Under the pieces are notes generated by a model. The model was not told the origin of the DNA, did no database searches, and saw only the letters and a program-made list of their open reading frames with translations. Below, piece by piece: positions 1 through 64,000 of a DNA stretch of 64,000 nucleotides. The DNA lies in contig CBDETK010000013.1 of assembly GCA_965242865.1 (NCBI GenBank), positions 3,840,001-3,904,000 on the forward strand. Reading direction: 5' to 3'. The DNA comes from Candidatus Latescibacterota bacterium. Lineage in GTDB: Bacteria; Latescibacterota; UBA2968; UBA8231. Every line of letters begins with the position of its first letter. Positions within the stretch are counted from its first letter, which is position 1. The position numbers and the translations under genes were made by a program.

Positions 1-84
1 TTTCATCTCCGTAGATACTCCTTTTGAGAGGGTTTAACAGGGAATAAAAACTTAGCCAAAAAAAGACCCGATGGACAGGCCGCC

Positions 85-1128
85 TCATTCCGGCGCGGTT
101 AGGTCTTGGCGCACCTGCCGGGCGCGCTCCTGCATATCGACAGCCGGATCGAATTCGCCGACGATTTCTTGGCCGACGATTTCTTCAATCACGTCCTCTA
201 GCGTGACAATGCCAGCAAAGCCACCGTATTCATCGACGACGGCAAAAAGGTGCTCGCGCCGTTGGATGAACTCTTCGAGCAGGCGGCTGGCGCGCGCGGA
301 CTCGGGCACCGAATGGATGGAGCGGCCCACCTCAAAGAGCTTGGCTTGATCGCGACCATCGGCCAAGGCGCTAAACGCATCGCGCCGCAACACTAAGCCG
401 ACGATGTTTTCGCGCTTTTCCCGATAGAGGGGCACCCGGCTGTGGGACCAGCTACCGGACTGCTGGCGGGCTTCGGCCAAGGTCAAATCGCGGTCGAGGC
501 AGTGGACTACTGTGCGGGGGGTCATAATGTCGCGGGCGCGTAGCTCGTCGAGCGTGAGGATGTTTTGGATGACGCGCTCTTGCTCGGGCGATATGGCACC
601 CGAGCGGCGACTCATCTGCGCGACAATCTCAATCTCTTCGGGTTCCACCACCGGCGCGTCTGGCGCCTTAGGGGTGATGAGCCGGACGATGAATTTGTTG
701 AGCCAGATAAAGGGCGCAAGCAGCCATACCAGCCACTGGATCGGACGGGCTATAAACCGAGCGAGCGCACGGGCATGCACCACCCCCACTGTCTTGGGAA
801 GAATCTCCGTAAAGATGAGTACTGCCAGCGAGAAGGCGATCGTGAAATAGGTCTCTAGGGTCTGCGGAAACGCGCCGACAAAGGCGGCCCCAGCGATGGT
901 GGCACCGCCGGTATGAGCCAAGGTATTCAGGGTGAGGATGGCCGAGATGGGCCGCTGGATATCCGCGTGCAGGCTCTTGAGAATCTGGCCCGAAGTGCGC
1001 CCTTGGCCGGCCAGCATTTCGATCTGACTGGCCGGCAGCGAGTAGAGCGCGGCTTCCAAGAGCGAACAAATGCAGGATACGACGAGGACGGTGCTGACGG
1101 CTAGGATCAACTCGGAATAAGGGGACAT
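85..1128 (-). CDS. CNNM/CorC-like hemolysin-family protein (DUF21 transmembrane domain + CBS pair)
   Basis: N-terminal TM segment with CSLLEAALYS and EILPK motifs; CBS motifs (ARDIMTPR, VVDEYGGFAGIVTLEDVIEEIVG). Confidence 0.9.
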   Translation of the reverse strand: MSPYSELILAVSTVLVVSCICSLLEAALYSLPASQIEMLAGQGRTSGQILKSLHADIQRPISAILTLNTLAHTGGATIAGAAFVGAFPQTLETYFTIAFSLAVLIFTEILPKTVGVVHARALARFIARPIQWLVWLLAPFIWLNKFIVRLITPKAPDAPVVEPEEIEIVAQMSRRSGAISPEQERVIQNILTLDELRARDIMTPRTVVHCLDRDLTLAEARQQSGSWSHSRVPLYREKRENIVGLVLRRDAFSALADGRDQAKLFEVGRSIHSVPESARASRLLEEFIQRREHLFAVVDEYGGFAGIVTLEDVIEEIVGQEIVGEFDPAVDMQERARQVRQDLTAPE

Positions 1129-1151
1129 AGACGCGCGGGCAATTTCACAAA

Positions 1152-1181
1152 GAGAGGGACTCCCCGCTGGGAATCCCTCTC
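1152..1181 (-). terminator. Probable intrinsic terminator of the SWIB gene
   Basis: Minus-strand hairpin GAGAGGGATTCCC-AGCG-GGGAGTCCCTCTC followed by TTTGT, about 40 nt after the stop. Confidence 0.6.
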
Positions 1182-1218
1182 CAATGGCACTGAGCTAGAA
1201 CCTCTTGCTCAGGAGTAC

Positions 1219-1614
1219 CTATTCCACGTGCTCGCTAATCCGCTTGGTCAGCTCGAACATATTCACCTTCTTCGCGCCCAAGACCGCTTGGAGCTTGTCG
1301 TCGGCATTGATCGTGCGCCTGTCTTGCTCGTCTTGCAGGTCATTCTTCTTGATGTATGCCCAGATTTTCTTGGTAATCTGAGTGCGCGGCAATGGCTTTT
1401 TGCCGACGATGGCCGCGAGCGCAGCGTCGGGCTGCAAGGGGCGCATAAAGGCGGAATTGGGCTCGCGCTTCGCCTTCTTCTTGGCGGCGGGTTTCTTGGC
1501 AACAGCCTTCTTAGGAGGAGCCTTCTTGGCAACGGCCTTTGTGGCGGCGGCTTTCTTAGGCGCGGGTTTCTTGGCCGCGGCCTTCTTCTTAGCAACAGGT
1601 TTTTTCTTAGCCAT
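1219..1614 (-). CDS. SWIB/MDM2-domain protein with histone H1-like Lys/Ala/Pro-rich N-terminus
   Basis: ATG at 1614 with AAGGAG RBS; AKKA repeats, then FMRPLQP...LAAIVG...RTQITKKIWAYIKKNDLQD (SWIB signature). Confidence 0.9.
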   Translation of the reverse strand: MAKKKPVAKKKAAAKKPAPKKAAATKAVAKKAPPKKAVAKKPAAKKKAKREPNSAFMRPLQPDAALAAIVGKKPLPRTQITKKIWAYIKKNDLQDEQDRRTINADDKLQAVLGAKKVNMFELTKRISEHVE

Positions 1615-1900
1615 GCAAATCTCCTTTGGCTGATGGGGTAACACCCGCGAGAGGGGTTTGAGAATTGGGCTTCTCGGCCTCTTCCACCTCGTGAATGAAA
1701 GCCAGTTCTACCCGTTTTGTGAAGCTACAAAATTGTCTTTCCAATATAGTACAAGGGCAGTATAAGTCAAGAAAAAATGTAGCTTTTTCATAGGAGAAAA
1801 AGGAGAAAACGCTCGCACTGTGGGCGTTTGACATAATTTGTTAAAACAGTCATTTTAATTTTGCGCTGGGGATTTGTCGTATTTCGTGGGCCTAAATTTA

Positions 1901-2707
1901 ATGATCGCAAAGAGCAAATTGGGTTTTGTGGGCACCGGCAACATGGGGCGGGCGCTGATCGAAGGGTTGGTGGGCCAGCTTCCTTCGGGCCAGATCACCG
2001 CGGCCGACATCAGGCCCGAAGCACTCGAAGGCTTGGCGGCTTTGGGCGTCCACACCAGCACGGACTCCATAGATGCGGTCCGCGGTCAGGACTTGGTAGT
2101 GTTAGTGCTCAAGCCGCAAGTGGCTGCTCCAGTATTGAAGGCCCTAGCCGCCCATTTTAGTACCCAGCAGGTCGTCGTCTCACTCATGGCCGGCATATCG
2201 ACCGCTCGGCTCGAAGAGCTCCTACCCGCGCAAATGCCCGTGGTGCGCGTCATGCCGCAGACTCTGGTGAGAATCAAGGGGGCGGCTTGTGCCCTGTGCG
2301 CCGGTCGCGCTGCCAGCGCCGCGCAGGTGGCGCACGTGCGGTCCCTCTTCGATTTAGTCGGCACGACGGTCGAGGTCGCCGAACATCTCATGCACGCCGT
2401 TACCGGGCTTGCCGGTAGCGGCCCGGCTTGGGCGTACACCGTCGTCGAGGCGCTCACCGACGGGGGGGTCCGCGCGGGCCTGCCGCGCGAAATCGCCTTA
2501 ACGCTGGCCGCGCAAACCCTGCTCGGTGCCGCGCGCCTCGTGCTCGAAGGGGGCGAGCATCCGGCCGTGCTCAGAGACCAAGTTACCTCGCCGGGCGGGA
2601 CTACGGCGGCCGGGTTGCACAAGCTAGAAGAAAAGGGCCTGCGCGACGCCCTGATCAGCGCCGTGCTCGCCGCGACCGAGCGCTCTGCCGAGCTGGGGCA
2701 GTCGTGA
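1901..2707 (+). CDS. proC: Pyrroline-5-carboxylate reductase
   Basis: GFVGTGNMG Rossmann motif; TGLAGSGPA; VTSPGGTT. Confidence 0.95.
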   Translation: MIAKSKLGFVGTGNMGRALIEGLVGQLPSGQITAADIRPEALEGLAALGVHTSTDSIDAVRGQDLVVLVLKPQVAAPVLKALAAHFSTQQVVVSLMAGISTARLEELLPAQMPVVRVMPQTLVRIKGAACALCAGRAASAAQVAHVRSLFDLVGTTVEVAEHLMHAVTGLAGSGPAWAYTVVEALTDGGVRAGLPREIALTLAAQTLLGAARLVLEGGEHPAVLRDQVTSPGGTTAAGLHKLEEKGLRDALISAVLAATERSAELGQS

Positions 2708-3306
2708 TTGCAGTCATCGACTACGGCATGGGGAATTTGCGCAGTGTGCAGAAAGCCTTTGAATTTCTCGGCTATGACGCCGAGGTCGTCGAAGCCCCCG
2801 AGAGCCTGAGCGCGGCCACCCACCTCGTATTGCCCGGCGACGCGGCCTTTGGCGACGCCATGCACAACTTGCAAACGGCCGGTTGGGACGAGGCCATTGT
2901 GCAAGGGCTGGCGGCCAACAAGCCCTTCTTAGGGATCTGCGTGGGGTTACAACTCATGTTTGAGGAAAGCGAGGAAATGGGCAGGCATCGCGGCCTCGGA
3001 ATCCTGCCGGGCGCGTGCGTGCGGTTCCCCCCTACCGAGCGGGTGCCGCACATCGGCTGGAACCAAATCGCCATCAAGCGCGAGGTCGCGCTCTTAGAGG
3101 GCATCCCCGAAGGAAGTTTTTTTTACTTTGTGCATTCGTACTACGTGGTAACCGCAAACGAAGCCGATTGCGTCGCCACGACCGACTACGGGGTGGACTA
3201 CCCCTCGATCGCCGGCAACGGCCGCGTCTTTGGCGTCCAATTTCATCCAGAAAAGAGCCAAGTCCACGGCCTGCGCCTGCTCGACAACTTCGCCCGTCTG
3301 CGCTGA
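2704..3306 (+). CDS. hisH: Imidazole glycerol phosphate synthase, glutaminase subunit
   Basis: GTG start overlapping the proC stop; IDYGMGNLRSV, GICVGLQ, FYFVHSY, QFHPEKS. Confidence 0.96.
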   Translation: MIAVIDYGMGNLRSVQKAFEFLGYDAEVVEAPESLSAATHLVLPGDAAFGDAMHNLQTAGWDEAIVQGLAANKPFLGICVGLQLMFEESEEMGRHRGLGILPGACVRFPPTERVPHIGWNQIAIKREVALLEGIPEGSFFYFVHSYYVVTANEADCVATTDYGVDYPSIAGNGRVFGVQFHPEKSQVHGLRLLDNFARLR

Positions 3307-3307
3307 T

Positions 3308-4081
3308 ATGCTCGCCAAGCGAATCATTCCCTGTCTAGATGTCAAAAACGGTCGCAACGTGCGCGGGGTGCGCTTTTCGGCCGACCGCGACGCCGGCGAC
3401 CCGGTCGAGCTCGCGGCGCGCTACGACGCCGAAGGGGCCGACGAACTCGTCTTCTACGACATCACGGCTTCGGCCGATGGCCGCGCCATCGTCATGGACC
3501 TCGTACGCCAAGTCTCCGAGCGGGTCTTTATTCCCCTGATGGTCGGCGGCGGGATTCGCACCTTCGCAGACGTGCGCCACGTTCTCAAGACCGGCGCCGA
3601 CAAAATTTCGATCAACTCGGCCCACGTGCATTCGCCGGAAATCATCAACCAAAGCGCCGAAAGCTTCGGCTCGCAGTGCATTGTCGCGGCCATCGACGCG
3701 CTCAGGCGTCCAGCCGCGCCCGACGAGCCGCCGTCGTGGGAGCTATACATCAACGGCGGGCGCAAAGCCACCGGCATCGATGCCCTAGAATGGGTGGAGG
3801 CACTCGTCGACCGCGGGGCAGGCGAGTTGGTGCTCAACAGCATCGACGCCGACGGGACGTGCGCGGGGTACGACCTCGCACTCAACCGAGCGGTGGCGCG
3901 CCGCGTGGATGTGCCCATTGTCGCCTCGGGCGGGGCCGGCACCCTCGAGCACATCCACGAGGTGCTGACCACGGGCGAGGCCAGCGCCGCGCTGGCGGCC
4001 TCCATCTTCCACTTTGAGCAGTACTCAATTCCCCAAGTCAAGCGCTTCTTGCGCGAGCGCGGGGTGATGGTGCGCCAGTGA
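3308..4081 (+). CDS. hisF: Imidazole glycerol phosphate synthase, cyclase subunit
   Basis: MLAKRIIPCLDV, GADELVFYDITAS, ASGGAG, AASIFH. Confidence 0.97.
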   Translation: MLAKRIIPCLDVKNGRNVRGVRFSADRDAGDPVELAARYDAEGADELVFYDITASADGRAIVMDLVRQVSERVFIPLMVGGGIRTFADVRHVLKTGADKISINSAHVHSPEIINQSAESFGSQCIVAAIDALRRPAAPDEPPSWELYINGGRKATGIDALEWVEALVDRGAGELVLNSIDADGTCAGYDLALNRAVARRVDVPIVASGGAGTLEHIHEVLTTGEASAALAASIFHFEQYSIPQVKRFLRERGVMVRQ

Positions 4082-5223
4082 CCAAGGCAAGCGAAGTGCC
4101 GCGACAGGCCCTGATGAGCAAGGTGCAGCGGCTGGTGGTCAAGATCGGCAGCAGCGCCCTGACCACGCAGCAGCACAAGCTCGACGATGCGGTCGTCACC
4201 CAGCTCGTCGAAGACGTAAGCGAACTGCGCTCCCAGGGATTGGAGGTGGCGATCGTCACCTCGGGCGCGGTGGCCGCGGGCATGGGGCGGATGGGATTGG
4301 ACAAACGCCCGGACCACATCGCCCAACTGCAAGCGCTGGCGGCCATCGGCCAAGTCCTGCTGATGGATACCTACGAGGCCAAGTTCCACGGCCGCGGCGT
4401 ACCCGTCGGCCAAGTGCTCTTAACCGCCGAGGATATTCTCGGCGACCGCCATCGCTACGTCCATCTCGAAAACACCTTCCGCAACCTCTTTGACTACGGG
4501 GCCGTGCCCCTAATCAACGAAAACGACAGCGTCGCCGTGGCCGAGCTCCGGCGGCAGCTCGGAGAAAACGACATGCTCGCCGCTTATGTGACAAACCTGA
4601 TCCGGGCGGATATGCTGGTCATTTTCTCGGATGTCGAAGGGCTTTACCACGCCTTCGGCCCGCACGGCCCCGAAGGCACCCTCGTCAATCAAGTGACCCA
4701 AGACAGCCTCGACCTAGAGGGGATGATTGGCCATTCGCTCAACGGGCGCGGCCGGGGCGGCATGGCAACCAAGCTGCGGGCTGCCCGGCTCTTGATGGCC
4801 TGCGGCGAAATGGCGGTCATCGCGCACGGACGCCACCACCGCTTGCGCCACATTCTTGCGGGCCGCGAGCAAGGGACGCTCTTTCTGCCGACCGGCCGCA
4901 AACTCAGCAGCCGGCATCGCTGGATCGGCTTTGCCAGCCAGTGCCGGGGCAGCGCGGTGATCGACCGCGGCGCCCAACGCGCCATCGCCGAGCAGGACAA
5001 GAGCCTGCTCCCGGTGGGGGTCGTCGCCTGCGAGGGCGAGTTTGCCGCCGGCGACGTGGTGCAGCTCATCGGCAAGCACGGCGAAAAGTTGGGGCGGGGC
5101 TTGTGCCGGTACTCCTCCGCTGAGCTGCGCCGCATCTTAGGCATGAGCTCGCCCGAAGTCGCCAGCGCACTGGGGCACCCGGCGCGAGCGGTCATCCACC
5201 GCGACGACCTCGTCTTATTCTGA
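4078..5223 (+). CDS. proB: Glutamate 5-kinase with PUA domain
   Basis: VVKIGSS, VTSGAVAAG, INENDSV, GGMATKL, C-terminal IHRDDLV. Confidence 0.95.
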   Translation: MTKASEVPRQALMSKVQRLVVKIGSSALTTQQHKLDDAVVTQLVEDVSELRSQGLEVAIVTSGAVAAGMGRMGLDKRPDHIAQLQALAAIGQVLLMDTYEAKFHGRGVPVGQVLLTAEDILGDRHRYVHLENTFRNLFDYGAVPLINENDSVAVAELRRQLGENDMLAAYVTNLIRADMLVIFSDVEGLYHAFGPHGPEGTLVNQVTQDSLDLEGMIGHSLNGRGRGGMATKLRAARLLMACGEMAVIAHGRHHRLRHILAGREQGTLFLPTGRKLSSRHRWIGFASQCRGSAVIDRGAQRAIAEQDKSLLPVGVVACEGEFAAGDVVQLIGKHGEKLGRGLCRYSSAELRRILGMSSPEVASALGHPARAVIHRDDLVLF

Positions 5224-5236
5224 TCCAAAACCGACC

Positions 5237-5518
5237 GTGACTAAAACGGCCAAGATCTTGCTGATCGCCTTCTTCGCTTTGGTGGCTTACGTGGCCTTTG
5301 GCAATGGGCTGTTCTACGAGGTGTGGCAAAAAGAGAAAACCCTAACGGAACTCGAAGTGCAGGTGAAGCAACTAGAAGCCGAAACCGACAGCTTGCGCCA
5401 AGTGCTAAAGCTCCTCAAAGGCGACCTCGATTTCATCGAAAAGGTCGCACGCGAAGAGCTCGGCTTGATCAAACCGGGCGAGGTGGTCATTCCCCTGCCG
5501 GCCGAAGAGAGCGACTAA
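5237..5518 (+). CDS. ftsB: Septum formation initiator, FtsB/DivIC family
   Basis: One TM helix, coiled coil, IEKVAREELGLIKPGE motif. Confidence 0.85.
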   Translation: MTKTAKILLIAFFALVAYVAFGNGLFYEVWQKEKTLTELEVQVKQLEAETDSLRQVLKLLKGDLDFIEKVAREELGLIKPGEVVIPLPAEESD

Positions 5519-5522
5519 CTCC

Positions 5523-6302
5523 ATGCCGCGCACCATCGTCAAAACGCGCGCCATCGTGCTGCGCACCATGCGCTTGGGCGAGACTAGCAGCCTAGTGACG
5601 TTATACGCCCAAGAGTGCGGCAAACTCAAGGCCATGGCCCGGGGCGCCCGCCAGCCCAAGAGCCGGTTTGGGGCCGCGCTCGGCCTGATGACCGAGGTGC
5701 AAGCCGTCTGCTACGTCAAAGAAACCCGCGAACTGCAAACCCTCAGCGAATGCACCCTGCTCAACCCAGCCCCGGACTTATCGCAGAGCCTAGAGCGCCT
5801 TTCCTTTGGCAGTGCCGCCTGCGAGTTGGTCGATCGCCTGACGATCGAAGGCGAGGGCAACCCCCGGCTCTACCAGTGCCTAGCGGGGGTACTGCGCGGC
5901 CTAGCTGAAGTAGAGTCAGCGCAGGTCGAAGCGCTGTTCTGGTACTTCCAACTGCGCGCCGCGGCGGCCCTCGGCTACCGCCCGGAGCTGCGCCAGTGCA
6001 TTACCTGCCAATCCGCGCTAGGCGGCCCCTCGTCGTGGTTCAGCGCGGCCTTGGGGGGCAGCCTGTGCGCCGCCTGCGGCCCCGGGCACGGCGTGCGTTT
6101 GGCCCAGCGCAACGTGCGCTTTCTCGCCGCCCTGCAAGGGCTTAGGACGTACAGCAAGGAAGCGCTCCCCCAAGCCCCGGCCCAGCGCGGTGAGATCCGC
6201 TTGGCTTTGCGCGGCTTTCTAGAGTACCACGGCGGCGAGCACAGCCGGCTCAAGTCGCTCGATTTTCTCGATGGCCTCAACCGATCGGCCCTATCTACCT
6301 AA
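5523..6302 (+). CDS. recO: DNA repair protein RecO
   Basis: AIVLR...GE...GKLKAMARGAR N-terminus; CxxC...CxxC zinc finger. Confidence 0.93.
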   Translation: MPRTIVKTRAIVLRTMRLGETSSLVTLYAQECGKLKAMARGARQPKSRFGAALGLMTEVQAVCYVKETRELQTLSECTLLNPAPDLSQSLERLSFGSAACELVDRLTIEGEGNPRLYQCLAGVLRGLAEVESAQVEALFWYFQLRAAAALGYRPELRQCITCQSALGGPSSWFSAALGGSLCAACGPGHGVRLAQRNVRFLAALQGLRTYSKEALPQAPAQRGEIRLALRGFLEYHGGEHSRLKSLDFLDGLNRSALST

Positions 6303-6319
6303 ACGTACTGGAGATTTTC

Positions 6320-7693
6320 ATGTCCGACGACGCAATGGAAAAACTAGTATCCCTGTGCAAGCGAAAAGGCTTAATTTTTCAAAGTTCGGAAATCTACGGC
6401 GGCCTCAACGGCTGCTGGGACTACGGCCCTTTGGGCGTCGAGCTGCTGCGCAACATCAAAGAGGCCTGGTGGAAGGCCATGACCTACCGAGAGGACATAG
6501 AGGGCCTCGACGCCAGCATCCTCATGAATCAGCGGGTGTGGGAGGCCTCGGGCCACGTCGCCAGCTTTACCGACCCCATGGTCGAAGATCGCAAGACCAA
6601 CGAGCGCTTCCGGCTCGACCAGCTCCTCGAAGAAAACGGCCTCGACGTAGCCGGGCTGAGTGCCGAGGAGATGGGGGTGCTGCTGCGCGAGCGCGCCATC
6701 AAAAGCCCCAAGGGCAACGAGCTGAGCGACCCGCGGCAATTCAACCTCATGTTCAAAACCTTTGTCGGCCCGGTCGAAGACGACGGGGCGCGGGTCTTTC
6801 TCCGCCCAGAGACCGCGCAGGGCATCTTCGTCAACTACCTCAACGTGCAGGCGGCCGCGCGCCAGAAGTTGCCCTTTGGCATCGCCCAAATCGGCAAGGC
6901 GTTCCGCAACGAGATCAACACCAAGAACTTTCTCTTCCGCACTCGGGAATTTGAGCAGATGGAGATGCAGTACTTCGTCGCGCCCGGTACGCAAGACGAG
7001 TGGTTCAATTATTGGCGCGAGGAACGCTGGAAGTGGTTTGGGCAAATTGGCCTGCCCGAGCGCAAGCTGAGCTGGCACGAGCACCAAGGCGACGAGCTGG
7101 CCCACTATGCCCGCGCCGCCTTCGACATCCAGTACGAGTTTCCCTTTGGCCACGGCGAGATCGAGGGCATCCACAATCGCGGCGACTACGACCTGTCGCA
7201 GCACGAAAAGTTCTCGGGCAAGCAGCTCAAGTACTTCGACGAGGAGCAGCGCACACGGTTTGTGCCCCACGTCGTAGAGACCTCAATAGGGGCCAGCCGT
7301 ACGCTAATGGCCTGCCTAGTCGAAGCATACCACGAGGAAGAGGTCCGCGGCGAGACTCGAGTGGTGATGCGCTTTCACCCGCGCATCGCGCCGATCAAAG
7401 CGGCGGTCCTGCCCCTTGTCAAGCGCGACGGCATGCCGGCCATCGCCCGGCAAGTTGCCGAGGATCTCCGGCCGTACATGCGGGTTTTTTACGACGAGGG
7501 CGGCGCGATCGGCCGCCGCTACCGGCGCATGGACGAGGTGGGGACGCCGTTTTGCCTAACGGTCGATTCGGATACCCTAGCAGACCAGACCGTCACCGTG
7601 CGCACCCGCGACACCATGGCCCAAGAGCGCGTGCCCATCGCTACGTTGCGCCCCCACCTCGCAAGCCGCATGGACGCTTGGCAAATCCCTTGA
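6320..7693 (+). CDS. glyQS: Glycine--tRNA ligase, alpha2 homodimeric type
   Basis: SEIYGG..G.WDYGPLG, LRPETAQGIF, FRTREFEQMEMQ, IGRRYRR.DEVGTP. Confidence 0.96.
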   Translation: MSDDAMEKLVSLCKRKGLIFQSSEIYGGLNGCWDYGPLGVELLRNIKEAWWKAMTYREDIEGLDASILMNQRVWEASGHVASFTDPMVEDRKTNERFRLDQLLEENGLDVAGLSAEEMGVLLRERAIKSPKGNELSDPRQFNLMFKTFVGPVEDDGARVFLRPETAQGIFVNYLNVQAAARQKLPFGIAQIGKAFRNEINTKNFLFRTREFEQMEMQYFVAPGTQDEWFNYWREERWKWFGQIGLPERKLSWHEHQGDELAHYARAAFDIQYEFPFGHGEIEGIHNRGDYDLSQHEKFSGKQLKYFDEEQRTRFVPHVVETSIGASRTLMACLVEAYHEEEVRGETRVVMRFHPRIAPIKAAVLPLVKRDGMPAIARQVAEDLRPYMRVFYDEGGAIGRRYRRMDEVGTPFCLTVDSDTLADQTVTVRTRDTMAQERVPIATLRPHLASRMDAWQIP

Positions 7694-7719
7694 CCCGATA
7701 GTATAAATCCTGATATTAT
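7690..7719 (+). promoter_or_regulatory. Putative sigma70 promoter for tRNA-Leu/tig operon
   Basis: TTGACC-18 nt-TATTAT with extended TGn, 26 nt upstream of the tRNA. Confidence 0.5.
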
Positions 7720-7745
7720 CCTGCGTTGCGAGCGGTATCCGGCAA

Positions 7746-7832
7746 GCGAAAGTGGCGGAACTGGCAGACGCGCTAGACTTAGGATCTAGTGCCCGAAAGG
7801 GCTTGGGGGTTCGAGTCCCCCCTTTCGCACCA
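7746..7832 (+). tRNA. tRNA-Leu (TAG)
   Basis: Acceptor stem GCGAAAG/CTTTCGC, anticodon arm CTAGA-CT-TAG-GA-TCTAG, long variable arm, GGTTCGAGTCC T-loop, encoded CCA. Confidence 0.97.
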
Positions 7833-7897
7833 TAACTAAAAACGAGCGCCCGGCCGGCGATTGGGCGGTGCGCCCTAGCTTTGTAGGATTGCGTTTC

Positions 7898-9136
7898 GTG
7901 AAGACTCATGTCACAGAAAAAGGCCCGTGGACGCGCGAGCTCGCCGTTGAAGTCGAGGCCGCACGCATCGACGCCGCCTTCAACAAGGCCCTGCGCCGAT
8001 ACCAAAAGCGGCTGGAGCTTCCGGGCTTTCGCCGGGGCAAAGTGCCGCTCAGAATCGTCGAGGCGCGCTTTGGCGATTCCATTCGCGGGGAGGTTCTCGG
8101 CGATCTCCTCCCCTCCTTGCTAGAAGAAGCCGCCCAAGCGGCCGGCCTACAGCCGGCCGCGCCCCCCAAAATCTCCCAGATCGACCACGAGCCCAAAGGC
8201 GGCCTGACGTTTACGGCCGACCTCGACATCTGGCCCGAGATCAAGGCCGAGCACTACGAAAACCTCGCCGCGACCCGCATGGTTCACGAGGTGTCCGACG
8301 AGGAAGTCAGCGAGCATCTAGAAGAGCTGCGCCGCCGCCACGCCACCGAACGAGTCGTCGAGCGGCCCGTGGCCAAAGGCGATGTGCTCGTGGCGGACAT
8401 GCAGCGCCTCGACGCTAGCGGCCTGCCGGTCATTGGCGATAAGTACGAGAAGAACCACATCCTCGTCGGCGACCAAGACGCCCTCAGCCCGGAGTTTGAC
8501 GAGGCCCTCGTCGGCATGGGCGCCGGCGAAGAGCGCAACATTCGCTTCGCCTATCGAGCAGACCTGCCCAACGACCAGCTCGCTGGCCAGACCGTGCATT
8601 TCGCGGTGGCAGCCCACGAGGTGCGCGAACGCACCCTGCCCGCGCTCGACGACGAGTTCGCCAAGGATCTCGGCGAGCAGTTCCAGACCCTTGAGGACTT
8701 GCGCGAGCACCTCGGCGTGCAGATCCAAGTGAACTGGGACTCCATGGCCCACCAGCGCCTGCGCAGCGAGTTGATCAGCCAGCTCATCGCAAAAAACGAC
8801 TTTGAACTGCCCGACAGCATCGTCGATAACTACCTCCTCTCGCTCGAGGAGGAGCAGGCCGACCCCGATTACGACCCCGACCCCGACTCCAGCTACAGCG
8901 ACGAAGAGCGCGAACAAGCCACGCGCCAGCTCAAGAGCTTCCTCCTGATCGAAAGCGTGCGCGAACAAGTCGGGATCGAAGTAACGGACGAGGAGTTTGC
9001 CCAATTCACCGCCAACCGCGCCCGCACCCAACCGGCCGAGGCCCGGGACGCAGATCGATTGCGGCGCGAATTAGCACACCATAAGGTCTTTGAGTTGCTC
9101 ATCGCCAAAGCCAAAATCACAGAGGAAAAGGTATAG
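7898..9136 (+). CDS. tig: Trigger factor
   Basis: PGFRRGKVP ribosome-binding motif; [10 protein letters not shown]; tRNA-Leu-tig-clpP-clpX synteny. Confidence 0.95.
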
Positions 9137-9138
9137 TC

Positions 9139-9747
9139 ATGTCGCTGATTCCAATGGTCATCGAACAGACGGGCCGGGGCGAGCGCTCATACGACATCTA
9201 CTCGCGGCTGCTCAAGGACCGCATCGTCTTCGTGGGCACTCCGATCAACGACGCGATTGCCAACCTCGTTATCGCCCAGATGCTCTTCCTCGCTTCTGAG
9301 GATCCCCAAAAGGACATCGCGCTCTATCTCAACACCCCCGGCGGGCTGATCTCGGCCGGCATGGCCATCTACGACACCATGCAATACGTAGCCTCGGACA
9401 TATCCACGATCTGCATCGGCCAAGCGTCCAGCATGGGCGCCGTGCTGTTGGCCGGCGGCGCCAAGGGCAAGCGCCAAGCCCTGCCCAACGCCCGCGTCTT
9501 GCTGCACCAGCCCATGGGCGGGATCGGCGGCCAAGCGGCCGACATGGAGATCCACGCCCGCGAGATCATCGCCATGCGCCAGCAGATCAACGAGGTGCTC
9601 GTGGAGTGTACCGGGCAGCCGCTCGCGCGCATTGAGCGCGACACCGAGCGCGACTTTTTCATGTCGGCCGCCGCGGCCGTCGAATACGGCATCATCGACG
9701 AAATCATCGCTCCATCGCGCGTCGAGGTAGCCCCCTCCTCAGTATAG
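9139..9747 (+). CDS. clpP: ATP-dependent Clp protease proteolytic subunit
   Basis: [30 protein letters not shown]. Confidence 0.98.
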
Positions 9748-9762
9748 GTATAGGAGTCCATT

Positions 9763-11013
9763 TTGCGTCGTCGCCCTCCCAAAAGCGATCCGCGCTGCTC
9801 GTTCTGCGGGCGCAGTAACAACCAAGTTGATAAGATCATAACCGGCCCGCAGGCTTACATCTGCAACGAGTGCGTCAAGCTGTGCAACGACATAATGGCC
9901 GAAGAGCGGCAAAAGACCCTCCCTTGGGAGACCGCCGAGATGCCGAAGCCGAACCAAATCAAGGACTTCCTCGACGAGTACGTGATCGCCCAAGAGCGGG
10001 CCAAGAAAATTCTCGCGGTTGCCGTGTACAACCACTACAAGCGCATCCGCACCAAGGTTGACTTAGACGAGGTCGAGCTCGAAAAGAGCAACGTCCTGCT
10101 CATCGGCCCCACCGGCACCGGCAAGACCGAACTGGCCAAAACGCTGGCCAAATTTCTGCAAGTCCCCTTTTCCATTGCCGACGCGACCATTCTCACCGAG
10201 GCGGGCTACGTGGGCGAGGACGTGGAGAACATCCTCGTGGGCCTTTTGCAAGCGGCCGATTACGACGTGCCCCGCGCCGAAAGGGGCATCCTCTATCTCG
10301 ACGAGGTCGATAAGATCGCCCGCAAGAGCGCCGCGCCTTCGGTCAGCCGCGATGTGTCGGGCGAGGGCGTCCAGCAAGCCCTGCTCAAAATTTTGGAAGG
10401 CACCACCGCCAACATCCCCCCCAAGGGGGGCCGCAAGCACCCTGAACAGCCGATGATCCAGATGGATACCCGCAACATTCTCTTCGTCTGCGGCGGGGCT
10501 TTCGAGGGGCTAGACAAGGTCATTAGCCAACGGGTCGGCAAGCGCACCATGGGCTTTGGTGCCGACAGCGACGACGAGCGCAACGCCGACCCCCCAGACG
10601 TATTGCCGCTGGTACAGCCCGAAGACCTGCTCGCCTACGGCATGATCCCCGAATTTGTCGGCCGCATCCCAGTAATCACCACCATGGACTCGCTCGACGC
10701 CGACGACTTGCTCCGCATCCTCACTGAGCCGCACGACGCCATCATCAAGCAGTCGCAGCGGCTCTTCGCTATGGACGGCGTCGAGGTCGAATTCACCGAG
10801 GAATCCCTGCACAAAATCGTGGCGCTGACCGTTGACAAAGGCACCGGGGCCCGCGGCCTGCGCTCCGTCCTAGAGCAGGCCATGATGGACATCATGTTCG
10901 ACGTCCCCTCTCAAGAGGGGGTGACGCATCTGCAAGTTACGGGCGAAATGATCGAGACCGGGATCGAGCAGTACCGCAGCGAAGACGAAGCAATGCAGCG
11001 CAAACGCGCCTGA
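9763..11013 (+). CDS. clpX: ATP-dependent Clp protease ATP-binding subunit
   Basis: CSFCG...ICNEC zinc finger; GPTGTGKT; [14 protein letters not shown]; GARGLRS. Confidence 0.98.
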
Positions 11014-11028
11014 TCTCCCGCTCCAGCG

Positions 11029-11622
11029 ATGCGCTTTTCCTCGGTCGAATTCAAAATTGGCGCGGTCCGCACGGCCGATCTGCCCAAGGACGGCTTGCCC
11101 GAAATCGCCCTAGTGGGCCGCTCCAATGTCGGCAAGTCCTCGCTGATCAACCGGCTGGTCCAGCGCAAGCAGTTGGCGCGCACGAGTGCCGTACCCGGCA
11201 AGACCCAGCAGTTAAATTACTACCTAGCCAATCGGCGGTTCTACTTGGTTGACTTGCCCGGTTACGGGTACGTGCGCGGCGGCGTGGGCTTGCGCTTGCA
11301 GCTCGGCCAGCTCATCCGCAGCTACATGGCCCAGCGCGCGGCATTGTGTGCCGTGTTGCAGCTCGTCGATGCCCGGCGCGGCCCCACCGATTTGGACCGG
11401 CAGATGATCGACCACTTGCGCGCGCTCGACAAGCCCTTCCTGTTGGTCTTTACCAAGGCCGATAAGCTGTCGCGCAACAAGCTGCAACGCCTGTTCGACC
11501 AGCTCGACGCCCAAGGATCGCTCGCCGGCCTTTCGTTTGTGCCCTTCTCGGCGGTCAATGGCCGCGGGCAGAACGACATCGCCGGGTGGATCGCCGAGGC
11601 ACTAAGCGGCAACGCAACCTGA
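11029..11622 (+). CDS. engB: Ribosome biogenesis GTPase YihA/YsxC
   Basis: GRSNVGKSSLIN, DLPGYGY, TKADK; follows clpX. Confidence 0.95.
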   Translation: MRFSSVEFKIGAVRTADLPKDGLPEIALVGRSNVGKSSLINRLVQRKQLARTSAVPGKTQQLNYYLANRRFYLVDLPGYGYVRGGVGLRLQLGQLIRSYMAQRAALCAVLQLVDARRGPTDLDRQMIDHLRALDKPFLLVFTKADKLSRNKLQRLFDQLDAQGSLAGLSFVPFSAVNGRGQNDIAGWIAEALSGNAT

Positions 11623-11632
11623 AGAGGACCCG

Positions 11633-13213
11633 TTGAAAGTATTGATCAGCGACAAAATGGACCCGCGCTGCGTCGAGATTCTCCAAGCCAATGCCGGGAT
11701 CACAGTGGATGTGTGCAGTGGGTTGTCGCCGAGCAGGCTCATAGACTGCATCGGCAACTACGAAGGACTCGTCGTGCGCAGCGCGACCAAAGTGACGGCC
11801 GAGGTGCTCGCCGCGGCGGCGCGCCTGCGGGTCATTGGCCGCGCTGGCACTGGCTTCGACAACATCGACGTACCAGCGGCCACGCGCCACGGCGTCATCG
11901 TCATGAATACCCCAGGCGGCAATTCCCTATCGACCGCCGAGCACACGTTCGCGCTCATAGCCTCCTTGGCGCGGCACATCCCCCAAGCGACGGCCTCGCT
12001 TAAAAAGGGGTTGTGGGAACGGAGCCAATTCGTCGGCGTTGAGCTGGCGGGCAAAACGCTCGCGGTGATCGGCTTGGGCCAAGTGGGGCGAGCCGTGGCG
12101 GCCCGCGCAGCGGCCTTTCAGATGGAGGTCCTCGGCTACGATCCCTACATCGGCCAAGAGGTCGCCCTTTCCTGCGGCGCGCAGCTCGCCTCCCTCGACG
12201 CCATCTACGCGACCGCGGATTTTATCACCGTCCACACCCATCTCAACGACCAGACCCGGCACCTGATTTCCGACGCCGAGCTCGCGCAGTGCAAAGACGG
12301 GGTCTATCTAATCAACTGCGCCCGCGGCGGCATCGTGGACGAGGCGGCCCTCCTGCGCGGCTTGAACGCCGGCAAGGTCGCCGGCGCGGCCTTAGATGTC
12401 TTTGAGGAGGAGCCACCGCCCCTCGCGGACCTCTTGGTTGACGACCGCGTGATCTGCACGCCGCATTTGGCGGCCTCCACCAAAGAAGCCCAAGCCAACG
12501 TCGCCTTGCAGGTGGCCGAGCAGGTCGGCGATGTGCTGATGGGCCGCGTCATTCGCAACGCGGTCAACGCCCCTTCGGTCGATCCCGAAACCTACGGCAA
12601 ACTACAGCCGTACCTCGGGCTAGCCGAGCGGCTAGGGCGCATACAAGCCCAACTCGGCGCGGGCCAGCTAGAGCGCATCACCATCGAATACCAAGGCGAC
12701 GTCACGGCCTACCCCACTTCGCCGCTGACCTCGGCCGTCCTCAAGGGCATTATGGAGACCGTGTCGGACGCATCCGTCAATGTGGTCAACGCGCTGCTCT
12801 TCGCGCAGGAGCGCGGCGTACAAGTCGATGAGCGGCTCAGTAGCGAGCACGAGGACTACGCCAGTCTCATCACGGTGGTGTACCACACCCACTTGGGGCA
12901 ACGCCTGCTCGCCGGCACGCTCTTCGGCAAGAGCGACCCGCGCCTCGTGCGCCTCGACGAGTACAGCTTTGACGCCGCCCCAGAGGGGCACATGCTCTTT
13001 TACGTCAACGACGATGTGCCGGGCATCATCGGCCAAATCGGCACGGTCATGGGGAGCCACGAGGTCAACATCGCCCAAATGTCGTGCGGGCGGCGCCAGA
13101 TGGGCGGTCAAGCACTGACCATCCTCAACGTCGATGACCCCATCACCACCGATGTAGTTGACGATATTCTCTCTCGGGAGTACATCTCCTGGGCCAAACA
13201 AGTCAGTCTTTAA
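11633..13213 (+). CDS. serA: D-3-phosphoglycerate dehydrogenase
   Basis: VRSATKVT, GRAGTGFDNID, INCARGG, TPHL; C-terminal ASB/ACT domains. Confidence 0.95.
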   Translation: MKVLISDKMDPRCVEILQANAGITVDVCSGLSPSRLIDCIGNYEGLVVRSATKVTAEVLAAAARLRVIGRAGTGFDNIDVPAATRHGVIVMNTPGGNSLSTAEHTFALIASLARHIPQATASLKKGLWERSQFVGVELAGKTLAVIGLGQVGRAVAARAAAFQMEVLGYDPYIGQEVALSCGAQLASLDAIYATADFITVHTHLNDQTRHLISDAELAQCKDGVYLINCARGGIVDEAALLRGLNAGKVAGAALDVFEEEPPPLADLLVDDRVICTPHLAASTKEAQANVALQVAEQVGDVLMGRVIRNAVNAPSVDPETYGKLQPYLGLAERLGRIQAQLGAGQLERITIEYQGDVTAYPTSPLTSAVLKGIMETVSDASVNVVNALLFAQERGVQVDERLSSEHEDYASLITVVYHTHLGQRLLAGTLFGKSDPRLVRLDEYSFDAAPEGHMLFYVNDDVPGIIGQIGTVMGSHEVNIAQMSCGRRQMGGQALTILNVDDPITTDVVDDILSREYISWAKQVSL

Positions 13214-13228
13214 GCACGGGAGTACGCA

Positions 13229-14506
<1,278 letters not shown>

Positions 14507-14507
14507 C

Positions 14508-15413
14508 ATGCTCCTCAAGGGCCGTTCCGCATCAAAGCCGCGCACCTTGCGCCGCCTCATCGCCGAAAAAACCGTGGCCCTGCCCGGGGCCTTTAACGCG
14601 CCCGTGGCCATGCTGGCCGAGCGCACCGGGTTTGAGGCCGTGTACATTTCCGGGGCCGGGCTGGCCAACGGCACGGCCGGCTATCCCGATGTGGGCCTGT
14701 TGGGCCTAGACGAAATGGCGCGGCAGGCCGGCTACATTGCCAACGCCGTGCAAGTGCCCTGCATCTGCGACGCAGACACCGGGTTTGGCGAGGTCTGGCA
14801 GGTGATGCGCACGGTGCGCGCTTATGAGCGCGAGGGCTTGGCCGGGTTGCACATAGAGGACCAAGTCATGCCCAAGCGCTGCGGCCATCTCGACGGCAAG
14901 GCCCTGATCGGGGCGGCGGACATGGAGCGCAAGATCGCCGCGGCCTGCGAGGCGCGGCAAGACCCGGACTTTGTGATCATCGCCCGCTGCGACGCCCGCG
15001 CGGTCGAGGGGTTTGAGCAGAGCGTCGAGCGCGGCCAACGCTACCTAGCGGCCGGCGCGGACGCGGTCTTTCCCGAAGCCATGCAGAGCCGCGAGGAATT
15101 TGCCCGCTACGCCGAGCGCGTCCAAGGCCCGCTCCTCGCCAACATGACTGAATTCGGCAAATCGCCGCACCTGTCGGTCGCGGAGTTCGCCGCCCTCGGC
15201 TATCGCCTCGTGATCTTTCCGCTGAGCGCGTTCCGCACCATGATGAAGGCCGTCGAAGGGCTGTTCCGCGAACTCAAGGAAAAGGGCACTTTAGAAGGTG
15301 CCCTCGGGCGGATGCAGACGCGGGACGAGCTCTACGAGCTACTCGGCTACCACGAATACACCCAATTAGACGCGGCGTTGGCCGCCCGCTTTCCCGAAAA
15401 GGACAACCCATGA
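14508..15413 (+). CDS. prpB: 2-methylisocitrate lyase
   Basis: DADTGFG, IEDQ..PKRCGH, ANMTEFGK. Confidence 0.92.
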   Translation: MLLKGRSASKPRTLRRLIAEKTVALPGAFNAPVAMLAERTGFEAVYISGAGLANGTAGYPDVGLLGLDEMARQAGYIANAVQVPCICDADTGFGEVWQVMRTVRAYEREGLAGLHIEDQVMPKRCGHLDGKALIGAADMERKIAAACEARQDPDFVIIARCDARAVEGFEQSVERGQRYLAAGADAVFPEAMQSREEFARYAERVQGPLLANMTEFGKSPHLSVAEFAALGYRLVIFPLSAFRTMMKAVEGLFRELKEKGTLEGALGRMQTRDELYELLGYHEYTQLDAALAARFPEKDNP

Positions 15414-16540
15414 CCGACCAATCCTACAGCCCCGGCCTCGAAGGCGTCATCGCCGGCGAGTCCGCCCTTTCGCGCATCGATCTCGAAATCAACCGCCTGA
15501 TCCTGTACGGCTACGACCTCGTGGAACTGACCGAAAACGCCCGCTACGAAGAGGTCGCTTACTTGCTGCTCTACGGCGAGTTGCCAACCGTTGCCGAGCT
15601 GGCGGCCTTCAACCAACAACTGCGCTCGCAGCGCGACCTGCCCGGCCCGGTGATCGAGCTGTTGCGCTCCGCGCCGGCAGACGCCCATCCGATGGACCTG
15701 CTGCGCACGGCCGTGTCGGCGCTGGCGTTTTTCGACGCTGAGACCCGCGACAACGCCCATCAAGCCAATGTGCGCAAGGCCGTGCGCCTGCTGGCCAAAA
15801 TTCCCACCGCCCTCGCTTACGGCTATCGCTTCTCGCAAAACCTAGAGCCGGTAGCCCCCAGCCCGGAGCTAGACCACGCGGCCAATTTGCTCTTCATGCT
15901 GCGCGGCGACCAACCGCCCGCGTACGAAGTAGAGGCCCTGAACGTCTCGCTGATACTCTACGCCGAGCACGGGTACAACGCCTCGGCCTTTACCGGGCGG
16001 GTGGTGGCCTCGACCTTGGCCGATCTGTACGCGGCCGTGACCGCGGCCATCGGCGCCCTGCACGGCCCCCTGCACGGCGGCGCCAACGAGGCCGCCATGC
16101 AGATGCTCTTGGAGGTGGATTCGCCGGCCGCGGCCGAGCAGTGGGTCCTCGACGCACTGGCGCAGAAGAAGAAGATCATGGGCTTTGGCCATCGGGAATA
16201 CAAAAGCGGCGACTCGCGGGTCCCGACGATGAAGAAGGTGGGCCGTCAGATCGCCACGGCCATCGGCGACACCCAGTGGCCCGACCTAGCCGATGTGGTC
16301 GAGGCGACGATGATGCGCGAAAAAGGAATTTTCCCCAACGTCGATTTCCCCTGCGCGTACACCTACTACATGATGGGCATTCCGATTCCGCTCTACACGC
16401 CCATCTTCGTGGCCAGCCGCGTGGTGGGCTGGGCGGCGCACGTGATCGAGCAGCACGACGCCAATAGGCTCATTCGCCCCAACCACATCTACACCGGGCC
16501 GGAGCACCGCGCATTTGTCGCGCTCGGCGAGCGGGGCTAG
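15410..16540 (+). CDS. prpC: 2-methylcitrate synthase / citrate synthase
   Basis: GLEGVIAGES, AEHGYNAS, GPLHGGAN, MGFGHR, PNVDF; coupled to prpB. Confidence 0.88.
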   Translation: MTDQSYSPGLEGVIAGESALSRIDLEINRLILYGYDLVELTENARYEEVAYLLLYGELPTVAELAAFNQQLRSQRDLPGPVIELLRSAPADAHPMDLLRTAVSALAFFDAETRDNAHQANVRKAVRLLAKIPTALAYGYRFSQNLEPVAPSPELDHAANLLFMLRGDQPPAYEVEALNVSLILYAEHGYNASAFTGRVVASTLADLYAAVTAAIGALHGPLHGGANEAAMQMLLEVDSPAAAEQWVLDALAQKKKIMGFGHREYKSGDSRVPTMKKVGRQIATAIGDTQWPDLADVVEATMMREKGIFPNVDFPCAYTYYMMGIPIPLYTPIFVASRVVGWAAHVIEQHDANRLIRPNHIYTGPEHRAFVALGERG

Positions 16541-17067
16541 CCACAGCCGCGCACGGCCAGCAACCAAGACCGCACAGAGAGCAAGAAACGCTGCACGTCA
16601 TCGCCCCGGTAGTCGGGATACGTCCACTCCAGAGGCTGGTAGCGTCCCCGCTGATAGAGCAGGGTCACCTCGGCGTAGAGCTGGGGGGCAATGCACACTC
16701 GGTGTCCAGCACCCTTGGTCGTAGCCAACATCAAGCTCTCGATTGAGAGCAGGCCCGGGTCGATATTGGCGCGGCGGCATCGCCCTTGGCTCATCGCCCG
16801 CTCCAGCGCCATGGTCTGCGCCTTGACGACCGCCAGTTCGGCCGGGTCGATCCGCTCGGCAAAGCACACGAGCTGTTTGCGGAGTCCCGCGCCCATTTCC
16901 GCTTCGTAGTACGAGGAAAAATCAAAATTGTATGTCGCACTCGCCGCCCGCAGGGGGCCGAAGCATTCGACGAGGCGTTCTGTGGCGTCGGCAAGCGTCT
17001 CCGCAGAGTTCGCTAATACCGCGCAGACTAGGGCGACGGGCGTGGAGGGTTGGAGATCAATGGGCAT
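16537..17067 (-). CDS. DUF4416 family protein
   Basis: F..SYYE.EMG..L, R..NIDPG, A.HR, WTYPDY motifs. Confidence 0.8.
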   Translation of the reverse strand: MPIDLQPSTPVALVCAVLANSAETLADATERLVECFGPLRAASATYNFDFSSYYEAEMGAGLRKQLVCFAERIDPAELAVVKAQTMALERAMSQGRCRRANIDPGLLSIESLMLATTKGAGHRVCIAPQLYAEVTLLYQRGRYQPLEWTYPDYRGDDVQRFLLSVRSWLLAVRGCG

Positions 17068-17127
17068 CTTGCAACCCCTGCGGCGGGATTGGGAGAGTAG
17101 TTGGGGATGTAAGGTAATCTAAGGGTT

Positions 17128-18258
17128 TCAAGCCGAGTCGTCTGGCCTGATATCTTCCAGTATAATATGTTCGCTAGTACGAACACCTTGTATTATCACG
17201 TGCGAACCCCACATAGGACGCACAATGTCATTCATCATACCTTGTGGCACCTGTACGGTGTGGTTTTCGTTTCCGTCAATAACTTGTATGACACTGCTGT
17301 CTTTGCGCATCGCATCCGCGTGGCGTAATATTCCGCGTATTTCTACAGGTTCGCTTGGAGTCTGCTGCGGCTCGACCTGCGGCACCAGCATTTCTGGTGG
17401 CAGCGATGGAAGCTCCGCCGCCGGTATGGTAAGCCCTACAGAACGTTGTTCTCCGCTGCGAATTGCGGTAAACCCTACTTGGCTGATTCGCTCGCCATCG
17501 GGTGCGATTTTTCTCGCCAGAACAAAGAAGTTTCGCAGATAAGCGGGGTCGGGAATGCGCTGCTGTATTTCGGTAGTGCGGGACGTATTGACCAACCTGA
17601 GCAGATCCATAAACTCATCGATGATAGCAGTAGTCTCAAGCATTCTGTGCGAAGGTGGTTGAAGGGACTTGCCGAATCTAAGCGTCACTGCAAAACTTCC
17701 GCTCCTAGGCACGGAAACTAGCGTTTGGTAATTTTCCCGTATTGCTTTGGGTACACTCCCTCTCTCTCGGAAAGGCCGGCTTTGCCTTCGCTCAACAGTG
17801 CGGTAAATCAGTTTTGAGGCACTACTGATACGCTCATATATTTCCTCTACGTTGACAAAACCATTCCCCACTTCTCGACCTGAGAGACTCATCTGAATCT
17901 CATCCTCCTGCAAAGTAATGCCTTTCAGGTCGAGGTGCCTTTGGAAGTGGAGCTGTTCCCAAAGGTCGCGCAACTCCTCTGCAATCGCTGGATGCGGTTC
18001 CTGCGCTAGGGCAGTGGCTACTATTTTCTCGGCTTGGCGAAAATCTCGACAATCCAATGCCAAAGTACCAGCACTGCGATGCAACACCGCCCAAGCCAAT
18101 CCCTCTGTTGTGTCCAGTTTGTCAATAGCAGCCAATTCATATTCGAGTGCCTGCTCAAAATACACCCGTGATTCTTTCGCATTGCCGTGCGCCCTTTTTT
18201 TTAAGCCGCGGTCTGCGAATTCCATAGCCTTTTTGTGAAGATCATTAACCGAGTTCAT
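17128..18258 (-). CDS. Hypothetical protein, helical TPR-like N-terminus (HRSAGTLALDC) and beta-rich C-terminus
   Basis: 376-aa ORF, visibly lower GC, ATGA-coupled to the upstream gene. Confidence 0.75.
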   Translation of the reverse strand: MNSVNDLHKKAMEFADRGLKKRAHGNAKESRVYFEQALEYELAAIDKLDTTEGLAWAVLHRSAGTLALDCRDFRQAEKIVATALAQEPHPAIAEELRDLWEQLHFQRHLDLKGITLQEDEIQMSLSGREVGNGFVNVEEIYERISSASKLIYRTVERRQSRPFRERGSVPKAIRENYQTLVSVPRSGSFAVTLRFGKSLQPPSHRMLETTAIIDEFMDLLRLVNTSRTTEIQQRIPDPAYLRNFFVLARKIAPDGERISQVGFTAIRSGEQRSVGLTIPAAELPSLPPEMLVPQVEPQQTPSEPVEIRGILRHADAMRKDSSVIQVIDGNENHTVQVPQGMMNDIVRPMWGSHVIIQGVRTSEHIILEDIRPDDSA

Positions 18259-18779
18259 TGCTTTTTTATTTCGGCAAGTGGCCGCCCGAATTCAACCACG
18301 ATTGCGTAAGCCGGTAATCCCAGAGCATTCGACCGATTCATCTGGCGCAATTTCTCCTGCACTCTTGCCCTGACTTGGCTGTCATTGCCATTTCGGATGC
18401 CGGATACTTCCATCCTTGCTTTGGAGTCTAGCACCCCCTCTCCGAGCTCCTCTCCGAGCAAATAATCGAATCCAGTGCCCTTTCGCGAACGCGATACAAC
18501 CGCGTAACCGATTTCCCGACTTGCCAGCAGGATGGCAATGCCGGCAGCACCGTCTTCGGTAGCTTCCTGATCGTCATTCCAAGTCCGGCGGGCTTGATTT
18601 GTGACCGGCGGCCAGTCTAGCCGATAGCTATTACTAACGCCATTGCGAACAGTAAGGCAAGCACCTCGTAGGTGACCCTGAGATTCTAGGCAAACGGCTC
18701 CGGCTTCGGCCAACTCGTTGCCCTTTGCCCGTGTGATACCGGGGATACTGTCAGTGTCCAGTTCGTTCAAATCCAGCAT
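18255..18779 (-). CDS. Hypothetical protein, possible restriction-endonuclease-like (PD-(D/E)XK) fold
   Basis: 174-aa ORF; EATE...GTGFDY...RMEVSG pattern; lower GC. Confidence 0.7.
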   Translation of the reverse strand: MLDLNELDTDSIPGITRAKGNELAEAGAVCLESQGHLRGACLTVRNGVSNSYRLDWPPVTNQARRTWNDDQEATEDGAAGIAILLASREIGYAVVSRSRKGTGFDYLLGEELGEGVLDSKARMEVSGIRNGNDSQVRARVQEKLRQMNRSNALGLPAYAIVVEFGRPLAEIKKQ

Positions 18780-19024
18780 TTACCAATCCAGGAGTCGGAT
18801 CATGCGGTTGCCTCTTCGCCCAATGCAGTGCCCTTGACACGGCAGAGGTCTTTGAATAGGGAGTTTTGGTCTGTTAGTCAAGTAATATAATTCCTTTTGA
18901 ACATCGGCAAATGGGCAAATACAGCAGCTCCGAATTGTCCTTCAGTTTGTACTCGTTGCGTTTACAGCGCAAATCCTAGACATTGATCACTGATCACCAG
19001 AAATTACCATCAGGAAAGGCCACT

Positions 19025-20083
19025 ATGCGCGTAGAAGATCTCGACACGCCTGCCCTCCTCGTCGATCTCGACGGCTTGGAGGACAACCTCGACCGCTATC
19101 AACGCTACTTTGACGAGCACGGCATTGGCTTGCGGCCCCACATCAAAACCCACAAATGCGTGGCCATGGCCCATCTGCAAATGCGGCGTGGCGCGATCGG
19201 CATCACCTGCCAGAAGCTCGGGGAGGCCGAGGTCATGGCGGCGGGTGGGGTCGATCGCGACATTCTGATTCCCTACAACATCATCGGTGCCCAAAAACTG
19301 GCACGGCTGGTCGCGCTGGCGCGGCAAACCCGGCTAACGGTGGCGGCCGATTCCGCCTATACCGTGCAGGGGCTGGCCGAGGCTACCGCGGCCGCGGGCG
19401 TCACCTTGGGGGTGGTCGTCGAACTCGATCGCGGGCGCACGGGCGTAGGCTCGCCTGCGGCTGCAGTGGCCCTAGGCGAAAAAATTGATCGGGCCACCAA
19501 CATCGAGCTCCGAGGCATCATGTCCATGCCAGCGACGCCAGACATGCGACCGCTCATCCAAGAGACGCTAGCGCACTTTGACCGCCAGGGCCTGCCGCAT
19601 CCCATAGTCAGCGGCGGCAGCACGCCGGGTGCATTTATGGCGCACGAGATTCCCGAACTGACCGAGTACCGAGCCGGCGAGTACCCAGTCGGCGGCGTCG
19701 GCCATCTCCGCAGAGGCACCCACAGCGTCGAGCAGTGTGCTGGCCGGGTGCTGATGACCGTGGTCAGCCGGCCGACCGCGGACCGCGCCATCCTCGACGG
19801 GGGCAGCAAGTCGCTCAGCGCCGCGGTCCATCGCGCAGAGGATGGCTCGTCCATCATGGGCCACATCGTCGAGTACCCCCAAGCCGTCTTTTGCGGGGCC
19901 TCAGAGGAGCACGGGCAGGTCGATCTATCGGCCTGCGACGATAAGCCCCAAATCGGCGAACAGGTACAGGTGTTGCCCGTTCATCCCTGCCCCTGCTTCA
20001 ACGAACACGACCAGATCGTTGCCGTGCGCGGCGGCCGAGTGGAAGCCATCTGGCCGGTGGACGCCCGCGGGCAGATACGCTGA
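19025..20083 (+). CDS. Fold-type III PLP enzyme, D-threonine aldolase/D-serine dehydratase (DSD1) family
   Basis: DTPALLVDLD, RPHIKTHKC (PLP lysine), LDGGSKSL, SEEHG, PVHPC. Confidence 0.88.
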   Translation: MRVEDLDTPALLVDLDGLEDNLDRYQRYFDEHGIGLRPHIKTHKCVAMAHLQMRRGAIGITCQKLGEAEVMAAGGVDRDILIPYNIIGAQKLARLVALARQTRLTVAADSAYTVQGLAEATAAAGVTLGVVVELDRGRTGVGSPAAAVALGEKIDRATNIELRGIMSMPATPDMRPLIQETLAHFDRQGLPHPIVSGGSTPGAFMAHEIPELTEYRAGEYPVGGVGHLRRGTHSVEQCAGRVLMTVVSRPTADRAILDGGSKSLSAAVHRAEDGSSIMGHIVEYPQAVFCGASEEHGQVDLSACDDKPQIGEQVQVLPVHPCPCFNEHDQIVAVRGGRVEAIWPVDARGQIR

Positions 20084-20092
20084 AAGGAGCGC

Positions 20093-20800
20093 ATGGTGGA
20101 TTTTGCCGCACTGAGCGAAAAATTGCAACGAGCGAGCACGGCGACCTTGACGTCCGTGCTCCGCAACAAGGGACTGCACAATACCTTTATGCACCCAGTC
20201 GCGCCCCTCAAGCCCGACATGCAGTTGGTTGGACGGGCCTTTACCCTGCGCTACATCCCGGCGCGCGAAGACCTCGACGAAGGGCCGGTGGACAACCTAA
20301 AAGATGTGCAGCGGATCGGCATTGAGCAGGTGACGGCCGGCGACGCCTTCGTCATTGATGCCCGCGGCGACACCCGGGCCGGGACCATGGGGTCCATCTT
20401 AGCAGCGCGGCTGCAAGTGCGGGGCTGCGCGGGAATCGTCACCGACGGGGCCTACCGCGACTCCCCGACCATTGCCGCGTCGGGGTTGCCCGCCTACTCA
20501 GCGGCCATGAACGCCCACACCAACAAAACCATCCACCACCCCAGCGAAATCCAAGTGCCCATTGCCTGTGGCGGAGTGGCGGTTTTCCCCGGCGATGTAC
20601 TCGTCGGCGATGGCGAAGGGGTCGTAGTCATCCCGGCCCACTTGGCCGAGGAGGTCGCCATCGAGGCCGCGGAGATGGAAGAAAAGGAGCGCTTCATCGC
20701 GAAGAAAATCCGCGCTGGGGCCAGCATCGTCGGCACCTATCCCCCCGACGAGCAGACCTTGGCCGAGTACCAAGCCTCGAAAACAAACCAATCCACCTAA
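20093..20800 (+). CDS. RraA-like / HMG aldolase family protein
   Basis: GRAFTLRY, VTDGAYRD, CGGVAVFPGDVLVGDGEGVVVIP. Confidence 0.88.
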   Translation: MVDFAALSEKLQRASTATLTSVLRNKGLHNTFMHPVAPLKPDMQLVGRAFTLRYIPAREDLDEGPVDNLKDVQRIGIEQVTAGDAFVIDARGDTRAGTMGSILAARLQVRGCAGIVTDGAYRDSPTIAASGLPAYSAAMNAHTNKTIHHPSEIQVPIACGGVAVFPGDVLVGDGEGVVVIPAHLAEEVAIEAAEMEEKERFIAKKIRAGASIVGTYPPDEQTLAEYQASKTNQST

Positions 20801-20831
20801 GTACGCGACATTTGCGTTGCCGCTGCGTCCG

Positions 20832-20858
20832 GGATCGAGGGCGTCTCGCCCTCGATCC
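20832..20858. repeat. REP-like palindrome, family GAGGGCG-NNN-CGCCCTC, copy 1
   Basis: GGATCGAGGGCG-TCT-CGCCCTCGATCC between convergent genes; related copy at 43194. Confidence 0.55.
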
Positions 20859-20888
20859 TTAGGAAGGCGAGCCGCTGGTGTCGCGTAG

Positions 20889-22229
20889 TTAGCCCAGTCG
20901 GCCGCGCAACCAGCGCGCTAGATCCGCGACCACAGCGGGAGCGGTCGCGGCGATGTTGTGCAACTCGTCGGGGTCCTGCCCAAGGTCGTAGAGTTCGTCG
21001 CAGTCGTTGTAATTCTCGATGTACTTGTGGGTAGCCGTGCGAATGCAGCGGAAGTTGTGCAGGGCCGCGACGGTCGCTTGGCGATGCGCGTCGGTCTGGG
21101 CGTTGAGAATCGGTTGCAGCGAGCGAGCGTCCATGGCTGGCTGCGGCGTTAGCCCGGCGAAATCGCATATCGTGGCGTTGAGGTCGATGAGTTCGCACAG
21201 CGCGTCACTGACGCGGCCCCCGGCGATATTCGGCCCGGCAATGATCAGGGGTACGCGCAAGCTGGCCTCGTAGGCCGCGCTCTTGGTGTACAGCCCGTGG
21301 TCGCCGAGCAATTCGCCGTGGTCCGAGGAGAAAATGATGTAGGTGTTGTCGAGCTGACCGCGCTTTTCGAGCGCGTCGAGGATCTGGCCGATCTGGTCGT
21401 CAATAAGCTCGATGGCCGCGCAGTACTGGCGACGGGTTTGGGCGATTTGGTCGGGCGTGAACTCGGCGGCGCGTTTCTTGATCCACTCGGGTTTGCCAGC
21501 GAGGGAGTCGCTGATGGCCGGGGGCATGGCCGCGTTGCGGTAGCGGTCGCCGTATTGGGCAGGCGGGTCAAAGGGATCGTGCGGGCCGACGAAGCTGACG
21601 AAGTAGTGCCAAGGGAAGTCGTCGGGCACATTGGCAATCCACTCGGCCGCGCGCCGGCCAATGTAAGCGTCCTCAAAGTCCTCGCTGGCCAGCGGCGAGT
21701 CGCGGCAGTCGGCAATCCACTCGGCCGCGGCGCGTCGTCGATAGTCTTGGTGAAACGCCGCCAACTGCCCTTTGGCGGCTAGGTAGTGCGTATAGGGGCC
21801 AATCGGCGTGGGCGAGGCACCGGCGTGCATTTTGCCTTCGCATTCCTCGGGATGGGTAAAGCCCCAGCTGTAGGCATAGGGCCGGTCGCCGTAGCGGCCA
21901 TTGTAGCCATCGGATTTGCGGAGGTCGAGCTTGCCGACGCAGCCGACGCGGTAGCCGGAGTCGCGCAGCCGCTGATAGTACGTGGTGGTGCCCAAGGGCA
22001 GCCGGCCCGAATTGTCTAGGCAGCCGAGACGGCTCGGTTGCAGGCCAGAGGCCAAGCCGATCCGCGCTGGGGCGCAAACGGGTGCGTTGGTGGTGCATTG
22101 GGTAAAGCGGACGCCCGCAGCCGCGAGGCGGTCGAGATGGGGCGTCCGCACGAAGTCGGCACCGGCCGTGCCGAGGTAGTCGTGGCGGTGTTGATCATCC
22201 ATGATGAAAAGTATATTGGGACGAGGCAT
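20889..22229 (-). CDS. Sulfatase (formylglycine-dependent, Cys type)
   Basis: RPNILFIMDDQH, CAPAR (CxPxR), GK.D, SDHGE.LGDHG, ELYDL..DPDE..N. Confidence 0.93.
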   Translation of the reverse strand: MPRPNILFIMDDQHRHDYLGTAGADFVRTPHLDRLAAAGVRFTQCTTNAPVCAPARIGLASGLQPSRLGCLDNSGRLPLGTTTYYQRLRDSGYRVGCVGKLDLRKSDGYNGRYGDRPYAYSWGFTHPEECEGKMHAGASPTPIGPYTHYLAAKGQLAAFHQDYRRRAAAEWIADCRDSPLASEDFEDAYIGRRAAEWIANVPDDFPWHYFVSFVGPHDPFDPPAQYGDRYRNAAMPPAISDSLAGKPEWIKKRAAEFTPDQIAQTRRQYCAAIELIDDQIGQILDALEKRGQLDNTYIIFSSDHGELLGDHGLYTKSAAYEASLRVPLIIAGPNIAGGRVSDALCELIDLNATICDFAGLTPQPAMDARSLQPILNAQTDAHRQATVAALHNFRCIRTATHKYIENYNDCDELYDLGQDPDELHNIAATAPAVVADLARWLRGRLG

Positions 22230-22382
22230 TGGAGAGTTCCTTGGGGTTTTAGGTAGTTGCCGAATCCAGCCCAATCTATCCCGCCGCTAGTCTCGCTTCA
22301 AGGGCGGCCATTGTGCGGCGATCCAAGCGGGCGGATATTGAAGGCGCGTACTATCGTTCAGATTGCAGCAAAGGAGATATAA

Positions 22383-22847
22383 ATGGCTAAACTACTTGAA
22401 GAGCTACTCAAGCAGAAGCGAGCGCAACAGGAAGCGTCGGAGTTTGCACATATAGCAGTTCGTCAGGAATGGATATCCAACTGCGAAAATCTCATGTCGA
22501 GGATAACTGAATGGTTGCAGCCGCTTGAAGACAAAAACTGGCTGGAGATTCAGTCAGAGGATATTCTGATTCGGGAAGACCAGCTTGGGGATTACGCAAC
22601 CCGATCTTTACGACTCATCTTTTTAGACAGCCAGATTCTCACCTTCAAACCAGTTGGGCGTTTCATCATAGGTGCTCAAGGGCGCGTCGATGTCATCTCG
22701 GGAAGCACCCTTCTCGCAATGCTGCTCTATAGAGAAAATGACGAGTGGGAATTTGCGAGGCGAGAGGGCAGATATGGAAAACCCGTCCGATGGGCATTCA
22801 ATAGAAGTACCTTAGAGGAATTTCTGGTTGAGTTCTTAGAAGAGTAA
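22383..22847 (+). CDS. Hypothetical protein
   Basis: 154-aa ORF with AAGGAG RBS; lower GC; PVG..IIGAQGRVD segment. Confidence 0.75.
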   Translation: MAKLLEELLKQKRAQQEASEFAHIAVRQEWISNCENLMSRITEWLQPLEDKNWLEIQSEDILIREDQLGDYATRSLRLIFLDSQILTFKPVGRFIIGAQGRVDVISGSTLLAMLLYRENDEWEFARREGRYGKPVRWAFNRSTLEEFLVEFLEE

Positions 22848-22849
22848 AA

Positions 22850-23381
22850 ATGCGCGAGTTCACTTGTGATGCGCTCCTCGAATGGTACGCCTTGCTCCAA
22901 CAAAATGTGCGCGACCTCGGCGACGAACAGTTTGAATCTTTCACCCCGACTGAGTGCGACGAGTTACGTGCGGATCTGCTTGAGGAGATACGCAAGGACT
23001 ACGCCTTCAAGCTCCTTACGCTCTTGGAGGCAGGTATCCGAGAGGATTTTCTCGCATCTCTACAACAAAAAAAGCGCGACAGAGTAAGCAGAGCGTATCG
23101 CGAGTTGTGTGAAGAATATCGCCGCGAGACGCGTCTAAGTTGGCAAGCAGGCTACTCAGGCGTGTAGGCGGGTTCCCATTGAGCGGATCTTCGACACGTT
23201 ACGAGACTGTTTCAGCGACATTGACGAGGCGTTTCGGAGGGTTTGCTCGGTGACCAAGGGATACTTCGGGTTTCGGAATTGGTATGCACACGGTCGGCTT
23301 CGCACAATGCCGGTTGTTCCAGATCCGGAGGACGTATATGAGGCGTACGAGCAGTTTCAGGAGAAGGTGCTGAATCGATAA
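22850..23381 (+). pseudogene. Frameshifted HEPN-like (RxxxxH) protein
   Basis: ORF 22850-23167 continues in the +1 frame (shift between 23139 and 23165) as ...RRVPIERIFD...FRNWYAHGR...VLNR, stop at 23379-23381. Confidence 0.7.
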
Positions 23382-23474
23382 CTGTCATCAACTCCGTGGC
23401 GAGATGGTGATACAGCAGTCCTAAATAACTTGAACGCATGGAATGTTCATCGGCCCTGTTTTTTGCATAGAGGT

Positions 23475-23501
23475 GTCATTCCCACGAACGCGGGAATCCA
23501 G
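23475..23501 (+). repeat. REP/dRS3-like palindrome GTCATTCCC-N-GGGAATCCAG, copy 1
   Basis: GTCATTCCCACGAACGCGGGAATCCAG; inverted copy at 63470-63496. Confidence 0.7.
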
Positions 23502-23634
23502 TCTTGGGCTCGCCGATGCTCACGCGGCTCTCGACAATGCCGTTGCCAGAGCCTATGCTTGGAAAATAGACATTTCCGAAGATGAAACGTTGAAGAAACT
23601 ACTAGCGATGAACGAAGTAGAAAACATCGCTTAA
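23500..23634 (+). pseudogene. C-terminal remnant resembling MmeI-like type II restriction-modification enzymes
   Basis: LADAHAALDNAVARAYAW...ETLKKLLAMN resembles the usual C-terminus of these methyltransferases; rest of gene absent. Confidence 0.55.
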
Positions 23635-23718
23635 TTGCAAAATTTGAAAAATCTATGCTACTATCACTAGTAGCGTCAATCGTTTTGAGATACTTTGGGA
23701 ATCATCTAATAGGCCGCT

Positions 23719-24616
23719 ATGCAGACCAACGACCCAATCCCATTTGCAGCATTCGCCCGATTCGAGCGGCTCACCGCCGAGAAGCCGCTGCTGTACTGCG
23801 ATCCCCCCGCGTGGGCGGCTGCCAGTCACGCCATCGTCGTGGGCAGCACCGTGCATTATCTGTGGGCCAAAAAGGGAGGGGACAATAGCTGGGTACACAT
23901 GCACAGCTCTGCGCCAGTCGCCGATCCTATAGCGGTTACGCACGACCCGCGCAATCCCATACTCCGGCCTTCCGCCGATGATTTCGACAATCAAGGAGTG
24001 GAATACCCATTCCCGTTCTGGAATCCCGCCGACCAGTGCTACTACGCATATTATCTAGGCAGCCAAGGCAAGGGCAAGCCCCGCCGCAAACAGACCGGCC
24101 TACTAGTCAGTAACGGCGATTTAGGGGCGTGGACGCGGATTGGGAATGAACCGATAGTTGCAGTCGGCGGCGCACACGAGCAACACGGCTCTTCCCATCC
24201 ATCCGTGGCCGTGTCGGGCAATGTCATTCACATGGTTTATACCGGCGAGTCGCCAGCCCCTCCTGAACGGCGCGATATTCTCTACAACGTGCCGACCATC
24301 TGTCACGCCACCGCACCAACCAGCGATCCGGCGAAAGTCACCAAGAATCCCGCCAATCCCGTATTCAGCGGATCGGGGCAGGCATGGGACCGCTATGGCG
24401 TACGCGAAGCCGAAATCCTCAAAGGACCGAGCTACTTCCACCTGTTCTACGGAGGGTACGACGGCGAAGTCTGGGCTATTGGACATGTCCGTACGCGCGA
24501 CTTCCACACCTTCGAACCCAACCCACACAACCCAATCTTCACGCCTGCGACCAATGCCGATGCTTGGGATTGCGATGGCCTCCTAACCCCTCAGGTGTTC
24601 GCAATGAATGGGACCT
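23719..24616 (+). pseudogene. Five-bladed beta-propeller glycoside-hydrolase-like gene, 5' part (interrupted)
   Basis: Repeated blades (HDPRNPILRP..FD..GVEYP; NPANPVF..G..WD..GVREA; NPHNPIF.P...WD..GLLTPQV); stops mid-blade at the insertion; 3' part at 35963-36051. Confidence 0.8.
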
Positions 24617-25845
24617 GATTCCTGTGCGCCGAGAAGCCGATGTGGGCGAGAGCGGCCAGCAAGACGAGGCACGCCAGACCGTAGCGAATGGTGGCGCTCC
24701 GACCCGCCGCCTCGATGGACAGGAACCGGTCTAGCAGCAACACCGCCGTCACCAGCAGCGGCACATACACCGGCAGTAGGTAGCGGCTGTCGATGACCTG
24801 TTTAACCGCGAGGGGTACGACAGCGACGATGAATCCGAGGTAGGCTAGGGCGAACACCCCGAATGGGAGCACCGGCCCCAACCCCAAGCGCGGCGACGCA
24901 GTCCGCTCCGTTGCCCCTCCATCCGTCCCGCCAAGCCGAGACCCAACGACGACCGCTCCCGCTGCCATCACCAGCCCGGCCGCAGTCCACAGGAGAAAAC
25001 TAAACCCGTCCGGCGCATTCGGGGGAATCGCCCATTCCCGGAATACATCTACCACTTGGCTCAGTGACTCGGACAGGGACTGCTCCGACCCGCCTTTCCT
25101 CGCGGTCAGGCTCCCGGAGACCGCCCAGTTGCGCGTCATCACCCCCGCGAGGGGCAAGGATGAGATGGCCCCAAATACAACGGCGTCTTTCAACCGGGCG
25201 GCCAGCGGCGGTTTGCGCCGCACCAGCAACAGCAGGACGCCGATGCCGATCAGCACCACGCCCGGGTAGCGGGTCAGCGCGACCAGCGCGGTGCAAACCG
25301 CCGCCAGCAGGGGCGTCCTCCCGCCGCGATGCAGGAAGGACGCCCATTGGATCAAGGCGAGGAGCGTAAACAGGGCGAAGAGGGGATCGTTCCTGACCTC
25401 TGACGCCCAATGGCTCAAGGGCAGGGAGGCTGCGATAGTCGCGGTGGCGGCTAGTGCCAGTCCCCGCGACCGGAGATGCGAGCGCAGATAGAGGCCGGCT
25501 GCCAAGATGGTCAGCCCGAAGGCGGTGGCGTTGACCCACCGACTCGCCGCTACCGGATCGAGGCCAACCCACCCCAAGGCCGCTAGCAGCAAGGGGAACA
25601 AGGGCGGGGAAAACACCATTGGGTTGCCCCAGAAATCCTGCCAGCCCTCTCCTGCGAGGAAGTTCATGGCCGTGGACAGAAAAATTACAGAGTCGTACAT
25701 GACCTTCGCGCCGTAGGTGGCGGTGCGGACGGGTGCCCAGCCCGGCGAGGACGACGATGAGCAGCGCGAAGGGGTCGCGCCGCAACCGGGCGATCCGCTT
25801 GAATGCAGAGCACTTCACTGTGGAGAGGGTAAATCGCTTCGCCAT
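24617..25845 (-). pseudogene. GT-C-fold (ArnT/PMT-like) membrane glycosyltransferase paralog GT1, 5' half
   Basis: Starts MAKRFTLS; 11-bp deletion (gcccacatcct vs paralogs) near 25731 shifts the frame; ends at ...GFSAHRN at the left junction. Confidence 0.8.
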
Positions 25846-25848
25846 AGT

Positions 25849-27840
25849 TCAATCCCCGGCCGGCGAAAACGCCGCGTCCCAGAGGGTGCGGTTCCCGTTG
25901 GCAATCCATTGGCCGACTCGGATGCGGCCGATGGGGTAGCCGGGCAGTGGGGCGGTCGCGATACACTGGTCGCCGACCCGGAGACCGCGCCGGTCGAAAT
26001 AGAAGCCGAGGTTGTCGTAGTCGTACCGCCTGCGGGGCTCTGACAGGTCTGCCGGGCGTGCTAGGTCTTCCGGGTCGGCGGGGGTGACGTGCAAAACGAA
26101 CTTCGCCTGCACATCGGCGCGGGTGCAGGGCTCTTTGAAGTAGATCAGCTTGCGCCCCTTGCGGTACACATCCCAGCCGGCGCGAACCACCGGATCGCCA
26201 GCCTGTTGGATGAGTTGCTCCGCGTAGCGTTGTTTGCAGGCGCGATGCCGGTCCGCATCAAAGGGTTCGGCCGTCGTTACGCGGAACACAACGCCATCGG
26301 ATAGCTCGGCCACGGTTTCCACGCCGGGCAGGCAGCGGATGTCCAAGGCGTCGTAGTTGTACCAAGACTTTTCAGCCAGGAGCCAAACGATATGTGCGCC
26401 GTCGCCCTTGGTCTTCCGCATTATGCGCGGTATCAACTGGTGAATCTCGTCTGAGAGATACTGGTGCTTTCTCGGGGCGCGGGTCCGATCCCACAACCAA
26501 GTAATTGTGGGGTTGTTGCTGAAAACCCTGCCATCGTTGAGGTGGGTCCTGATGTAACTTAGGGTATCAGAAGGGTCTCGGTAGGAGCGATCGAACATCC
26601 AGCTTTTGAGCCCGACCCTCCATGCTTTGGCGGTAATGCGGAGATGCTGGTGCGCCGAGTAGCCGCCGTGGACGAGGACGGCCAGCAGGACGAGGGACCC
26701 CAGCCCGTAGCGGACAGCCGACGCGACGCCTGCGATGGACAGGAACCGGTCCAGCAAGAACACCGCTGTCAACAACAACGGTATATGCACCGGCAGCAGG
26801 TAGCGGCTGTTGATTTCCTGCTCAACCATGAAGGGCACGATGGCGACCATGAATCCGAGGTAAGCTAGGGCGAATACCCCGAATGGGAGTGCCGGTCCCA
26901 GCCGATCCTTCCCGCTTAGGCCGAAGCCGCGACCTGACGCAACGATGACCGCGGCGCCGGCCAGCCCGACTGCGGCGACCGCCAACCACAGCAGGTACGC
27001 CACCCCATCCGGCGCGTTCGGAGGGACGACCCACTCGCCGAACACCTCGGCGATCTGGTGCAGCCCAGCGGATAGAGACTGCCCGGACGCGCCCTGCCTC
27101 CCGGTCAGAGTCCCGGAGACCGCCCAGTTGTGCGTCAGTGTTCCCCCGAGGGGAAAAGATGAGATGGAGCCAAATGCGATGGCGTCTTTCAACCGGGCGG
27201 CCAGCCGCGGAGCGCGCCGCACCAGCAGCAGCAGGACGCCGGTGCCGATCAGGGCCACGCCCGGATAGCGGGTCAGCGCGGCCAGCGCGGTAAAAACCGC
27301 ACCTAACAGCAGGGGCGTCCGCCCGCCGCGATGCAGGAAGGATGCCAACTGGATCAAGGCGAGGAGCGTAAACAGAGCGAAGAGGGAGTCGGTCATGAGG
27401 CTCGACGCGAGCTCGCTCAAGGGCAGGGAAGCCGCGATGGTCGCGGTGGCGATCAGCACCAACTCCCGCGACCGGAGATTCGTGTGCAGCCAGCACCCCG
27501 CAACGAGGATGGTCAGCCCGAAGGCGGTGGCGTTGACCCACCGACCTGCCTCCAGCGGATCAATGCCCACCCAACCGCCAGCCGCCAGCAGCAGGGGGAA
27601 CAACGGCGGCCATACTACCGACGGTGAGCCCATGGAATCCCGCCAGCCCTCGCCGGCGAGGAAGTTCATGGCCGTGGATATAAAAAATGAGGAGGCGTGT
27701 GGATCGACCGCCACGCCGTAGGTGGCGGTGCGGGCGAGGATGTACGCGGTGCCCAGTCCGGCGAGGACGACGATGAGCAGCGCGAAGGGGTCGCACCCGA
27801 ACCGGGCGATCCGCGGCCTTTTTTTATCTATAGTACTCAA
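25849..27840 (-). CDS. GT-C-fold membrane glycosyltransferase paralog GT2
   Basis: Many TM helices; WPPLFPLLLA, TDSLF, LTRYPG, SRYLLP; soluble C-terminal domain (FVLHVTPADP...DNLGF...RIRVGQW). Confidence 0.8.
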   Translation of the reverse strand: MSTIDKKRPRIARFGCDPFALLIVVLAGLGTAYILARTATYGVAVDPHASSFFISTAMNFLAGEGWRDSMGSPSVVWPPLFPLLLAAGGWVGIDPLEAGRWVNATAFGLTILVAGCWLHTNLRSRELVLIATATIAASLPLSELASSLMTDSLFALFTLLALIQLASFLHRGGRTPLLLGAVFTALAALTRYPGVALIGTGVLLLLVRRAPRLAARLKDAIAFGSISSFPLGGTLTHNWAVSGTLTGRQGASGQSLSAGLHQIAEVFGEWVVPPNAPDGVAYLLWLAVAAVGLAGAAVIVASGRGFGLSGKDRLGPALPFGVFALAYLGFMVAIVPFMVEQEINSRYLLPVHIPLLLTAVFLLDRFLSIAGVASAVRYGLGSLVLLAVLVHGGYSAHQHLRITAKAWRVGLKSWMFDRSYRDPSDTLSYIRTHLNDGRVFSNNPTITWLWDRTRAPRKHQYLSDEIHQLIPRIMRKTKGDGAHIVWLLAEKSWYNYDALDIRCLPGVETVAELSDGVVFRVTTAEPFDADRHRACKQRYAEQLIQQAGDPVVRAGWDVYRKGRKLIYFKEPCTRADVQAKFVLHVTPADPEDLARPADLSEPRRRYDYDNLGFYFDRRGLRVGDQCIATAPLPGYPIGRIRVGQWIANGNRTLWDAAFSPAGD

Positions 27841-27883
27841 TCAAGATACGATATGGCCGGGCCGATCAATCCCAAGGAATAGC

Positions 27884-28102
27884 TCATTCGCTTAGTTCGG
27901 GATTGAGTACAGAAAGCCCTGCTAAGGTGGCGGTCTGACAGAAGGGGCTATCAGCGCAAACAAAATAATCGAGCGGTGTATGACTATTGACGTCAAGAGC
28001 AACGGCAAGCTGAAGAGCATCTAAGGTCCGCAAATTTTCGGTGAAAGCATAACGGGCGAGAAGTCGAACAGCTTGGTTCTGGTATGTGCGCTTATCGTCC
28101 AT
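27884..28102 (-). pseudogene. Truncated VapC/PIN toxin (C-terminal half only)
   Basis: LRTLDALQLAVAL...FVCAD...GLSVLNP is a PIN C-terminus; the N-terminal acidic motif (D-T-S type) is missing. Confidence 0.7.
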
Positions 28103-28400
28103 CTCGTTCTTCACTCACGATCTTTGCCATAGCCCCCTTAAACTTAGCTGTGATTCTGAGCACTTCCTCCATTGAGGTCGGAGCCTCTGTGTCATCGGCA
28201 CTTGCTCGATTCCATTCCAATCCCCACAAGTCGTCCTCGTGAAGGTCATCCAACAGCTTCTGAGACCGGTCCGGTTTTTGGAGTTGCCTTTCAATCCTTC
28301 GTTTGACTTCCGTCAGCGTGTCAGGAGGCAGGTTGCAGAGAGTGTCAATGAGGTCTTTGAGGGGCAGATTAACTTCGACGTTTTTGTCAATGCTAGTCAT
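28092..28400 (-). CDS. Putative antitoxin
   Basis: 102 aa, GGAGG RBS, ends IVSEERDGR, overlaps the PIN gene. Confidence 0.6.
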   Translation of the reverse strand: MTSIDKNVEVNLPLKDLIDTLCNLPPDTLTEVKRRIERQLQKPDRSQKLLDDLHEDDLWGLEWNRASADDTEAPTSMEEVLRITAKFKGAMAKIVSEERDGR

Positions 28401-28515
28401 TTTATTCCTCCAAGGAGAGGGTCGTTTTCATGGGATGCTCCTGTTATATAGGTCAAATGATAATATACTTGATGCGGTGATGTAAAGAACGGCTCGGCGA
28501 GTAGGATGTCCTGTA

Positions 28516-30580
28516 TCACCGGCTCGGCGAAAACGCTGCGTCCCAGAGGGTGCGGTTCTCTTTGGCAATCCACTGGCCGACCCGGATGCGGTCAATGAGA
28601 TAGTTGGGCAGATGCGCGATCGCGATACACTGGTCGCCGCGCCGAATGCCGCGCCAGTTGAAATGAAAGCCGAGGTTGTCAAAGCCGTACCGCTGGCGGG
28701 AGCGCGAAAGGCCGCCCGGGTCGGCCGGGGTGACGTGCAAAACGAACTTCGCCTGTACGTCGTCGGAAGCACACGGCTGTTTGAGGTACGTCAGCCTGTG
28801 GCCGTTGCGGTACACGTCCCAGCCGGAGCGGACGACCCGCTCGCCGACCTGGGCGAGGAGTCGCTCCACGTAGCGTTGTTTGCAGGTGCGATGCCGGTCT
28901 GCGTCGAACGGTTCGGTCGCCGCGGTCGTTAGGCGGAACACCACCCCGTCGGATAGCTCGGCCACGGGTTCCACGCCGGGCAGGCAGCGGAGGTCCAAGG
29001 CGTCGTAGGCGTAAGAAGGCTTTTGATGCTGGAGCCAAACGATATGTGAGTTGGTGCTATCGGTTCTCCGCATTATGTGCGGCATCACCCTGTGAATCCT
29101 GCCTTGTGGGAGAGGCTGGTGCTTTCCCAAGGCGGCGGTCCGGTCCCAAAACCAAGTAAGGAAGACGTTGTTGGTATAAACCCTGCCCTCATTGAGGTTG
29201 GTTCTGATGTACTTCAGGGTCTCGGAAGGTTCCCAATAGGGGCTATTGTACATCCAGTCTTTGACCCCGGCTCTCCATGCTTGGTGGGTAATGCGGAGAT
29301 TTCTATGCACCGAGAAGCCGGTGTGGGCGAGGGCACCTAGCAAGACGAGGGACACCAGCCTCCCCTTGGCGATGGCCATCCGACCCGTAGTCTCGATGGA
29401 CAGGAACCGATCCAGCAGCAACGCCACGACCACCAGCAGCGGCACATACACCGGCAGCAGATAGCGGCTGTCGATTTTCTGAGCAACCGTGAAGGGCACG
29501 ACAGCGACCAGGAATACGGGGTAGGCTACGGCGAATACCCCGAATGGGATAGCCGGCTCCAAACGGGAATACGCCGGTGCGGCCTCTAGGTCCTGCCTGC
29601 GACCAGCGCGGTGCATTCGGGTGGCGCGTAGGACGACCGTCGCGCCGGCCAGCCCGACTCCCCCGACCGCCAGCCACAGCAGATACGCCAATCCATCCGG
29701 CGCGTTCCGCGGGACGACCCACGCACCGAACACCTCAACGATCTGGCTCAGCCCAGCGGATAGGGACTGCCCCGAAGAAAAAATTGCTCTTTTCCCTGTT
29801 GCATCGGTTAGGTTCCCGGTGACCGCCCAGTTGTGCGCCAATACTCCCAGCAAGGGCAGGGACGAGATCGCGCCAAAGACGACGGTATGCTTCAGCCGGG
29901 CGAGCGGGAGCAGCAGGAGGACGCCGACGCCGATCAGGGCCCCGCCCGGCCAGCGAGTCACCGCGGCCAGTGCGGTGAAAACCGCCGCCCACAGCCAGGG
30001 CGTCCGCCCGCCGCGATGCAGGAAGGCCGCCCATTGGATCAAGGCGAGGAGCGTAAACAGAATGAAGAGGGGATCGGTCCTGAAGTTCGCTGCGAGATCG
30101 CTCAAGGGCAGGGAAGCTGCAATGGTCGCGGTGGCGGCCAACCCCAACAGCCGCGACCGGAGATGCGAGTGCAGCCAGCACCCCGCGACGAGGGTGGTCA
30201 GCCCGAAGGCCGTGGCGTTGATCCACCGACCGGCCGCAAACGGCTCGATGCCAAGCCAACCGAGGGCCGCCAGCAGTAGGGGGAACAAGGGCGGCCAAAG
30301 CACCAGCGGTTTGCCCCGGAGATCCTGCCAACCCTCGCCGGCGAGGAAGTTTATGGCCGTGGAGAGAAGAAGGGAGGCGTCCCAGCCGACCGCGGCGCCG
30401 TAGGTGGCGGTGCGGACGAGGATGTGGGCGGTGCCCAGCCCGGCGAGGACGACGATGAGCAGCGCGAAGGGGTCGCACCAGAACCGGGCGATCCACTCGA
30501 ATGCGGAGCATTTTGCCGCAAAGAGGGTAAATCTCCCCCCCCCCCCCCCCAATCCTCATAAATTTATTAAAAACAATCAC
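28516..30580 (-). CDS. GT-C-fold glycosyltransferase paralog GT3, out of frame at a G16 tract (phase OFF?)
   Basis: GTG ATT GTT...ATG AGG ATT + G16 + AGA TTT; G15 or G18 would be in frame; body 28516-30552 intact. Confidence 0.78.
30535..30550 (-). repeat. Poly-G tract (G16) at the 5' end of GT3
   Basis: C16 on + strand. Confidence 0.9.
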
Positions 30581-30583
30581 TTA
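30559..30583. promoter_or_regulatory. 25-bp AT-rich pseudo-palindrome, site 1
   Basis: Minus strand TAAGTGATTG-TTTTT-AATAAATTTA. Confidence 0.6.
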
Positions 30584-30743
30584 TGACTTTATTCTTAGTA
30601 TAATGGTCAGGGAGCGCCACGGCCTTTTTTTGCCCATAGTACTCAACTCAATCAAGATACCCTCATTCCTGTTATATAGGTCAAATGATAATATGCTTGA
30701 TGCGGCGATGTAAAGAACGGCTCGGCGAGTAGGATGTCCTGTA

Positions 30744-32873
30744 TCACCGACCCGGCGAAAACTCTGCGTCCCAGACGGTGCGGTTCCCATTGGCAATCCA
30801 CTGGCCGACCCGGATGCGGCCGATGGCGTAGGCGGGCAGCTCAACGACCGCGATACACTGGTCAGCCACCCGCATGCGGTGCCGCCGGCGGAGCCAGTCG
30901 AAATGGAAGCCGAGGCTGTCAAAGCCGTACCGCCGGCGGGCGATGGGCAAGACGCTCGGGTCGGCCGGGGTGACGTGCAAAATGAACTTCGCCTGCACAT
31001 CGGCGGGGGCACACGGCTTTTTGAAGTAGGTCAGCTTGCGCCCGTTGCGGTACACGTCCCAACCGGCGCGAACCACCCGCTCGCCCGCCTGTGCGAGGAG
31101 TTGCGCCACGTAGTGTTCTTCGGCGCGTTGTTTCTGGACGCGATGCCGGTCCGCATCAAACGGTTCGGTCGCCGCCGTTTCGGTCGTTACGCGGAATACC
31201 ACGCCATCGGACAACTTGACCACCACCTCCACGCCGGGCAGCAAGCGGAGGTCGAGGTCGTTGTAGTCAAAATACACAGTTCGATAGCTGTTTTTGAGCC
31301 AGACGATATAGACTTTGTCTTCGCCTCGTTTGCTCCACTTTCCGGCCTGCCGCGTCCAATAGCGTAGCTCAAAGGGAAGAACCCGATGTGTTCTAAAAGC
31401 GGCGGTCCGGTCAGCAAACCAGAGGAGGAAATGGTCGTTGGTGTACATCTTGCTATCGCTAAGGTGGTCCCGGATGTAATTCAGGGTCGCGGAATGTTGC
31501 CGATAGGCGACGTTGAAAGACCCGTCGTTGAGGTATCCGGCCAATGATTGGGCGGTAAGACGGAGGTTTTTTTGCGCCGAGAAGCCGATGTGGGCGAGGA
31601 CCCCCAGCAAGACGAGGGACACCAGACCCCACTTGGCCACGGCCACCCGCCCCACAACTTCAATGGACAGGAATCGGTCTAACAGTAACACCGCCGCCAA
31701 CAGCAGCGGCATATACACCGGCAGCAGGTAACGGTCGGGTATCTTGAGGGGGATCACGAGTGGCACGATGGCGACGATGAATAGGAGATAGGCTAAGGCG
31801 AACGTTCCGAATGGGAGTGCCGGCCCCAACCCTAAAGACAGCACCCCCTTTCTCCAGCCAGCCACAACGACAGCGCAGATTGCCACAACAACCAGCCAGA
31901 TCGTCGCCCACAGAAGAGAACCGAACCAGTCCGGGGTGCCCAACCCGGTCGCTGTCCATAGGAGATAACCAAACCCGTCCAGCGCGTCCTGGGGCATCGC
32001 CCATTCCCGGAAGACCTCCCCCACTTGGCTCAGCGCATCGGACAGGGACTGCCCCGACCCTTTTCCCGGCCCGGTCAGGTGCCCATAGAGGGTCCCAGAA
32101 ATAACCCAGTTGTGCGTCATCACCCCCGCGAGGGGTACGGACGAGATGGCCCCAAATACGACAGTGTGCTTCAATCGGGCGGCCAGCGACGGGGTGCGAC
32201 GGACCAACAGCATGAGGACGCCGAAGCCGATCAGCACCACGCCCGGGTAGCGGGTCAGCGCGGCCAGTGCGGTAAAAACCGCGCCCCACAGCAGGGGCGT
32301 CCGCTCGCCGCGCTGCAGGAAGGCCGCTAACTGGATCAAGGCGAGGAGCGTCAACAGGACGAAGAGGGAGTCGGTCATGAGGCGCGACGCGAGCTCGCTC
32401 AAGGGCAGGGCAACCGCGATGGTTGCGCCGGCGGCCACTGCCAGCCATCGCGCCCGGAGATTCGAGCGCAGATAGCCCCCCGCGGCGAGGATGGTCAGCC
32501 CAAAGGCGGTGGCGTTGATCCACCGACCCGCGGCCAGCGGCTCAATGCCAACCCAACCGCCAGCCGCCAGCAGCAGAGGGAACAAAGGTGCCCATTCCAC
32601 CAGCGGGCGGCCCCAGGCATCCCGCCAGCCCTCTCCTGCGAGGAAGTTCAGCGCCGTAGATAGGAAAACTAGGGAGTCCATTTCTACCGACGGGCCGTAG
32701 GGGGCGGTGCGGATGAGAATGTGGGCGGTGCCTAGCCCAGCGAGGACGACGATGAGCAGCGCGAAGGGATCGCGCCCGAACCGGGCGATCCACTCGAATG
32801 CGGAGCATTTTGCCGCAGAGAGGGTAAATCTCCCTCCCTCCCTAATTCTCATAAATTTGTTAAAAATAATCAC
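30744..32873 (-). CDS. GT-C-fold glycosyltransferase paralog GT4 (in frame; interrupted G tract AGGGAGGGAGGG)
   Basis: 709-aa ORF with the same motifs as the paralogs. Confidence 0.8.
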   Translation of the reverse strand: MIIFNKFMRIREGGRFTLSAAKCSAFEWIARFGRDPFALLIVVLAGLGTAHILIRTAPYGPSVEMDSLVFLSTALNFLAGEGWRDAWGRPLVEWAPLFPLLLAAGGWVGIEPLAAGRWINATAFGLTILAAGGYLRSNLRARWLAVAAGATIAVALPLSELASRLMTDSLFVLLTLLALIQLAAFLQRGERTPLLWGAVFTALAALTRYPGVVLIGFGVLMLLVRRTPSLAARLKHTVVFGAISSVPLAGVMTHNWVISGTLYGHLTGPGKGSGQSLSDALSQVGEVFREWAMPQDALDGFGYLLWTATGLGTPDWFGSLLWATIWLVVVAICAVVVAGWRKGVLSLGLGPALPFGTFALAYLLFIVAIVPLVIPLKIPDRYLLPVYMPLLLAAVLLLDRFLSIEVVGRVAVAKWGLVSLVLLGVLAHIGFSAQKNLRLTAQSLAGYLNDGSFNVAYRQHSATLNYIRDHLSDSKMYTNDHFLLWFADRTAAFRTHRVLPFELRYWTRQAGKWSKRGEDKVYIVWLKNSYRTVYFDYNDLDLRLLPGVEVVVKLSDGVVFRVTTETAATEPFDADRHRVQKQRAEEHYVAQLLAQAGERVVRAGWDVYRNGRKLTYFKKPCAPADVQAKFILHVTPADPSVLPIARRRYGFDSLGFHFDWLRRRHRMRVADQCIAVVELPAYAIGRIRVGQWIANGNRTVWDAEFSPGR

Positions 32874-32876
32874 TTA
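32852..32876. promoter_or_regulatory. 25-bp AT-rich pseudo-palindrome, site 2
   Basis: Minus strand TAAGTGATTA-TTTTT-AACAAATTTA. Confidence 0.6.
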
Positions 32877-33001
32877 TGTCGTCTTCTTAGTGTAGTAGTC
32901 AAGTGCGCCACGGCCTTTTTTACCCATAGTACTCAATTGAGGTCGCTCATGGGCCTAGACGAGGAGGTCGGCGCGTCCCTTCAGCGGTGGGGCGGCGGCC
33001 A

Positions 33002-35050
33002 TCACCGGCTCGGCGAAAACTCCGCGTCCCAGAGGGTGCGGTTCTCGTTGGCAATCCACTGGCCGACCCGGATGCGGTCGATGGCATAGGCGGGCAGATG
33101 CGCGATCGCGATACACTGGTCGCCGCGCCGAATGCCGCGCCAGTTGAAATGAAAGCCGAGGTTGTCAAAGCCGTACCGCTGGCGGGAGCGCGAAAGGCCG
33201 CCCGGGTCGGCCGGGGTGACGTGCAAAACGAACTTGGCCTGCGTGTCGGCGGAAGCACACGGCTGTTTGAGGTACGTCAGCTTGCGTCCGTTGCGGTACA
33301 CGTCCCAGTCGGAGCGGACGACCCGCTCGCCGACCTGTGCGAGGAGTTGGTCCACGTAGGATTGTTTGCAGGCGCGATGCCTTTCCGCGTCGAACGGTTC
33401 GGTCGCCGCGGTCGTTAGGCGGAACACCACCCCGTCGGATAGCTCGGCCACGGGTTCCACGCCGGGCAGGCAGCGGAGGTCCAAGGCGTCGTAGGCGTAA
33501 GAAGGCTTTTGATGCTGGAGCCAAACGATATATGCGCCATCGCCCTCGGTCCTCCGCATTATGTGCGGTATCAACTGGTGAATCTTGCCCGGGAGATATT
33601 GGTGCTTTCCCGGGGGGGCGGTCCGATCCCAAAACCAAGTAAGTTGGTTGTGTTGGCTGTAAATCCTGCTGTCGCTATCGCTAAGGTGGAGCCTGATATA
33701 ATTCAGGGCCTCGGAAGATTCATAGTCGGAGCCATTGAGCGTCCAGCTTTTAAACCCTTCTCTCCATGCTTGGTAGGTAATACGGAGGTTTCTATGCACC
33801 GAGAAGCCGCCGTGGGCGAGGGCGGCGAGCAAGACGAGGGACGCCAGACCGCAGGCGGCGCGGCCCTGTCCCGCCGCCTTAATGGACAGGAACCGGTCCA
33901 GCAAGAACGCGGCCACCAACAGCAGCGGCACATATACCGGCAGTAGGTAGCGGCTGTCGATGCCCTGCCTAACCGTGAAAGGCACGACAGCGACCATGAA
34001 ACTGAGATAGGCTAGGGCGAACCCCGCGAATGGGAACACCGGCCCCAAACGGAAATAGGCCGGCGCGGCCTTTGGGGCCGGCTGGCGACCGTGCAGGACG
34101 ACCGCGGCGCCGGCTAGCCCGACTGCGGCGACCGCCAACCACAGCAGGTACGCCACCCCATCCGGCGCGTTCGGGGGGGCGACCCACTCGCCGAACACCT
34201 CGGCGATCTGGTGCAGCCCAGCGGATAGAGACTGCCCGGACGCGCCCCGCCTCCCGGTCAGAGTCCCGGAGACCGCCCAGTTGCGCGTCATCACCCCCGC
34301 GAGGGGCAAGGATGCGATGGTGCTAAATACAACGGCGTCTTTCAACCGGATGACCAGCGGCGAGGTGCGCCGCACCAGCAACAGCAGGACGCCGGTGCCG
34401 ATCAGGACCACGCCCGGCCAACGGGTCACCGCGGTCAGCCCGGTAAAAACCGCACCTAACAGCAGGGGTGTCTGCCCGCCGCGATGCAGGAAGGATGCCA
34501 ATTGGACCAAGGCGAGGAGAGTCAACAGGACAAGGAGGGGCTCGGTCATGAGGCGTGACGCGAACTCGCTCAAGGGCAGGGAGGCCGCGATGGTCGCGGT
34601 GGCGGCCAGTGTCAGCCACCGCGACCGGAGATTTGAGCGCAGCCAACCGCCCGAGGCGAGGATGGTCAGCCCGAAGGCGGTGGCGTTGATCCATCGACTC
34701 GCCGCCAGCGGCTCAATGCCGACCCAACCGAAGGCCGCCAGCAGCAGGACGAACAAGGGCGGCCATCCCACCAACGGGCGGCCCGTGAAATCCTGCAAGC
34801 CCTCTCCCGCGAGGACATTTATGGTCGTGGACAGGAAAACCATGAAATCCCCGCGGACTTCTAGGCCGTAGGTGGCAGTGCGGACGAGGATGTGGGCGGT
34901 GCCCAGCCCGGCGAGGACGACGATGAGCAGCGCGGAGGGGTCGCACCGAAACCGGGCGATCTGCTTGAATGCGGAGCATTTTGCCGCAAAGAGGGTAAAT
35001 CTCCCCCCCCCCCCCCCCCCCATTCTCATAAATTTAGTAAAAACAATCAC
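33002..35050 (-). CDS. GT-C-fold glycosyltransferase paralog GT5 (in frame through G19; phase ON?)
   Basis: MIVFTKFMRMGGGGGGRFTL...; 682-aa ORF. Confidence 0.8.
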   Translation of the reverse strand: MIVFTKFMRMGGGGGGRFTLFAAKCSAFKQIARFRCDPSALLIVVLAGLGTAHILVRTATYGLEVRGDFMVFLSTTINVLAGEGLQDFTGRPLVGWPPLFVLLLAAFGWVGIEPLAASRWINATAFGLTILASGGWLRSNLRSRWLTLAATATIAASLPLSEFASRLMTEPLLVLLTLLALVQLASFLHRGGQTPLLLGAVFTGLTAVTRWPGVVLIGTGVLLLLVRRTSPLVIRLKDAVVFSTIASLPLAGVMTRNWAVSGTLTGRRGASGQSLSAGLHQIAEVFGEWVAPPNAPDGVAYLLWLAVAAVGLAGAAVVLHGRQPAPKAAPAYFRLGPVFPFAGFALAYLSFMVAVVPFTVRQGIDSRYLLPVYVPLLLVAAFLLDRFLSIKAAGQGRAACGLASLVLLAALAHGGFSVHRNLRITYQAWREGFKSWTLNGSDYESSEALNYIRLHLSDSDSRIYSQHNQLTWFWDRTAPPGKHQYLPGKIHQLIPHIMRRTEGDGAYIVWLQHQKPSYAYDALDLRCLPGVEPVAELSDGVVFRLTTAATEPFDAERHRACKQSYVDQLLAQVGERVVRSDWDVYRNGRKLTYLKQPCASADTQAKFVLHVTPADPGGLSRSRQRYGFDNLGFHFNWRGIRRGDQCIAIAHLPAYAIDRIRVGQWIANENRTLWDAEFSPSR
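35003..35021 (-). repeat. Poly-G tract (G19) at the 5' end of GT5
   Basis: C19 on + strand. Confidence 0.9.
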
Positions 35051-35053
35051 TTA
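35029..35053. promoter_or_regulatory. 25-bp AT-rich pseudo-palindrome, site 3
   Basis: Minus strand TAAGTGATTG-TTTTT-ACTAAATTTA. Confidence 0.6.
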
Positions 35054-35174
35054 CGTTGTTGTCCTTAGTATAGTGGTCAGGGTCAGGGTGCGCCACGGCC
35101 TTTTTTTGCTCATAGTACTTAACTCAATCAATGCGGTGATGTAAAGAACGGCCCGGCGAGTAGGATGTCCTGTA

Positions 35175-35962
35175 TCACCGGCCCGGCGAAAACGCCGCGT
35201 CCCAGAGGGTGCGGTTCCCGTTGGCAATCCATTGGCCGACTCGGATGCGGCCGATGGGGTAGCCGGGCAGTGGGGCGGTCGCGATACACTGGTCGCCGAC
35301 CCGGAGACCGCGCCGGTCGAAATAGAAGCCGAGGTTGTCGTAGTCGTACCGCCTGCGGGGCTCTGACAGGTCTGCCGGGCGTGCTAGGTCTTCCGGGTCG
35401 GCGGGGGTGACGTGCAAAACGAACTTCGCCTGCACATCGGCGCGGGTGCAGGGCTCTTTGAAGTAGATCAGCTTGCGCCCCTTGCGGTACACATCCCAGC
35501 CGGCGCGAACCACCGGATCGCCAGCCTGTTGGATGAGTTGCTCCGCGTAGCGTTGTTTGCAGGCGCGATGCCGGTCCGCATCAAAGGGTTCGGCCGTCGT
35601 TACGCGGAACACAACGCCATCGGATAGCTCGGCCACGGTTTCCACGCCGGGCAGGCAGCGGATGTCCAAGGCGTCGTAGGCGTAAAAAGCCCTTTCATTC
35701 TGGAGCCAAACGATATGAGCATCGTCGGGCCATCGCATTATGAGCGGCATCAACTTGCGAAACCACGGGAGAAACTTGTGCCTTCCCAAGGCGGCGGTCC
35801 GATCCCGATCCCACCACCAAGTAAGGTAAGCGTTGTTGCTATAAATTCTGCCCTCGCGAAGGTTGGTTCTGATGTAATTCAGGGTCTCGGAAGGTTCCCA
35901 GTAGGAGCCATTGATCGTCAAGTATTCAAACCCGGCTCTCCATGCTTGGCGGGTAATGCGGA
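35175..35962 (-). pseudogene. GT paralog 3' half (GT6), the missing continuation of GT1
   Basis: Begins (L)RITRQAWRAG exactly where GT1 ends. Confidence 0.8.
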
Positions 35963-36051
35963 ATTACATGATTTATGCCGGTCTCAGAGGATCGGGATGG
36001 AATCGCGTGTCAGCAGTCGGGACGGGCTTAGCCGTGGCAAGCCCGATATAG
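35963..36051 (+). pseudogene. 3' end of the interrupted beta-propeller glycosidase gene
   Basis: Reads YYMIYAGLRGSGWNRVSAVGTGLAVASPI* in frame when joined to 24616; matches earlier blades (YYAYYLG, IHMVYTG, FHLFYGG). Confidence 0.8.
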
Positions 36052-36102
36052 GGGCAACTCTTGTGATTGTCCTCTTGCGACTGCCGCTATAGAGCACCCC
36101 TT

Positions 36103-37485
36103 TCACCCACGCTCATCGGCCCGCTCAATGACCCGCATACTCTTCCAGCGGCCCGTGCGAAAGCGCAGGTAAAAAGCCACGCCCATGACGCATACATAGG
36201 CGCAGGCAAAGCTCCATATCAGGTATAGCCCCCCGTCGAAATAGGTCAGGGCCACAAAAGACGGCACGACCATGAGCACCCAAGCCAGCGCGATCGACAT
36301 CCACATGACGAAGCGGGTGTCGCCCGCGCCCTTCAGGGTCGCCGTAAAGACCATATAGGCTGCGTCGGAGACGCCGTACAGGGCCACGAAGCGCAGCAAG
36401 ACCACGGCGATCTGATGCGCGGTCGCAAAGTGGGCGTCCCGATCCTCGCCAAAGGGCGCCAAGAAAAACTCCGGCACCACGACGTAGCCCACGGACATCG
36501 TCCCCATGTACAGCATGGCCAAGTGCAAGCCCGTCCATGTGCAGTACTCGGCGGCTTCGGGCTGATCGCGCCCCAAGCACTGGCCTACCATCGTCGAGAC
36601 GGCGATACTACAGCCAATGAGCGGCATAAAGGCGAGACTGTTGATGTGAAAGGCCAAATTCGTCGCGGCCAGCGGAATCGGCCCCAAGCGGCCCACGATG
36701 AACAAAAACAACGTAAAGGCCATGATGTCGAGCATGAAGTTGACGCCATTGGGGCCGCCAAAGCGCAATAGGCGCAGCAGCAGTTTGAGATCGGGCTTCC
36801 AGCCGCGCAAAGTGGCGTATTCGCTGCGATAGCGCGGCCCCAAGAACAGCAGCGCGAAGGACAGGGCCGAGACCACTAAGCCGATGTTGGTAGCCCACGC
36901 CGCCCCGACGATCCCCAACTCCGGCAGCCCCCAGTGCCCGAAGATCAAGCCGTAATCGCAGACGATGTTGACGCTGATGGCCACGGCGTTGACCGCCAGC
37001 ACCACCCACGTCTGCCCCCGTCCACTGAAAAAGCACGAGAAGGCCGTGGATAAGACCTGCGGCCCCGTGCCGTAGCAAAGGATGCGGAAGTACTGGGTTT
37101 CGGCGGCGCGGATGGCTGGGTCGTGGCCGATGAACGCGAAGAGTTCGCCGGCCAAGGCGGCCGGCAGCAAGGCCAAGAGGCCGCTGAACACAGCTACGTA
37201 CGCCCCTTGCCACACGGCCGGCCCCACGCGCGTCAGCCGCCGCGCCCCCATGTATTGGGCGACAAACGTGTTGGCGTATTGGGCCGTGCCCATGAAGAGG
37301 CTGATGAAGGTGAAGTTGGCCATGCCCGCCGGCAGCGCGGCCGCCAACGCCTCGGTGGAATACCAAGAGAGAAAGACCCGGTCGACAAAGTGCTGGATGC
37401 TCCAGCTAGCCGTGCTCAGAATCAGCGGCAGGGCGATCCGCAAAAACTCCCGGTATCCGCCTGCGGCCCCCCACCGCCTAGCCAT
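36103..37485 (-). CDS. MATE family efflux transporter / flippase
   Basis: ALPLILS...FVDRVFL, VAQYMGA, LKGAGDT, RF..GRWK; many TM helices. Confidence 0.9.
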   Translation of the reverse strand: MARRWGAAGGYREFLRIALPLILSTASWSIQHFVDRVFLSWYSTEALAAALPAGMANFTFISLFMGTAQYANTFVAQYMGARRLTRVGPAVWQGAYVAVFSGLLALLPAALAGELFAFIGHDPAIRAAETQYFRILCYGTGPQVLSTAFSCFFSGRGQTWVVLAVNAVAISVNIVCDYGLIFGHWGLPELGIVGAAWATNIGLVVSALSFALLFLGPRYRSEYATLRGWKPDLKLLLRLLRFGGPNGVNFMLDIMAFTLFLFIVGRLGPIPLAATNLAFHINSLAFMPLIGCSIAVSTMVGQCLGRDQPEAAEYCTWTGLHLAMLYMGTMSVGYVVVPEFFLAPFGEDRDAHFATAHQIAVVLLRFVALYGVSDAAYMVFTATLKGAGDTRFVMWMSIALAWVLMVVPSFVALTYFDGGLYLIWSFACAYVCVMGVAFYLRFRTGRWKSMRVIERADERG

Positions 37486-37496
37486 GCGGCCCACGC

Positions 37497-38516
37497 TCAA
37501 CTCGCCATAACTTCGGCCACGGCAATCAGTTCGCCCCCGCGCCGCGCCGACTCCCATCCCGCCAGCACCGGGGCCAGCGAATAGAGGCCATCGGCATAGT
37601 CGTTGAGGAGCAGGGCGCGGTTGCCGGTGCGCACGGCCTCAATGAAGACGCGGTCTTGCTCAAACCACGGGTCGAATTCCTCCGGCGCATACACGACCTC
37701 GCCATTGACTTCAATCCGGTCGTACATCCACAGCGCCAAGTAGCCCCCTTCGTAAAAAACAGTGAAGCGCGGCTCGTCGCCCGGGGTCGCAGGCGTGGTG
37801 GCGAGGAATGTCGAGGTCATGGTCGCCCCGTTGGCTAACAAAAAGTTAAACGAACACGACAGCGGCGCGTTGTACCGAGGGGGGTGGTAGTAAAACGCTT
37901 GGGCTTGGGTGACATTGAGGCCGCTCATAAAGCGCACGTAGTCAACGGCGTGAACGCCCCAGTCAAAGGCCGTGCCGCCGGCTTTGTCCATCTGGTAGTG
38001 CCAACTGTGCGGATCGGGCACGTCGGCTTCGAGCAGGGGCAGGCCGGATGTGCTTTGGAAGCGAATGTGGGTAATGGCCTTATCTGCGAGTAGGCGACGG
38101 GCTTCCTGAAAGAGCGGGCGGTAGCGCTCGCGGAAACAGACCGTTGCGATCGCGCCGCCCTCGGCGACCGCAGCGGCGATGCGCCGCGCAACGGCCATGC
38201 TGGTCGCTTGCGGCTTCTCGCTGAAGAGGTGGATGCCCCGGGCGGCGGCCGTAGCTTCCACATCGGTGCGAGCAAAAGCTGGCACCACCGAGTAGAGCGC
38301 GTCGAGCTGCTCTTTTGCGAGCATCTGGTGCGGGTCTGGATAGGTGCGGGCGATGGAGAATTTCTGTGCGGTCACGGCGAGGTTCTCTGGGTTGGGGTCA
38401 CTCGCGGCGACGAGCTCGACGTCGGCGAGCGTCCTCAAGTTGGGCAGGTGCGTTTGGTTAGCGAAACGGCCAGTGCCATAGATGCCGACGCGCACCGGGC
38501 GATTGTTTGCAGCCAT
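37497..38516 (-). CDS. Gfo/Idh/MocA family oxidoreductase
   Basis: GIYGTG, FSEKP, DWGVHAVD. Confidence 0.9.
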   Translation of the reverse strand: MAANNRPVRVGIYGTGRFANQTHLPNLRTLADVELVAASDPNPENLAVTAQKFSIARTYPDPHQMLAKEQLDALYSVVPAFARTDVEATAAARGIHLFSEKPQATSMAVARRIAAAVAEGGAIATVCFRERYRPLFQEARRLLADKAITHIRFQSTSGLPLLEADVPDPHSWHYQMDKAGGTAFDWGVHAVDYVRFMSGLNVTQAQAFYYHPPRYNAPLSCSFNFLLANGATMTSTFLATTPATPGDEPRFTVFYEGGYLALWMYDRIEVNGEVVYAPEEFDPWFEQDRVFIEAVRTGNRALLLNDYADGLYSLAPVLAGWESARRGGELIAVAEVMAS

Positions 38517-38684
38517 GGGAAATCCTTTGTTGATCAGCCTTTATGCGAAGCGAAATGGGCAAGAAAAGAAAAAAGGGGCGTACGCGCCAGACCGCTTTGA
38601 GGCGGGTCGCGGGGCAGTATTAGAGGCTATGCGCCCAATGCAAAGCCCTTGCGTCCTATACGTCATTGGCGCATACTACGATGT

Positions 38685-39002
38685 ATGGTATTCGTCGAAA
38701 CCCCGATCTTCACGAAGGAGATCTTGACACTCTTACCCGATGAGGGCTATCGAGCAATGCAACTCGCGCTCCTATTCCGCCCGGAATCAGGAGAGATTAT
38801 TCCGGGTAGTGGTGGATTGCGAAAATTGAGATGGAAACTGCCGTACACTGGCCAACGAGGTGGTCTCCGTGTGATCTACTATTGGGATAAGCCATCCGAG
38901 GTCCTTTATATGCTGTGGGTGTATCGCAAGAGCCGACAAGAAGATCTCACCCCTCGACAATGCAAACTGCTTAGTACACTCGTAAAGGAGTATCTAGCAT
39001 GA
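38685..39002 (+). CDS. higB: RelE/HigB-family toxin
   Basis: FVETPIF...P..G.IIPGSGGLRKLRW...G.RGGLRVIYY. Confidence 0.88.
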   Translation: MVFVETPIFTKEILTLLPDEGYRAMQLALLFRPESGEIIPGSGGLRKLRWKLPYTGQRGGLRVIYYWDKPSEVLYMLWVYRKSRQEDLTPRQCKLLSTLVKEYLA

Positions 39003-39289
39003 ATGAGCGCGACTTTGACCAACTTATAGCTAGCGTTAAGCAAGCCGGAGCGATCAAGCGCGGCAAGATGAAGCCAGGGCGTAGGATCCAGATGAATCCC
39101 GCCGATATTAAGATGATTCGCAAGAAACTAGATAAATCTCAATCGGAATTCGCCTTGATGATTGGTGTCAGCGTCTCTACCTTGCAGAATTGGGAGCAGG
39201 GACGCCGGCGACCCGAGGGACCAGCTCGGGCCCTACTGAAAATTGCGTCGGAGAATCCCGAAACGGTGGCGCAGTCGTTAAGTGCTTAA
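38999..39289 (+). CDS. higA: HigA-type HTH (Xre) antitoxin
   Basis: IR..L..SQSEFA..IGVSVSTLQNWEQGRRRP.GPA..LL; ATGA overlap with the toxin. Confidence 0.88.
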   Translation: MNERDFDQLIASVKQAGAIKRGKMKPGRRIQMNPADIKMIRKKLDKSQSEFALMIGVSVSTLQNWEQGRRRPEGPARALLKIASENPETVAQSLSA

Positions 39290-39372
39290 CTTTGTAGATG
39301 CAAGGGCGTTCATCGGCAAAACGGTCAATTCGAGCTGTCCGTAACACGCAAAGCGATATAAAAAAGAAATCC

Positions 39373-40035
39373 ATGCCATTTAAGATTGCGGACGATCCGG
39401 CTGTCGATTATCGGGAGTTGGTACGGACCGCCTATAACCGATGTGCGATGGATTACGCTCGGCAAAGGCGTACTACACCCGGAGCGGAACTCAGCTTCGT
39501 AACGGACCGCCTGACACCCGGTTCAAAAATTCTCGATGTCGGCTGTGGTGCGGGTATTCCAGTCGCCCAACATCTTGCAAGGACGTTCAGCCTCACCGGG
39601 ATCGACATCTCCTCGAGCATGATAGCCCTAGCCCGAAAAAATGTCCCCGCGGCCCAATTCGTCCTCGCCGACGTAGTAAAGACCGAATTTTCCGCGAGCA
39701 GCTTTGATGCCATTGTCAGCTTTTACGCGATCTTCCACATCCCCAGACAGGAGCATCTGAACCTCTTTCGTCGATTTGCACAGTGGCTTCGACCCGGCGG
39801 CCTCCTGCTGTTTACGGTTGCGAGGCAAGACGACGGGCCGGGATACACTGAAGACGACTTCTTCGGCGAGACCATGTACTGGAGCAACTTTGGTCCCGCG
39901 ACCTACAGGACGTTTCTCGCTGAGACAGGATTTCAGGTTGAACAGGAAGGTATTGTAGGCGGAGGATTCGGAAGTGTGGAGGCACCGGACGGGGAGGGGA
40001 TTCACCCATTTTTCTGCGCCGTTAAAAGCACGTAA
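39373..40035 (+). CDS. Class I SAM-dependent methyltransferase
   Basis: ILDVGCGAG, GIDIS, FDAIV, LRPGG. Confidence 0.88.
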   Translation: MPFKIADDPAVDYRELVRTAYNRCAMDYARQRRTTPGAELSFVTDRLTPGSKILDVGCGAGIPVAQHLARTFSLTGIDISSSMIALARKNVPAAQFVLADVVKTEFSASSFDAIVSFYAIFHIPRQEHLNLFRRFAQWLRPGGLLLFTVARQDDGPGYTEDDFFGETMYWSNFGPATYRTFLAETGFQVEQEGIVGGGFGSVEAPDGEGIHPFFCAVKST

Positions 40036-40057
40036 CCCAATCTAGAAAGGATTACCC

Positions 40058-40459
40058 ATGCCGCTAACAGGTCGATGTCTTTGCGGGGCGGTCCGTTATA
40101 CAAGCGACTCGGTTCCCCAATATGTGACCTATTGCCACTGCGACGATTGCCGTAGAGTCACGGGCAGTGCTTTCAATGTTGGAGTTGGCGTACCAGCGTC
40201 CACGTTTCAACTGAGCGGTAAAACCAAAGGCTACGAATCTACCAATGCCGAGGGCCGCACAAAAATTCGCGAATTCTACCCAGAATGTGGTTCGCAATTG
40301 TTCACGCGGTATCCCGACTTGGTGTTTATCAAGGCCGGCACCCTAGACGATTCCGAAGAGTTGCAACCCACTCGGGAAATTTGGACTGAAATGGCAGTTC
40401 CGTGGTCTAAAATTCCCGACGGTTTGCACCAATTTCCCCGTGGGGGGAGTTCGCGTTAG
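40058..40459 (+). CDS. GFA (CENP-V) family protein
   Basis: GRCLCG.V.Y, CHCDDCRR.TG, FYPECGS, IKAGTLDD. Confidence 0.85.
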   Translation: MPLTGRCLCGAVRYTSDSVPQYVTYCHCDDCRRVTGSAFNVGVGVPASTFQLSGKTKGYESTNAEGRTKIREFYPECGSQLFTRYPDLVFIKAGTLDDSEELQPTREIWTEMAVPWSKIPDGLHQFPRGGSSR

Positions 40460-40468
40460 AGGGGTCAG

Positions 40469-41047
40469 ATGAGAATTTCAATCGTCAGCAGCAGCCTCAA
40501 GGCCGATAGTCGCAGTCGGATGCTTGCTGCCATCTGTCAGACCGCTCTAGAGGACAAGGGCAGCTCGGTTGACTTCGTCGATCTTCGCCAACTTGATCCG
40601 CCGAATTTCGACGACGACCAGATTTATTCATCCGCGGCGTACCAATCGTGCCACAGCGTCATTGCAGCGTCTGATGCCGTAATTTTGGCGAGTCCAGTGT
40701 ACAACTGGGCGTGTTGCGCTGAACTCAAGAAGTTTGTCGAGTATATAGGCTCTACGCCGCCAGACGGGTCGTTCAAAGGTGCTTTCTACGACAAAATCGT
40801 GATGTTCGTCAATGCCGGCGGGTTGCCGCACAGCTATATGGCGTTTGCATCGCTGGCAACATCCCTCATGTTGGATTTCAAGTGCATTATTAGCCCGTAT
40901 AACGTATATGCCCACGACGGCAATTGGGTTGATGGCGGCAAACTCGACGACGCAACGACAACGAGACTAAACAGATCTCTAGCGGTGCTGACTGAACTTG
41001 CGGAACGGCTTGAGAGCCGGTCCTATACATCGAACTGGGAAATCTAA
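40469..41047 (+). CDS. NAD(P)H-dependent FMN reductase (flavodoxin fold)
   Basis: SSLKADSRS, ASPVYNW...LK. Confidence 0.85.
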   Translation: MRISIVSSSLKADSRSRMLAAICQTALEDKGSSVDFVDLRQLDPPNFDDDQIYSSAAYQSCHSVIAASDAVILASPVYNWACCAELKKFVEYIGSTPPDGSFKGAFYDKIVMFVNAGGLPHSYMAFASLATSLMLDFKCIISPYNVYAHDGNWVDGGKLDDATTTRLNRSLAVLTELAERLESRSYTSNWEI

Positions 41048-41454
41048 TGCCAGATTGCGACTACAGTCTTACGTGGTATCACGGCTCGCAGCAAGAGCTG
41101 ACCAAACTTAGGGTTGGAAGTTCTATTACCCAGCGTATAAGTGTGGCGAAAGCGTTCTCTCACAAGCCCTCAGTCGTCTCTCAGTCTGACGGAGGTGCGG
41201 TTAAGCACAACGGCACAACGCCCGGTTATCTCTATGCTGTTTCCGATGACATTGGTCCTGACGATGTGCATCCCCATCCCCATCCAGCAAATGCCACTCG
41301 CTGGGAGTGGCTGACTAACCGGGAATTGAAGCTAAAACTCATTGAACAGACTATCGCAACCGACAAAGAACGCCTGACAGACGAAGAAGTCGCCGCGATA
41401 CGGCGGAAACAGCAGGAAAGAGGCGAGGAGACCTTTGTGGAGTGGTCTGCTTGA
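41047..41454 (+). CDS. Hypothetical protein, possible ADP-ribosyltransferase fold
   Basis: WYHGS near the N-terminus, GYLY, EW. Confidence 0.6.
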   Translation: MPDCDYSLTWYHGSQQELTKLRVGSSITQRISVAKAFSHKPSVVSQSDGGAVKHNGTTPGYLYAVSDDIGPDDVHPHPHPANATRWEWLTNRELKLKLIEQTIATDKERLTDEEVAAIRRKQQERGEETFVEWSA

Positions 41455-41495
41455 GAAAGTGACAATATCTCTGATTGGGAGAGTAGCAAATCGAA

Positions 41496-42119
41496 ATGGC
41501 TAAAGAAAAAAAGAAGACCTCGCGTCAAGCTTATGGCATCACAGTACTCAAAGCCGCACACCCTCGGGTGCGTGCTCACAAAAAGAAGCACGAACCCTGC
41601 ATCCACGGCAACAAATTCTGGAATGTAAGCTGGTGCGTGATGGACTTCCTCGCGCATCAGGGCCTACCGCCAAAAACGCGGGTTTTGGATATAGGCTGCG
41701 GTTGGGGCCTCGCCGGGATATACTGCGCCAAAAACCACGACGCCAAAGTCACGGCCATGGACGCGGACGCAGCGGTCTTTCCCTACTTGCAGCTACACGC
41801 CGAGATCAACGGCGTCGAGATAAAAACTTGGCACTGCAAGTTCAAGAACGTCAAAAAGAAAAACCTGCGCCGAACCAACCTGATCATCGGGGCCGACATT
41901 TGCTTCTGGGACGATATGGTTGATCCGCTCTACAAGCTGATCAAAAAGGCGGTCGAAGTTGAGGTCGGTCAGGTCATCATCGCCGATCCGGGCCGACCGC
42001 CCTTTCACGAGCTGAGCGAGAAGGTCATCGCAAAGCTCGGCGGCGAGCTCAAGGAGTGGGAAATCAACGGCGCGGTCAAAGCCGACGCATACCTGCTCAT
42101 CGCGGGTGCGCTGCCCTAA
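41496..42119 (+). CDS. Class I SAM methyltransferase (protein-lysine methyltransferase-like)
   Basis: HGNKFW, VLDIGCGWG, IIGADICF, IADPGR. Confidence 0.82.
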   Translation: MAKEKKKTSRQAYGITVLKAAHPRVRAHKKKHEPCIHGNKFWNVSWCVMDFLAHQGLPPKTRVLDIGCGWGLAGIYCAKNHDAKVTAMDADAAVFPYLQLHAEINGVEIKTWHCKFKNVKKKNLRRTNLIIGADICFWDDMVDPLYKLIKKAVEVEVGQVIIADPGRPPFHELSEKVIAKLGGELKEWEINGAVKADAYLLIAGALP

Positions 42120-42155
42120 GAATTCACGCGGCGAGACGCGCTTGACGAAGCTCGC

Positions 42156-43124
42156 TCAGAACCAGTTTCCTTTATCGACCACATTCACCAACTCCGCGCC
42201 GCGGGCGAAACGCTGGCAATTTTCCACCAGCAGCTCGCGCCGGCGCTCCTCCAAATAAGGGCCGGCCGCGGCCACGTGCGGGGTCATCAGGAAGTTCGGG
42301 GCTGTCCACAGCGGGTGCTCCGGCGGCAGCGGCTCCTCCTCAAACACATCTAGACCGGCCCCGGCGATCTGGCCTTCGCGCAGAGCTTGATCGAGGTCGG
42401 CCAACTGGACGTTCGCGCCGCGACCGATGTTGACGAAGTACGCGGTAGTTTTCATCTGCTCGAACTGGGCGCTGGTGAAAAGGCCCTCGGTCTGCGGCGT
42501 CTGCGGCGCAGTAACTAGGACAAAGTCCGCCCTCGGCAGGAGCGAGTTGAGCAACTCAGGGCGGTATAACTCGTCAACGCCCGGCGGCGGCGACTCAACG
42601 CGGGGATCGACGCCCAGGGTCGTCATGCCCCAATGCTTGCACTGACGCGCGGTCTCTGCGCCAATCCCGCCGACGCCGACGATCAGCGCGGTGGCTTCAG
42701 GCAGGTACGTTGAAAGGCTCGATTCCCCTTCGCCGCGCCACTGGCCGGCGAACTGGGCGCGGAAGTAGCGGTGCATACCGCGCGCGAGCGCGAGCACAAA
42801 GGCCATGATATGGGCCGAGATGTGGTCGTTGAAGATGCCGCGAAAATTGGTCACCACCACGTCGCTGGCGACGAGTTCCGGGAAGTAATACCCCTTGGGC
42901 GGGCCAGCGGCTGGAGCGGCCAACCACTTGAGCTGGACGGCTGCGGCCAACAACTCCCGGTCCAAGGTGCCGAAACAGGCTTGCGCCGTGGGGAGAGCGG
43001 CTAGGGCTTGGGCGCGGCTTTCGCAATGGACGATCTCCAGCGCGGGGACGGCCGCGGACATGGCCGCGGCTAGGGCGCGGGTGCGCTCGCTGGCGGGTGA
43101 CAAAAAGACGAATTTGAAAGACAT
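42156..43124 (-). CDS. D-2-hydroxyacid dehydrogenase family
   Basis: GVGGIG, VNIGRG, LDVFEEEPLP..HPLW, TPH; AAAGGAG RBS. Confidence 0.92.
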   Translation of the reverse strand: MSFKFVFLSPASERTRALAAAMSAAVPALEIVHCESRAQALAALPTAQACFGTLDRELLAAAVQLKWLAAPAAGPPKGYYFPELVASDVVVTNFRGIFNDHISAHIMAFVLALARGMHRYFRAQFAGQWRGEGESSLSTYLPEATALIVGVGGIGAETARQCKHWGMTTLGVDPRVESPPPGVDELYRPELLNSLLPRADFVLVTAPQTPQTEGLFTSAQFEQMKTTAYFVNIGRGANVQLADLDQALREGQIAGAGLDVFEEEPLPPEHPLWTAPNFLMTPHVAAAGPYLEERRRELLVENCQRFARGAELVNVVDKGNWF

Positions 43125-43193
43125 CGGGCTCCTTTCGCTGGGGCGTGATTGAGAGGCCGAAAAAGCGTGCGCAAGGCCGTGGACTAGGCACCC

Positions 43194-43219
43194 GACGGAG
43201 GGCGAGACGCCCTCCATCC
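43194..43219. repeat. REP-like palindrome, family GAGGGCG-NNN-CGCCCTC, copy 2
   Basis: GACGGAGGGCG-AGA-CGCCCTCCATCC. Confidence 0.5.
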
Positions 43220-43368
43220 TAGACGAATCGGGGCACCAGAAAGACCTAGGCGTCGCGTACTTAGGCTTGAGCCTCTAAGGATTGGCGCAATATACCGCTC
43301 AGCACCAGCGGCGACAATCAGTTGACCGGATGGGCCTTTGGCGCGACTATTTCCCTACCGGATAACCG

Positions 43369-43755
43369 ATGAAACCCGCGACCTGTTCCCAAATACCACC
43401 GGCCGAAATGGCGGCCTACCGAGCCGCCGCCCGCCAGCGCAACCGCGCCGAAAAGGAGCGTCTGCACCTCCGTCGTCAGCGTGCTTGGACCCTAGCGCGG
43501 CAGGCCGCCCGCCTACTCGAGGAACGCTTCAACGCCGAGCGAGTGGTGCTCTTCGGCTCGCTGGCCCACGAGGACCGGTTCAACCGCTGGTCCGATGTAG
43601 ATATCGCCGCTTGGGGCCTCCGGCCCGAGGACGTTTGGCGAGCACTCGGAGCGGTCATGGACCTCGACTCAGAGATTGCAGTGGATTTGGTCGATATGGC
43701 CTGCTGCCGCCCCTCTCTAAGAGCGGTTATCGAGCGCGAAGGAGTTGAGCTATGA
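43369..43755 (+). CDS. Minimal nucleotidyltransferase (MNT antitoxin)
   Basis: VVLFGSLA...SDVDIA...VDLV. Confidence 0.88.
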   Translation: MKPATCSQIPPAEMAAYRAAARQRNRAEKERLHLRRQRAWTLARQAARLLEERFNAERVVLFGSLAHEDRFNRWSDVDIAAWGLRPEDVWRALGAVMDLDSEIAVDLVDMACCRPSLRAVIEREGVEL

Positions 43756-43853
43756 TCGCCCGCCACCTCGTCAACGCCGAACGCATCTGCCGAGAATTGG
43801 AAAACATCGAGGAGGTCGTCACTTATCTGCGCGCCCTCGGGTATCTAGCGTGA
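43752..43853 (+). pseudogene. Stub of the probable HEPN partner fused to an unrelated gene end
   Basis: ATGA-coupled 33-aa ORF MIARHLVNAERICRELENIEEVVT-YLRALGYLA*. Confidence 0.5.
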
Positions 43854-44929
43854 CCGCCGCCCATCTATTCGTCTTATTGCTCGTCTTGGCTGGGTGCGGT
43901 GAAGAGGCGAGCGTGGGTAGCACCCCAAGCGGCGACTGTGCTGGCAACATTCTGCCGGGCAACCACATCGTGCGCTCGCGTGCCGATGCGGACGCGCTGG
44001 AGAAGAAGGGGCGATGCAATTACACCATTGCCGGCGATCTCGAAATTACGCGCCTGAACCTCGCCCTTTTCGAGGGGCTGAATCAGCTCAGCGCCGTGGA
44101 TGGCAACCTCAGTATCTACGACAACGACGAGCTCAAAAACTTTGAGGGCCTGCGCGACCTCGCCTCTGTGGGCGGCGACGTCGCCATCCACGACAACGGC
44201 GAACTCGTCAATCTCAAGGGGCTATCCTTCCTCCACACCGTCGGCGGGCACTTTAGCGTCTCCCACAACGACAAGCTGGTCGCCGTAGATGGCCTCATCA
44301 AACTCAACGCGGTCGGCGGCAATGTCCGCATCGACAACAACAACCAATTGGCCGATGTCGATGGCTTGTTCGGCCTCACCGCAGTCGGCGGCAGCTTTAT
44401 CATTGCGTTCAACCCCTCTCTTGTGCTCGTAGAAGACCTTTCTAATCTCAGCAGCGTGCGCGGCGACTTCGTCGTCGAGGACAACTGGGCCCTCACCGCG
44501 CTAGAAGACGTATCGGCTCTAAAGGAGATTGGCGGCAGCTTGCGGATTGGCCGCAACGCCGCGTTGGACCTCGTCGAGGACGTATTGAGCCTAACGCACA
44601 TCGGCCAAGACCTGAGCATTTACAGCAACCCGCGGCTGACGAGCATGGCCGGGCTGGCCCAGCTCAGCCGCGTCGGGCGCGATCTCAATATCTACAACAA
44701 CGAAAAATTGACCGCTTTGGCGGGGTTGGAAAGCCTAGAGCAGGTCGGGCGCGATCTCAACCTCTACAACAACGAAAAATTGACCAGTCTCGCCGGGCTG
44801 GCCCAGCTCGTCGGCATTGGGCGCAACGTGCTCATCGTCGAAAACGGCAACGTACCGACGAGCGAGGCCCAAGCCTTGGCCGAGCGGGCCGCGGCCGGCG
44901 AGGTGTCCATCGCCGACAACGCGGATTAA
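43850..44929 (+). CDS. Lipoprotein with receptor-L-domain/leucine-rich repeats
   Basis: GTG start, lipobox LAGC; about 11 repeats of 25 aa (L..VGG.L.I..N..L..L.GL). Confidence 0.85.
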   Translation: MTAAHLFVLLLVLAGCGEEASVGSTPSGDCAGNILPGNHIVRSRADADALEKKGRCNYTIAGDLEITRLNLALFEGLNQLSAVDGNLSIYDNDELKNFEGLRDLASVGGDVAIHDNGELVNLKGLSFLHTVGGHFSVSHNDKLVAVDGLIKLNAVGGNVRIDNNNQLADVDGLFGLTAVGGSFIIAFNPSLVLVEDLSNLSSVRGDFVVEDNWALTALEDVSALKEIGGSLRIGRNAALDLVEDVLSLTHIGQDLSIYSNPRLTSMAGLAQLSRVGRDLNIYNNEKLTALAGLESLEQVGRDLNLYNNEKLTSLAGLAQLVGIGRNVLIVENGNVPTSEAQALAERAAAGEVSIADNAD

Positions 44930-45670
44930 GCCATCCCAGTAATAACCTGCTCTACCTCGGCAACGGTCGTCTCCTTGGGATCGATGTCGGCGGCGACGAC
45001 GCGGCCTTGGCGCAGCACCACGATCCGGTCCACAACCTCAAAGACGTGGTGGATGTTGTGCGCGATAAAAATGCAGGAGTGGCCCGAGTCGCGGGCGTTG
45101 CGGACGAAGCGCAAGACGCCTTGGGTCTCGGCCACTCCTAGGTTGTTGGTCGGCTCGTCGAGAATGATCAGCTCGCTATCGAAATACATGGCGCGCAATG
45201 GCCACGGATTGACGCTCGCCGCCCGACAACGCGCCAATGGGCGTCGTGGGGGGAATGTCCTTTTCAATGCCCACCTGATTGAGCAGGGCACGGGCCACCT
45301 TGGCCATGGCGTCTTGGTCCATGCGCCCCAAAAACGCCGGGCCTTTTAGGGGCTCGCGGCCTAAGAAAAAATTCCGCGCAATGGACAGTTCCGCTACGAG
45401 GGCGGAGTCTTGGTAGATGGTCTCAATGCCGTAGCCAATGGCGTCGGCCGTGCTCTTTATGTCGGCTCTCGCGCCGCGAATGAAGATGGCACCGCTACTG
45501 GCGGGGACGGCCCCAGAGAGAATTTTGATCAGGGTGGATTTACCGGCCCCATTGTCGCCGAGCAAGCCGACGATTTCGCGCTCGTTGACCGTCAGGTGGA
45601 CGTTTTCGAGGGCATGCACCCGGCCGTAGGACTTGCTGATGTTTTTCATCTGGACTAGTGGGGTAGTCAA
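44926..45670 (-). pseudogene. Sugar ABC transporter ATP-binding subunit, frameshifted
   Basis: GDNGAGKST, LSGGERQ; shift at gcc att gcg cgc|cat near 45190; continues MYFDSELIILDEPT. Confidence 0.85.
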
Positions 45671-45673
45671 AGG

Positions 45674-47825
45674 TCAGTCACCCCCGATAAAGTTGGCGAT
45701 GGCGCGGGCTTCGGCTTCAGTGATATTCAACGACGACTTGAATGTGCCCGGGGCAAACGCCCGCGGATTGGTGAGAAACCGCTCCAAACTATCTGGCGTC
45801 CACACCTCGTCTCGCGAGCGGAGGGCGTCTGAGAACAGGTAGCCGCTGGCTGCGCCCGCCCGCCGACCCACCACCCCGACCAGATGCGGCCCCCTGCCGT
45901 GCTGCTCGACATTCAAGCTATGACAACCGCTGCAATGCGCGTCGTATAGCTGAGTGCCAGTCGCCGCGACGGTCTCCACCGTATCCGGGCAGTCAATCGT
46001 ATAGACGCTGTTCGACTTAGCCTCATTACTACAGTGGGTGTAGGATCGGCTCAGGAAATGGATCTGCCCCCCATCGGCCAATAACGCGAGACGTCGATCC
46101 GGCATTTGCGCCAGATCCCGGATACGGGCACCAACTCCAATGCGCTCAACGTATTGTACCTCCGTGCCATCGCGGCGGACGCGAAAGAGCGCGTGGCCGC
46201 GATGTGCTGCGCCGGAAAGCGAACCGATCAGCAGATCGTCTTTCCACAGGGGGAACAACCGCTCGTCATTGACGATGATGCCGGAGATGCCGATGGACGG
46301 CACCCACGCGAAAACGGGCGTTATAAAGCCATCGTGGCATCCCACCTCTTCGTCGTTGGGCAGGATAACTTCTCTACCATACCCGATGCCATACGTAACC
46401 TGCGGCCAACCGTAATTGCCGCCCGGTTCCAGCACGTTGAGTTCATCGCCGCCCCGCGGTCCGTGCTCGGTTTCCCACAAGGTGCCGGCCGCGTCCCGGG
46501 CGAATCCCTGCGGGTTGCGGAGGCCGAAGGCCAGCGTCTCCGCCCGGCCAGTCTCGATTTCGATACGGACGAGCTTGCCCAAGTGCGAGTCTGGGTCTTG
46601 AGCGTACTCAGAGAGTTTTTGATCTCCAATTACGACCAACAAGTGGCCGGGGCTGTCCGTCACCATCCGGCCGCCTGCTTGCTCGGATGCGGCACTCAGG
46701 CAAGGCTCCGCATCAAAGATCGTCCTCCACGCCGACGATACCGACACGTCCGTGCCTTGTTGCACAAGCGTCGTAGCGGACAACCTGAACCGGATGCACT
46801 CGCCGGTGAAATAGTGATGCGTCACAAACAGTTCATATTGCCCCGCCGAATGCTGTTTCAACAAAATGTCGGCCACTCGAAACAGGTACGAGCCGAAATT
46901 TGCTTGGTCCGGGTGTACTTGGAGTTCCTCCTTATTCATCGGCACGTTCCCTTCGAGATACACCACCTCCCGGTTTGGGCGCACCAGCGCGAACTTCCCC
47001 CGCGGCGTTGCCACGAGCAAGTCGTTGCCCAACGGCGCGATAGCACCACCTCTCACGGGATCCTGCCGGAGCCGGACCCACACTGATTGCAGTTTATACA
47101 AGTGCGTCTTGAGTTCCTTGGCGGGACCGACGACGCCCAACACCGCTGTCGCCGAGTACGACGCGCCCTCTTTGTCATAGTCCACCTGCACTGACACGCG
47201 CTTCCCTTGCATGTCCGGCCCCATGAAGTACTGCCAAGACGGTCGATCTGGATTCCTCGGCAACACCTTGCAATCAGACCCATCCGCACTACAAATAAAC
47301 CAATGCCACGCCGACCGATTCACAAATGGACGCCGATTGTATAAGCCAACCTCTACGGTTTCTCCCACCAACAGCGGTACGCCGCCGCTAATCGCATCGG
47401 CTGGGGTCGCTTGCAGCACGGGGGCTGTTATCGCAACCGGGGCCGACCACTCGGAGGGCCCCGCGGCGTTGACAGCGGCCACCCGAACCTCATACTCCAT
47501 GCCGCTCATCGCCCATCTATCTGTGATGGTATAGGGCGAAGAGGGCGTGGTGTATGAGCTCCAAGCGGGAACGAGTTGGTTTTTCGGTCGGATGGCGACC
47601 TTGTAACTCGTCGCGCCGGGGATTGTGCGCCAAGCAACGGTCAGGCGTCGGTTGGCAGTGCTCACGGCGACTTGGTACTGGTTATCGGTGGTGCTTTTGA
47701 TGTCCAAACAGCCAGCGGATGCCAACAACATGAGCAAGAGAGCAAGGGCCGAAATTTGGGAGCGAATTTTCGGGGGGGGGGGGCAACTTATTGTTTTTCA
47801 ATGACTTACGTAAATTATCTAACAT
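45674..47825 (-). CDS. FN3 + glucose/sorbosone dehydrogenase (GSDH) + cytochrome c lipoprotein, copy 1, out of frame at C12 (phase OFF?)
   Basis: ATG 47825 MLDNLRKSLKNNKL+C12; C11 restores PPPPKIRSQISALALL...AGC; GLRNPQG, EHGP.GGDELN, NYGWP, CSGCH. Confidence 0.8.
47772..47783 (-). repeat. Poly-C tract (C12, coding strand) in GSDH copy 1
   Basis: G12 on + strand. Confidence 0.9.
47784..47808. promoter_or_regulatory. 25-bp AT-rich pseudo-palindrome, site 4
   Basis: + strand CAACTTATTG-TTTTT-CAATGACTTA. Confidence 0.6.
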
Positions 47826-47894
47826 TATTGCTCCAAAGGTGTCCAACCGGGAACAGATATTATAAAGCAAAACCTTATTACACGCTCCCCGGAT

Positions 47895-49805
47895 TCATCG
47901 CCCCGTATCCGCGCAGTCAATCGCATAGACGCTGCGGTTCCTCTTAGCCTCATCGTTGCAGTGGGCGTAGGAGCGGCTCAGAAAATGAACCTGTCCCCTA
48001 TCAACCAACAGCGCGAGACGTCGATCCGGCATTTGCGCCAGATCCCGGATTCGGTCGCCAATGTCAATGCGCTCGACGTATTGCACAGCCGTGCCATCGC
48101 GGCGGACTCGAAAGAGCGCGTGGCCGCTAGCCGAGGTGCCGGAAAGCGAACCGATCAGCAGGTCGTCTCTCCACAGGGGGAACCATCGCTCGTCATTGAC
48201 GATGAGGCTGGAGATGCCGATGGACGGCACCCACGCGAAAGCGGGCTTTGTGAAGCCATCGTGGAGCCCCACCTCTTCGGCTCGGGTCACATTAACCCTT
48301 CTAACCTTTTTTCCATACCCAACGCCGTACGTAACCTGCGGCCAACCGTAGTTGCCGCCCGCTACCAGCACGTTGAGTTCATCGCCGCCCTGCGGTCCGT
48401 GCTCGGTTTCCCACAGGTTGCCGTCCTCGTCCCGGGCGAGCCCCTGCGGATTGTGGAGGCCCAAGGCCAGCGTCTCCGCCCGCCCGGTCTCGATTTCGAC
48501 GCGGACGAGCTTGCCCAAGTGCGAGTTCGAGGCTTGAGAGCGGCTCCCATAACCATGATCTCCAATTGCGACCAACAAGTGGTCGGGGCCGTCGGTCACC
48601 ATCCGGCCGCCCGCTACTTCTCCGCGAATGCCGGATATGGGGGGGATGCAGGGTTCGGCGTCGAATATCGTTCTCCACGCCGACGAGACCGACACGGCCG
48701 CGCCTTGTTGCACAAGCGTCGTAGCGGACAACCGGAATCGGAGGCACGTACCAGTGAAATAGTGATGCGTCACAAACAGTTCATATTGCCCCGCCGAATG
48801 CCGCTTCAACAAAATGTCGGCCACTCGAAACTGGCTCAAGGGGAGATTTTCCCGGTCCGGGTGTGCTTGGAGTTCGGCCCTGTTCATCGGCACGTTTCCC
48901 GCGAGATAGGCCACCTCCCCGGTTGAGGACACCAGCGCGAGCCGCCCCCACGGCGTGGCCACGAGCAAGTCGTTGCCCAACGGCGCGAGAGCACCGCCGC
49001 GGGCGTGATCCCATTGAAGCCAGACCTGCAACGATTGCAGATCATACAAGTGCGTCGGGAGCGGCTGGGGGCGGCTTAGAGCGGGGGGCAGGCTACCGCA
49101 CTGCGGACCATACAGGTGCGTCGTGGGGGCCTCGGCCGAGCCGACGACGCCCAACACCGCCATCGCCGAGTACGACGCGCCCTCTTGGTCGTAGTCCACC
49201 TGCACCGACAGGCACTTCCCCTGCATGGCCGGCTCCATGAAGTACTGCCAAGACGGTCGATTTTGACTCCTCGGCAATACCTTGCAATCAGACCCGTCCT
49301 CGCTGCAAATAGACCAATGCCACCGCGACCTGTTCACAAATGGATGCCGACTGCGCAAGGTAACGACTACGGTTTCTCCCACCAGCGGAGGCGCGAAGCC
49401 GCCAATCGCATCGGCCGGAGCCGCTTGGAGAGAGGGAGCTGTTATCGCAACCGGGGCCGACCACTCGGATTGCCCCTCGGCGTTGGCCGCGGCTACCCGA
49501 ACCTCATACTCCATCCCGCTCATCGCCCACATCTTCGCGATGGTATAGGGCGAGGAGGGCGCGGTGTATTCGCGCCAAGCGGGGACGAGTTGGTTTTTCG
49601 GTCGGATGGCGATCTGATAACTCGTCGCGCCGGGGATTTCGCGCCAAGCGACGGTCAGGCGTCGGTTGGAAGCACTAATGGCGATTTCGGTGGGCGCACC
49701 GAGGGCTTCCACCTTGTCGGGAGGGCCGTTGGCATCGCATGCCAACAGCGTGAGCAATAGGGCAAGCGCCGAAACTCGGGAGCGAATTTTCGGGGGAAAA
49801 CTCAT
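47895..49805 (-). CDS. FN3 + GSDH lipoprotein, copy 2 (no cytochrome c domain, no motif or long tract)
   Basis: Lipobox LLAC; same GSDH motifs; ends YAIDCADTGR*. Confidence 0.82.
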   Translation of the reverse strand: MSFPPKIRSRVSALALLLTLLACDANGPPDKVEALGAPTEIAISASNRRLTVAWREIPGATSYQIAIRPKNQLVPAWREYTAPSSPYTIAKMWAMSGMEYEVRVAAANAEGQSEWSAPVAITAPSLQAAPADAIGGFAPPLVGETVVVTLRSRHPFVNRSRWHWSICSEDGSDCKVLPRSQNRPSWQYFMEPAMQGKCLSVQVDYDQEGASYSAMAVLGVVGSAEAPTTHLYGPQCGSLPPALSRPQPLPTHLYDLQSLQVWLQWDHARGGALAPLGNDLLVATPWGRLALVSSTGEVAYLAGNVPMNRAELQAHPDRENLPLSQFRVADILLKRHSAGQYELFVTHHYFTGTCLRFRLSATTLVQQGAAVSVSSAWRTIFDAEPCIPPISGIRGEVAGGRMVTDGPDHLLVAIGDHGYGSRSQASNSHLGKLVRVEIETGRAETLALGLHNPQGLARDEDGNLWETEHGPQGGDELNVLVAGGNYGWPQVTYGVGYGKKVRRVNVTRAEEVGLHDGFTKPAFAWVPSIGISSLIVNDERWFPLWRDDLLIGSLSGTSASGHALFRVRRDGTAVQYVERIDIGDRIRDLAQMPDRRLALLVDRGQVHFLSRSYAHCNDEAKRNRSVYAIDCADTGR

Positions 49806-50009
49806 TGATACGACAATCCTCTAACACTGTCGAGCCAACGATGTCCATGCGTAACCTAACGGATTATAGAAGAATCAAACGTTAGCAGCAAAAAGGCCAG
49901 CGAAACCCGCTCGGCCCCCAGTGCCTTGACGCGAAAGAGCAGATTAAACCGAGCAGAGGAAGCAATGACGGAATGGGCAAACGCCCCCGAAGGCCGCACA
50001 GCGGCTGGC

Positions 50010-52211
50010 CTAGTTCCCGATGAAGTCGGCGATGGCGCGGGCTTCGGCTGGGGTGAGGTGCAACAACGGCTTGGAGGTGCCTAGGGCAAACACCTGCGGA
50101 TTGGCGAGAAACCGCTCCAAGCGGGGCGGCGTCCACACCTCGTCTCGCGAGCGGAGGGCGTCCGAAAACGGGTAGCCGCCCACCGAGCCGATGCGCCGGC
50201 CAAGCACCCCGACCAGATGCGGACCCCTGCCGTGTTGCTCGGCATTCAGGCTGTGACAACCGCTGCAATGCAGGCCGTATAGCTGAGCCCCGGTCGCCGC
50301 GACCGCCCCTACCGTATCTGGTATCGAGTTCACCCCCGATTCGCAGTCGATCGCATAGACATTGCGGTCCCATTGTGAGTCATCGGCGCAGGGGGCGTAG
50401 GATCGGCTCAGGAAACGGACCCGCCCCCCATCGAACAATAGCGCGAGACGTCGATCCGGCATTTGCGCCAGATCCCGGATCTGGGCACCAACTTCAATGC
50501 GCTCGACGTATTGTACATCCGTGCCGTCGCGGCGGACTCGAAAGAGCGCGTGGCCGCTAGCCGAGGTGCCAGAAAGCGAACCGATCAGCAGGTCGTCTCT
50601 CCACAGGGGGAACCATCGCTCGTCATTGACGATGAGGCTGGAGACGCCGATGGACGGCACCCACGCGAAAACGGGCTTTGTGAAGCCCTCGTGGCGTCCC
50701 ACTTCTTCGATTAGGGGCACGATAACCTTTCCTGCATTCCCAACGCCATAAGTAACTTGCGGCCAACCGTAATTGCCGCCCGCTACCAACACGTTGAGTT
50801 CATCGCCGCCCTGCGGTCCGTGCTCGGTTTCCCACAAGGTGCCGTCCCCGTCCCGGGCGAGCCCCTGCGGATTGCGGAGGCCGAAAGCCAGCGTCTCAGC
50901 CCGGCCGGTCTCGATTTCAATGCGGACGAGCTTGCCAAAGTGCAAGTCCGGGTCTTGAGCGTGGCTATCATAACCATGATCTCCAATTACGACCAATAAG
51001 TGGTCGGGGCCATCCGTCACCATCCGGCCACCTGCTTGGAGTCCTCCGTTGTGGGCGATTGGTAAGCAGGGTTCTGCGTCGAATATCGCTTTCCACGCCG
51101 GCGAGACCACAACGGCCGCGCCTTGTTGCACAAGCGTCGTAGCGGACAACCGGAACCGGAGGCACTCGCCGGTGAAATAGTGATGCGTCACAAACAGTTC
51201 ATACCGCTCCGCCGAATGCTGCTTCAACAAAATGTTGGCCACTCGAAATCGGTCCAAGCGAAAATCTGCTTTGTCCGGGTGCGCTTGGAGTCCGGCCTGA
51301 TTCATCGGCACATTCCCCTCGAGATAGGCCACTTCGCCGGTTGGGCGCACCAGCGCGAGCTTCCCCCACGGCGTTGCCACGAGCAAGTCGTTGCCCAACG
51401 GCGCGAGGGCCCCACCGAGTGCGTGATCCCATCGAAGCCAGGCCCATGCCGATTGTAGATCATACAAGTGCGTCGTGAGTGTCCGGGCGGCACCGACGAC
51501 GCCCAACACCGCTGTCGCTGAGTACGACGCACCCTCTTTGTCATAGTCCACCTGCACCGACACGTGCTTTCCTTGCATGGCAGGCTCCATGAGGTACTCC
51601 CAAGTCGGTTGCCCTTGACGCTTCGGCAATACCTTGCAATCAGACCCGTCCGCGCTACAAATAAACCAATGCCACCGAGATCGGTTCGCAAATGGACGCT
51701 GGCTACCCAAGCCGACCACTGTGAATTCTCCCACCAACGGGGGCGAGGGGCCGTCAATGTCAATCGCATCGGCCGGGGCCGCTTGGAGCGTGGGGGCTGT
51801 TATCGAAGCTAGGGCCGACCACTCGGATGGCCCCTCGGCGTTGACTGCGGCCACCCGAACCTCATACTCCATGCCGCTCATCGCCCCCTCATATGTATAG
51901 GGCGAGGAAGGCGTCGTGTACTCGCGCCAAGCGGGGACGAGTTGGTTTTTCGGTCGGACCGCGACCTTGTAACGGGTCGCGCCAGGGACTTCGCCCCAAG
52001 CGACGGTCAGGCGTCGGTTGGAAGCACTAATGGCGATTTCGGTGGGCGTACCGAAGGCTTCCACCTTGTCGAGGGTGTTTTTGACGTACATGCAGCCAGC
52101 GGATGCCAACAGCATGAGCAAGAGAGCAGTGCCGAAACTAGGAAAGCGGATTTTTCGGGGGGGGGGGATTAACTTATTGTTTTTAAACAACTTACGACAA
52201 TTATTTAACAT
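50010..52211 (-). CDS. FN3 + GSDH + cytochrome c lipoprotein, copy 3 (in frame through C11; phase ON?)
   Basis: MLNNCRKLFKNNKLIPPPRKIRF...ASAGC; GSDH motifs; CSGCH. Confidence 0.82.
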   Translation of the reverse strand: MLNNCRKLFKNNKLIPPPRKIRFPSFGTALLLMLLASAGCMYVKNTLDKVEAFGTPTEIAISASNRRLTVAWGEVPGATRYKVAVRPKNQLVPAWREYTTPSSPYTYEGAMSGMEYEVRVAAVNAEGPSEWSALASITAPTLQAAPADAIDIDGPSPPLVGEFTVVGLGSQRPFANRSRWHWFICSADGSDCKVLPKRQGQPTWEYLMEPAMQGKHVSVQVDYDKEGASYSATAVLGVVGAARTLTTHLYDLQSAWAWLRWDHALGGALAPLGNDLLVATPWGKLALVRPTGEVAYLEGNVPMNQAGLQAHPDKADFRLDRFRVANILLKQHSAERYELFVTHHYFTGECLRFRLSATTLVQQGAAVVVSPAWKAIFDAEPCLPIAHNGGLQAGGRMVTDGPDHLLVVIGDHGYDSHAQDPDLHFGKLVRIEIETGRAETLAFGLRNPQGLARDGDGTLWETEHGPQGGDELNVLVAGGNYGWPQVTYGVGNAGKVIVPLIEEVGRHEGFTKPVFAWVPSIGVSSLIVNDERWFPLWRDDLLIGSLSGTSASGHALFRVRRDGTDVQYVERIEVGAQIRDLAQMPDRRLALLFDGGRVRFLSRSYAPCADDSQWDRNVYAIDCESGVNSIPDTVGAVAATGAQLYGLHCSGCHSLNAEQHGRGPHLVGVLGRRIGSVGGYPFSDALRSRDEVWTPPRLERFLANPQVFALGTSKPLLHLTPAEARAIADFIGN
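52157..52167 (-). repeat. Poly-C tract (C11, coding strand) in GSDH copy 3
   Basis: G11 on + strand. Confidence 0.9.
52170..52194. promoter_or_regulatory. 25-bp AT-rich pseudo-palindrome, site 5
   Basis: + strand TAACTTATTG-TTTTT-AAACAACTTA. Confidence 0.6.
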
Positions 52212-52274
52212 TGCCAATCCAAATGTGCCCTTATGGGAGTCATCTTTTTTCTCTGCCACCCGCTAGCGCCTTTC

Positions 52275-53240
52275 CTACTGACGGCGGTCCACCCAAGAAT
52301 GCAGGGCCATCATTCCCAAGATGATCGCGCCGATGAAGATGTTGTACGCCAGCCCGGGTACGCCGATGAGCACGATGCCGTTGCGCATCAGGCGCAGGAT
52401 GAACACCCCGAGCACCGTACCGACGATGGTGCCGCGCCCCCCCGTTAGGGCCGTCCCCCCAATCACCACCATGGCGATGACCTCTAGCTCGTACCCCGTG
52501 CCGCTGTTGGGGTTGGCCGCGGCCGTGCGGATGGAGCTGATGATGCCAGCGAAACCCGCCATGACGGCCGAGAGGACAAACAGCTTGACCTTGGTGCGCT
52601 CCACGCGCACACCGCGGGCGCGGGCGGCCTCGGCATTGCCGCCGGCGGCTTGGAGCCAGTTCCCCAGCTTGGTCTGCGTCAGCAAATAGCCGAGCAACAG
52701 CACCGCGGCCACAAACCAAAACAGCGACATATACACGCGCAAACCAGCCATCAAAACTCCCGACCAGCACCGCGGCGAGGAAGAGATCGGCGGCATCCCA
52801 AGTCCGCTGCGGAAACCCGCTCGTCACCACCAGCGCACTGCCCCGCACCACCAGCAACATGCCGAGCGTTACCAAAAACGAGGGAATCCGCAAGCGCGTG
52901 ACGAACAGGCCGCTGCACAGGCCGAGGGCCGCAGCCGTGCCCAAGGCGAGGGCAAAGCCGACCTCAATGGACGTGGCCCCGGTGTTGTACAAGGTCCACA
53001 TGAGCACCGGGCAGAACCCGAACAGCGAGCCGACCGAAAGGTCGAATTCCCCAGCCGTCATCAGCAGGGTCATGGCCAGTGCGATCAGCCTAGCTCCACC
53101 GTGAAGGCCAGCATGTTGCCGATGTTGCGCGGCGATAGAAACGCCGGGTTGATCTGCCAGAAGACAAAAATCATCACCAGCAGCAGGGCGAACGGGCCAA
53201 ACTCAGGACGCGACAGGACGCGCTGTACGGCTGCGTTCAT
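52275..53240 (-). pseudogene. Sugar ABC transporter permease (RbsC-like), two frameshifts
   Basis: ATG 53240; shifts near 53090 (gag cta ggc tga) and near 52755; motifs GEFDLSVGS, GGN.EAAR..GV, YELEVIA..VIGG. Confidence 0.85.
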
Positions 53241-54176
53241 CTATTTGCCCGACAGAATGGCGTCGTAGAGCGGGGCCTTGTCGGCCTCGTAGAGTTGGCC
53301 GGTGATCACGTCAAACCCCGCGGGGATGCCGCTGGCAGCCATGGCCGCCAACGACAGGGCCACGTAGCTGGTCGCGTGCGGGGCTTGCCACTGGGCGGCA
53401 TTCACGTATCCGGCGAGCACCTCTTGGGTCGTGTCGAGGGAATTGCCCCAGCCAACGACCGGAATTGCCCCGGGCGCGATCCCGCACTGGTCGAACACGC
53501 GCTTGATGCTACCAGTTACCAAGTCGCCGAGGCCGATGATCGCGTCGATGTCGTCGATGTTGGCCGTCATGTAGTCAACCATGCGGGCGATGGCTTCGGC
53601 TTGGTCGAGGGTCGCGTCGGTGACTTCCCAAGCGATGCCCAACGGCTCAAAGACGCTGGCGACGCCCTGCTCCTCTTGGACGCCATAAGTTGCGCCCGGC
53701 ACTTCCACCGGCATCCAGACGAAGTCGCCGGATTTGACCAAGCCCTTGTCAACCAAGTACTGAGCCCACTGCCGACCAATCTCCACTATATCGCCGCCCA
53801 CGTAAGCGTCAAAGCTGGCAGTGGGATCGGGCGTGTTCATGTTGATGATGGGTATGTTGGCTTCGTTGGCCTCTTGCGCCACCTCCACCAAGCTGCCCGG
53901 ATCTGGGCTGCTGGTGACGATGCCATCGGCACTGGTGGCAATAGCAGCGCGCACGGCCTCCTGATGAGAAGCCACATCGCCGTTGTGGAAGGACATGTTG
54001 ACCTTGTGGCCGGTATCCCGTTCCCACTGACGCGCACCGGCCAGAAAGTAGGTCCACACCGGATCGGCGGGCGAGCCGTGCGAAATCCAGTAAAAGGTCT
54101 TGGCCTCAGCCAACGGCGCGCTCAGAGCCAGCAGCGCGCTGGCGAGCGCAATGATCCTCGTCTTAAACATCGGCAT
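53241..54176 (-). CDS. Sugar ABC transporter periplasmic binding protein
   Basis: Signal peptide; ISHG...DPVW, DGIV, IPII..N; type I SBP pattern. Confidence 0.85.
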   Translation of the reverse strand: MPMFKTRIIALASALLALSAPLAEAKTFYWISHGSPADPVWTYFLAGARQWERDTGHKVNMSFHNGDVASHQEAVRAAIATSADGIVTSSPDPGSLVEVAQEANEANIPIINMNTPDPTASFDAYVGGDIVEIGRQWAQYLVDKGLVKSGDFVWMPVEVPGATYGVQEEQGVASVFEPLGIAWEVTDATLDQAEAIARMVDYMTANIDDIDAIIGLGDLVTGSIKRVFDQCGIAPGAIPVVGWGNSLDTTQEVLAGYVNAAQWQAPHATSYVALSLAAMAASGIPAGFDVITGQLYEADKAPLYDAILSGK

Positions 54177-54185
54177 TTCCCTCTA

Positions 54186-55085
54186 TTATCGGCAGCGGTG
54201 TGCCGAGACGGACAACTCAAGGGCCTCCACCTGCGCCAACAGCGTCTCCCGTTCGTCGGGACACAGGGGTCGCAACGGACGCCGAGGGTCGCCGCACTCC
54301 ATTCCTATGCGCTGACTGACCACCGCCAAGATGCTGCCGAAATAGCCGAATTGCGCCACTGTGCGGTGAAAGGCATTGGCCCGTTGCTGGGCCGCTTGGG
54401 CCGCGGCCAAATCGCCCGCTTGGTAGGCATTCCATAAGGCCATCCACAGCTCCGGGGCCGCGCACAAAGGACCATCGACCGCCCCGACCGCTCCGACGGT
54501 CATGGCGGGCAACATCAGCTTGCCGCTGCCGATAAAGGCGTCTAACCCCATGCCGACGAATTCGAGCAGGTTGGCGAATGTTGGCGACGAGTGTTTCAAA
54601 CCGACTGTCTGGGGCACTTCCTCGACTAGACGCCGCATGAGGGCTGGACTGACATCGAGGCCGGTGCAGGAGGGCAAATTGTAGATGAACAACGGCCGAT
54701 CCGCCGCGGCCCCCACGGCCCGATAGTATTCTACCACGCCATCGTCGTCGCCTTGGTAGAAAAAGGGCGGCACCGCGCATATCGCTTCCACGCCGGCTCG
54801 GGCGGCGTGGGCCGCCAGTTTTTCGGCCCGCGCCGTGGTATTGGCTCCCACGTGCATGATGACCTGCGTGCGCCCCGCGTTCTGGTCGGCGGCGATTTCG
54901 GCGATGCGCTGGTTCTCCTCGTCGTCGAGCAGGACGCTCTCGCCCGTGCCGCCAGCGACCCAAAAGCCGTGGACGCCGGCTTGTATGTTGAACTCCATTG
55001 TGGCGCGGAAGGCTTGCTCGTTTAAGGTCCCGTCCGCGTTTTTCGGACTGACGATCGCCGGCACCACCCCGTGAAATTGCCCCAT
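54186..55085 (-). CDS. DHDPS/N-acetylneuraminate lyase family aldolase
   Basis: G.GTGE, IYNLP, GLKHS Schiff-base lysine; GGAGG RBS. Confidence 0.9.
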   Translation of the reverse strand: MGQFHGVVPAIVSPKNADGTLNEQAFRATMEFNIQAGVHGFWVAGGTGESVLLDDEENQRIAEIAADQNAGRTQVIMHVGANTTARAEKLAAHAARAGVEAICAVPPFFYQGDDDGVVEYYRAVGAAADRPLFIYNLPSCTGLDVSPALMRRLVEEVPQTVGLKHSSPTFANLLEFVGMGLDAFIGSGKLMLPAMTVGAVGAVDGPLCAAPELWMALWNAYQAGDLAAAQAAQQRANAFHRTVAQFGYFGSILAVVSQRIGMECGDPRRPLRPLCPDERETLLAQVEALELSVSAHRCR

Positions 55086-55207
55086 GTTTCCTCCTTGTCC
55101 CTCTATTGTGTATAATACCTCAGCGAGCCTTGCGCGCCGAGGCGAACCGCGCTCAATATAGGCGTCAATCTCTCGGCTTCCAACACGCAGTCCACTAGGA
55201 GAATGAT

Positions 55208-56380
55208 ATGAAAAGCTATCGCGTGGCCATACTCGGTTGCCGGGGCCGCGGCACGGCCGCGGCCCGGGCATACCACGCTCACCCCCGCACGGAAGTCGTC
55301 GCCCTTTGCGACCTCGTGCAAGACCGGCTCGACGCCCTAGGAGACGAACTCGGGGTCGCGGCCCGCTACACCGACCTAGATGCGATGATGGGCCAGCACC
55401 AACCCGACATCGTCGCCATTCCCACCGGCACGGAGTTCCACCACGCGCTGGCCCTGCGCGTCCTCGACTACGGCGTCCACCTCGACATTGAAAAACCGCT
55501 GTGCGTCGATTGCCAGCAGGCCGACGAGGTGCTGGCCAAGGCCCGAGCGAAAAACGTCCGCATCGCAGTGCATCACCAAGGGCGCGTCGGCGTCTATATG
55601 CAAGCCGTGGCCAAAGCCCTGGCCGAGGGACGCATCGGCTCGTTGCGCCACATCCACGCCCACGGCAAAAACTACTACGGCGGCTACAACCTAATGAACA
55701 TCGGCACGCACATCATCAACAACATGCTCAAGGTGGCCGGCCCGTGCCGCAGCGTCGTGGCCACCGCCACCACCGCTGGCCGCCCCATCGCCCCGACGGA
55801 CGTGGTGCCCTCTCCGCAAGGGATGGGCACCATTGCTGGTGAACACATCACGGCGACGCTTAATTTTGCCGGGGGCGTCACCGCAACGCTCCTCCAGCAC
55901 CGCTTCCCCACCTCGGTCAATCCGGTGATGGAATTCTGCGGCAGCGAAGGCCGCTTGGTGCTCTCGCAGCTCGTCTGGAAAAGGGACATCGGCGCCCTCC
56001 TGCTGCCCCAGCCTCACTACGCCCTCAACAACGCAAGAGAACCTTGGGAAGTGCTCTCGCCCATCTACTGCGCGGGCTACGATCCGCAGAGTTCGGCCCA
56101 CCCAGACGACTACGCTTATGTAGAGGAATACGTCGCAGCCCTCGACGCGGGCCGCGAGCACGAATGCAGCGGCCAAGCCGGCCATCACATCGTGGAAATC
56201 ATGATGGGCATTTTCGAGGCCGCCGCGTACGGCAAACGGGTGGATTTGCCCCAGCCGGACCGCACCCATCCCCTCCTGCGCTGGCGGCGCGAAAACGGCT
56301 TGCCGCCGCCCGATTCCATGCCGCGTCCCTACGCCGAGTGGCTGGCGGCCGAGGATGTGCGGTTGGGGCGGAGTGGGTAA
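55208..56380 (+). CDS. Gfo/Idh/MocA family oxidoreductase
   Basis: AILGCRGRG, IEKPL, IGTH. Confidence 0.88.
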   Translation: MKSYRVAILGCRGRGTAAARAYHAHPRTEVVALCDLVQDRLDALGDELGVAARYTDLDAMMGQHQPDIVAIPTGTEFHHALALRVLDYGVHLDIEKPLCVDCQQADEVLAKARAKNVRIAVHHQGRVGVYMQAVAKALAEGRIGSLRHIHAHGKNYYGGYNLMNIGTHIINNMLKVAGPCRSVVATATTAGRPIAPTDVVPSPQGMGTIAGEHITATLNFAGGVTATLLQHRFPTSVNPVMEFCGSEGRLVLSQLVWKRDIGALLLPQPHYALNNAREPWEVLSPIYCAGYDPQSSAHPDDYAYVEEYVAALDAGREHECSGQAGHHIVEIMMGIFEAAAYGKRVDLPQPDRTHPLLRWRRENGLPPPDSMPRPYAEWLAAEDVRLGRSG

Positions 56381-56418
56381 TTCAACAACGGATGGACGGA
56401 CAGGAGGTCCGAATCGAC

Positions 56419-57255
56419 ATGAACGACACTGAAAAATTCCTCTTTGACCTACAGGGCTTCATCGTCGTCCGCGAGTTCCTCTCGCAGCGCGAAGTCAAAG
56501 CCCTGAACGACGCTTTCGACGCGCACTGGGACCAGCGCCGCGAAGACCCAATCGGCGACCCCAGCGGCAACATGGCTGGAACGAACAAGCGCGGTATTTT
56601 CACCGGCATGCTCACTTGGGCGCAGCCCCATTGTCAGCCCTTCCGCGACCTGCTGGCGCACCGCAAGCTCCTGCCCTATCTCGACACCTTGCACGGACGC
56701 GGCTGGAAGCTCGACCACGAGCCGTTCCTGATCACCGGCTCCAAGGGCATCGAGGGCCTGCGCATCCACGGCACCACCAACGTCCTCTTTAATGGCTCTC
56801 GCTTCTACGCGTATTCCAACGGCCAGATGCGCTGTGGCCTGCTCGTCGTCCAGTACACCTTGCACGACCAAAACCCCGGCGATGGCGGCCTCTGCGTCAT
56901 TCCGGGCAGCCACAAGGCGAACTTTGCTTGTCCGCGGAAAATCACGACTTGGGAGGAGCACCCAGAAGTCGTTTACCAAGTGCCCCTGAAGGCCGGCGAC
57001 ATGGTCATCTTTAGCGAGAACACCTTACACGGTGCCCTACCGTGGCAGGCAGACCACGACCGCCGCGCCCTACTCTACCGGTACACGCCCAAGTACCTGC
57101 ACTACGATGGCGGCACGTATGAGGTCAGCCAGCCAGCATGGGTGTCGGAATTGACCGCGGCGCAGCAGGCGGTTCTCGAGCCGCCTTACATCTACCATCA
57201 CCCGCTCATTGAGCCGGATGGCGAGACCGTCGTCCGCCCGCGCCGCGAGGATTAG
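56419..57255 (+). CDS. Phytanoyl-CoA dioxygenase (PhyH) family protein
   Basis: FLFDLQGF, DGG.CVIPGSHK, AGD..IF.E..LHG..PW, RR. Confidence 0.88.
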   Translation: MNDTEKFLFDLQGFIVVREFLSQREVKALNDAFDAHWDQRREDPIGDPSGNMAGTNKRGIFTGMLTWAQPHCQPFRDLLAHRKLLPYLDTLHGRGWKLDHEPFLITGSKGIEGLRIHGTTNVLFNGSRFYAYSNGQMRCGLLVVQYTLHDQNPGDGGLCVIPGSHKANFACPRKITTWEEHPEVVYQVPLKAGDMVIFSENTLHGALPWQADHDRRALLYRYTPKYLHYDGGTYEVSQPAWVSELTAAQQAVLEPPYIYHHPLIEPDGETVVRPRRED

Positions 57256-57398
57256 CCTTGGGCCGCGTACTCTCCTGTTTATATCGCCTCAGTTGACCGG
57301 TACTGTTTCCGCATATTACCGAATATCTCACCAACTCCATCTAAATCAAGCGTCATTCCGCCGAAGACTTATTCTTAGCCAAAGAAGACGAACACAAA

Positions 57399-57432
57399 AA
57401 GGCCCCGACGGTAGAAATACCATCGGGGCCTT
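57399..57432 (-). terminator. Intrinsic terminator
   Basis: Stem AAGGCCCCGATGGTA-TTTC-TACCGTCGGGGCCTT followed by a T-run on the minus strand. Confidence 0.75.
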
Positions 57433-57483
57433 CGCTTTCGCCAATCATGTACATGATCGGCTGTTGGTTTACGTGAGAGCGGC

Positions 57484-57594
57484 TTAGTCCCTATCGATGC
57501 GGCGATTGGTAGCGTCAATAGCTTGCCGCCGTTCGGCAGTACGCTCAAGACGGTCCAAGCGGCGGTCTAACTGCTCGGCGATTGCACGCGCCAC
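57484..57594 (-). pseudogene. Partial or degenerate paralog of the adjacent small coiled-coil gene
   Basis: IAEQLDRRLDRLE resembles IAEQLDKRF / LDRRVGRLE of 57605-57811. Confidence 0.4.
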
Positions 57595-57604
57595 AACTAC
57601 GGCC

Positions 57605-57811
57605 TCAGCCGAACCACAGCTTCAAGGCGAACTGACCGAGCAGCGACGTGATTAGCAGGCCGATGATCCACCGCTGCGCTGCTTCTATGCGATCCAGCCG
57701 CTTGTCCATCGAGTCAAAACGCTTGTCCAGTTGTTCGGCGATGCCTTCGAGCCGTCCTACACGGCGGTCAAGGTCGCGGTCGAGGTTCTGATCCAGCGTC
57801 GGGGTGCTCAT
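57605..57811 (-). CDS. Small coiled-coil protein with C-terminal TM helix (XhlA/DUF1640-like)
   Basis: 68 aa, AGGAG RBS; heptads, then RWIIGLLITSLL. Confidence 0.7.
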   Translation of the reverse strand: MSTPTLDQNLDRDLDRRVGRLEGIAEQLDKRFDSMDKRLDRIEAAQRWIIGLLITSLLGQFALKLWFG

Positions 57812-57959
57812 GGTCAACTCCTGTGATGTGAATAGATGGAAAAGGCCCCTGTCGGACGCGGAGCGGCGTCCGACAGCCGAAGAGGAAGATACGAAAATTC
57901 GGGCGCGATTCAAGCGGCCTTGCTTCAATAAAGAGCCTTCTGCCGCAGCCCCTCCACCT

Positions 57960-58829
57960 CTACCCCTGCCACTCCAAATTGATACTCGTGTACCCGTCCG
58001 TATAGCGGCGCAAATGCTCGGGTAGATTAGCCAAAAACCACTGGCCTTCCGCCGGGATTTCCCAAGGCACGTCAATGCGGTGGCGGCGAGGCCGGAAACC
58101 GATGCCGCAAGACAAGCGCGTCTCTTCAATGCGGTTGGGGAATGCGCCGTGATACGTGCGATGGGCGAAGACGATCATGTCGCCGCCGTTGGTGAAGAGG
58201 GGGACGAGGCCGGGGATGTCGAAGCCGTCGTAGGCGCGTTCCTCTGCGCCCTCTGGGTAGAAGGACCGCCGGTCAGCCGTCATGCGAAACCCTTCCGGTC
58301 CCTCCCAGCCCTCAACGTGGGAATCCTCAATGACGCACAGGCCGCCGTGCTCGGGCCGCGACCCGGTCAGGTAGAACCACTTGCCCGACGGCCACAGCTC
58401 GCGATTGAGGACGTCGCCCGAATGCTTGATCTCGGTCGAATAGCCGCACCAGTCGGTGTGCCACGCCACAGGAGCGGAACCGGTCCGGCGAATGATGGCG
58501 GCCGAGCGGTGGATCGTCAGTTCATCCGTGCCGATCAGGTGCCGGTGAATGTCCATGAAGGGCGCGTAGTCGAGCACCTCCCAAGCACCCGGACCAGACT
58601 CGATCCAAGCGTGCCGCGTGCGGCTCTCACCCGGCTGCAAGGTGCGCTCCGGGTCCGTGCCATCCCACGCCGCCTGCTTGAGCTGGGCGACGATTTCCGG
58701 CGGCAACACGTCTTTGATCACGGCGAAACCGTGCGCCTCCAAGCATTGGTCCACCGCGTCGAGCTCGCTGGTGGCAAACTCATAGCGATAGCCCAAGTCT
58801 GGCTTCTGAATGTGCAAATAGTCTTCCAT
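57960..58829 (-). CDS. Phytanoyl-CoA dioxygenase (PhyH) family protein
   Basis: HGFAVIKDVL, WHTD (HxD), GGLCVIEDSH, TYHGA.PN...R. Confidence 0.85.
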   Translation of the reverse strand: MEDYLHIQKPDLGYRYEFATSELDAVDQCLEAHGFAVIKDVLPPEIVAQLKQAAWDGTDPERTLQPGESRTRHAWIESGPGAWEVLDYAPFMDIHRHLIGTDELTIHRSAAIIRRTGSAPVAWHTDWCGYSTEIKHSGDVLNRELWPSGKWFYLTGSRPEHGGLCVIEDSHVEGWEGPEGFRMTADRRSFYPEGAEERAYDGFDIPGLVPLFTNGGDMIVFAHRTYHGAFPNRIEETRLSCGIGFRPRRHRIDVPWEIPAEGQWFLANLPEHLRRYTDGYTSINLEWQG

Positions 58830-58846
58830 CGTTCCCTCTCCTTGCG

Positions 58847-60376
58847 TTAGAAGCGTCGCTCATCGTCTGCAAGCGCCAACTCGTAGCAGACGGCCTCGCT
58901 GTCCGTGCGTACCAACAGATAGGGCGCGGCAAGGGCCGGGGGATTCCACGTTTTGCCCGCAAAGGCCGTCATGCGCGCCAGTTCCACGTGGCGGTCAGGG
59001 CGGGCCTCAACCAATACCAAGTCGCCCGACTCGCTCATTATGAGCAGAATATCATCTACTAGAATGAGTTGGCCGTGGCCATAGCGCCCGCGCTTCCAGC
59101 GACGCTGGCCGTCTTGCGGGTCGAGGCAGACCAGCACCCCATCGTCGAGGCCATAGACAAAACCATCGCGATAGACCATGTTGGCAAATTTGGCCTTGAG
59201 CCGGGGGCTTTTCCAGACGACATCACTCGTCAAGCCGCCGCCGGGCACGGCCTGCACCTGATACAGCTTGGCGCCAATGCCGTAGCCGGTGGAAGCCAGT
59301 ACCCGGTCCCCGGGCAAAAGCAGGGGGTTGACAATGCACTCGACCTGCTCCCAAGGCTGATGCCAGAGGGGAATTCCGCTGTGCGGGTCGTGTGCGACGA
59401 CGCTGTGGTTGTTGAAGATCAGGATCTGCTCGCGGCCCGCCAGAGAGACCAACTGCGGAGAGCTAAAGCCAGCCTTGTCCGCGCCTCCGCCCCAGACAAA
59501 CGCGCCGTTCTCGCGGTGATAGGCCACGAGCGAGCGCTCATCTGGGCCTCCGGCACTGACCACGACCAAGCTGTCGAGGACCAGCGGCGAGCAGCTAATG
59601 CCCCAAACAGGTGCCTCGGCCTCGTTGTCGGCGAGGATGTCCCGCGACCAAATCAGGGCACCGCTGGCCAACTCCAAGCAGTTGAGGATACCCGTCGCGC
59701 CCAGCGTGAAAACTCGGTCGCCGGCGATAGTGGGCGTAGCGCGCGGGCCAATACCGGCGATAACGGTCTCGTAGCGGGTTGTATCGGCGTGGTGCCAGAG
59801 CTTGCGGCCGGTTGCCAAGTCGTAGCAGACGACCTGCTCTTCGGGACCGCGTTGCTCCTGCGTCACGGCCCGGCCGCCGACCGTGGCAAAAGAGGACCAA
59901 GCGGCCCCGACCGGGCGACGCCAGACTTCGCGCGGCGGGTGCTGGGTCCAGTCGCGCTCTAGGTGGACGCCGCGGAGGCGATTGTCGCGCTCGGGGCCGA
60001 GAAATTGCGGCCAATCGCGGGCGTTGAGCGCGGTTGCGTCTCCACCTGTGACGGGGGCTTCGTCCGCGGTGCTCCAGCGCCATTCGAGGATCGGCACGAA
60101 ATCGCCGCTCATGCCCTTGATGCGAAAAAGCCCAACACCAAGCGCGATGACGAGGATAATGCCGCCGCAATAGCGCAGGCGTCGTCCCCAAGCCAGCCGC
60201 GACGCCAAGAGCAACCAGAGCACCGCCAAGAAAGTGGCGAGCATGAAGATGGCCATGGTGCTCATTATCTGTCGCTGGCGATGCGGGGCTTCGGGCAGCC
60301 AAATCAGCAGGAGTGCCACGACGATGCCGCCGCCGAGCAGGTAGAGGGGCCATAAGCGAGGGCTAGCGGAGGCCAT
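58847..60376 (-). CDS. Membrane-anchored PQQ-like beta-propeller (BamB-like) protein
   Basis: Three N-terminal TM helices; DWPQFLGP.R, GPRATP, SCSP, W-ending blades. Confidence 0.88.
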   Translation of the reverse strand: MASASPRLWPLYLLGGGIVVALLLIWLPEAPHRQRQIMSTMAIFMLATFLAVLWLLLASRLAWGRRLRYCGGIILVIALGVGLFRIKGMSGDFVPILEWRWSTADEAPVTGGDATALNARDWPQFLGPERDNRLRGVHLERDWTQHPPREVWRRPVGAAWSSFATVGGRAVTQEQRGPEEQVVCYDLATGRKLWHHADTTRYETVIAGIGPRATPTIAGDRVFTLGATGILNCLELASGALIWSRDILADNEAEAPVWGISCSPLVLDSLVVVSAGGPDERSLVAYHRENGAFVWGGGADKAGFSSPQLVSLAGREQILIFNNHSVVAHDPHSGIPLWHQPWEQVECIVNPLLLPGDRVLASTGYGIGAKLYQVQAVPGGGLTSDVVWKSPRLKAKFANMVYRDGFVYGLDDGVLVCLDPQDGQRRWKRGRYGHGQLILVDDILLIMSESGDLVLVEARPDRHVELARMTAFAGKTWNPPALAAPYLLVRTDSEAVCYELALADDERRF

Positions 60377-60380
60377 GCTA

Positions 60381-61450
60381 TTAGACGCCGCCGGTAGCGG
60401 TCTCCAAGCGGACCCAATCGCCGCTGGTGACCGAGCGGGCCATGGCGGCCATGGCCCGCATCGTTTGGGTTCCATCCTCCACATCGGCCCCGAGCTGGGG
60501 CGCATCGCAGAGGACGACATCGGCAAAACCTTCGAGCTGGAGTCGGTAGAAATGCGCGTCGGCCCCCAGCGGCCGGCGATATTGGCCATCGCGGGTGGAG
60601 AAGCATTCGACATCGCTGGATTTCAAAAACCACGGCAGGTAGGTTTTGCCGACGACGCTGCCGTGCTCCCCGTAGATGTGAAAGCCCTCGTGGTAGTCCA
60701 TGCGCACGGCCACCGTCAGGTCGAGATGCCCGTGGCCGCCATTTGCAAACTCCACTTCGACAAACCAAGAATACGCCCCAAACATCTCCTTGCGCCGGCC
60801 GCGCACGGCCGCGAGCGGCCCCCCCAGAAAACGGGCGATGTCGATGAGATGCGAGCCGTGGGTCAGCATAAAATAGCGGCGCTTGTCGCCCTTGGGATCG
60901 CCCGCTGGCCGACGCGCCTGCTCGCTGTGCAGGGGCAGGGGCTGGAGGTTGTCGGTCATGGTGTAGCGATAGGTCGAATCGCAGTACCAAGCCTTTAGGG
61001 CCAATAGCGGCCCCATGTCCTCGCGGATGAACTGCGCGGCAAAAGCAATCCCAGGGTCAAAGCGCTTCATGTGCCCTACTTGGAGCTTGCACCCCGAGGC
61101 GGCGACGGCTCGGCGCAGGGTTTCGCATTCTTCCACGCTGATCCCCAGCGGCTTTTCCACGAAGACGTGTTTGCCAGCCGCCAACGCCTGCAAGCTGAGC
61201 GGGACGTGGAACGAATCGGCCGTGGCGATGATGACCGCTTCCACCTGCCGGTCCGCGAGCATGTCGGCAAAATCGGCGTAGGTTTTCTCCGGCTGGTGAA
61301 CGGCCGCCATGCGCTCGACTAAGTCCGGTGCTTGGTCGCAGATCGCGTACAGGCGCGTATTGCGGCCCTTGATGCACGACTCAAAGTGGGCGAACTGGGC
61401 GATGGGGCCGCAGCCCAACACCCCGATGGACAGGACCTGGCTATCTTTGT

Positions 61451-61454
<4 letters not shown>
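60381..61454 (-). CDS. Gfo/Idh/MocA family oxidoreductase
   Basis: GVLGCGPIA, GKHVFVEKP, HGSHLID; GTG overlaps the ABC-F stop. Confidence 0.9.
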
Positions 61455-63379
<1,925 letters not shown>

Positions 63380-63469
63380 AACTCGTCATAATTACGGAAA
63401 ATCAGCGGCAATGGGCTACTCTGCTGCTCGCTAATTTGCCATCTTATAGCAATCCTACATCATTCAAGA

Positions 63470-63496
63470 CTGGATTCCCGCTGTTGCGGGAATGAC
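63470..63496 (-). repeat. REP/dRS3-like palindrome, copy 2
   Basis: Reverse complement GTCATTCCCGCAACAGCGGGAATCCAG. Confidence 0.7.
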
Positions 63497-63588
63497 TTTT
63501 CATAGACAAAAAACACTGCCGATCAACATTCCATGCTTTCAAGTCTTAGGACAGCTATAGCAGCTCACCTCTCCCAAAGGAGCCCCCC

Positions 63589-64000
63589 ATGAACGCAGAC
63601 GACAAATACCTCTTTGACCTGACGGGCTATCTGATCCTCCGAGACGTGCTGACCGCCGAGGAGGTAGCCCAGCTCAACGCCGGCATCGACCGCCACCGCG
63701 ACCTTATGCGTGCGATCGACCGCTCGCTGTCCGGCGACTCGCAAGCACTGCAAGGCACCGTGCGGCGCAAGGATTTAGGCGGCATGCTCGCTTGGGAGCG
63801 TCCCTATTGCGAGCCGTTCCGCAAGCTGCTGGTCCATCCCAAGGTCAAGCCCTATCTCGAAGAAATTTTGGGCCGGGGGTATCGCCTCGACCACGGGCCG
63901 GGGCTGATCGCCATGGACGCGGGTTGCGAGGGCGGGCTTTTGCACGGCGGCGGAGTCGAGCGCCGGGATATATCGGAGGCATATTTCTTTAAGAACGACC
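63589..64000 (+). CDS. Phytanoyl-CoA dioxygenase family protein (partial, runs off the window)
   Basis: AAGGAG RBS; MNADDKYLFDLTGYLILRDVL...PFRKLL.HP; paralog of 56419. Confidence 0.85.
   Translation, partial: MNADDKYLFDLTGYLILRDVLTAEEVAQLNAGIDRHRDLMRAIDRSLSGDSQALQGTVRRKDLGGMLAWERPYCEPFRKLLVHPKVKPYLEEILGRGYRLDHGPGLIAMDAGCEGGLLHGGGVERRDISEAYFFKND

What the first reader, a model, noticed from the sequence alone, without database searches (positions are those of the whole stretch)
24617..35962. An 11.3-kb circularly permuted glycosyltransferase array integrated bluntly into a glycosidase gene
Seen: the beta-propeller gene stops at ...AAT GGG ACC T|(24616). Joining to 35963 gives ACC TAT TAC ATG ATT TAT GCC GGT..., i.e. 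TYYMIYAG...SPI*, completing the last blade (328 aa). The insert's own ends also join perfectly: GT1 ends ...CAC AGG AAT C| and GT6 begins |TC CGC ATT ACC, giving HRNLRIT as in intact GT3 and GT5. The block therefore reads as a closed circle of five GT genes plus a TA remnant, opened inside one gene. Neither junction can slide by one base, so there is no microhomology and no target-site duplication, and no integrase or transposase occurs in the window. Inference: a circle excised from a tandem array (for example by recombination between identical paralog segments) reintegrated by an illegitimate or uncharacterised route, moving whole surface-modification arrays.
Basis: partly seen in the sequence, partly recalled or inferred. 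Interest (0 to 1): 0.92.

Follow-up and report, generated by a model that had tools for sequence, protein, structure and literature searches.

The report
Glycosyltransferase gene block moved into another gene
In one strain of a sponge-associated bacterium, an 11.3-kb block of surface-sugar enzyme genes has moved about 370 kb along the chromosome and landed inside another gene with base-perfect joints and no mobile-element machinery, a rare clean natural example of illegitimate recombination.

Summary
Window 24617-35962 (11,346 bp) interrupts a GH130-like beta-propeller gene. The two flanks are directly adjacent in 9 of 9 same-genus orthologous loci. A conspecific strain in an independent metagenome run (X1) carries the exact empty site.

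It is not an assembly artefact. Contigs in runs X13 and X14 run unbranched and mismatch-free through both junctions.

The two truncated end genes are halves of one GT-C glycosyltransferase gene. Joined, they align as a single stretch to an intact paralog at C13:3.49 Mb.

The donor locus is new here. The block's antitoxin/PIN remnant and an adjacent 80-nt piece are single-locus in this genome, but in relatives they lie just downstream of a GlnD-like gene. In this genome that interval holds only one hybrid GT gene.

The event is therefore an intrachromosomal translocation needing one homologous exchange between paralogs and one conservative, homology-free reciprocal exchange. There is no target duplication and no terminal repeats. 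No recombinase lies nearby, and no Ku was found.

It looks like a one-off, not a mobile system. The enzyme is inferred only; a type II topoisomerase is my leading guess.

The parts
23719..24616 (+). 5' part (codons 1-299 plus the first base of codon 300) of a GH130-like five-bladed beta-propeller gene, now ended by a stop codon created at the junction
   Evidence: ORF. Orthologs are 88-92% identical in 13 same-genus genomes. The intact ortholog L002:1501-2493 passes the Pfam Glyco_hydro_130 cut-off (33.9 bits against 26), while the truncated window copy does not (16.3 bits).
24617..25845 (-). GT1N: N-terminal (membrane) part of the broken GT-C gene 'g', ending after codon HRN plus one base. 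It carries an additional 11-bp deletion near codon 45 that shifts the frame.
   Evidence: covers aa 46-418 of GT3. One search shows the 11-bp gap relative to the paralog at C13:3492026-3494059. It is 96.75% identical over 1189 nt to that paralog.
25849..27840 (-). GT2, an intact 663-aa GT-C paralog. Its last ~400 nt are 100% identical to the tail of the right-end fragment GT6C.
27884..28090 (-). Remnant (C-terminal ~60 aa) of a PIN-domain (VapC-like) toxin gene; the 5' part is deleted
   Evidence: Sequence. The intact 156-aa homolog in G001 (L012:1346-1816) hits Pfam PIN at 1.8e-10.
28092..28400 (-). Intact 102-aa antitoxin-like ORF. It is the marker that identifies the donor locus.
   Evidence: It is single-copy in G000. 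Homologs lie downstream of the GlnD-like gene in relatives.
28417..28498 (-). An ~80-nt piece that lies 0.3-4.3 kb from the GlnD-like gene in 12 of 12 relatives with a match. In G000 it is found only inside the block (three copies, downstream of GT stops).
28516..30552 (-). GT3, an intact 678-aa GT-C paralog with a C16 tract (30535-30550) at its 5' end
   Evidence: The AlphaFold model has pLDDT 91.5. Foldseek best hits are ArnT 5f15/5ezm, and the other listed hits at E<=0.001 carry GT-C names too.
30744..32873 (-). GT4, an intact 709-aa GT-C paralog
33002..35050 (-). GT5, an intact 682-aa GT-C paralog with a C19 tract (35003-35021) at its 5' end. Its tail is 100% identical over 300 nt to the tail of the 3.49-Mb paralog.
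35175..35962 (-). GT6C: C-terminal (soluble-domain) part of the broken gene 'g', starting with the last two bases of the codon after HRN; open to its stop
   Evidence: 261 aa without stops; aa 419-678 of GT3. The first 300 nt are 99-100% identical to the 3.49-Mb paralog.
35963..36051 (+). 3' part of the propeller gene (last two bases of codon 300, 28 codons, stop)
   Evidence: It directly follows the 5' part in 9 of 9 relatives and in the X1 contig.

Best explanation
The block is a strain-specific intrachromosomal translocation.

Origin (inferred from synteny). A tandem array of GT-C glycosyltransferase paralogs with an embedded toxin-antitoxin remnant originally lay about 370 kb away. It sat between a GlnD-like gene with a small downstream ORF and a DUF2330 gene (C13:3.49 Mb).

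Two exchanges moved 11,346 bp of it into the GH130-like propeller gene:

1. Homologous recombination between near-identical segments of two paralogs. This left a single hybrid GT gene at the donor locus. The step is inferred from the mosaic pattern.
2. One reciprocal, conservative, homology-free exchange between a point in GT gene 'g' (at the boundary of its membrane and soluble domains) and a point in the propeller gene. The product is shown: no base was lost, gained or duplicated at either partner.

The order of the two steps is not known.
- Route A: a circle is excised by step 1 and then integrated by step 2.
- Route B: step 2 first inverts the 370-kb interval, and step 1 between the now inverted paralogs then re-inverts it.

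Both routes give exactly this product.

A perfectly conservative joint without homology suggests a breakage-and-reunion enzyme. I favour a type II topoisomerase (gyrase-type illegitimate recombination), at roughly 30% for that specific enzyme. End joining or transposition fit less well.

Consequences: the propeller gene and GT gene 'g' are dead, and four GT genes are relocated intact.
For: Real, not assembled:
- In X13 and X14 a 1203-nt contig covers 23444-24646 with 0 mismatches.
- Contigs of 757 and 2311 nt start at 35928 and cross 35962/35963 with 35 nt on the block side, also with 0 mismatches.
- X14 mean contig depths are 199.9 and 212.7, against 184.6 and 179.7 for the flanks.
- No 24616->35963 joint is listed for X13, X14 or X17.

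Ancestral empty site:
- X1 record 5 (1188 nt) joins 24616 to 35963 exactly, with 13 mismatches in 1188 nt.
- 9 of 9 same-genus loci are uninterrupted.

One gene split:
- The in-script join aligns to the paralog as a single stretch across the break.

Donor locus:
- The antitoxin region is single-copy in G000.
- An antitoxin homolog lies within 10 kb of the GlnD-like ortholog in 6 of 7 genomes with a match. The 80-nt piece lies within 0.3-4.3 kb in 12 of 12 (positions).
- The order GlnD-like gene, antitoxin, homolog of the G000 right flank is collinear in 3 of 3 loci examined (G010, G007, G023). The 80-nt piece matched in one of them, G010.
- G000's own interval (C13:3491462-3494134) holds only a 141-aa ORF and one GT gene.

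Homologous-recombination footprint:
- The singleton's first ~1.6 kb is 98-100% identical to gene 'g'.
- Its next 300 nt are 100% identical to the tail of GT5, the neighbour of 'g' in the circular order.
- The tail of 'g' is 100% identical to the tail of GT2.

No mobile-element hallmarks:
- The block ends show no direct or inverted similarity beyond shuffles. For the direct comparison 300 of 300 shuffles reach the observed score, and for the inverted comparison 273 of 300 do.
- There is no target duplication.
- The nearest transposase or integrase match is more than 140 kb away.
- Ku was not found in the 93.6%-complete genome.

Against: - No circle-junction joint (35962->24617) is among the joints listed, where three more were not shown, so a free circle is unproven.
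- The left-junction contig has only 30 nt on the block side. It is the most a k=31 unitig can carry, because the next 31-mer would be shared with the 3.49-Mb paralog (my reasoning).
- X13 and X14 belong to one study and may include the data the genome was assembled from. They exclude an assembler error but are not independent biological replicates.
- X17 holds identical block and flank pieces, but no listed piece crosses a junction.
- No non-permuted copy of this array was found in the 31 genomes of the genus. The donor arrangement is reconstructed, not observed.
- The near-identical tracts could come from gene conversion after the move rather than from the excision crossover.
- Nothing in the sequence identifies the enzyme, and I did not test a gyrase-site preference.
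- X1 has a contig whose match begins exactly at 24617 and is preceded by foreign DNA (table 7). This could mean the break point is a recurrent, specific site.
Confidence: 0.8

Rival explanations
1. Assembly artefact: the assembler spliced a collapsed or circular array contig into the propeller gene, so no such molecule exists.
For: The genome is a metagenome-type assembly with one 5.6-Mb contig plus 12 small ones. The block consists of paralogs sharing 100%-identical tracts, a classic trap for assemblers.
Against: Both chimeric junctions stand in k-mer contigs built independently of the assembly, in runs X13 and X14, with 0 mismatches. Contig depths equal those of the flanks. No branch to the empty-site form appears at 24616. 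Blunt joins without any shared k-mer cannot arise in a graph assembler unless reads carry them. No alternative contig in the assembly holds the flanks or the block.
Confidence: 0.03
2. A dedicated, so far unknown mobile mechanism: the GT array segment is an element with defined ends, cut at a specific bond at the boundary between the membrane and soluble domains of a GT gene. A conservative recombinase encoded elsewhere inserts it into varied targets.
For: Run X1 has one contig whose match to the window begins exactly at 24617 and is preceded by 126 nt found nowhere in G000 or in 31 genus genomes (table 7). The joints are perfectly conservative, as with recombinases. The genome holds three tyrosine recombinases.
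Against: Among the 35 paralog copies tabulated (including the split pair), only this one is split at aa 418/419. No other array in G000 or G046 shows the same ends. The two parental sites share no motif (14 of 60 in register). No recombinase lies within 140 kb. The X1 contig's matched length and identity are unknown, and it may be a paralog with a swapped C-terminal domain. Scans of public collections with that 30-mer and with both junction 30-mers found nothing.
Confidence: 0.07
3. Capture of a linear DNA fragment by end joining at a double-strand break in the propeller gene. The fragment could come from another cell or from a broken circle.
For: Blunt joints without homology are what non-homologous end joining can give. 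Yeast integrations of a circularly permuted 17-kb segment were attributed to it (PMC3053389, passages read).
Against: Ku was not found in the genome (completeness 93.6%, so absence is not proven). Four DNA ends would all have to be joined without losing or adding a single base. The yeast cases showed 2-3 base microhomology at four of six insertions and possibly base mutations in some cases. A linear fragment of exactly one period would need a circular or perfectly periodic precursor anyway. The block's 98-100%-identical tracts with a resident gene and its synteny markers argue for a native origin.
Confidence: 0.06

Closest known systems
[quoted passage not shown]
   Same: A reciprocal exchange between two duplexes without homology, independent of homologous recombination. 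In Ikeda's experiments gyrase was involved in the transfer of a resistance cassette from a plasmid into lambda DNA (passages read). That a whole plasmid goes in, opened at an arbitrary point, is my recollection.
   Different: That system was shown in cell extracts and with quinolones. Here we have a natural chromosomal product in an uncultured symbiont, and no evidence links gyrase to these two sites. I could not read the original 1982 structure paper because it is not held. So whether those junctions are equally base-perfect is recalled, not checked.
Reintegration of extrachromosomal circular DNA in yeast (17-kb Zygosaccharomyces bailii 'region B' in wine strains, PMC3053389)
   Same: Integrated copies show a circular permutation of gene order, taken as the signature of a circular intermediate. 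No repeated elements occur at the breakpoints (passages read).
   Different: That case is eukaryotic, multi-copy, and has an autonomous replication sequence. Its junctions have 2-3 base microhomology at four of six insertions and possibly base mutations in some cases, and were attributed to NHEJ. Here there is a single copy, zero microhomology, no indel, and no Ku.
Circle-based bacterial mobile units (integron cassettes, IS26 translocatable units, IS minicircles)
   Same: A non-replicating circle is inserted conservatively without a target duplication.
   Different: Those need a dedicated recombinase and a specific site on the circle (attC, an IS copy, an IR-IR junction). None is present here. 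This description of those systems is from my own knowledge.
Ordinary IS insertion in the same gene in a sister species (G001)
   Same: The same propeller gene is interrupted.
   Different: In G001 the insert is 1187 bp, encodes a DDE transposase (DDE_Tnp_1_5, 7.3e-39), and its flanks overlap by 7 bp of the reference gene, i.e. a target duplication. It serves as an internal contrast that shows what transposition looks like at this locus.

Membership tests
Transposon / insertion sequence | Transposase gene in the element | tested here: not met
   Matches to DDE_Tnp_1 (16), rve (1, below cut-off) and Y1_Tnp (1) in the genome all lie outside C13:3840001-3904000. The ORFs of the block are GT paralogs and a TA remnant.
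Transposon / insertion sequence | Terminal inverted repeats and a target-site duplication | tested here: not met
   The local alignment of the first and last 100 nt scores no better than shuffles. For the direct comparison 300 of 300 shuffles reach the observed score, and for the inverted comparison 273 of 300 do. The flanks are adjacent bases in 9 of 9 orthologs.
Integrase-mediated integrative element (attL/attR) | Tyrosine or serine recombinase in or beside the element, and an identical core sequence at both junctions | tested here: not met
   There are three Phage_integrase matches in the genome, none in the window, and no Resolvase match. No base is shared at the junctions ('both = 0').
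Circle reintegration by illegitimate recombination | Circular permutation: the two ends of the insert are adjacent in the parental sequence | tested here: met
   The break positions are neighbouring bases in the paralog, and a single alignment runs across the join.
Circle reintegration by illegitimate recombination | Physical circle or circle-junction molecules | tested here: inconclusive
   No 35962->24617 joint is among those listed, where three joints were not shown. A near-identical sequence exists anyway in the 3.49-Mb paralog, so k-mer contigs could hardly tell the two apart.
Topoisomerase II (gyrase) mediated illegitimate recombination | Conservative reciprocal exchange without homology | tested here: met
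Topoisomerase II (gyrase) mediated illegitimate recombination | Gyrase cleavage at both parental sites | not testable with these tools
   This needs cleavage mapping on the two cloned sites.
GT-C fold glycosyltransferases (ArnT / PMT / STT3-like) | Multi-helix membrane domain with the GT-C fold | tested here: met
   The model of GT3 built from 57 sequences has pLDDT 91.5 and pTM 0.90. Foldseek against the PDB gave 35 matches at E<=0.001. All those listed carry the names of enzymes or complexes that I recognise as GT-C (ArnT 5f15 at 1.9e-7, OST/STT3, Pmt4, ALG9, AftA, PglB).
GT-C fold glycosyltransferases (ArnT / PMT / STT3-like) | Conserved acidic residue in the first extracytoplasmic loop | tested here: inconclusive
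   D58 is conserved at 90% or more in both alignments, and E73 at 90% or more among the 25 paralogs. Both follow the first long helix of the model. Their equivalence to the catalytic Asp of ArnT/PMT was not checked by superposition.
Pfam PMT_2 / PMT | Score above the curated cut-off | tested here: not met
   The window copies score 17-20 bits against cut-offs of 22.7 and 26.1. 8 of 25 paralogs hit PMT_2 and 5 of 25 hit PMT at E<=0.01. Of 57 family members, 15 hit PMT_2 and 6 hit PMT at E<=0.001.
Glycoside hydrolase family 130 (beta-mannoside phosphorylase/hydrolase propeller) | Pfam Glyco_hydro_130 above the cut-off | tested here: met
   It is met by the intact ortholog L002:1501-2493 (33.9 bits against 26; the matched stretch 270-313 spans the break point). 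It is not met by the truncated window copy (16.3 bits). No activity or catalytic residues were tested.
VapBC-type toxin-antitoxin pair | PIN-domain toxin preceded by a small antitoxin gene | tested here: not met
   The G001 homolog has both genes intact (PIN 1.8e-10). The window has the antitoxin ORF but only the last ~60 codons of the toxin, so it is a remnant.

The most novel reading that the evidence does not exclude
The break in the GT gene is not random. The bond at the boundary between the membrane and soluble domains would be a preferred cleavage site of a conservative strand-transferase (a topoisomerase hot spot or an unrecognised recombinase). That enzyme would shuffle and relocate segments of these paralog arrays. 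Together with poly-G phase variation and frequent gene conversion, this would make the family a programmed surface-glycan diversification system in a sponge symbiont. The contig in run X1 that also breaks exactly at 24617 but continues into other DNA would be a second product of the same site.
Probability: 0.07. Interest if true: 0.85.

Novelty: new variant of a known kind. Interest (0 to 1): 0.45.

Why it matters
Illegitimate recombination in bacteria is mostly known from selection experiments and extracts. Natural products are rarely resolved with both parental sites, the empty site and the donor locus all in hand.

Here all four can be read at single-base resolution. They show a strictly conservative, homology-free reciprocal exchange in a genome where no Ku was found and no mobile-element enzyme lies nearby. 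That constrains the mechanism to breakage-reunion enzymes. It also gives two defined sequences on which topoisomerase cleavage can be tested directly.

The case also shows how tandem paralog arrays can seed new chromosomal locations without transposons, at the price of killing the target gene.

It is one event, so its general weight is modest.

Tried and rejected
- No non-permuted donor array was found. The whole block searched against 31 genus genomes gave only paralog-level matches of 65-87%. The family is strongly expanded only in G000 and G046.
- No recurrent break was found. A tblastn search with GT3 gave 43 matches, which I tabulated as 35 copies plus small fragments. The only one broken at aa 418/419 is the window pair. 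The other fragments start at aa 436 or 562, or cover 218-342.
- The X1 loose-end 30-mer gave only 12-nt chance hits in G000. It gave 0 of 31 genus genomes at up to 3 mismatches and 0 hits in metagenome contigs and genome contigs.
- The left-junction 30-mer in metagenome contigs and the right-junction 30-mer in genome contigs each gave 0 hits. These scans say nothing either way, because the window's own records may be left out.
- tRNA and Rfam: no tRNA lies in or beside the block, and there is no Rfam match in 20000-40000 at E<=0.1. A tRNA-type attachment site is therefore rejected.
- Integron-type insertion was rejected on reading the junctions: I saw no GTT/AAC core at either joint (the motif is recalled).
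- The first structure model, built from the 25 paralogs alone, was poor (pLDDT 52.5) and was not searched.
- phmmer of GT3 against PDB sequences gave nothing meaningful.
- NCBIfam gave only a far-below-threshold hit, LA_3751/3752 putative GT at 23-25 bits against a cut-off of 200.
- Literature: the searches found no report of a natural bacterial chromosomal insertion of this kind. This holds only for the held open-access library and those terms. Supplements were not consulted.
- The 1982 PNAS paper on the structure of gyrase-made recombinants is not held.
- A Xer/dif-like reading of the target site was considered from memory and dropped as untestable here.

Full report
WHAT IS THERE

The window is G000:C13:3840001-3904000 of a 6.0-Mb assembly with one 5.6-Mb contig and 12 small ones. 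The runs that hold it are sponge or sponge-metagenome runs.

On the + strand a 299-codon ORF (23719-24618) ends with a stop codon made at position 24616/24617. Its remaining two bases of codon 300, 28 further codons and the stop follow at 35963-36051.

Between them lie 11,346 bp. Read on the minus strand, they carry in order:
- a C-terminal GT fragment (GT6C, 35962-35175);
- three full genes: GT5, GT4 and GT3;
- an ~80-nt piece;
- a 102-aa antitoxin-like ORF and the last ~60 codons of a PIN toxin;
- GT2;
- an N-terminal GT fragment (GT1N, 25845-24617).

IS THE OBSERVATION RIGHT?

Yes, for both partners.

For the propeller gene, the last base of the left flank and the first base of the right flank are adjacent in 9 of 9 same-genus loci fetched. 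The intact 330-aa ortholog reads through the break as ...NGTYYMIYAG....

For the GT gene, the two break positions are neighbouring bases in an intact paralog of the same genome (C13:3493283/3493284). The two fragments, joined inside a script, align to that paralog as a single stretch. Identity is 98% in the 120 nt before the break and 100% in the 240 nt after it.

Neither joint can slide. Read laying gives 'both = 0', and the two parental sites agree at 14 of 60 positions in register.

IS IT REAL DNA?

I laid Logan contigs of four runs on 21000-39000.

- In X13 and X14 (one study, two samples) a 1203-nt contig covers 23444-24646 without a mismatch.
- In the same runs, contigs of 757 nt (X13) and 2311 nt (X14) start at 35928 and run across 35962/35963 without a mismatch.
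- X14 mean contig depths are 199.9 and 212.7, against 184.6 and 179.7 for the flanking contigs.

The left joint has 30, one short of the rule. I still read it as support for two reasons. A k=31 unitig has to stop exactly there, because the next 31-mer lies wholly in sequence shared with the 3.49-Mb paralog. And the unitig does not branch at 24616, as it would if an empty-site form were present. This reasoning is mine, not the tool's.

No 24616->35963 joint is listed for X13, X14 or X17. X17 (another study and host) holds flank and block pieces with 0 mismatches, but no listed piece crosses a joint.

X13/X14 may include the data the genome was built from. They rule out an assembler-made chimera but are not independent biology.

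THE EMPTY SITE

Run X1 (another study) has a 1188-nt contig that matches 24145-24616 and then continues at 35963-36678. It skips exactly 11,346 bases and has 13 mismatches in all. Other species of the genus are 83-96% identical over these flanks, mostly 87-93%. X1's organism is therefore a close, conspecific-level relative. It also shares G000's local arrangement downstream, with no PhyH-like gene between the propeller and MatE genes, unlike L002.

The insertion is therefore a recent strain-level polymorphism, and the uninterrupted gene is the ancestral state.

WHERE THE BLOCK CAME FROM

No other place in G000 matches the block closely, with one exception. That is a singleton GT gene at C13:3492026-3494059 (L011:8027-10060), which lies between a GlnD-like gene plus a 141-aa ORF and a DUF2330 gene.

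That gene is a mosaic:
- Its first ~1.6 kb is 98-100% identical to the broken gene 'g' across the break.
- Its next 300 nt are 100% identical to the tail of GT5.
- The tail of 'g' itself is 100% identical over 400 nt to the tail of GT2.

The decisive clue is the non-GT cargo.
- The antitoxin region is single-copy in G000.
- Its homologs lie within 10 kb of the GlnD-like ortholog in 6 of 7 genus genomes with a match. The seventh is on a separate small contig.
- The 80-nt piece lies 0.3-4.3 kb from that gene in 12 of 12 (positions compared).
- In three loci examined in full (G010, G007, G023), the order is GlnD-like gene, antitoxin, homolog of G000's right flank. The order is collinear in 3 of 3, and the 80-nt piece matched in one of them, G010.

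So the block's cargo is native to the interval that in G000 now holds only the hybrid singleton, about 370 kb from the insertion. Relative to that locus the block is inverted: the GlnD-like gene is on the + strand, while the antitoxin in the block is on the minus strand.

HOW IT MOST LIKELY HAPPENED

Two exchanges are needed.

1. Homologous recombination between paralogs. This is inferred, from the 100%-identical tracts and the hybrid left behind.
2. A reciprocal exchange between a point in 'g' and a point in the propeller gene. Its product is shown: no base lost, gained or duplicated at either partner, and no shared base.

The order of the steps is open.
- Route B needs no free circle. The illegitimate exchange first inverts the 370-kb interval. 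Recombination between the now inverted array halves then restores it.

Written out, route B yields exactly the observed product: a hybrid singleton at the donor locus and a permuted, inverted block in the target. Route B always inverts the block, while route A does so half the time, so the orientation favours B only about two to one. I cannot separate the two routes with the data at hand.

WHICH ENZYME?

The hallmarks of known elements are absent:
- there is no transposase, integrase or resolvase match in the window;
- there are no terminal repeats;
- there is no target duplication;
- there is no tRNA or Rfam feature.

Ku was not found in the genome (completeness 93.6%). End joining would also have to process four ends without a single-base change.

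A perfectly conservative joint is what covalent breakage-reunion enzymes leave. Gyrase cleavage complexes have been linked to illegitimate recombination, with subunit exchange between two complexes followed by re-ligation as one proposed mechanism. Rapid interface swapping has now been measured (PMC11164529, passages read).

With staggered cuts, each strand of the recombinant is still a clean join, so replication gives base-perfect joints. This last step follows from the known 4-base stagger of type II enzymes and is my inference.

I put about 30% on a type II topoisomerase. The remainder is spread over other conservative enzymes acting on pseudo-sites.

WHAT THE GENES ARE

The GT label was weak by sequence:
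- window copies score below the Pfam PMT and PMT_2 cut-offs;
- 8 of 25 paralogs hit PMT_2 and 5 of 25 hit PMT at E<=0.01;
- of 57 family members, 15 hit PMT_2 and 6 hit PMT at E<=0.001.

A profile of the 25 paralogs finds 9423 representative proteins at E<=0.001, so the family is large and unnamed.

A model of GT3 from 57 sequences is confident (pLDDT 91.5). Foldseek returns 35 PDB matches at E<=0.001, and all those listed carry names I recognise as GT-C enzymes, with ArnT first. The Atlas neighbours also carry PMT_2 or PMT. D58 is nearly invariant.

I file the genes as GT-C-fold putative glycosyltransferases. Their substrate is unknown.

The break in 'g' falls at the end of the long helix 391-428 region, at the start of the ~260-aa C-terminal domain.

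The interrupted gene is GH130-like. The intact ortholog passes the Pfam cut-off with a match that spans the break.

COMPARISON AND NOVELTY

The closest precedents are the gyrase-dependent plasmid-lambda recombinants and the circularly permuted re-integrations of a 17-kb circle in wine yeast (PMC3053389, passages read). The yeast junctions showed 2-3 base microhomology at four of six insertions and were ascribed to NHEJ.

A useful internal contrast comes from the sister species G001. There the same propeller gene carries a 1187-bp DDE-transposase IS with a 7-bp overlap of the flanks.

My four literature searches found no natural bacterial chromosomal case of this kind. They cover only the held open-access library.

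I rate this a new variant of a known kind: a well-resolved natural instance, not a new system.

OPEN POINT

X1 also holds one contig whose match starts exactly at 24617 and is preceded by 126 nt that lie on nothing in the laid stretch. The printed 30 nt of it match nothing in G000 and nothing in 31 genus genomes. Read in the GT frame, that DNA does not continue like a GT.

It could be a paralog with another C-terminal domain, or a second product of the same break point. It is the main support for the bolder reading.

VERDICT

- An artefact is excluded as far as k-mer contigs can exclude it.
- The mechanism is conservative illegitimate recombination plus homologous recombination, with the enzyme inferred.
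- Interest is moderate: a single event, but unusually cleanly resolved.

Noticed in passing
window 30535-30550 and 35003-35021; genome-wide in G000: Long poly-G tracts (C16 and C19 on the + strand) sit at the 5' ends of GT3 and GT5. In all, 10 of the 35 GT paralogs have a G/C run of 8 or more within -200 to +150 of their start, out of 184 such runs in the genome. Run X14 shows a 2-base shorter form at 30535 (table 4). This looks like slipped-strand phase variation of a surface-glycan enzyme family, but homopolymer sequencing error is not excluded.
   Followed up: partly
G000 C13: 0.05, 1.25-1.28, 1.71, 3.49, 3.86 and 5.28 Mb, plus singletons: About 35 paralogs of one ~680-aa GT-C family lie in tandem arrays in a 6-Mb genome. 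Within the genus the family is similarly expanded only in G046 (69 DNA matches). Members exchange 100%-identical tracts of 300-400 nt. A profile search finds 9423 representative proteins, many with the ~110-aa C-terminal module repeated up to 10 times.
   Followed up: partly
window ~23405-23507: A ~100-nt intergenic repeat upstream of the propeller gene has at least 57 further copies in C13 at 80-97% identity. It explains the depth spike in bin 23404-24004 and the loose ends at 23506 and 23762. It looks like a REP/MITE-type element and was not characterised.
   Followed up: no
window 22275-23718: A 1.4-kb stretch of lower G+C (0.51-0.53) with two small ORFs of no known family lies between the sulfatase and propeller genes. 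It is absent from L002, where those genes are 114 nt apart. Run X1 shares it.
   Followed up: no
L002:2503-3462 versus window ~36044-36102: Four of the nine relatives' loci (L002, L003, L006, L007) have about 1 kb between the propeller and MatE genes; in L002 it is a 319-aa PhyH-like dioxygenase gene. G000 and the X1 strain lack it.
   Followed up: no
L033 (G001:C1:2747000-2752000) 1734-2920: In sister species G001 the same propeller gene is interrupted by a 1187-bp IS. The IS encodes a 336-aa DDE transposase, and its flanks overlap by 7 bp of the reference gene.
   Followed up: yes
run X1, place 24617 (table 7): One contig matches the window from exactly 24617 onward and is preceded by 126 nt not found in the laid stretch. 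The printed 30 nt of it are not in G000, not in 31 genus genomes, and not in two public collections.
   Followed up: partly
G-handles of the genus: The interval between the GlnD-like and DUF2330 genes is highly variable in the genus. It ranges from about 1.3 kb in G046 and 2.7 kb in G000 to about 20 kb in G001. The DUF2330 gene was found in only 9 of 31 genomes at E<=1e-50.
   Followed up: partly
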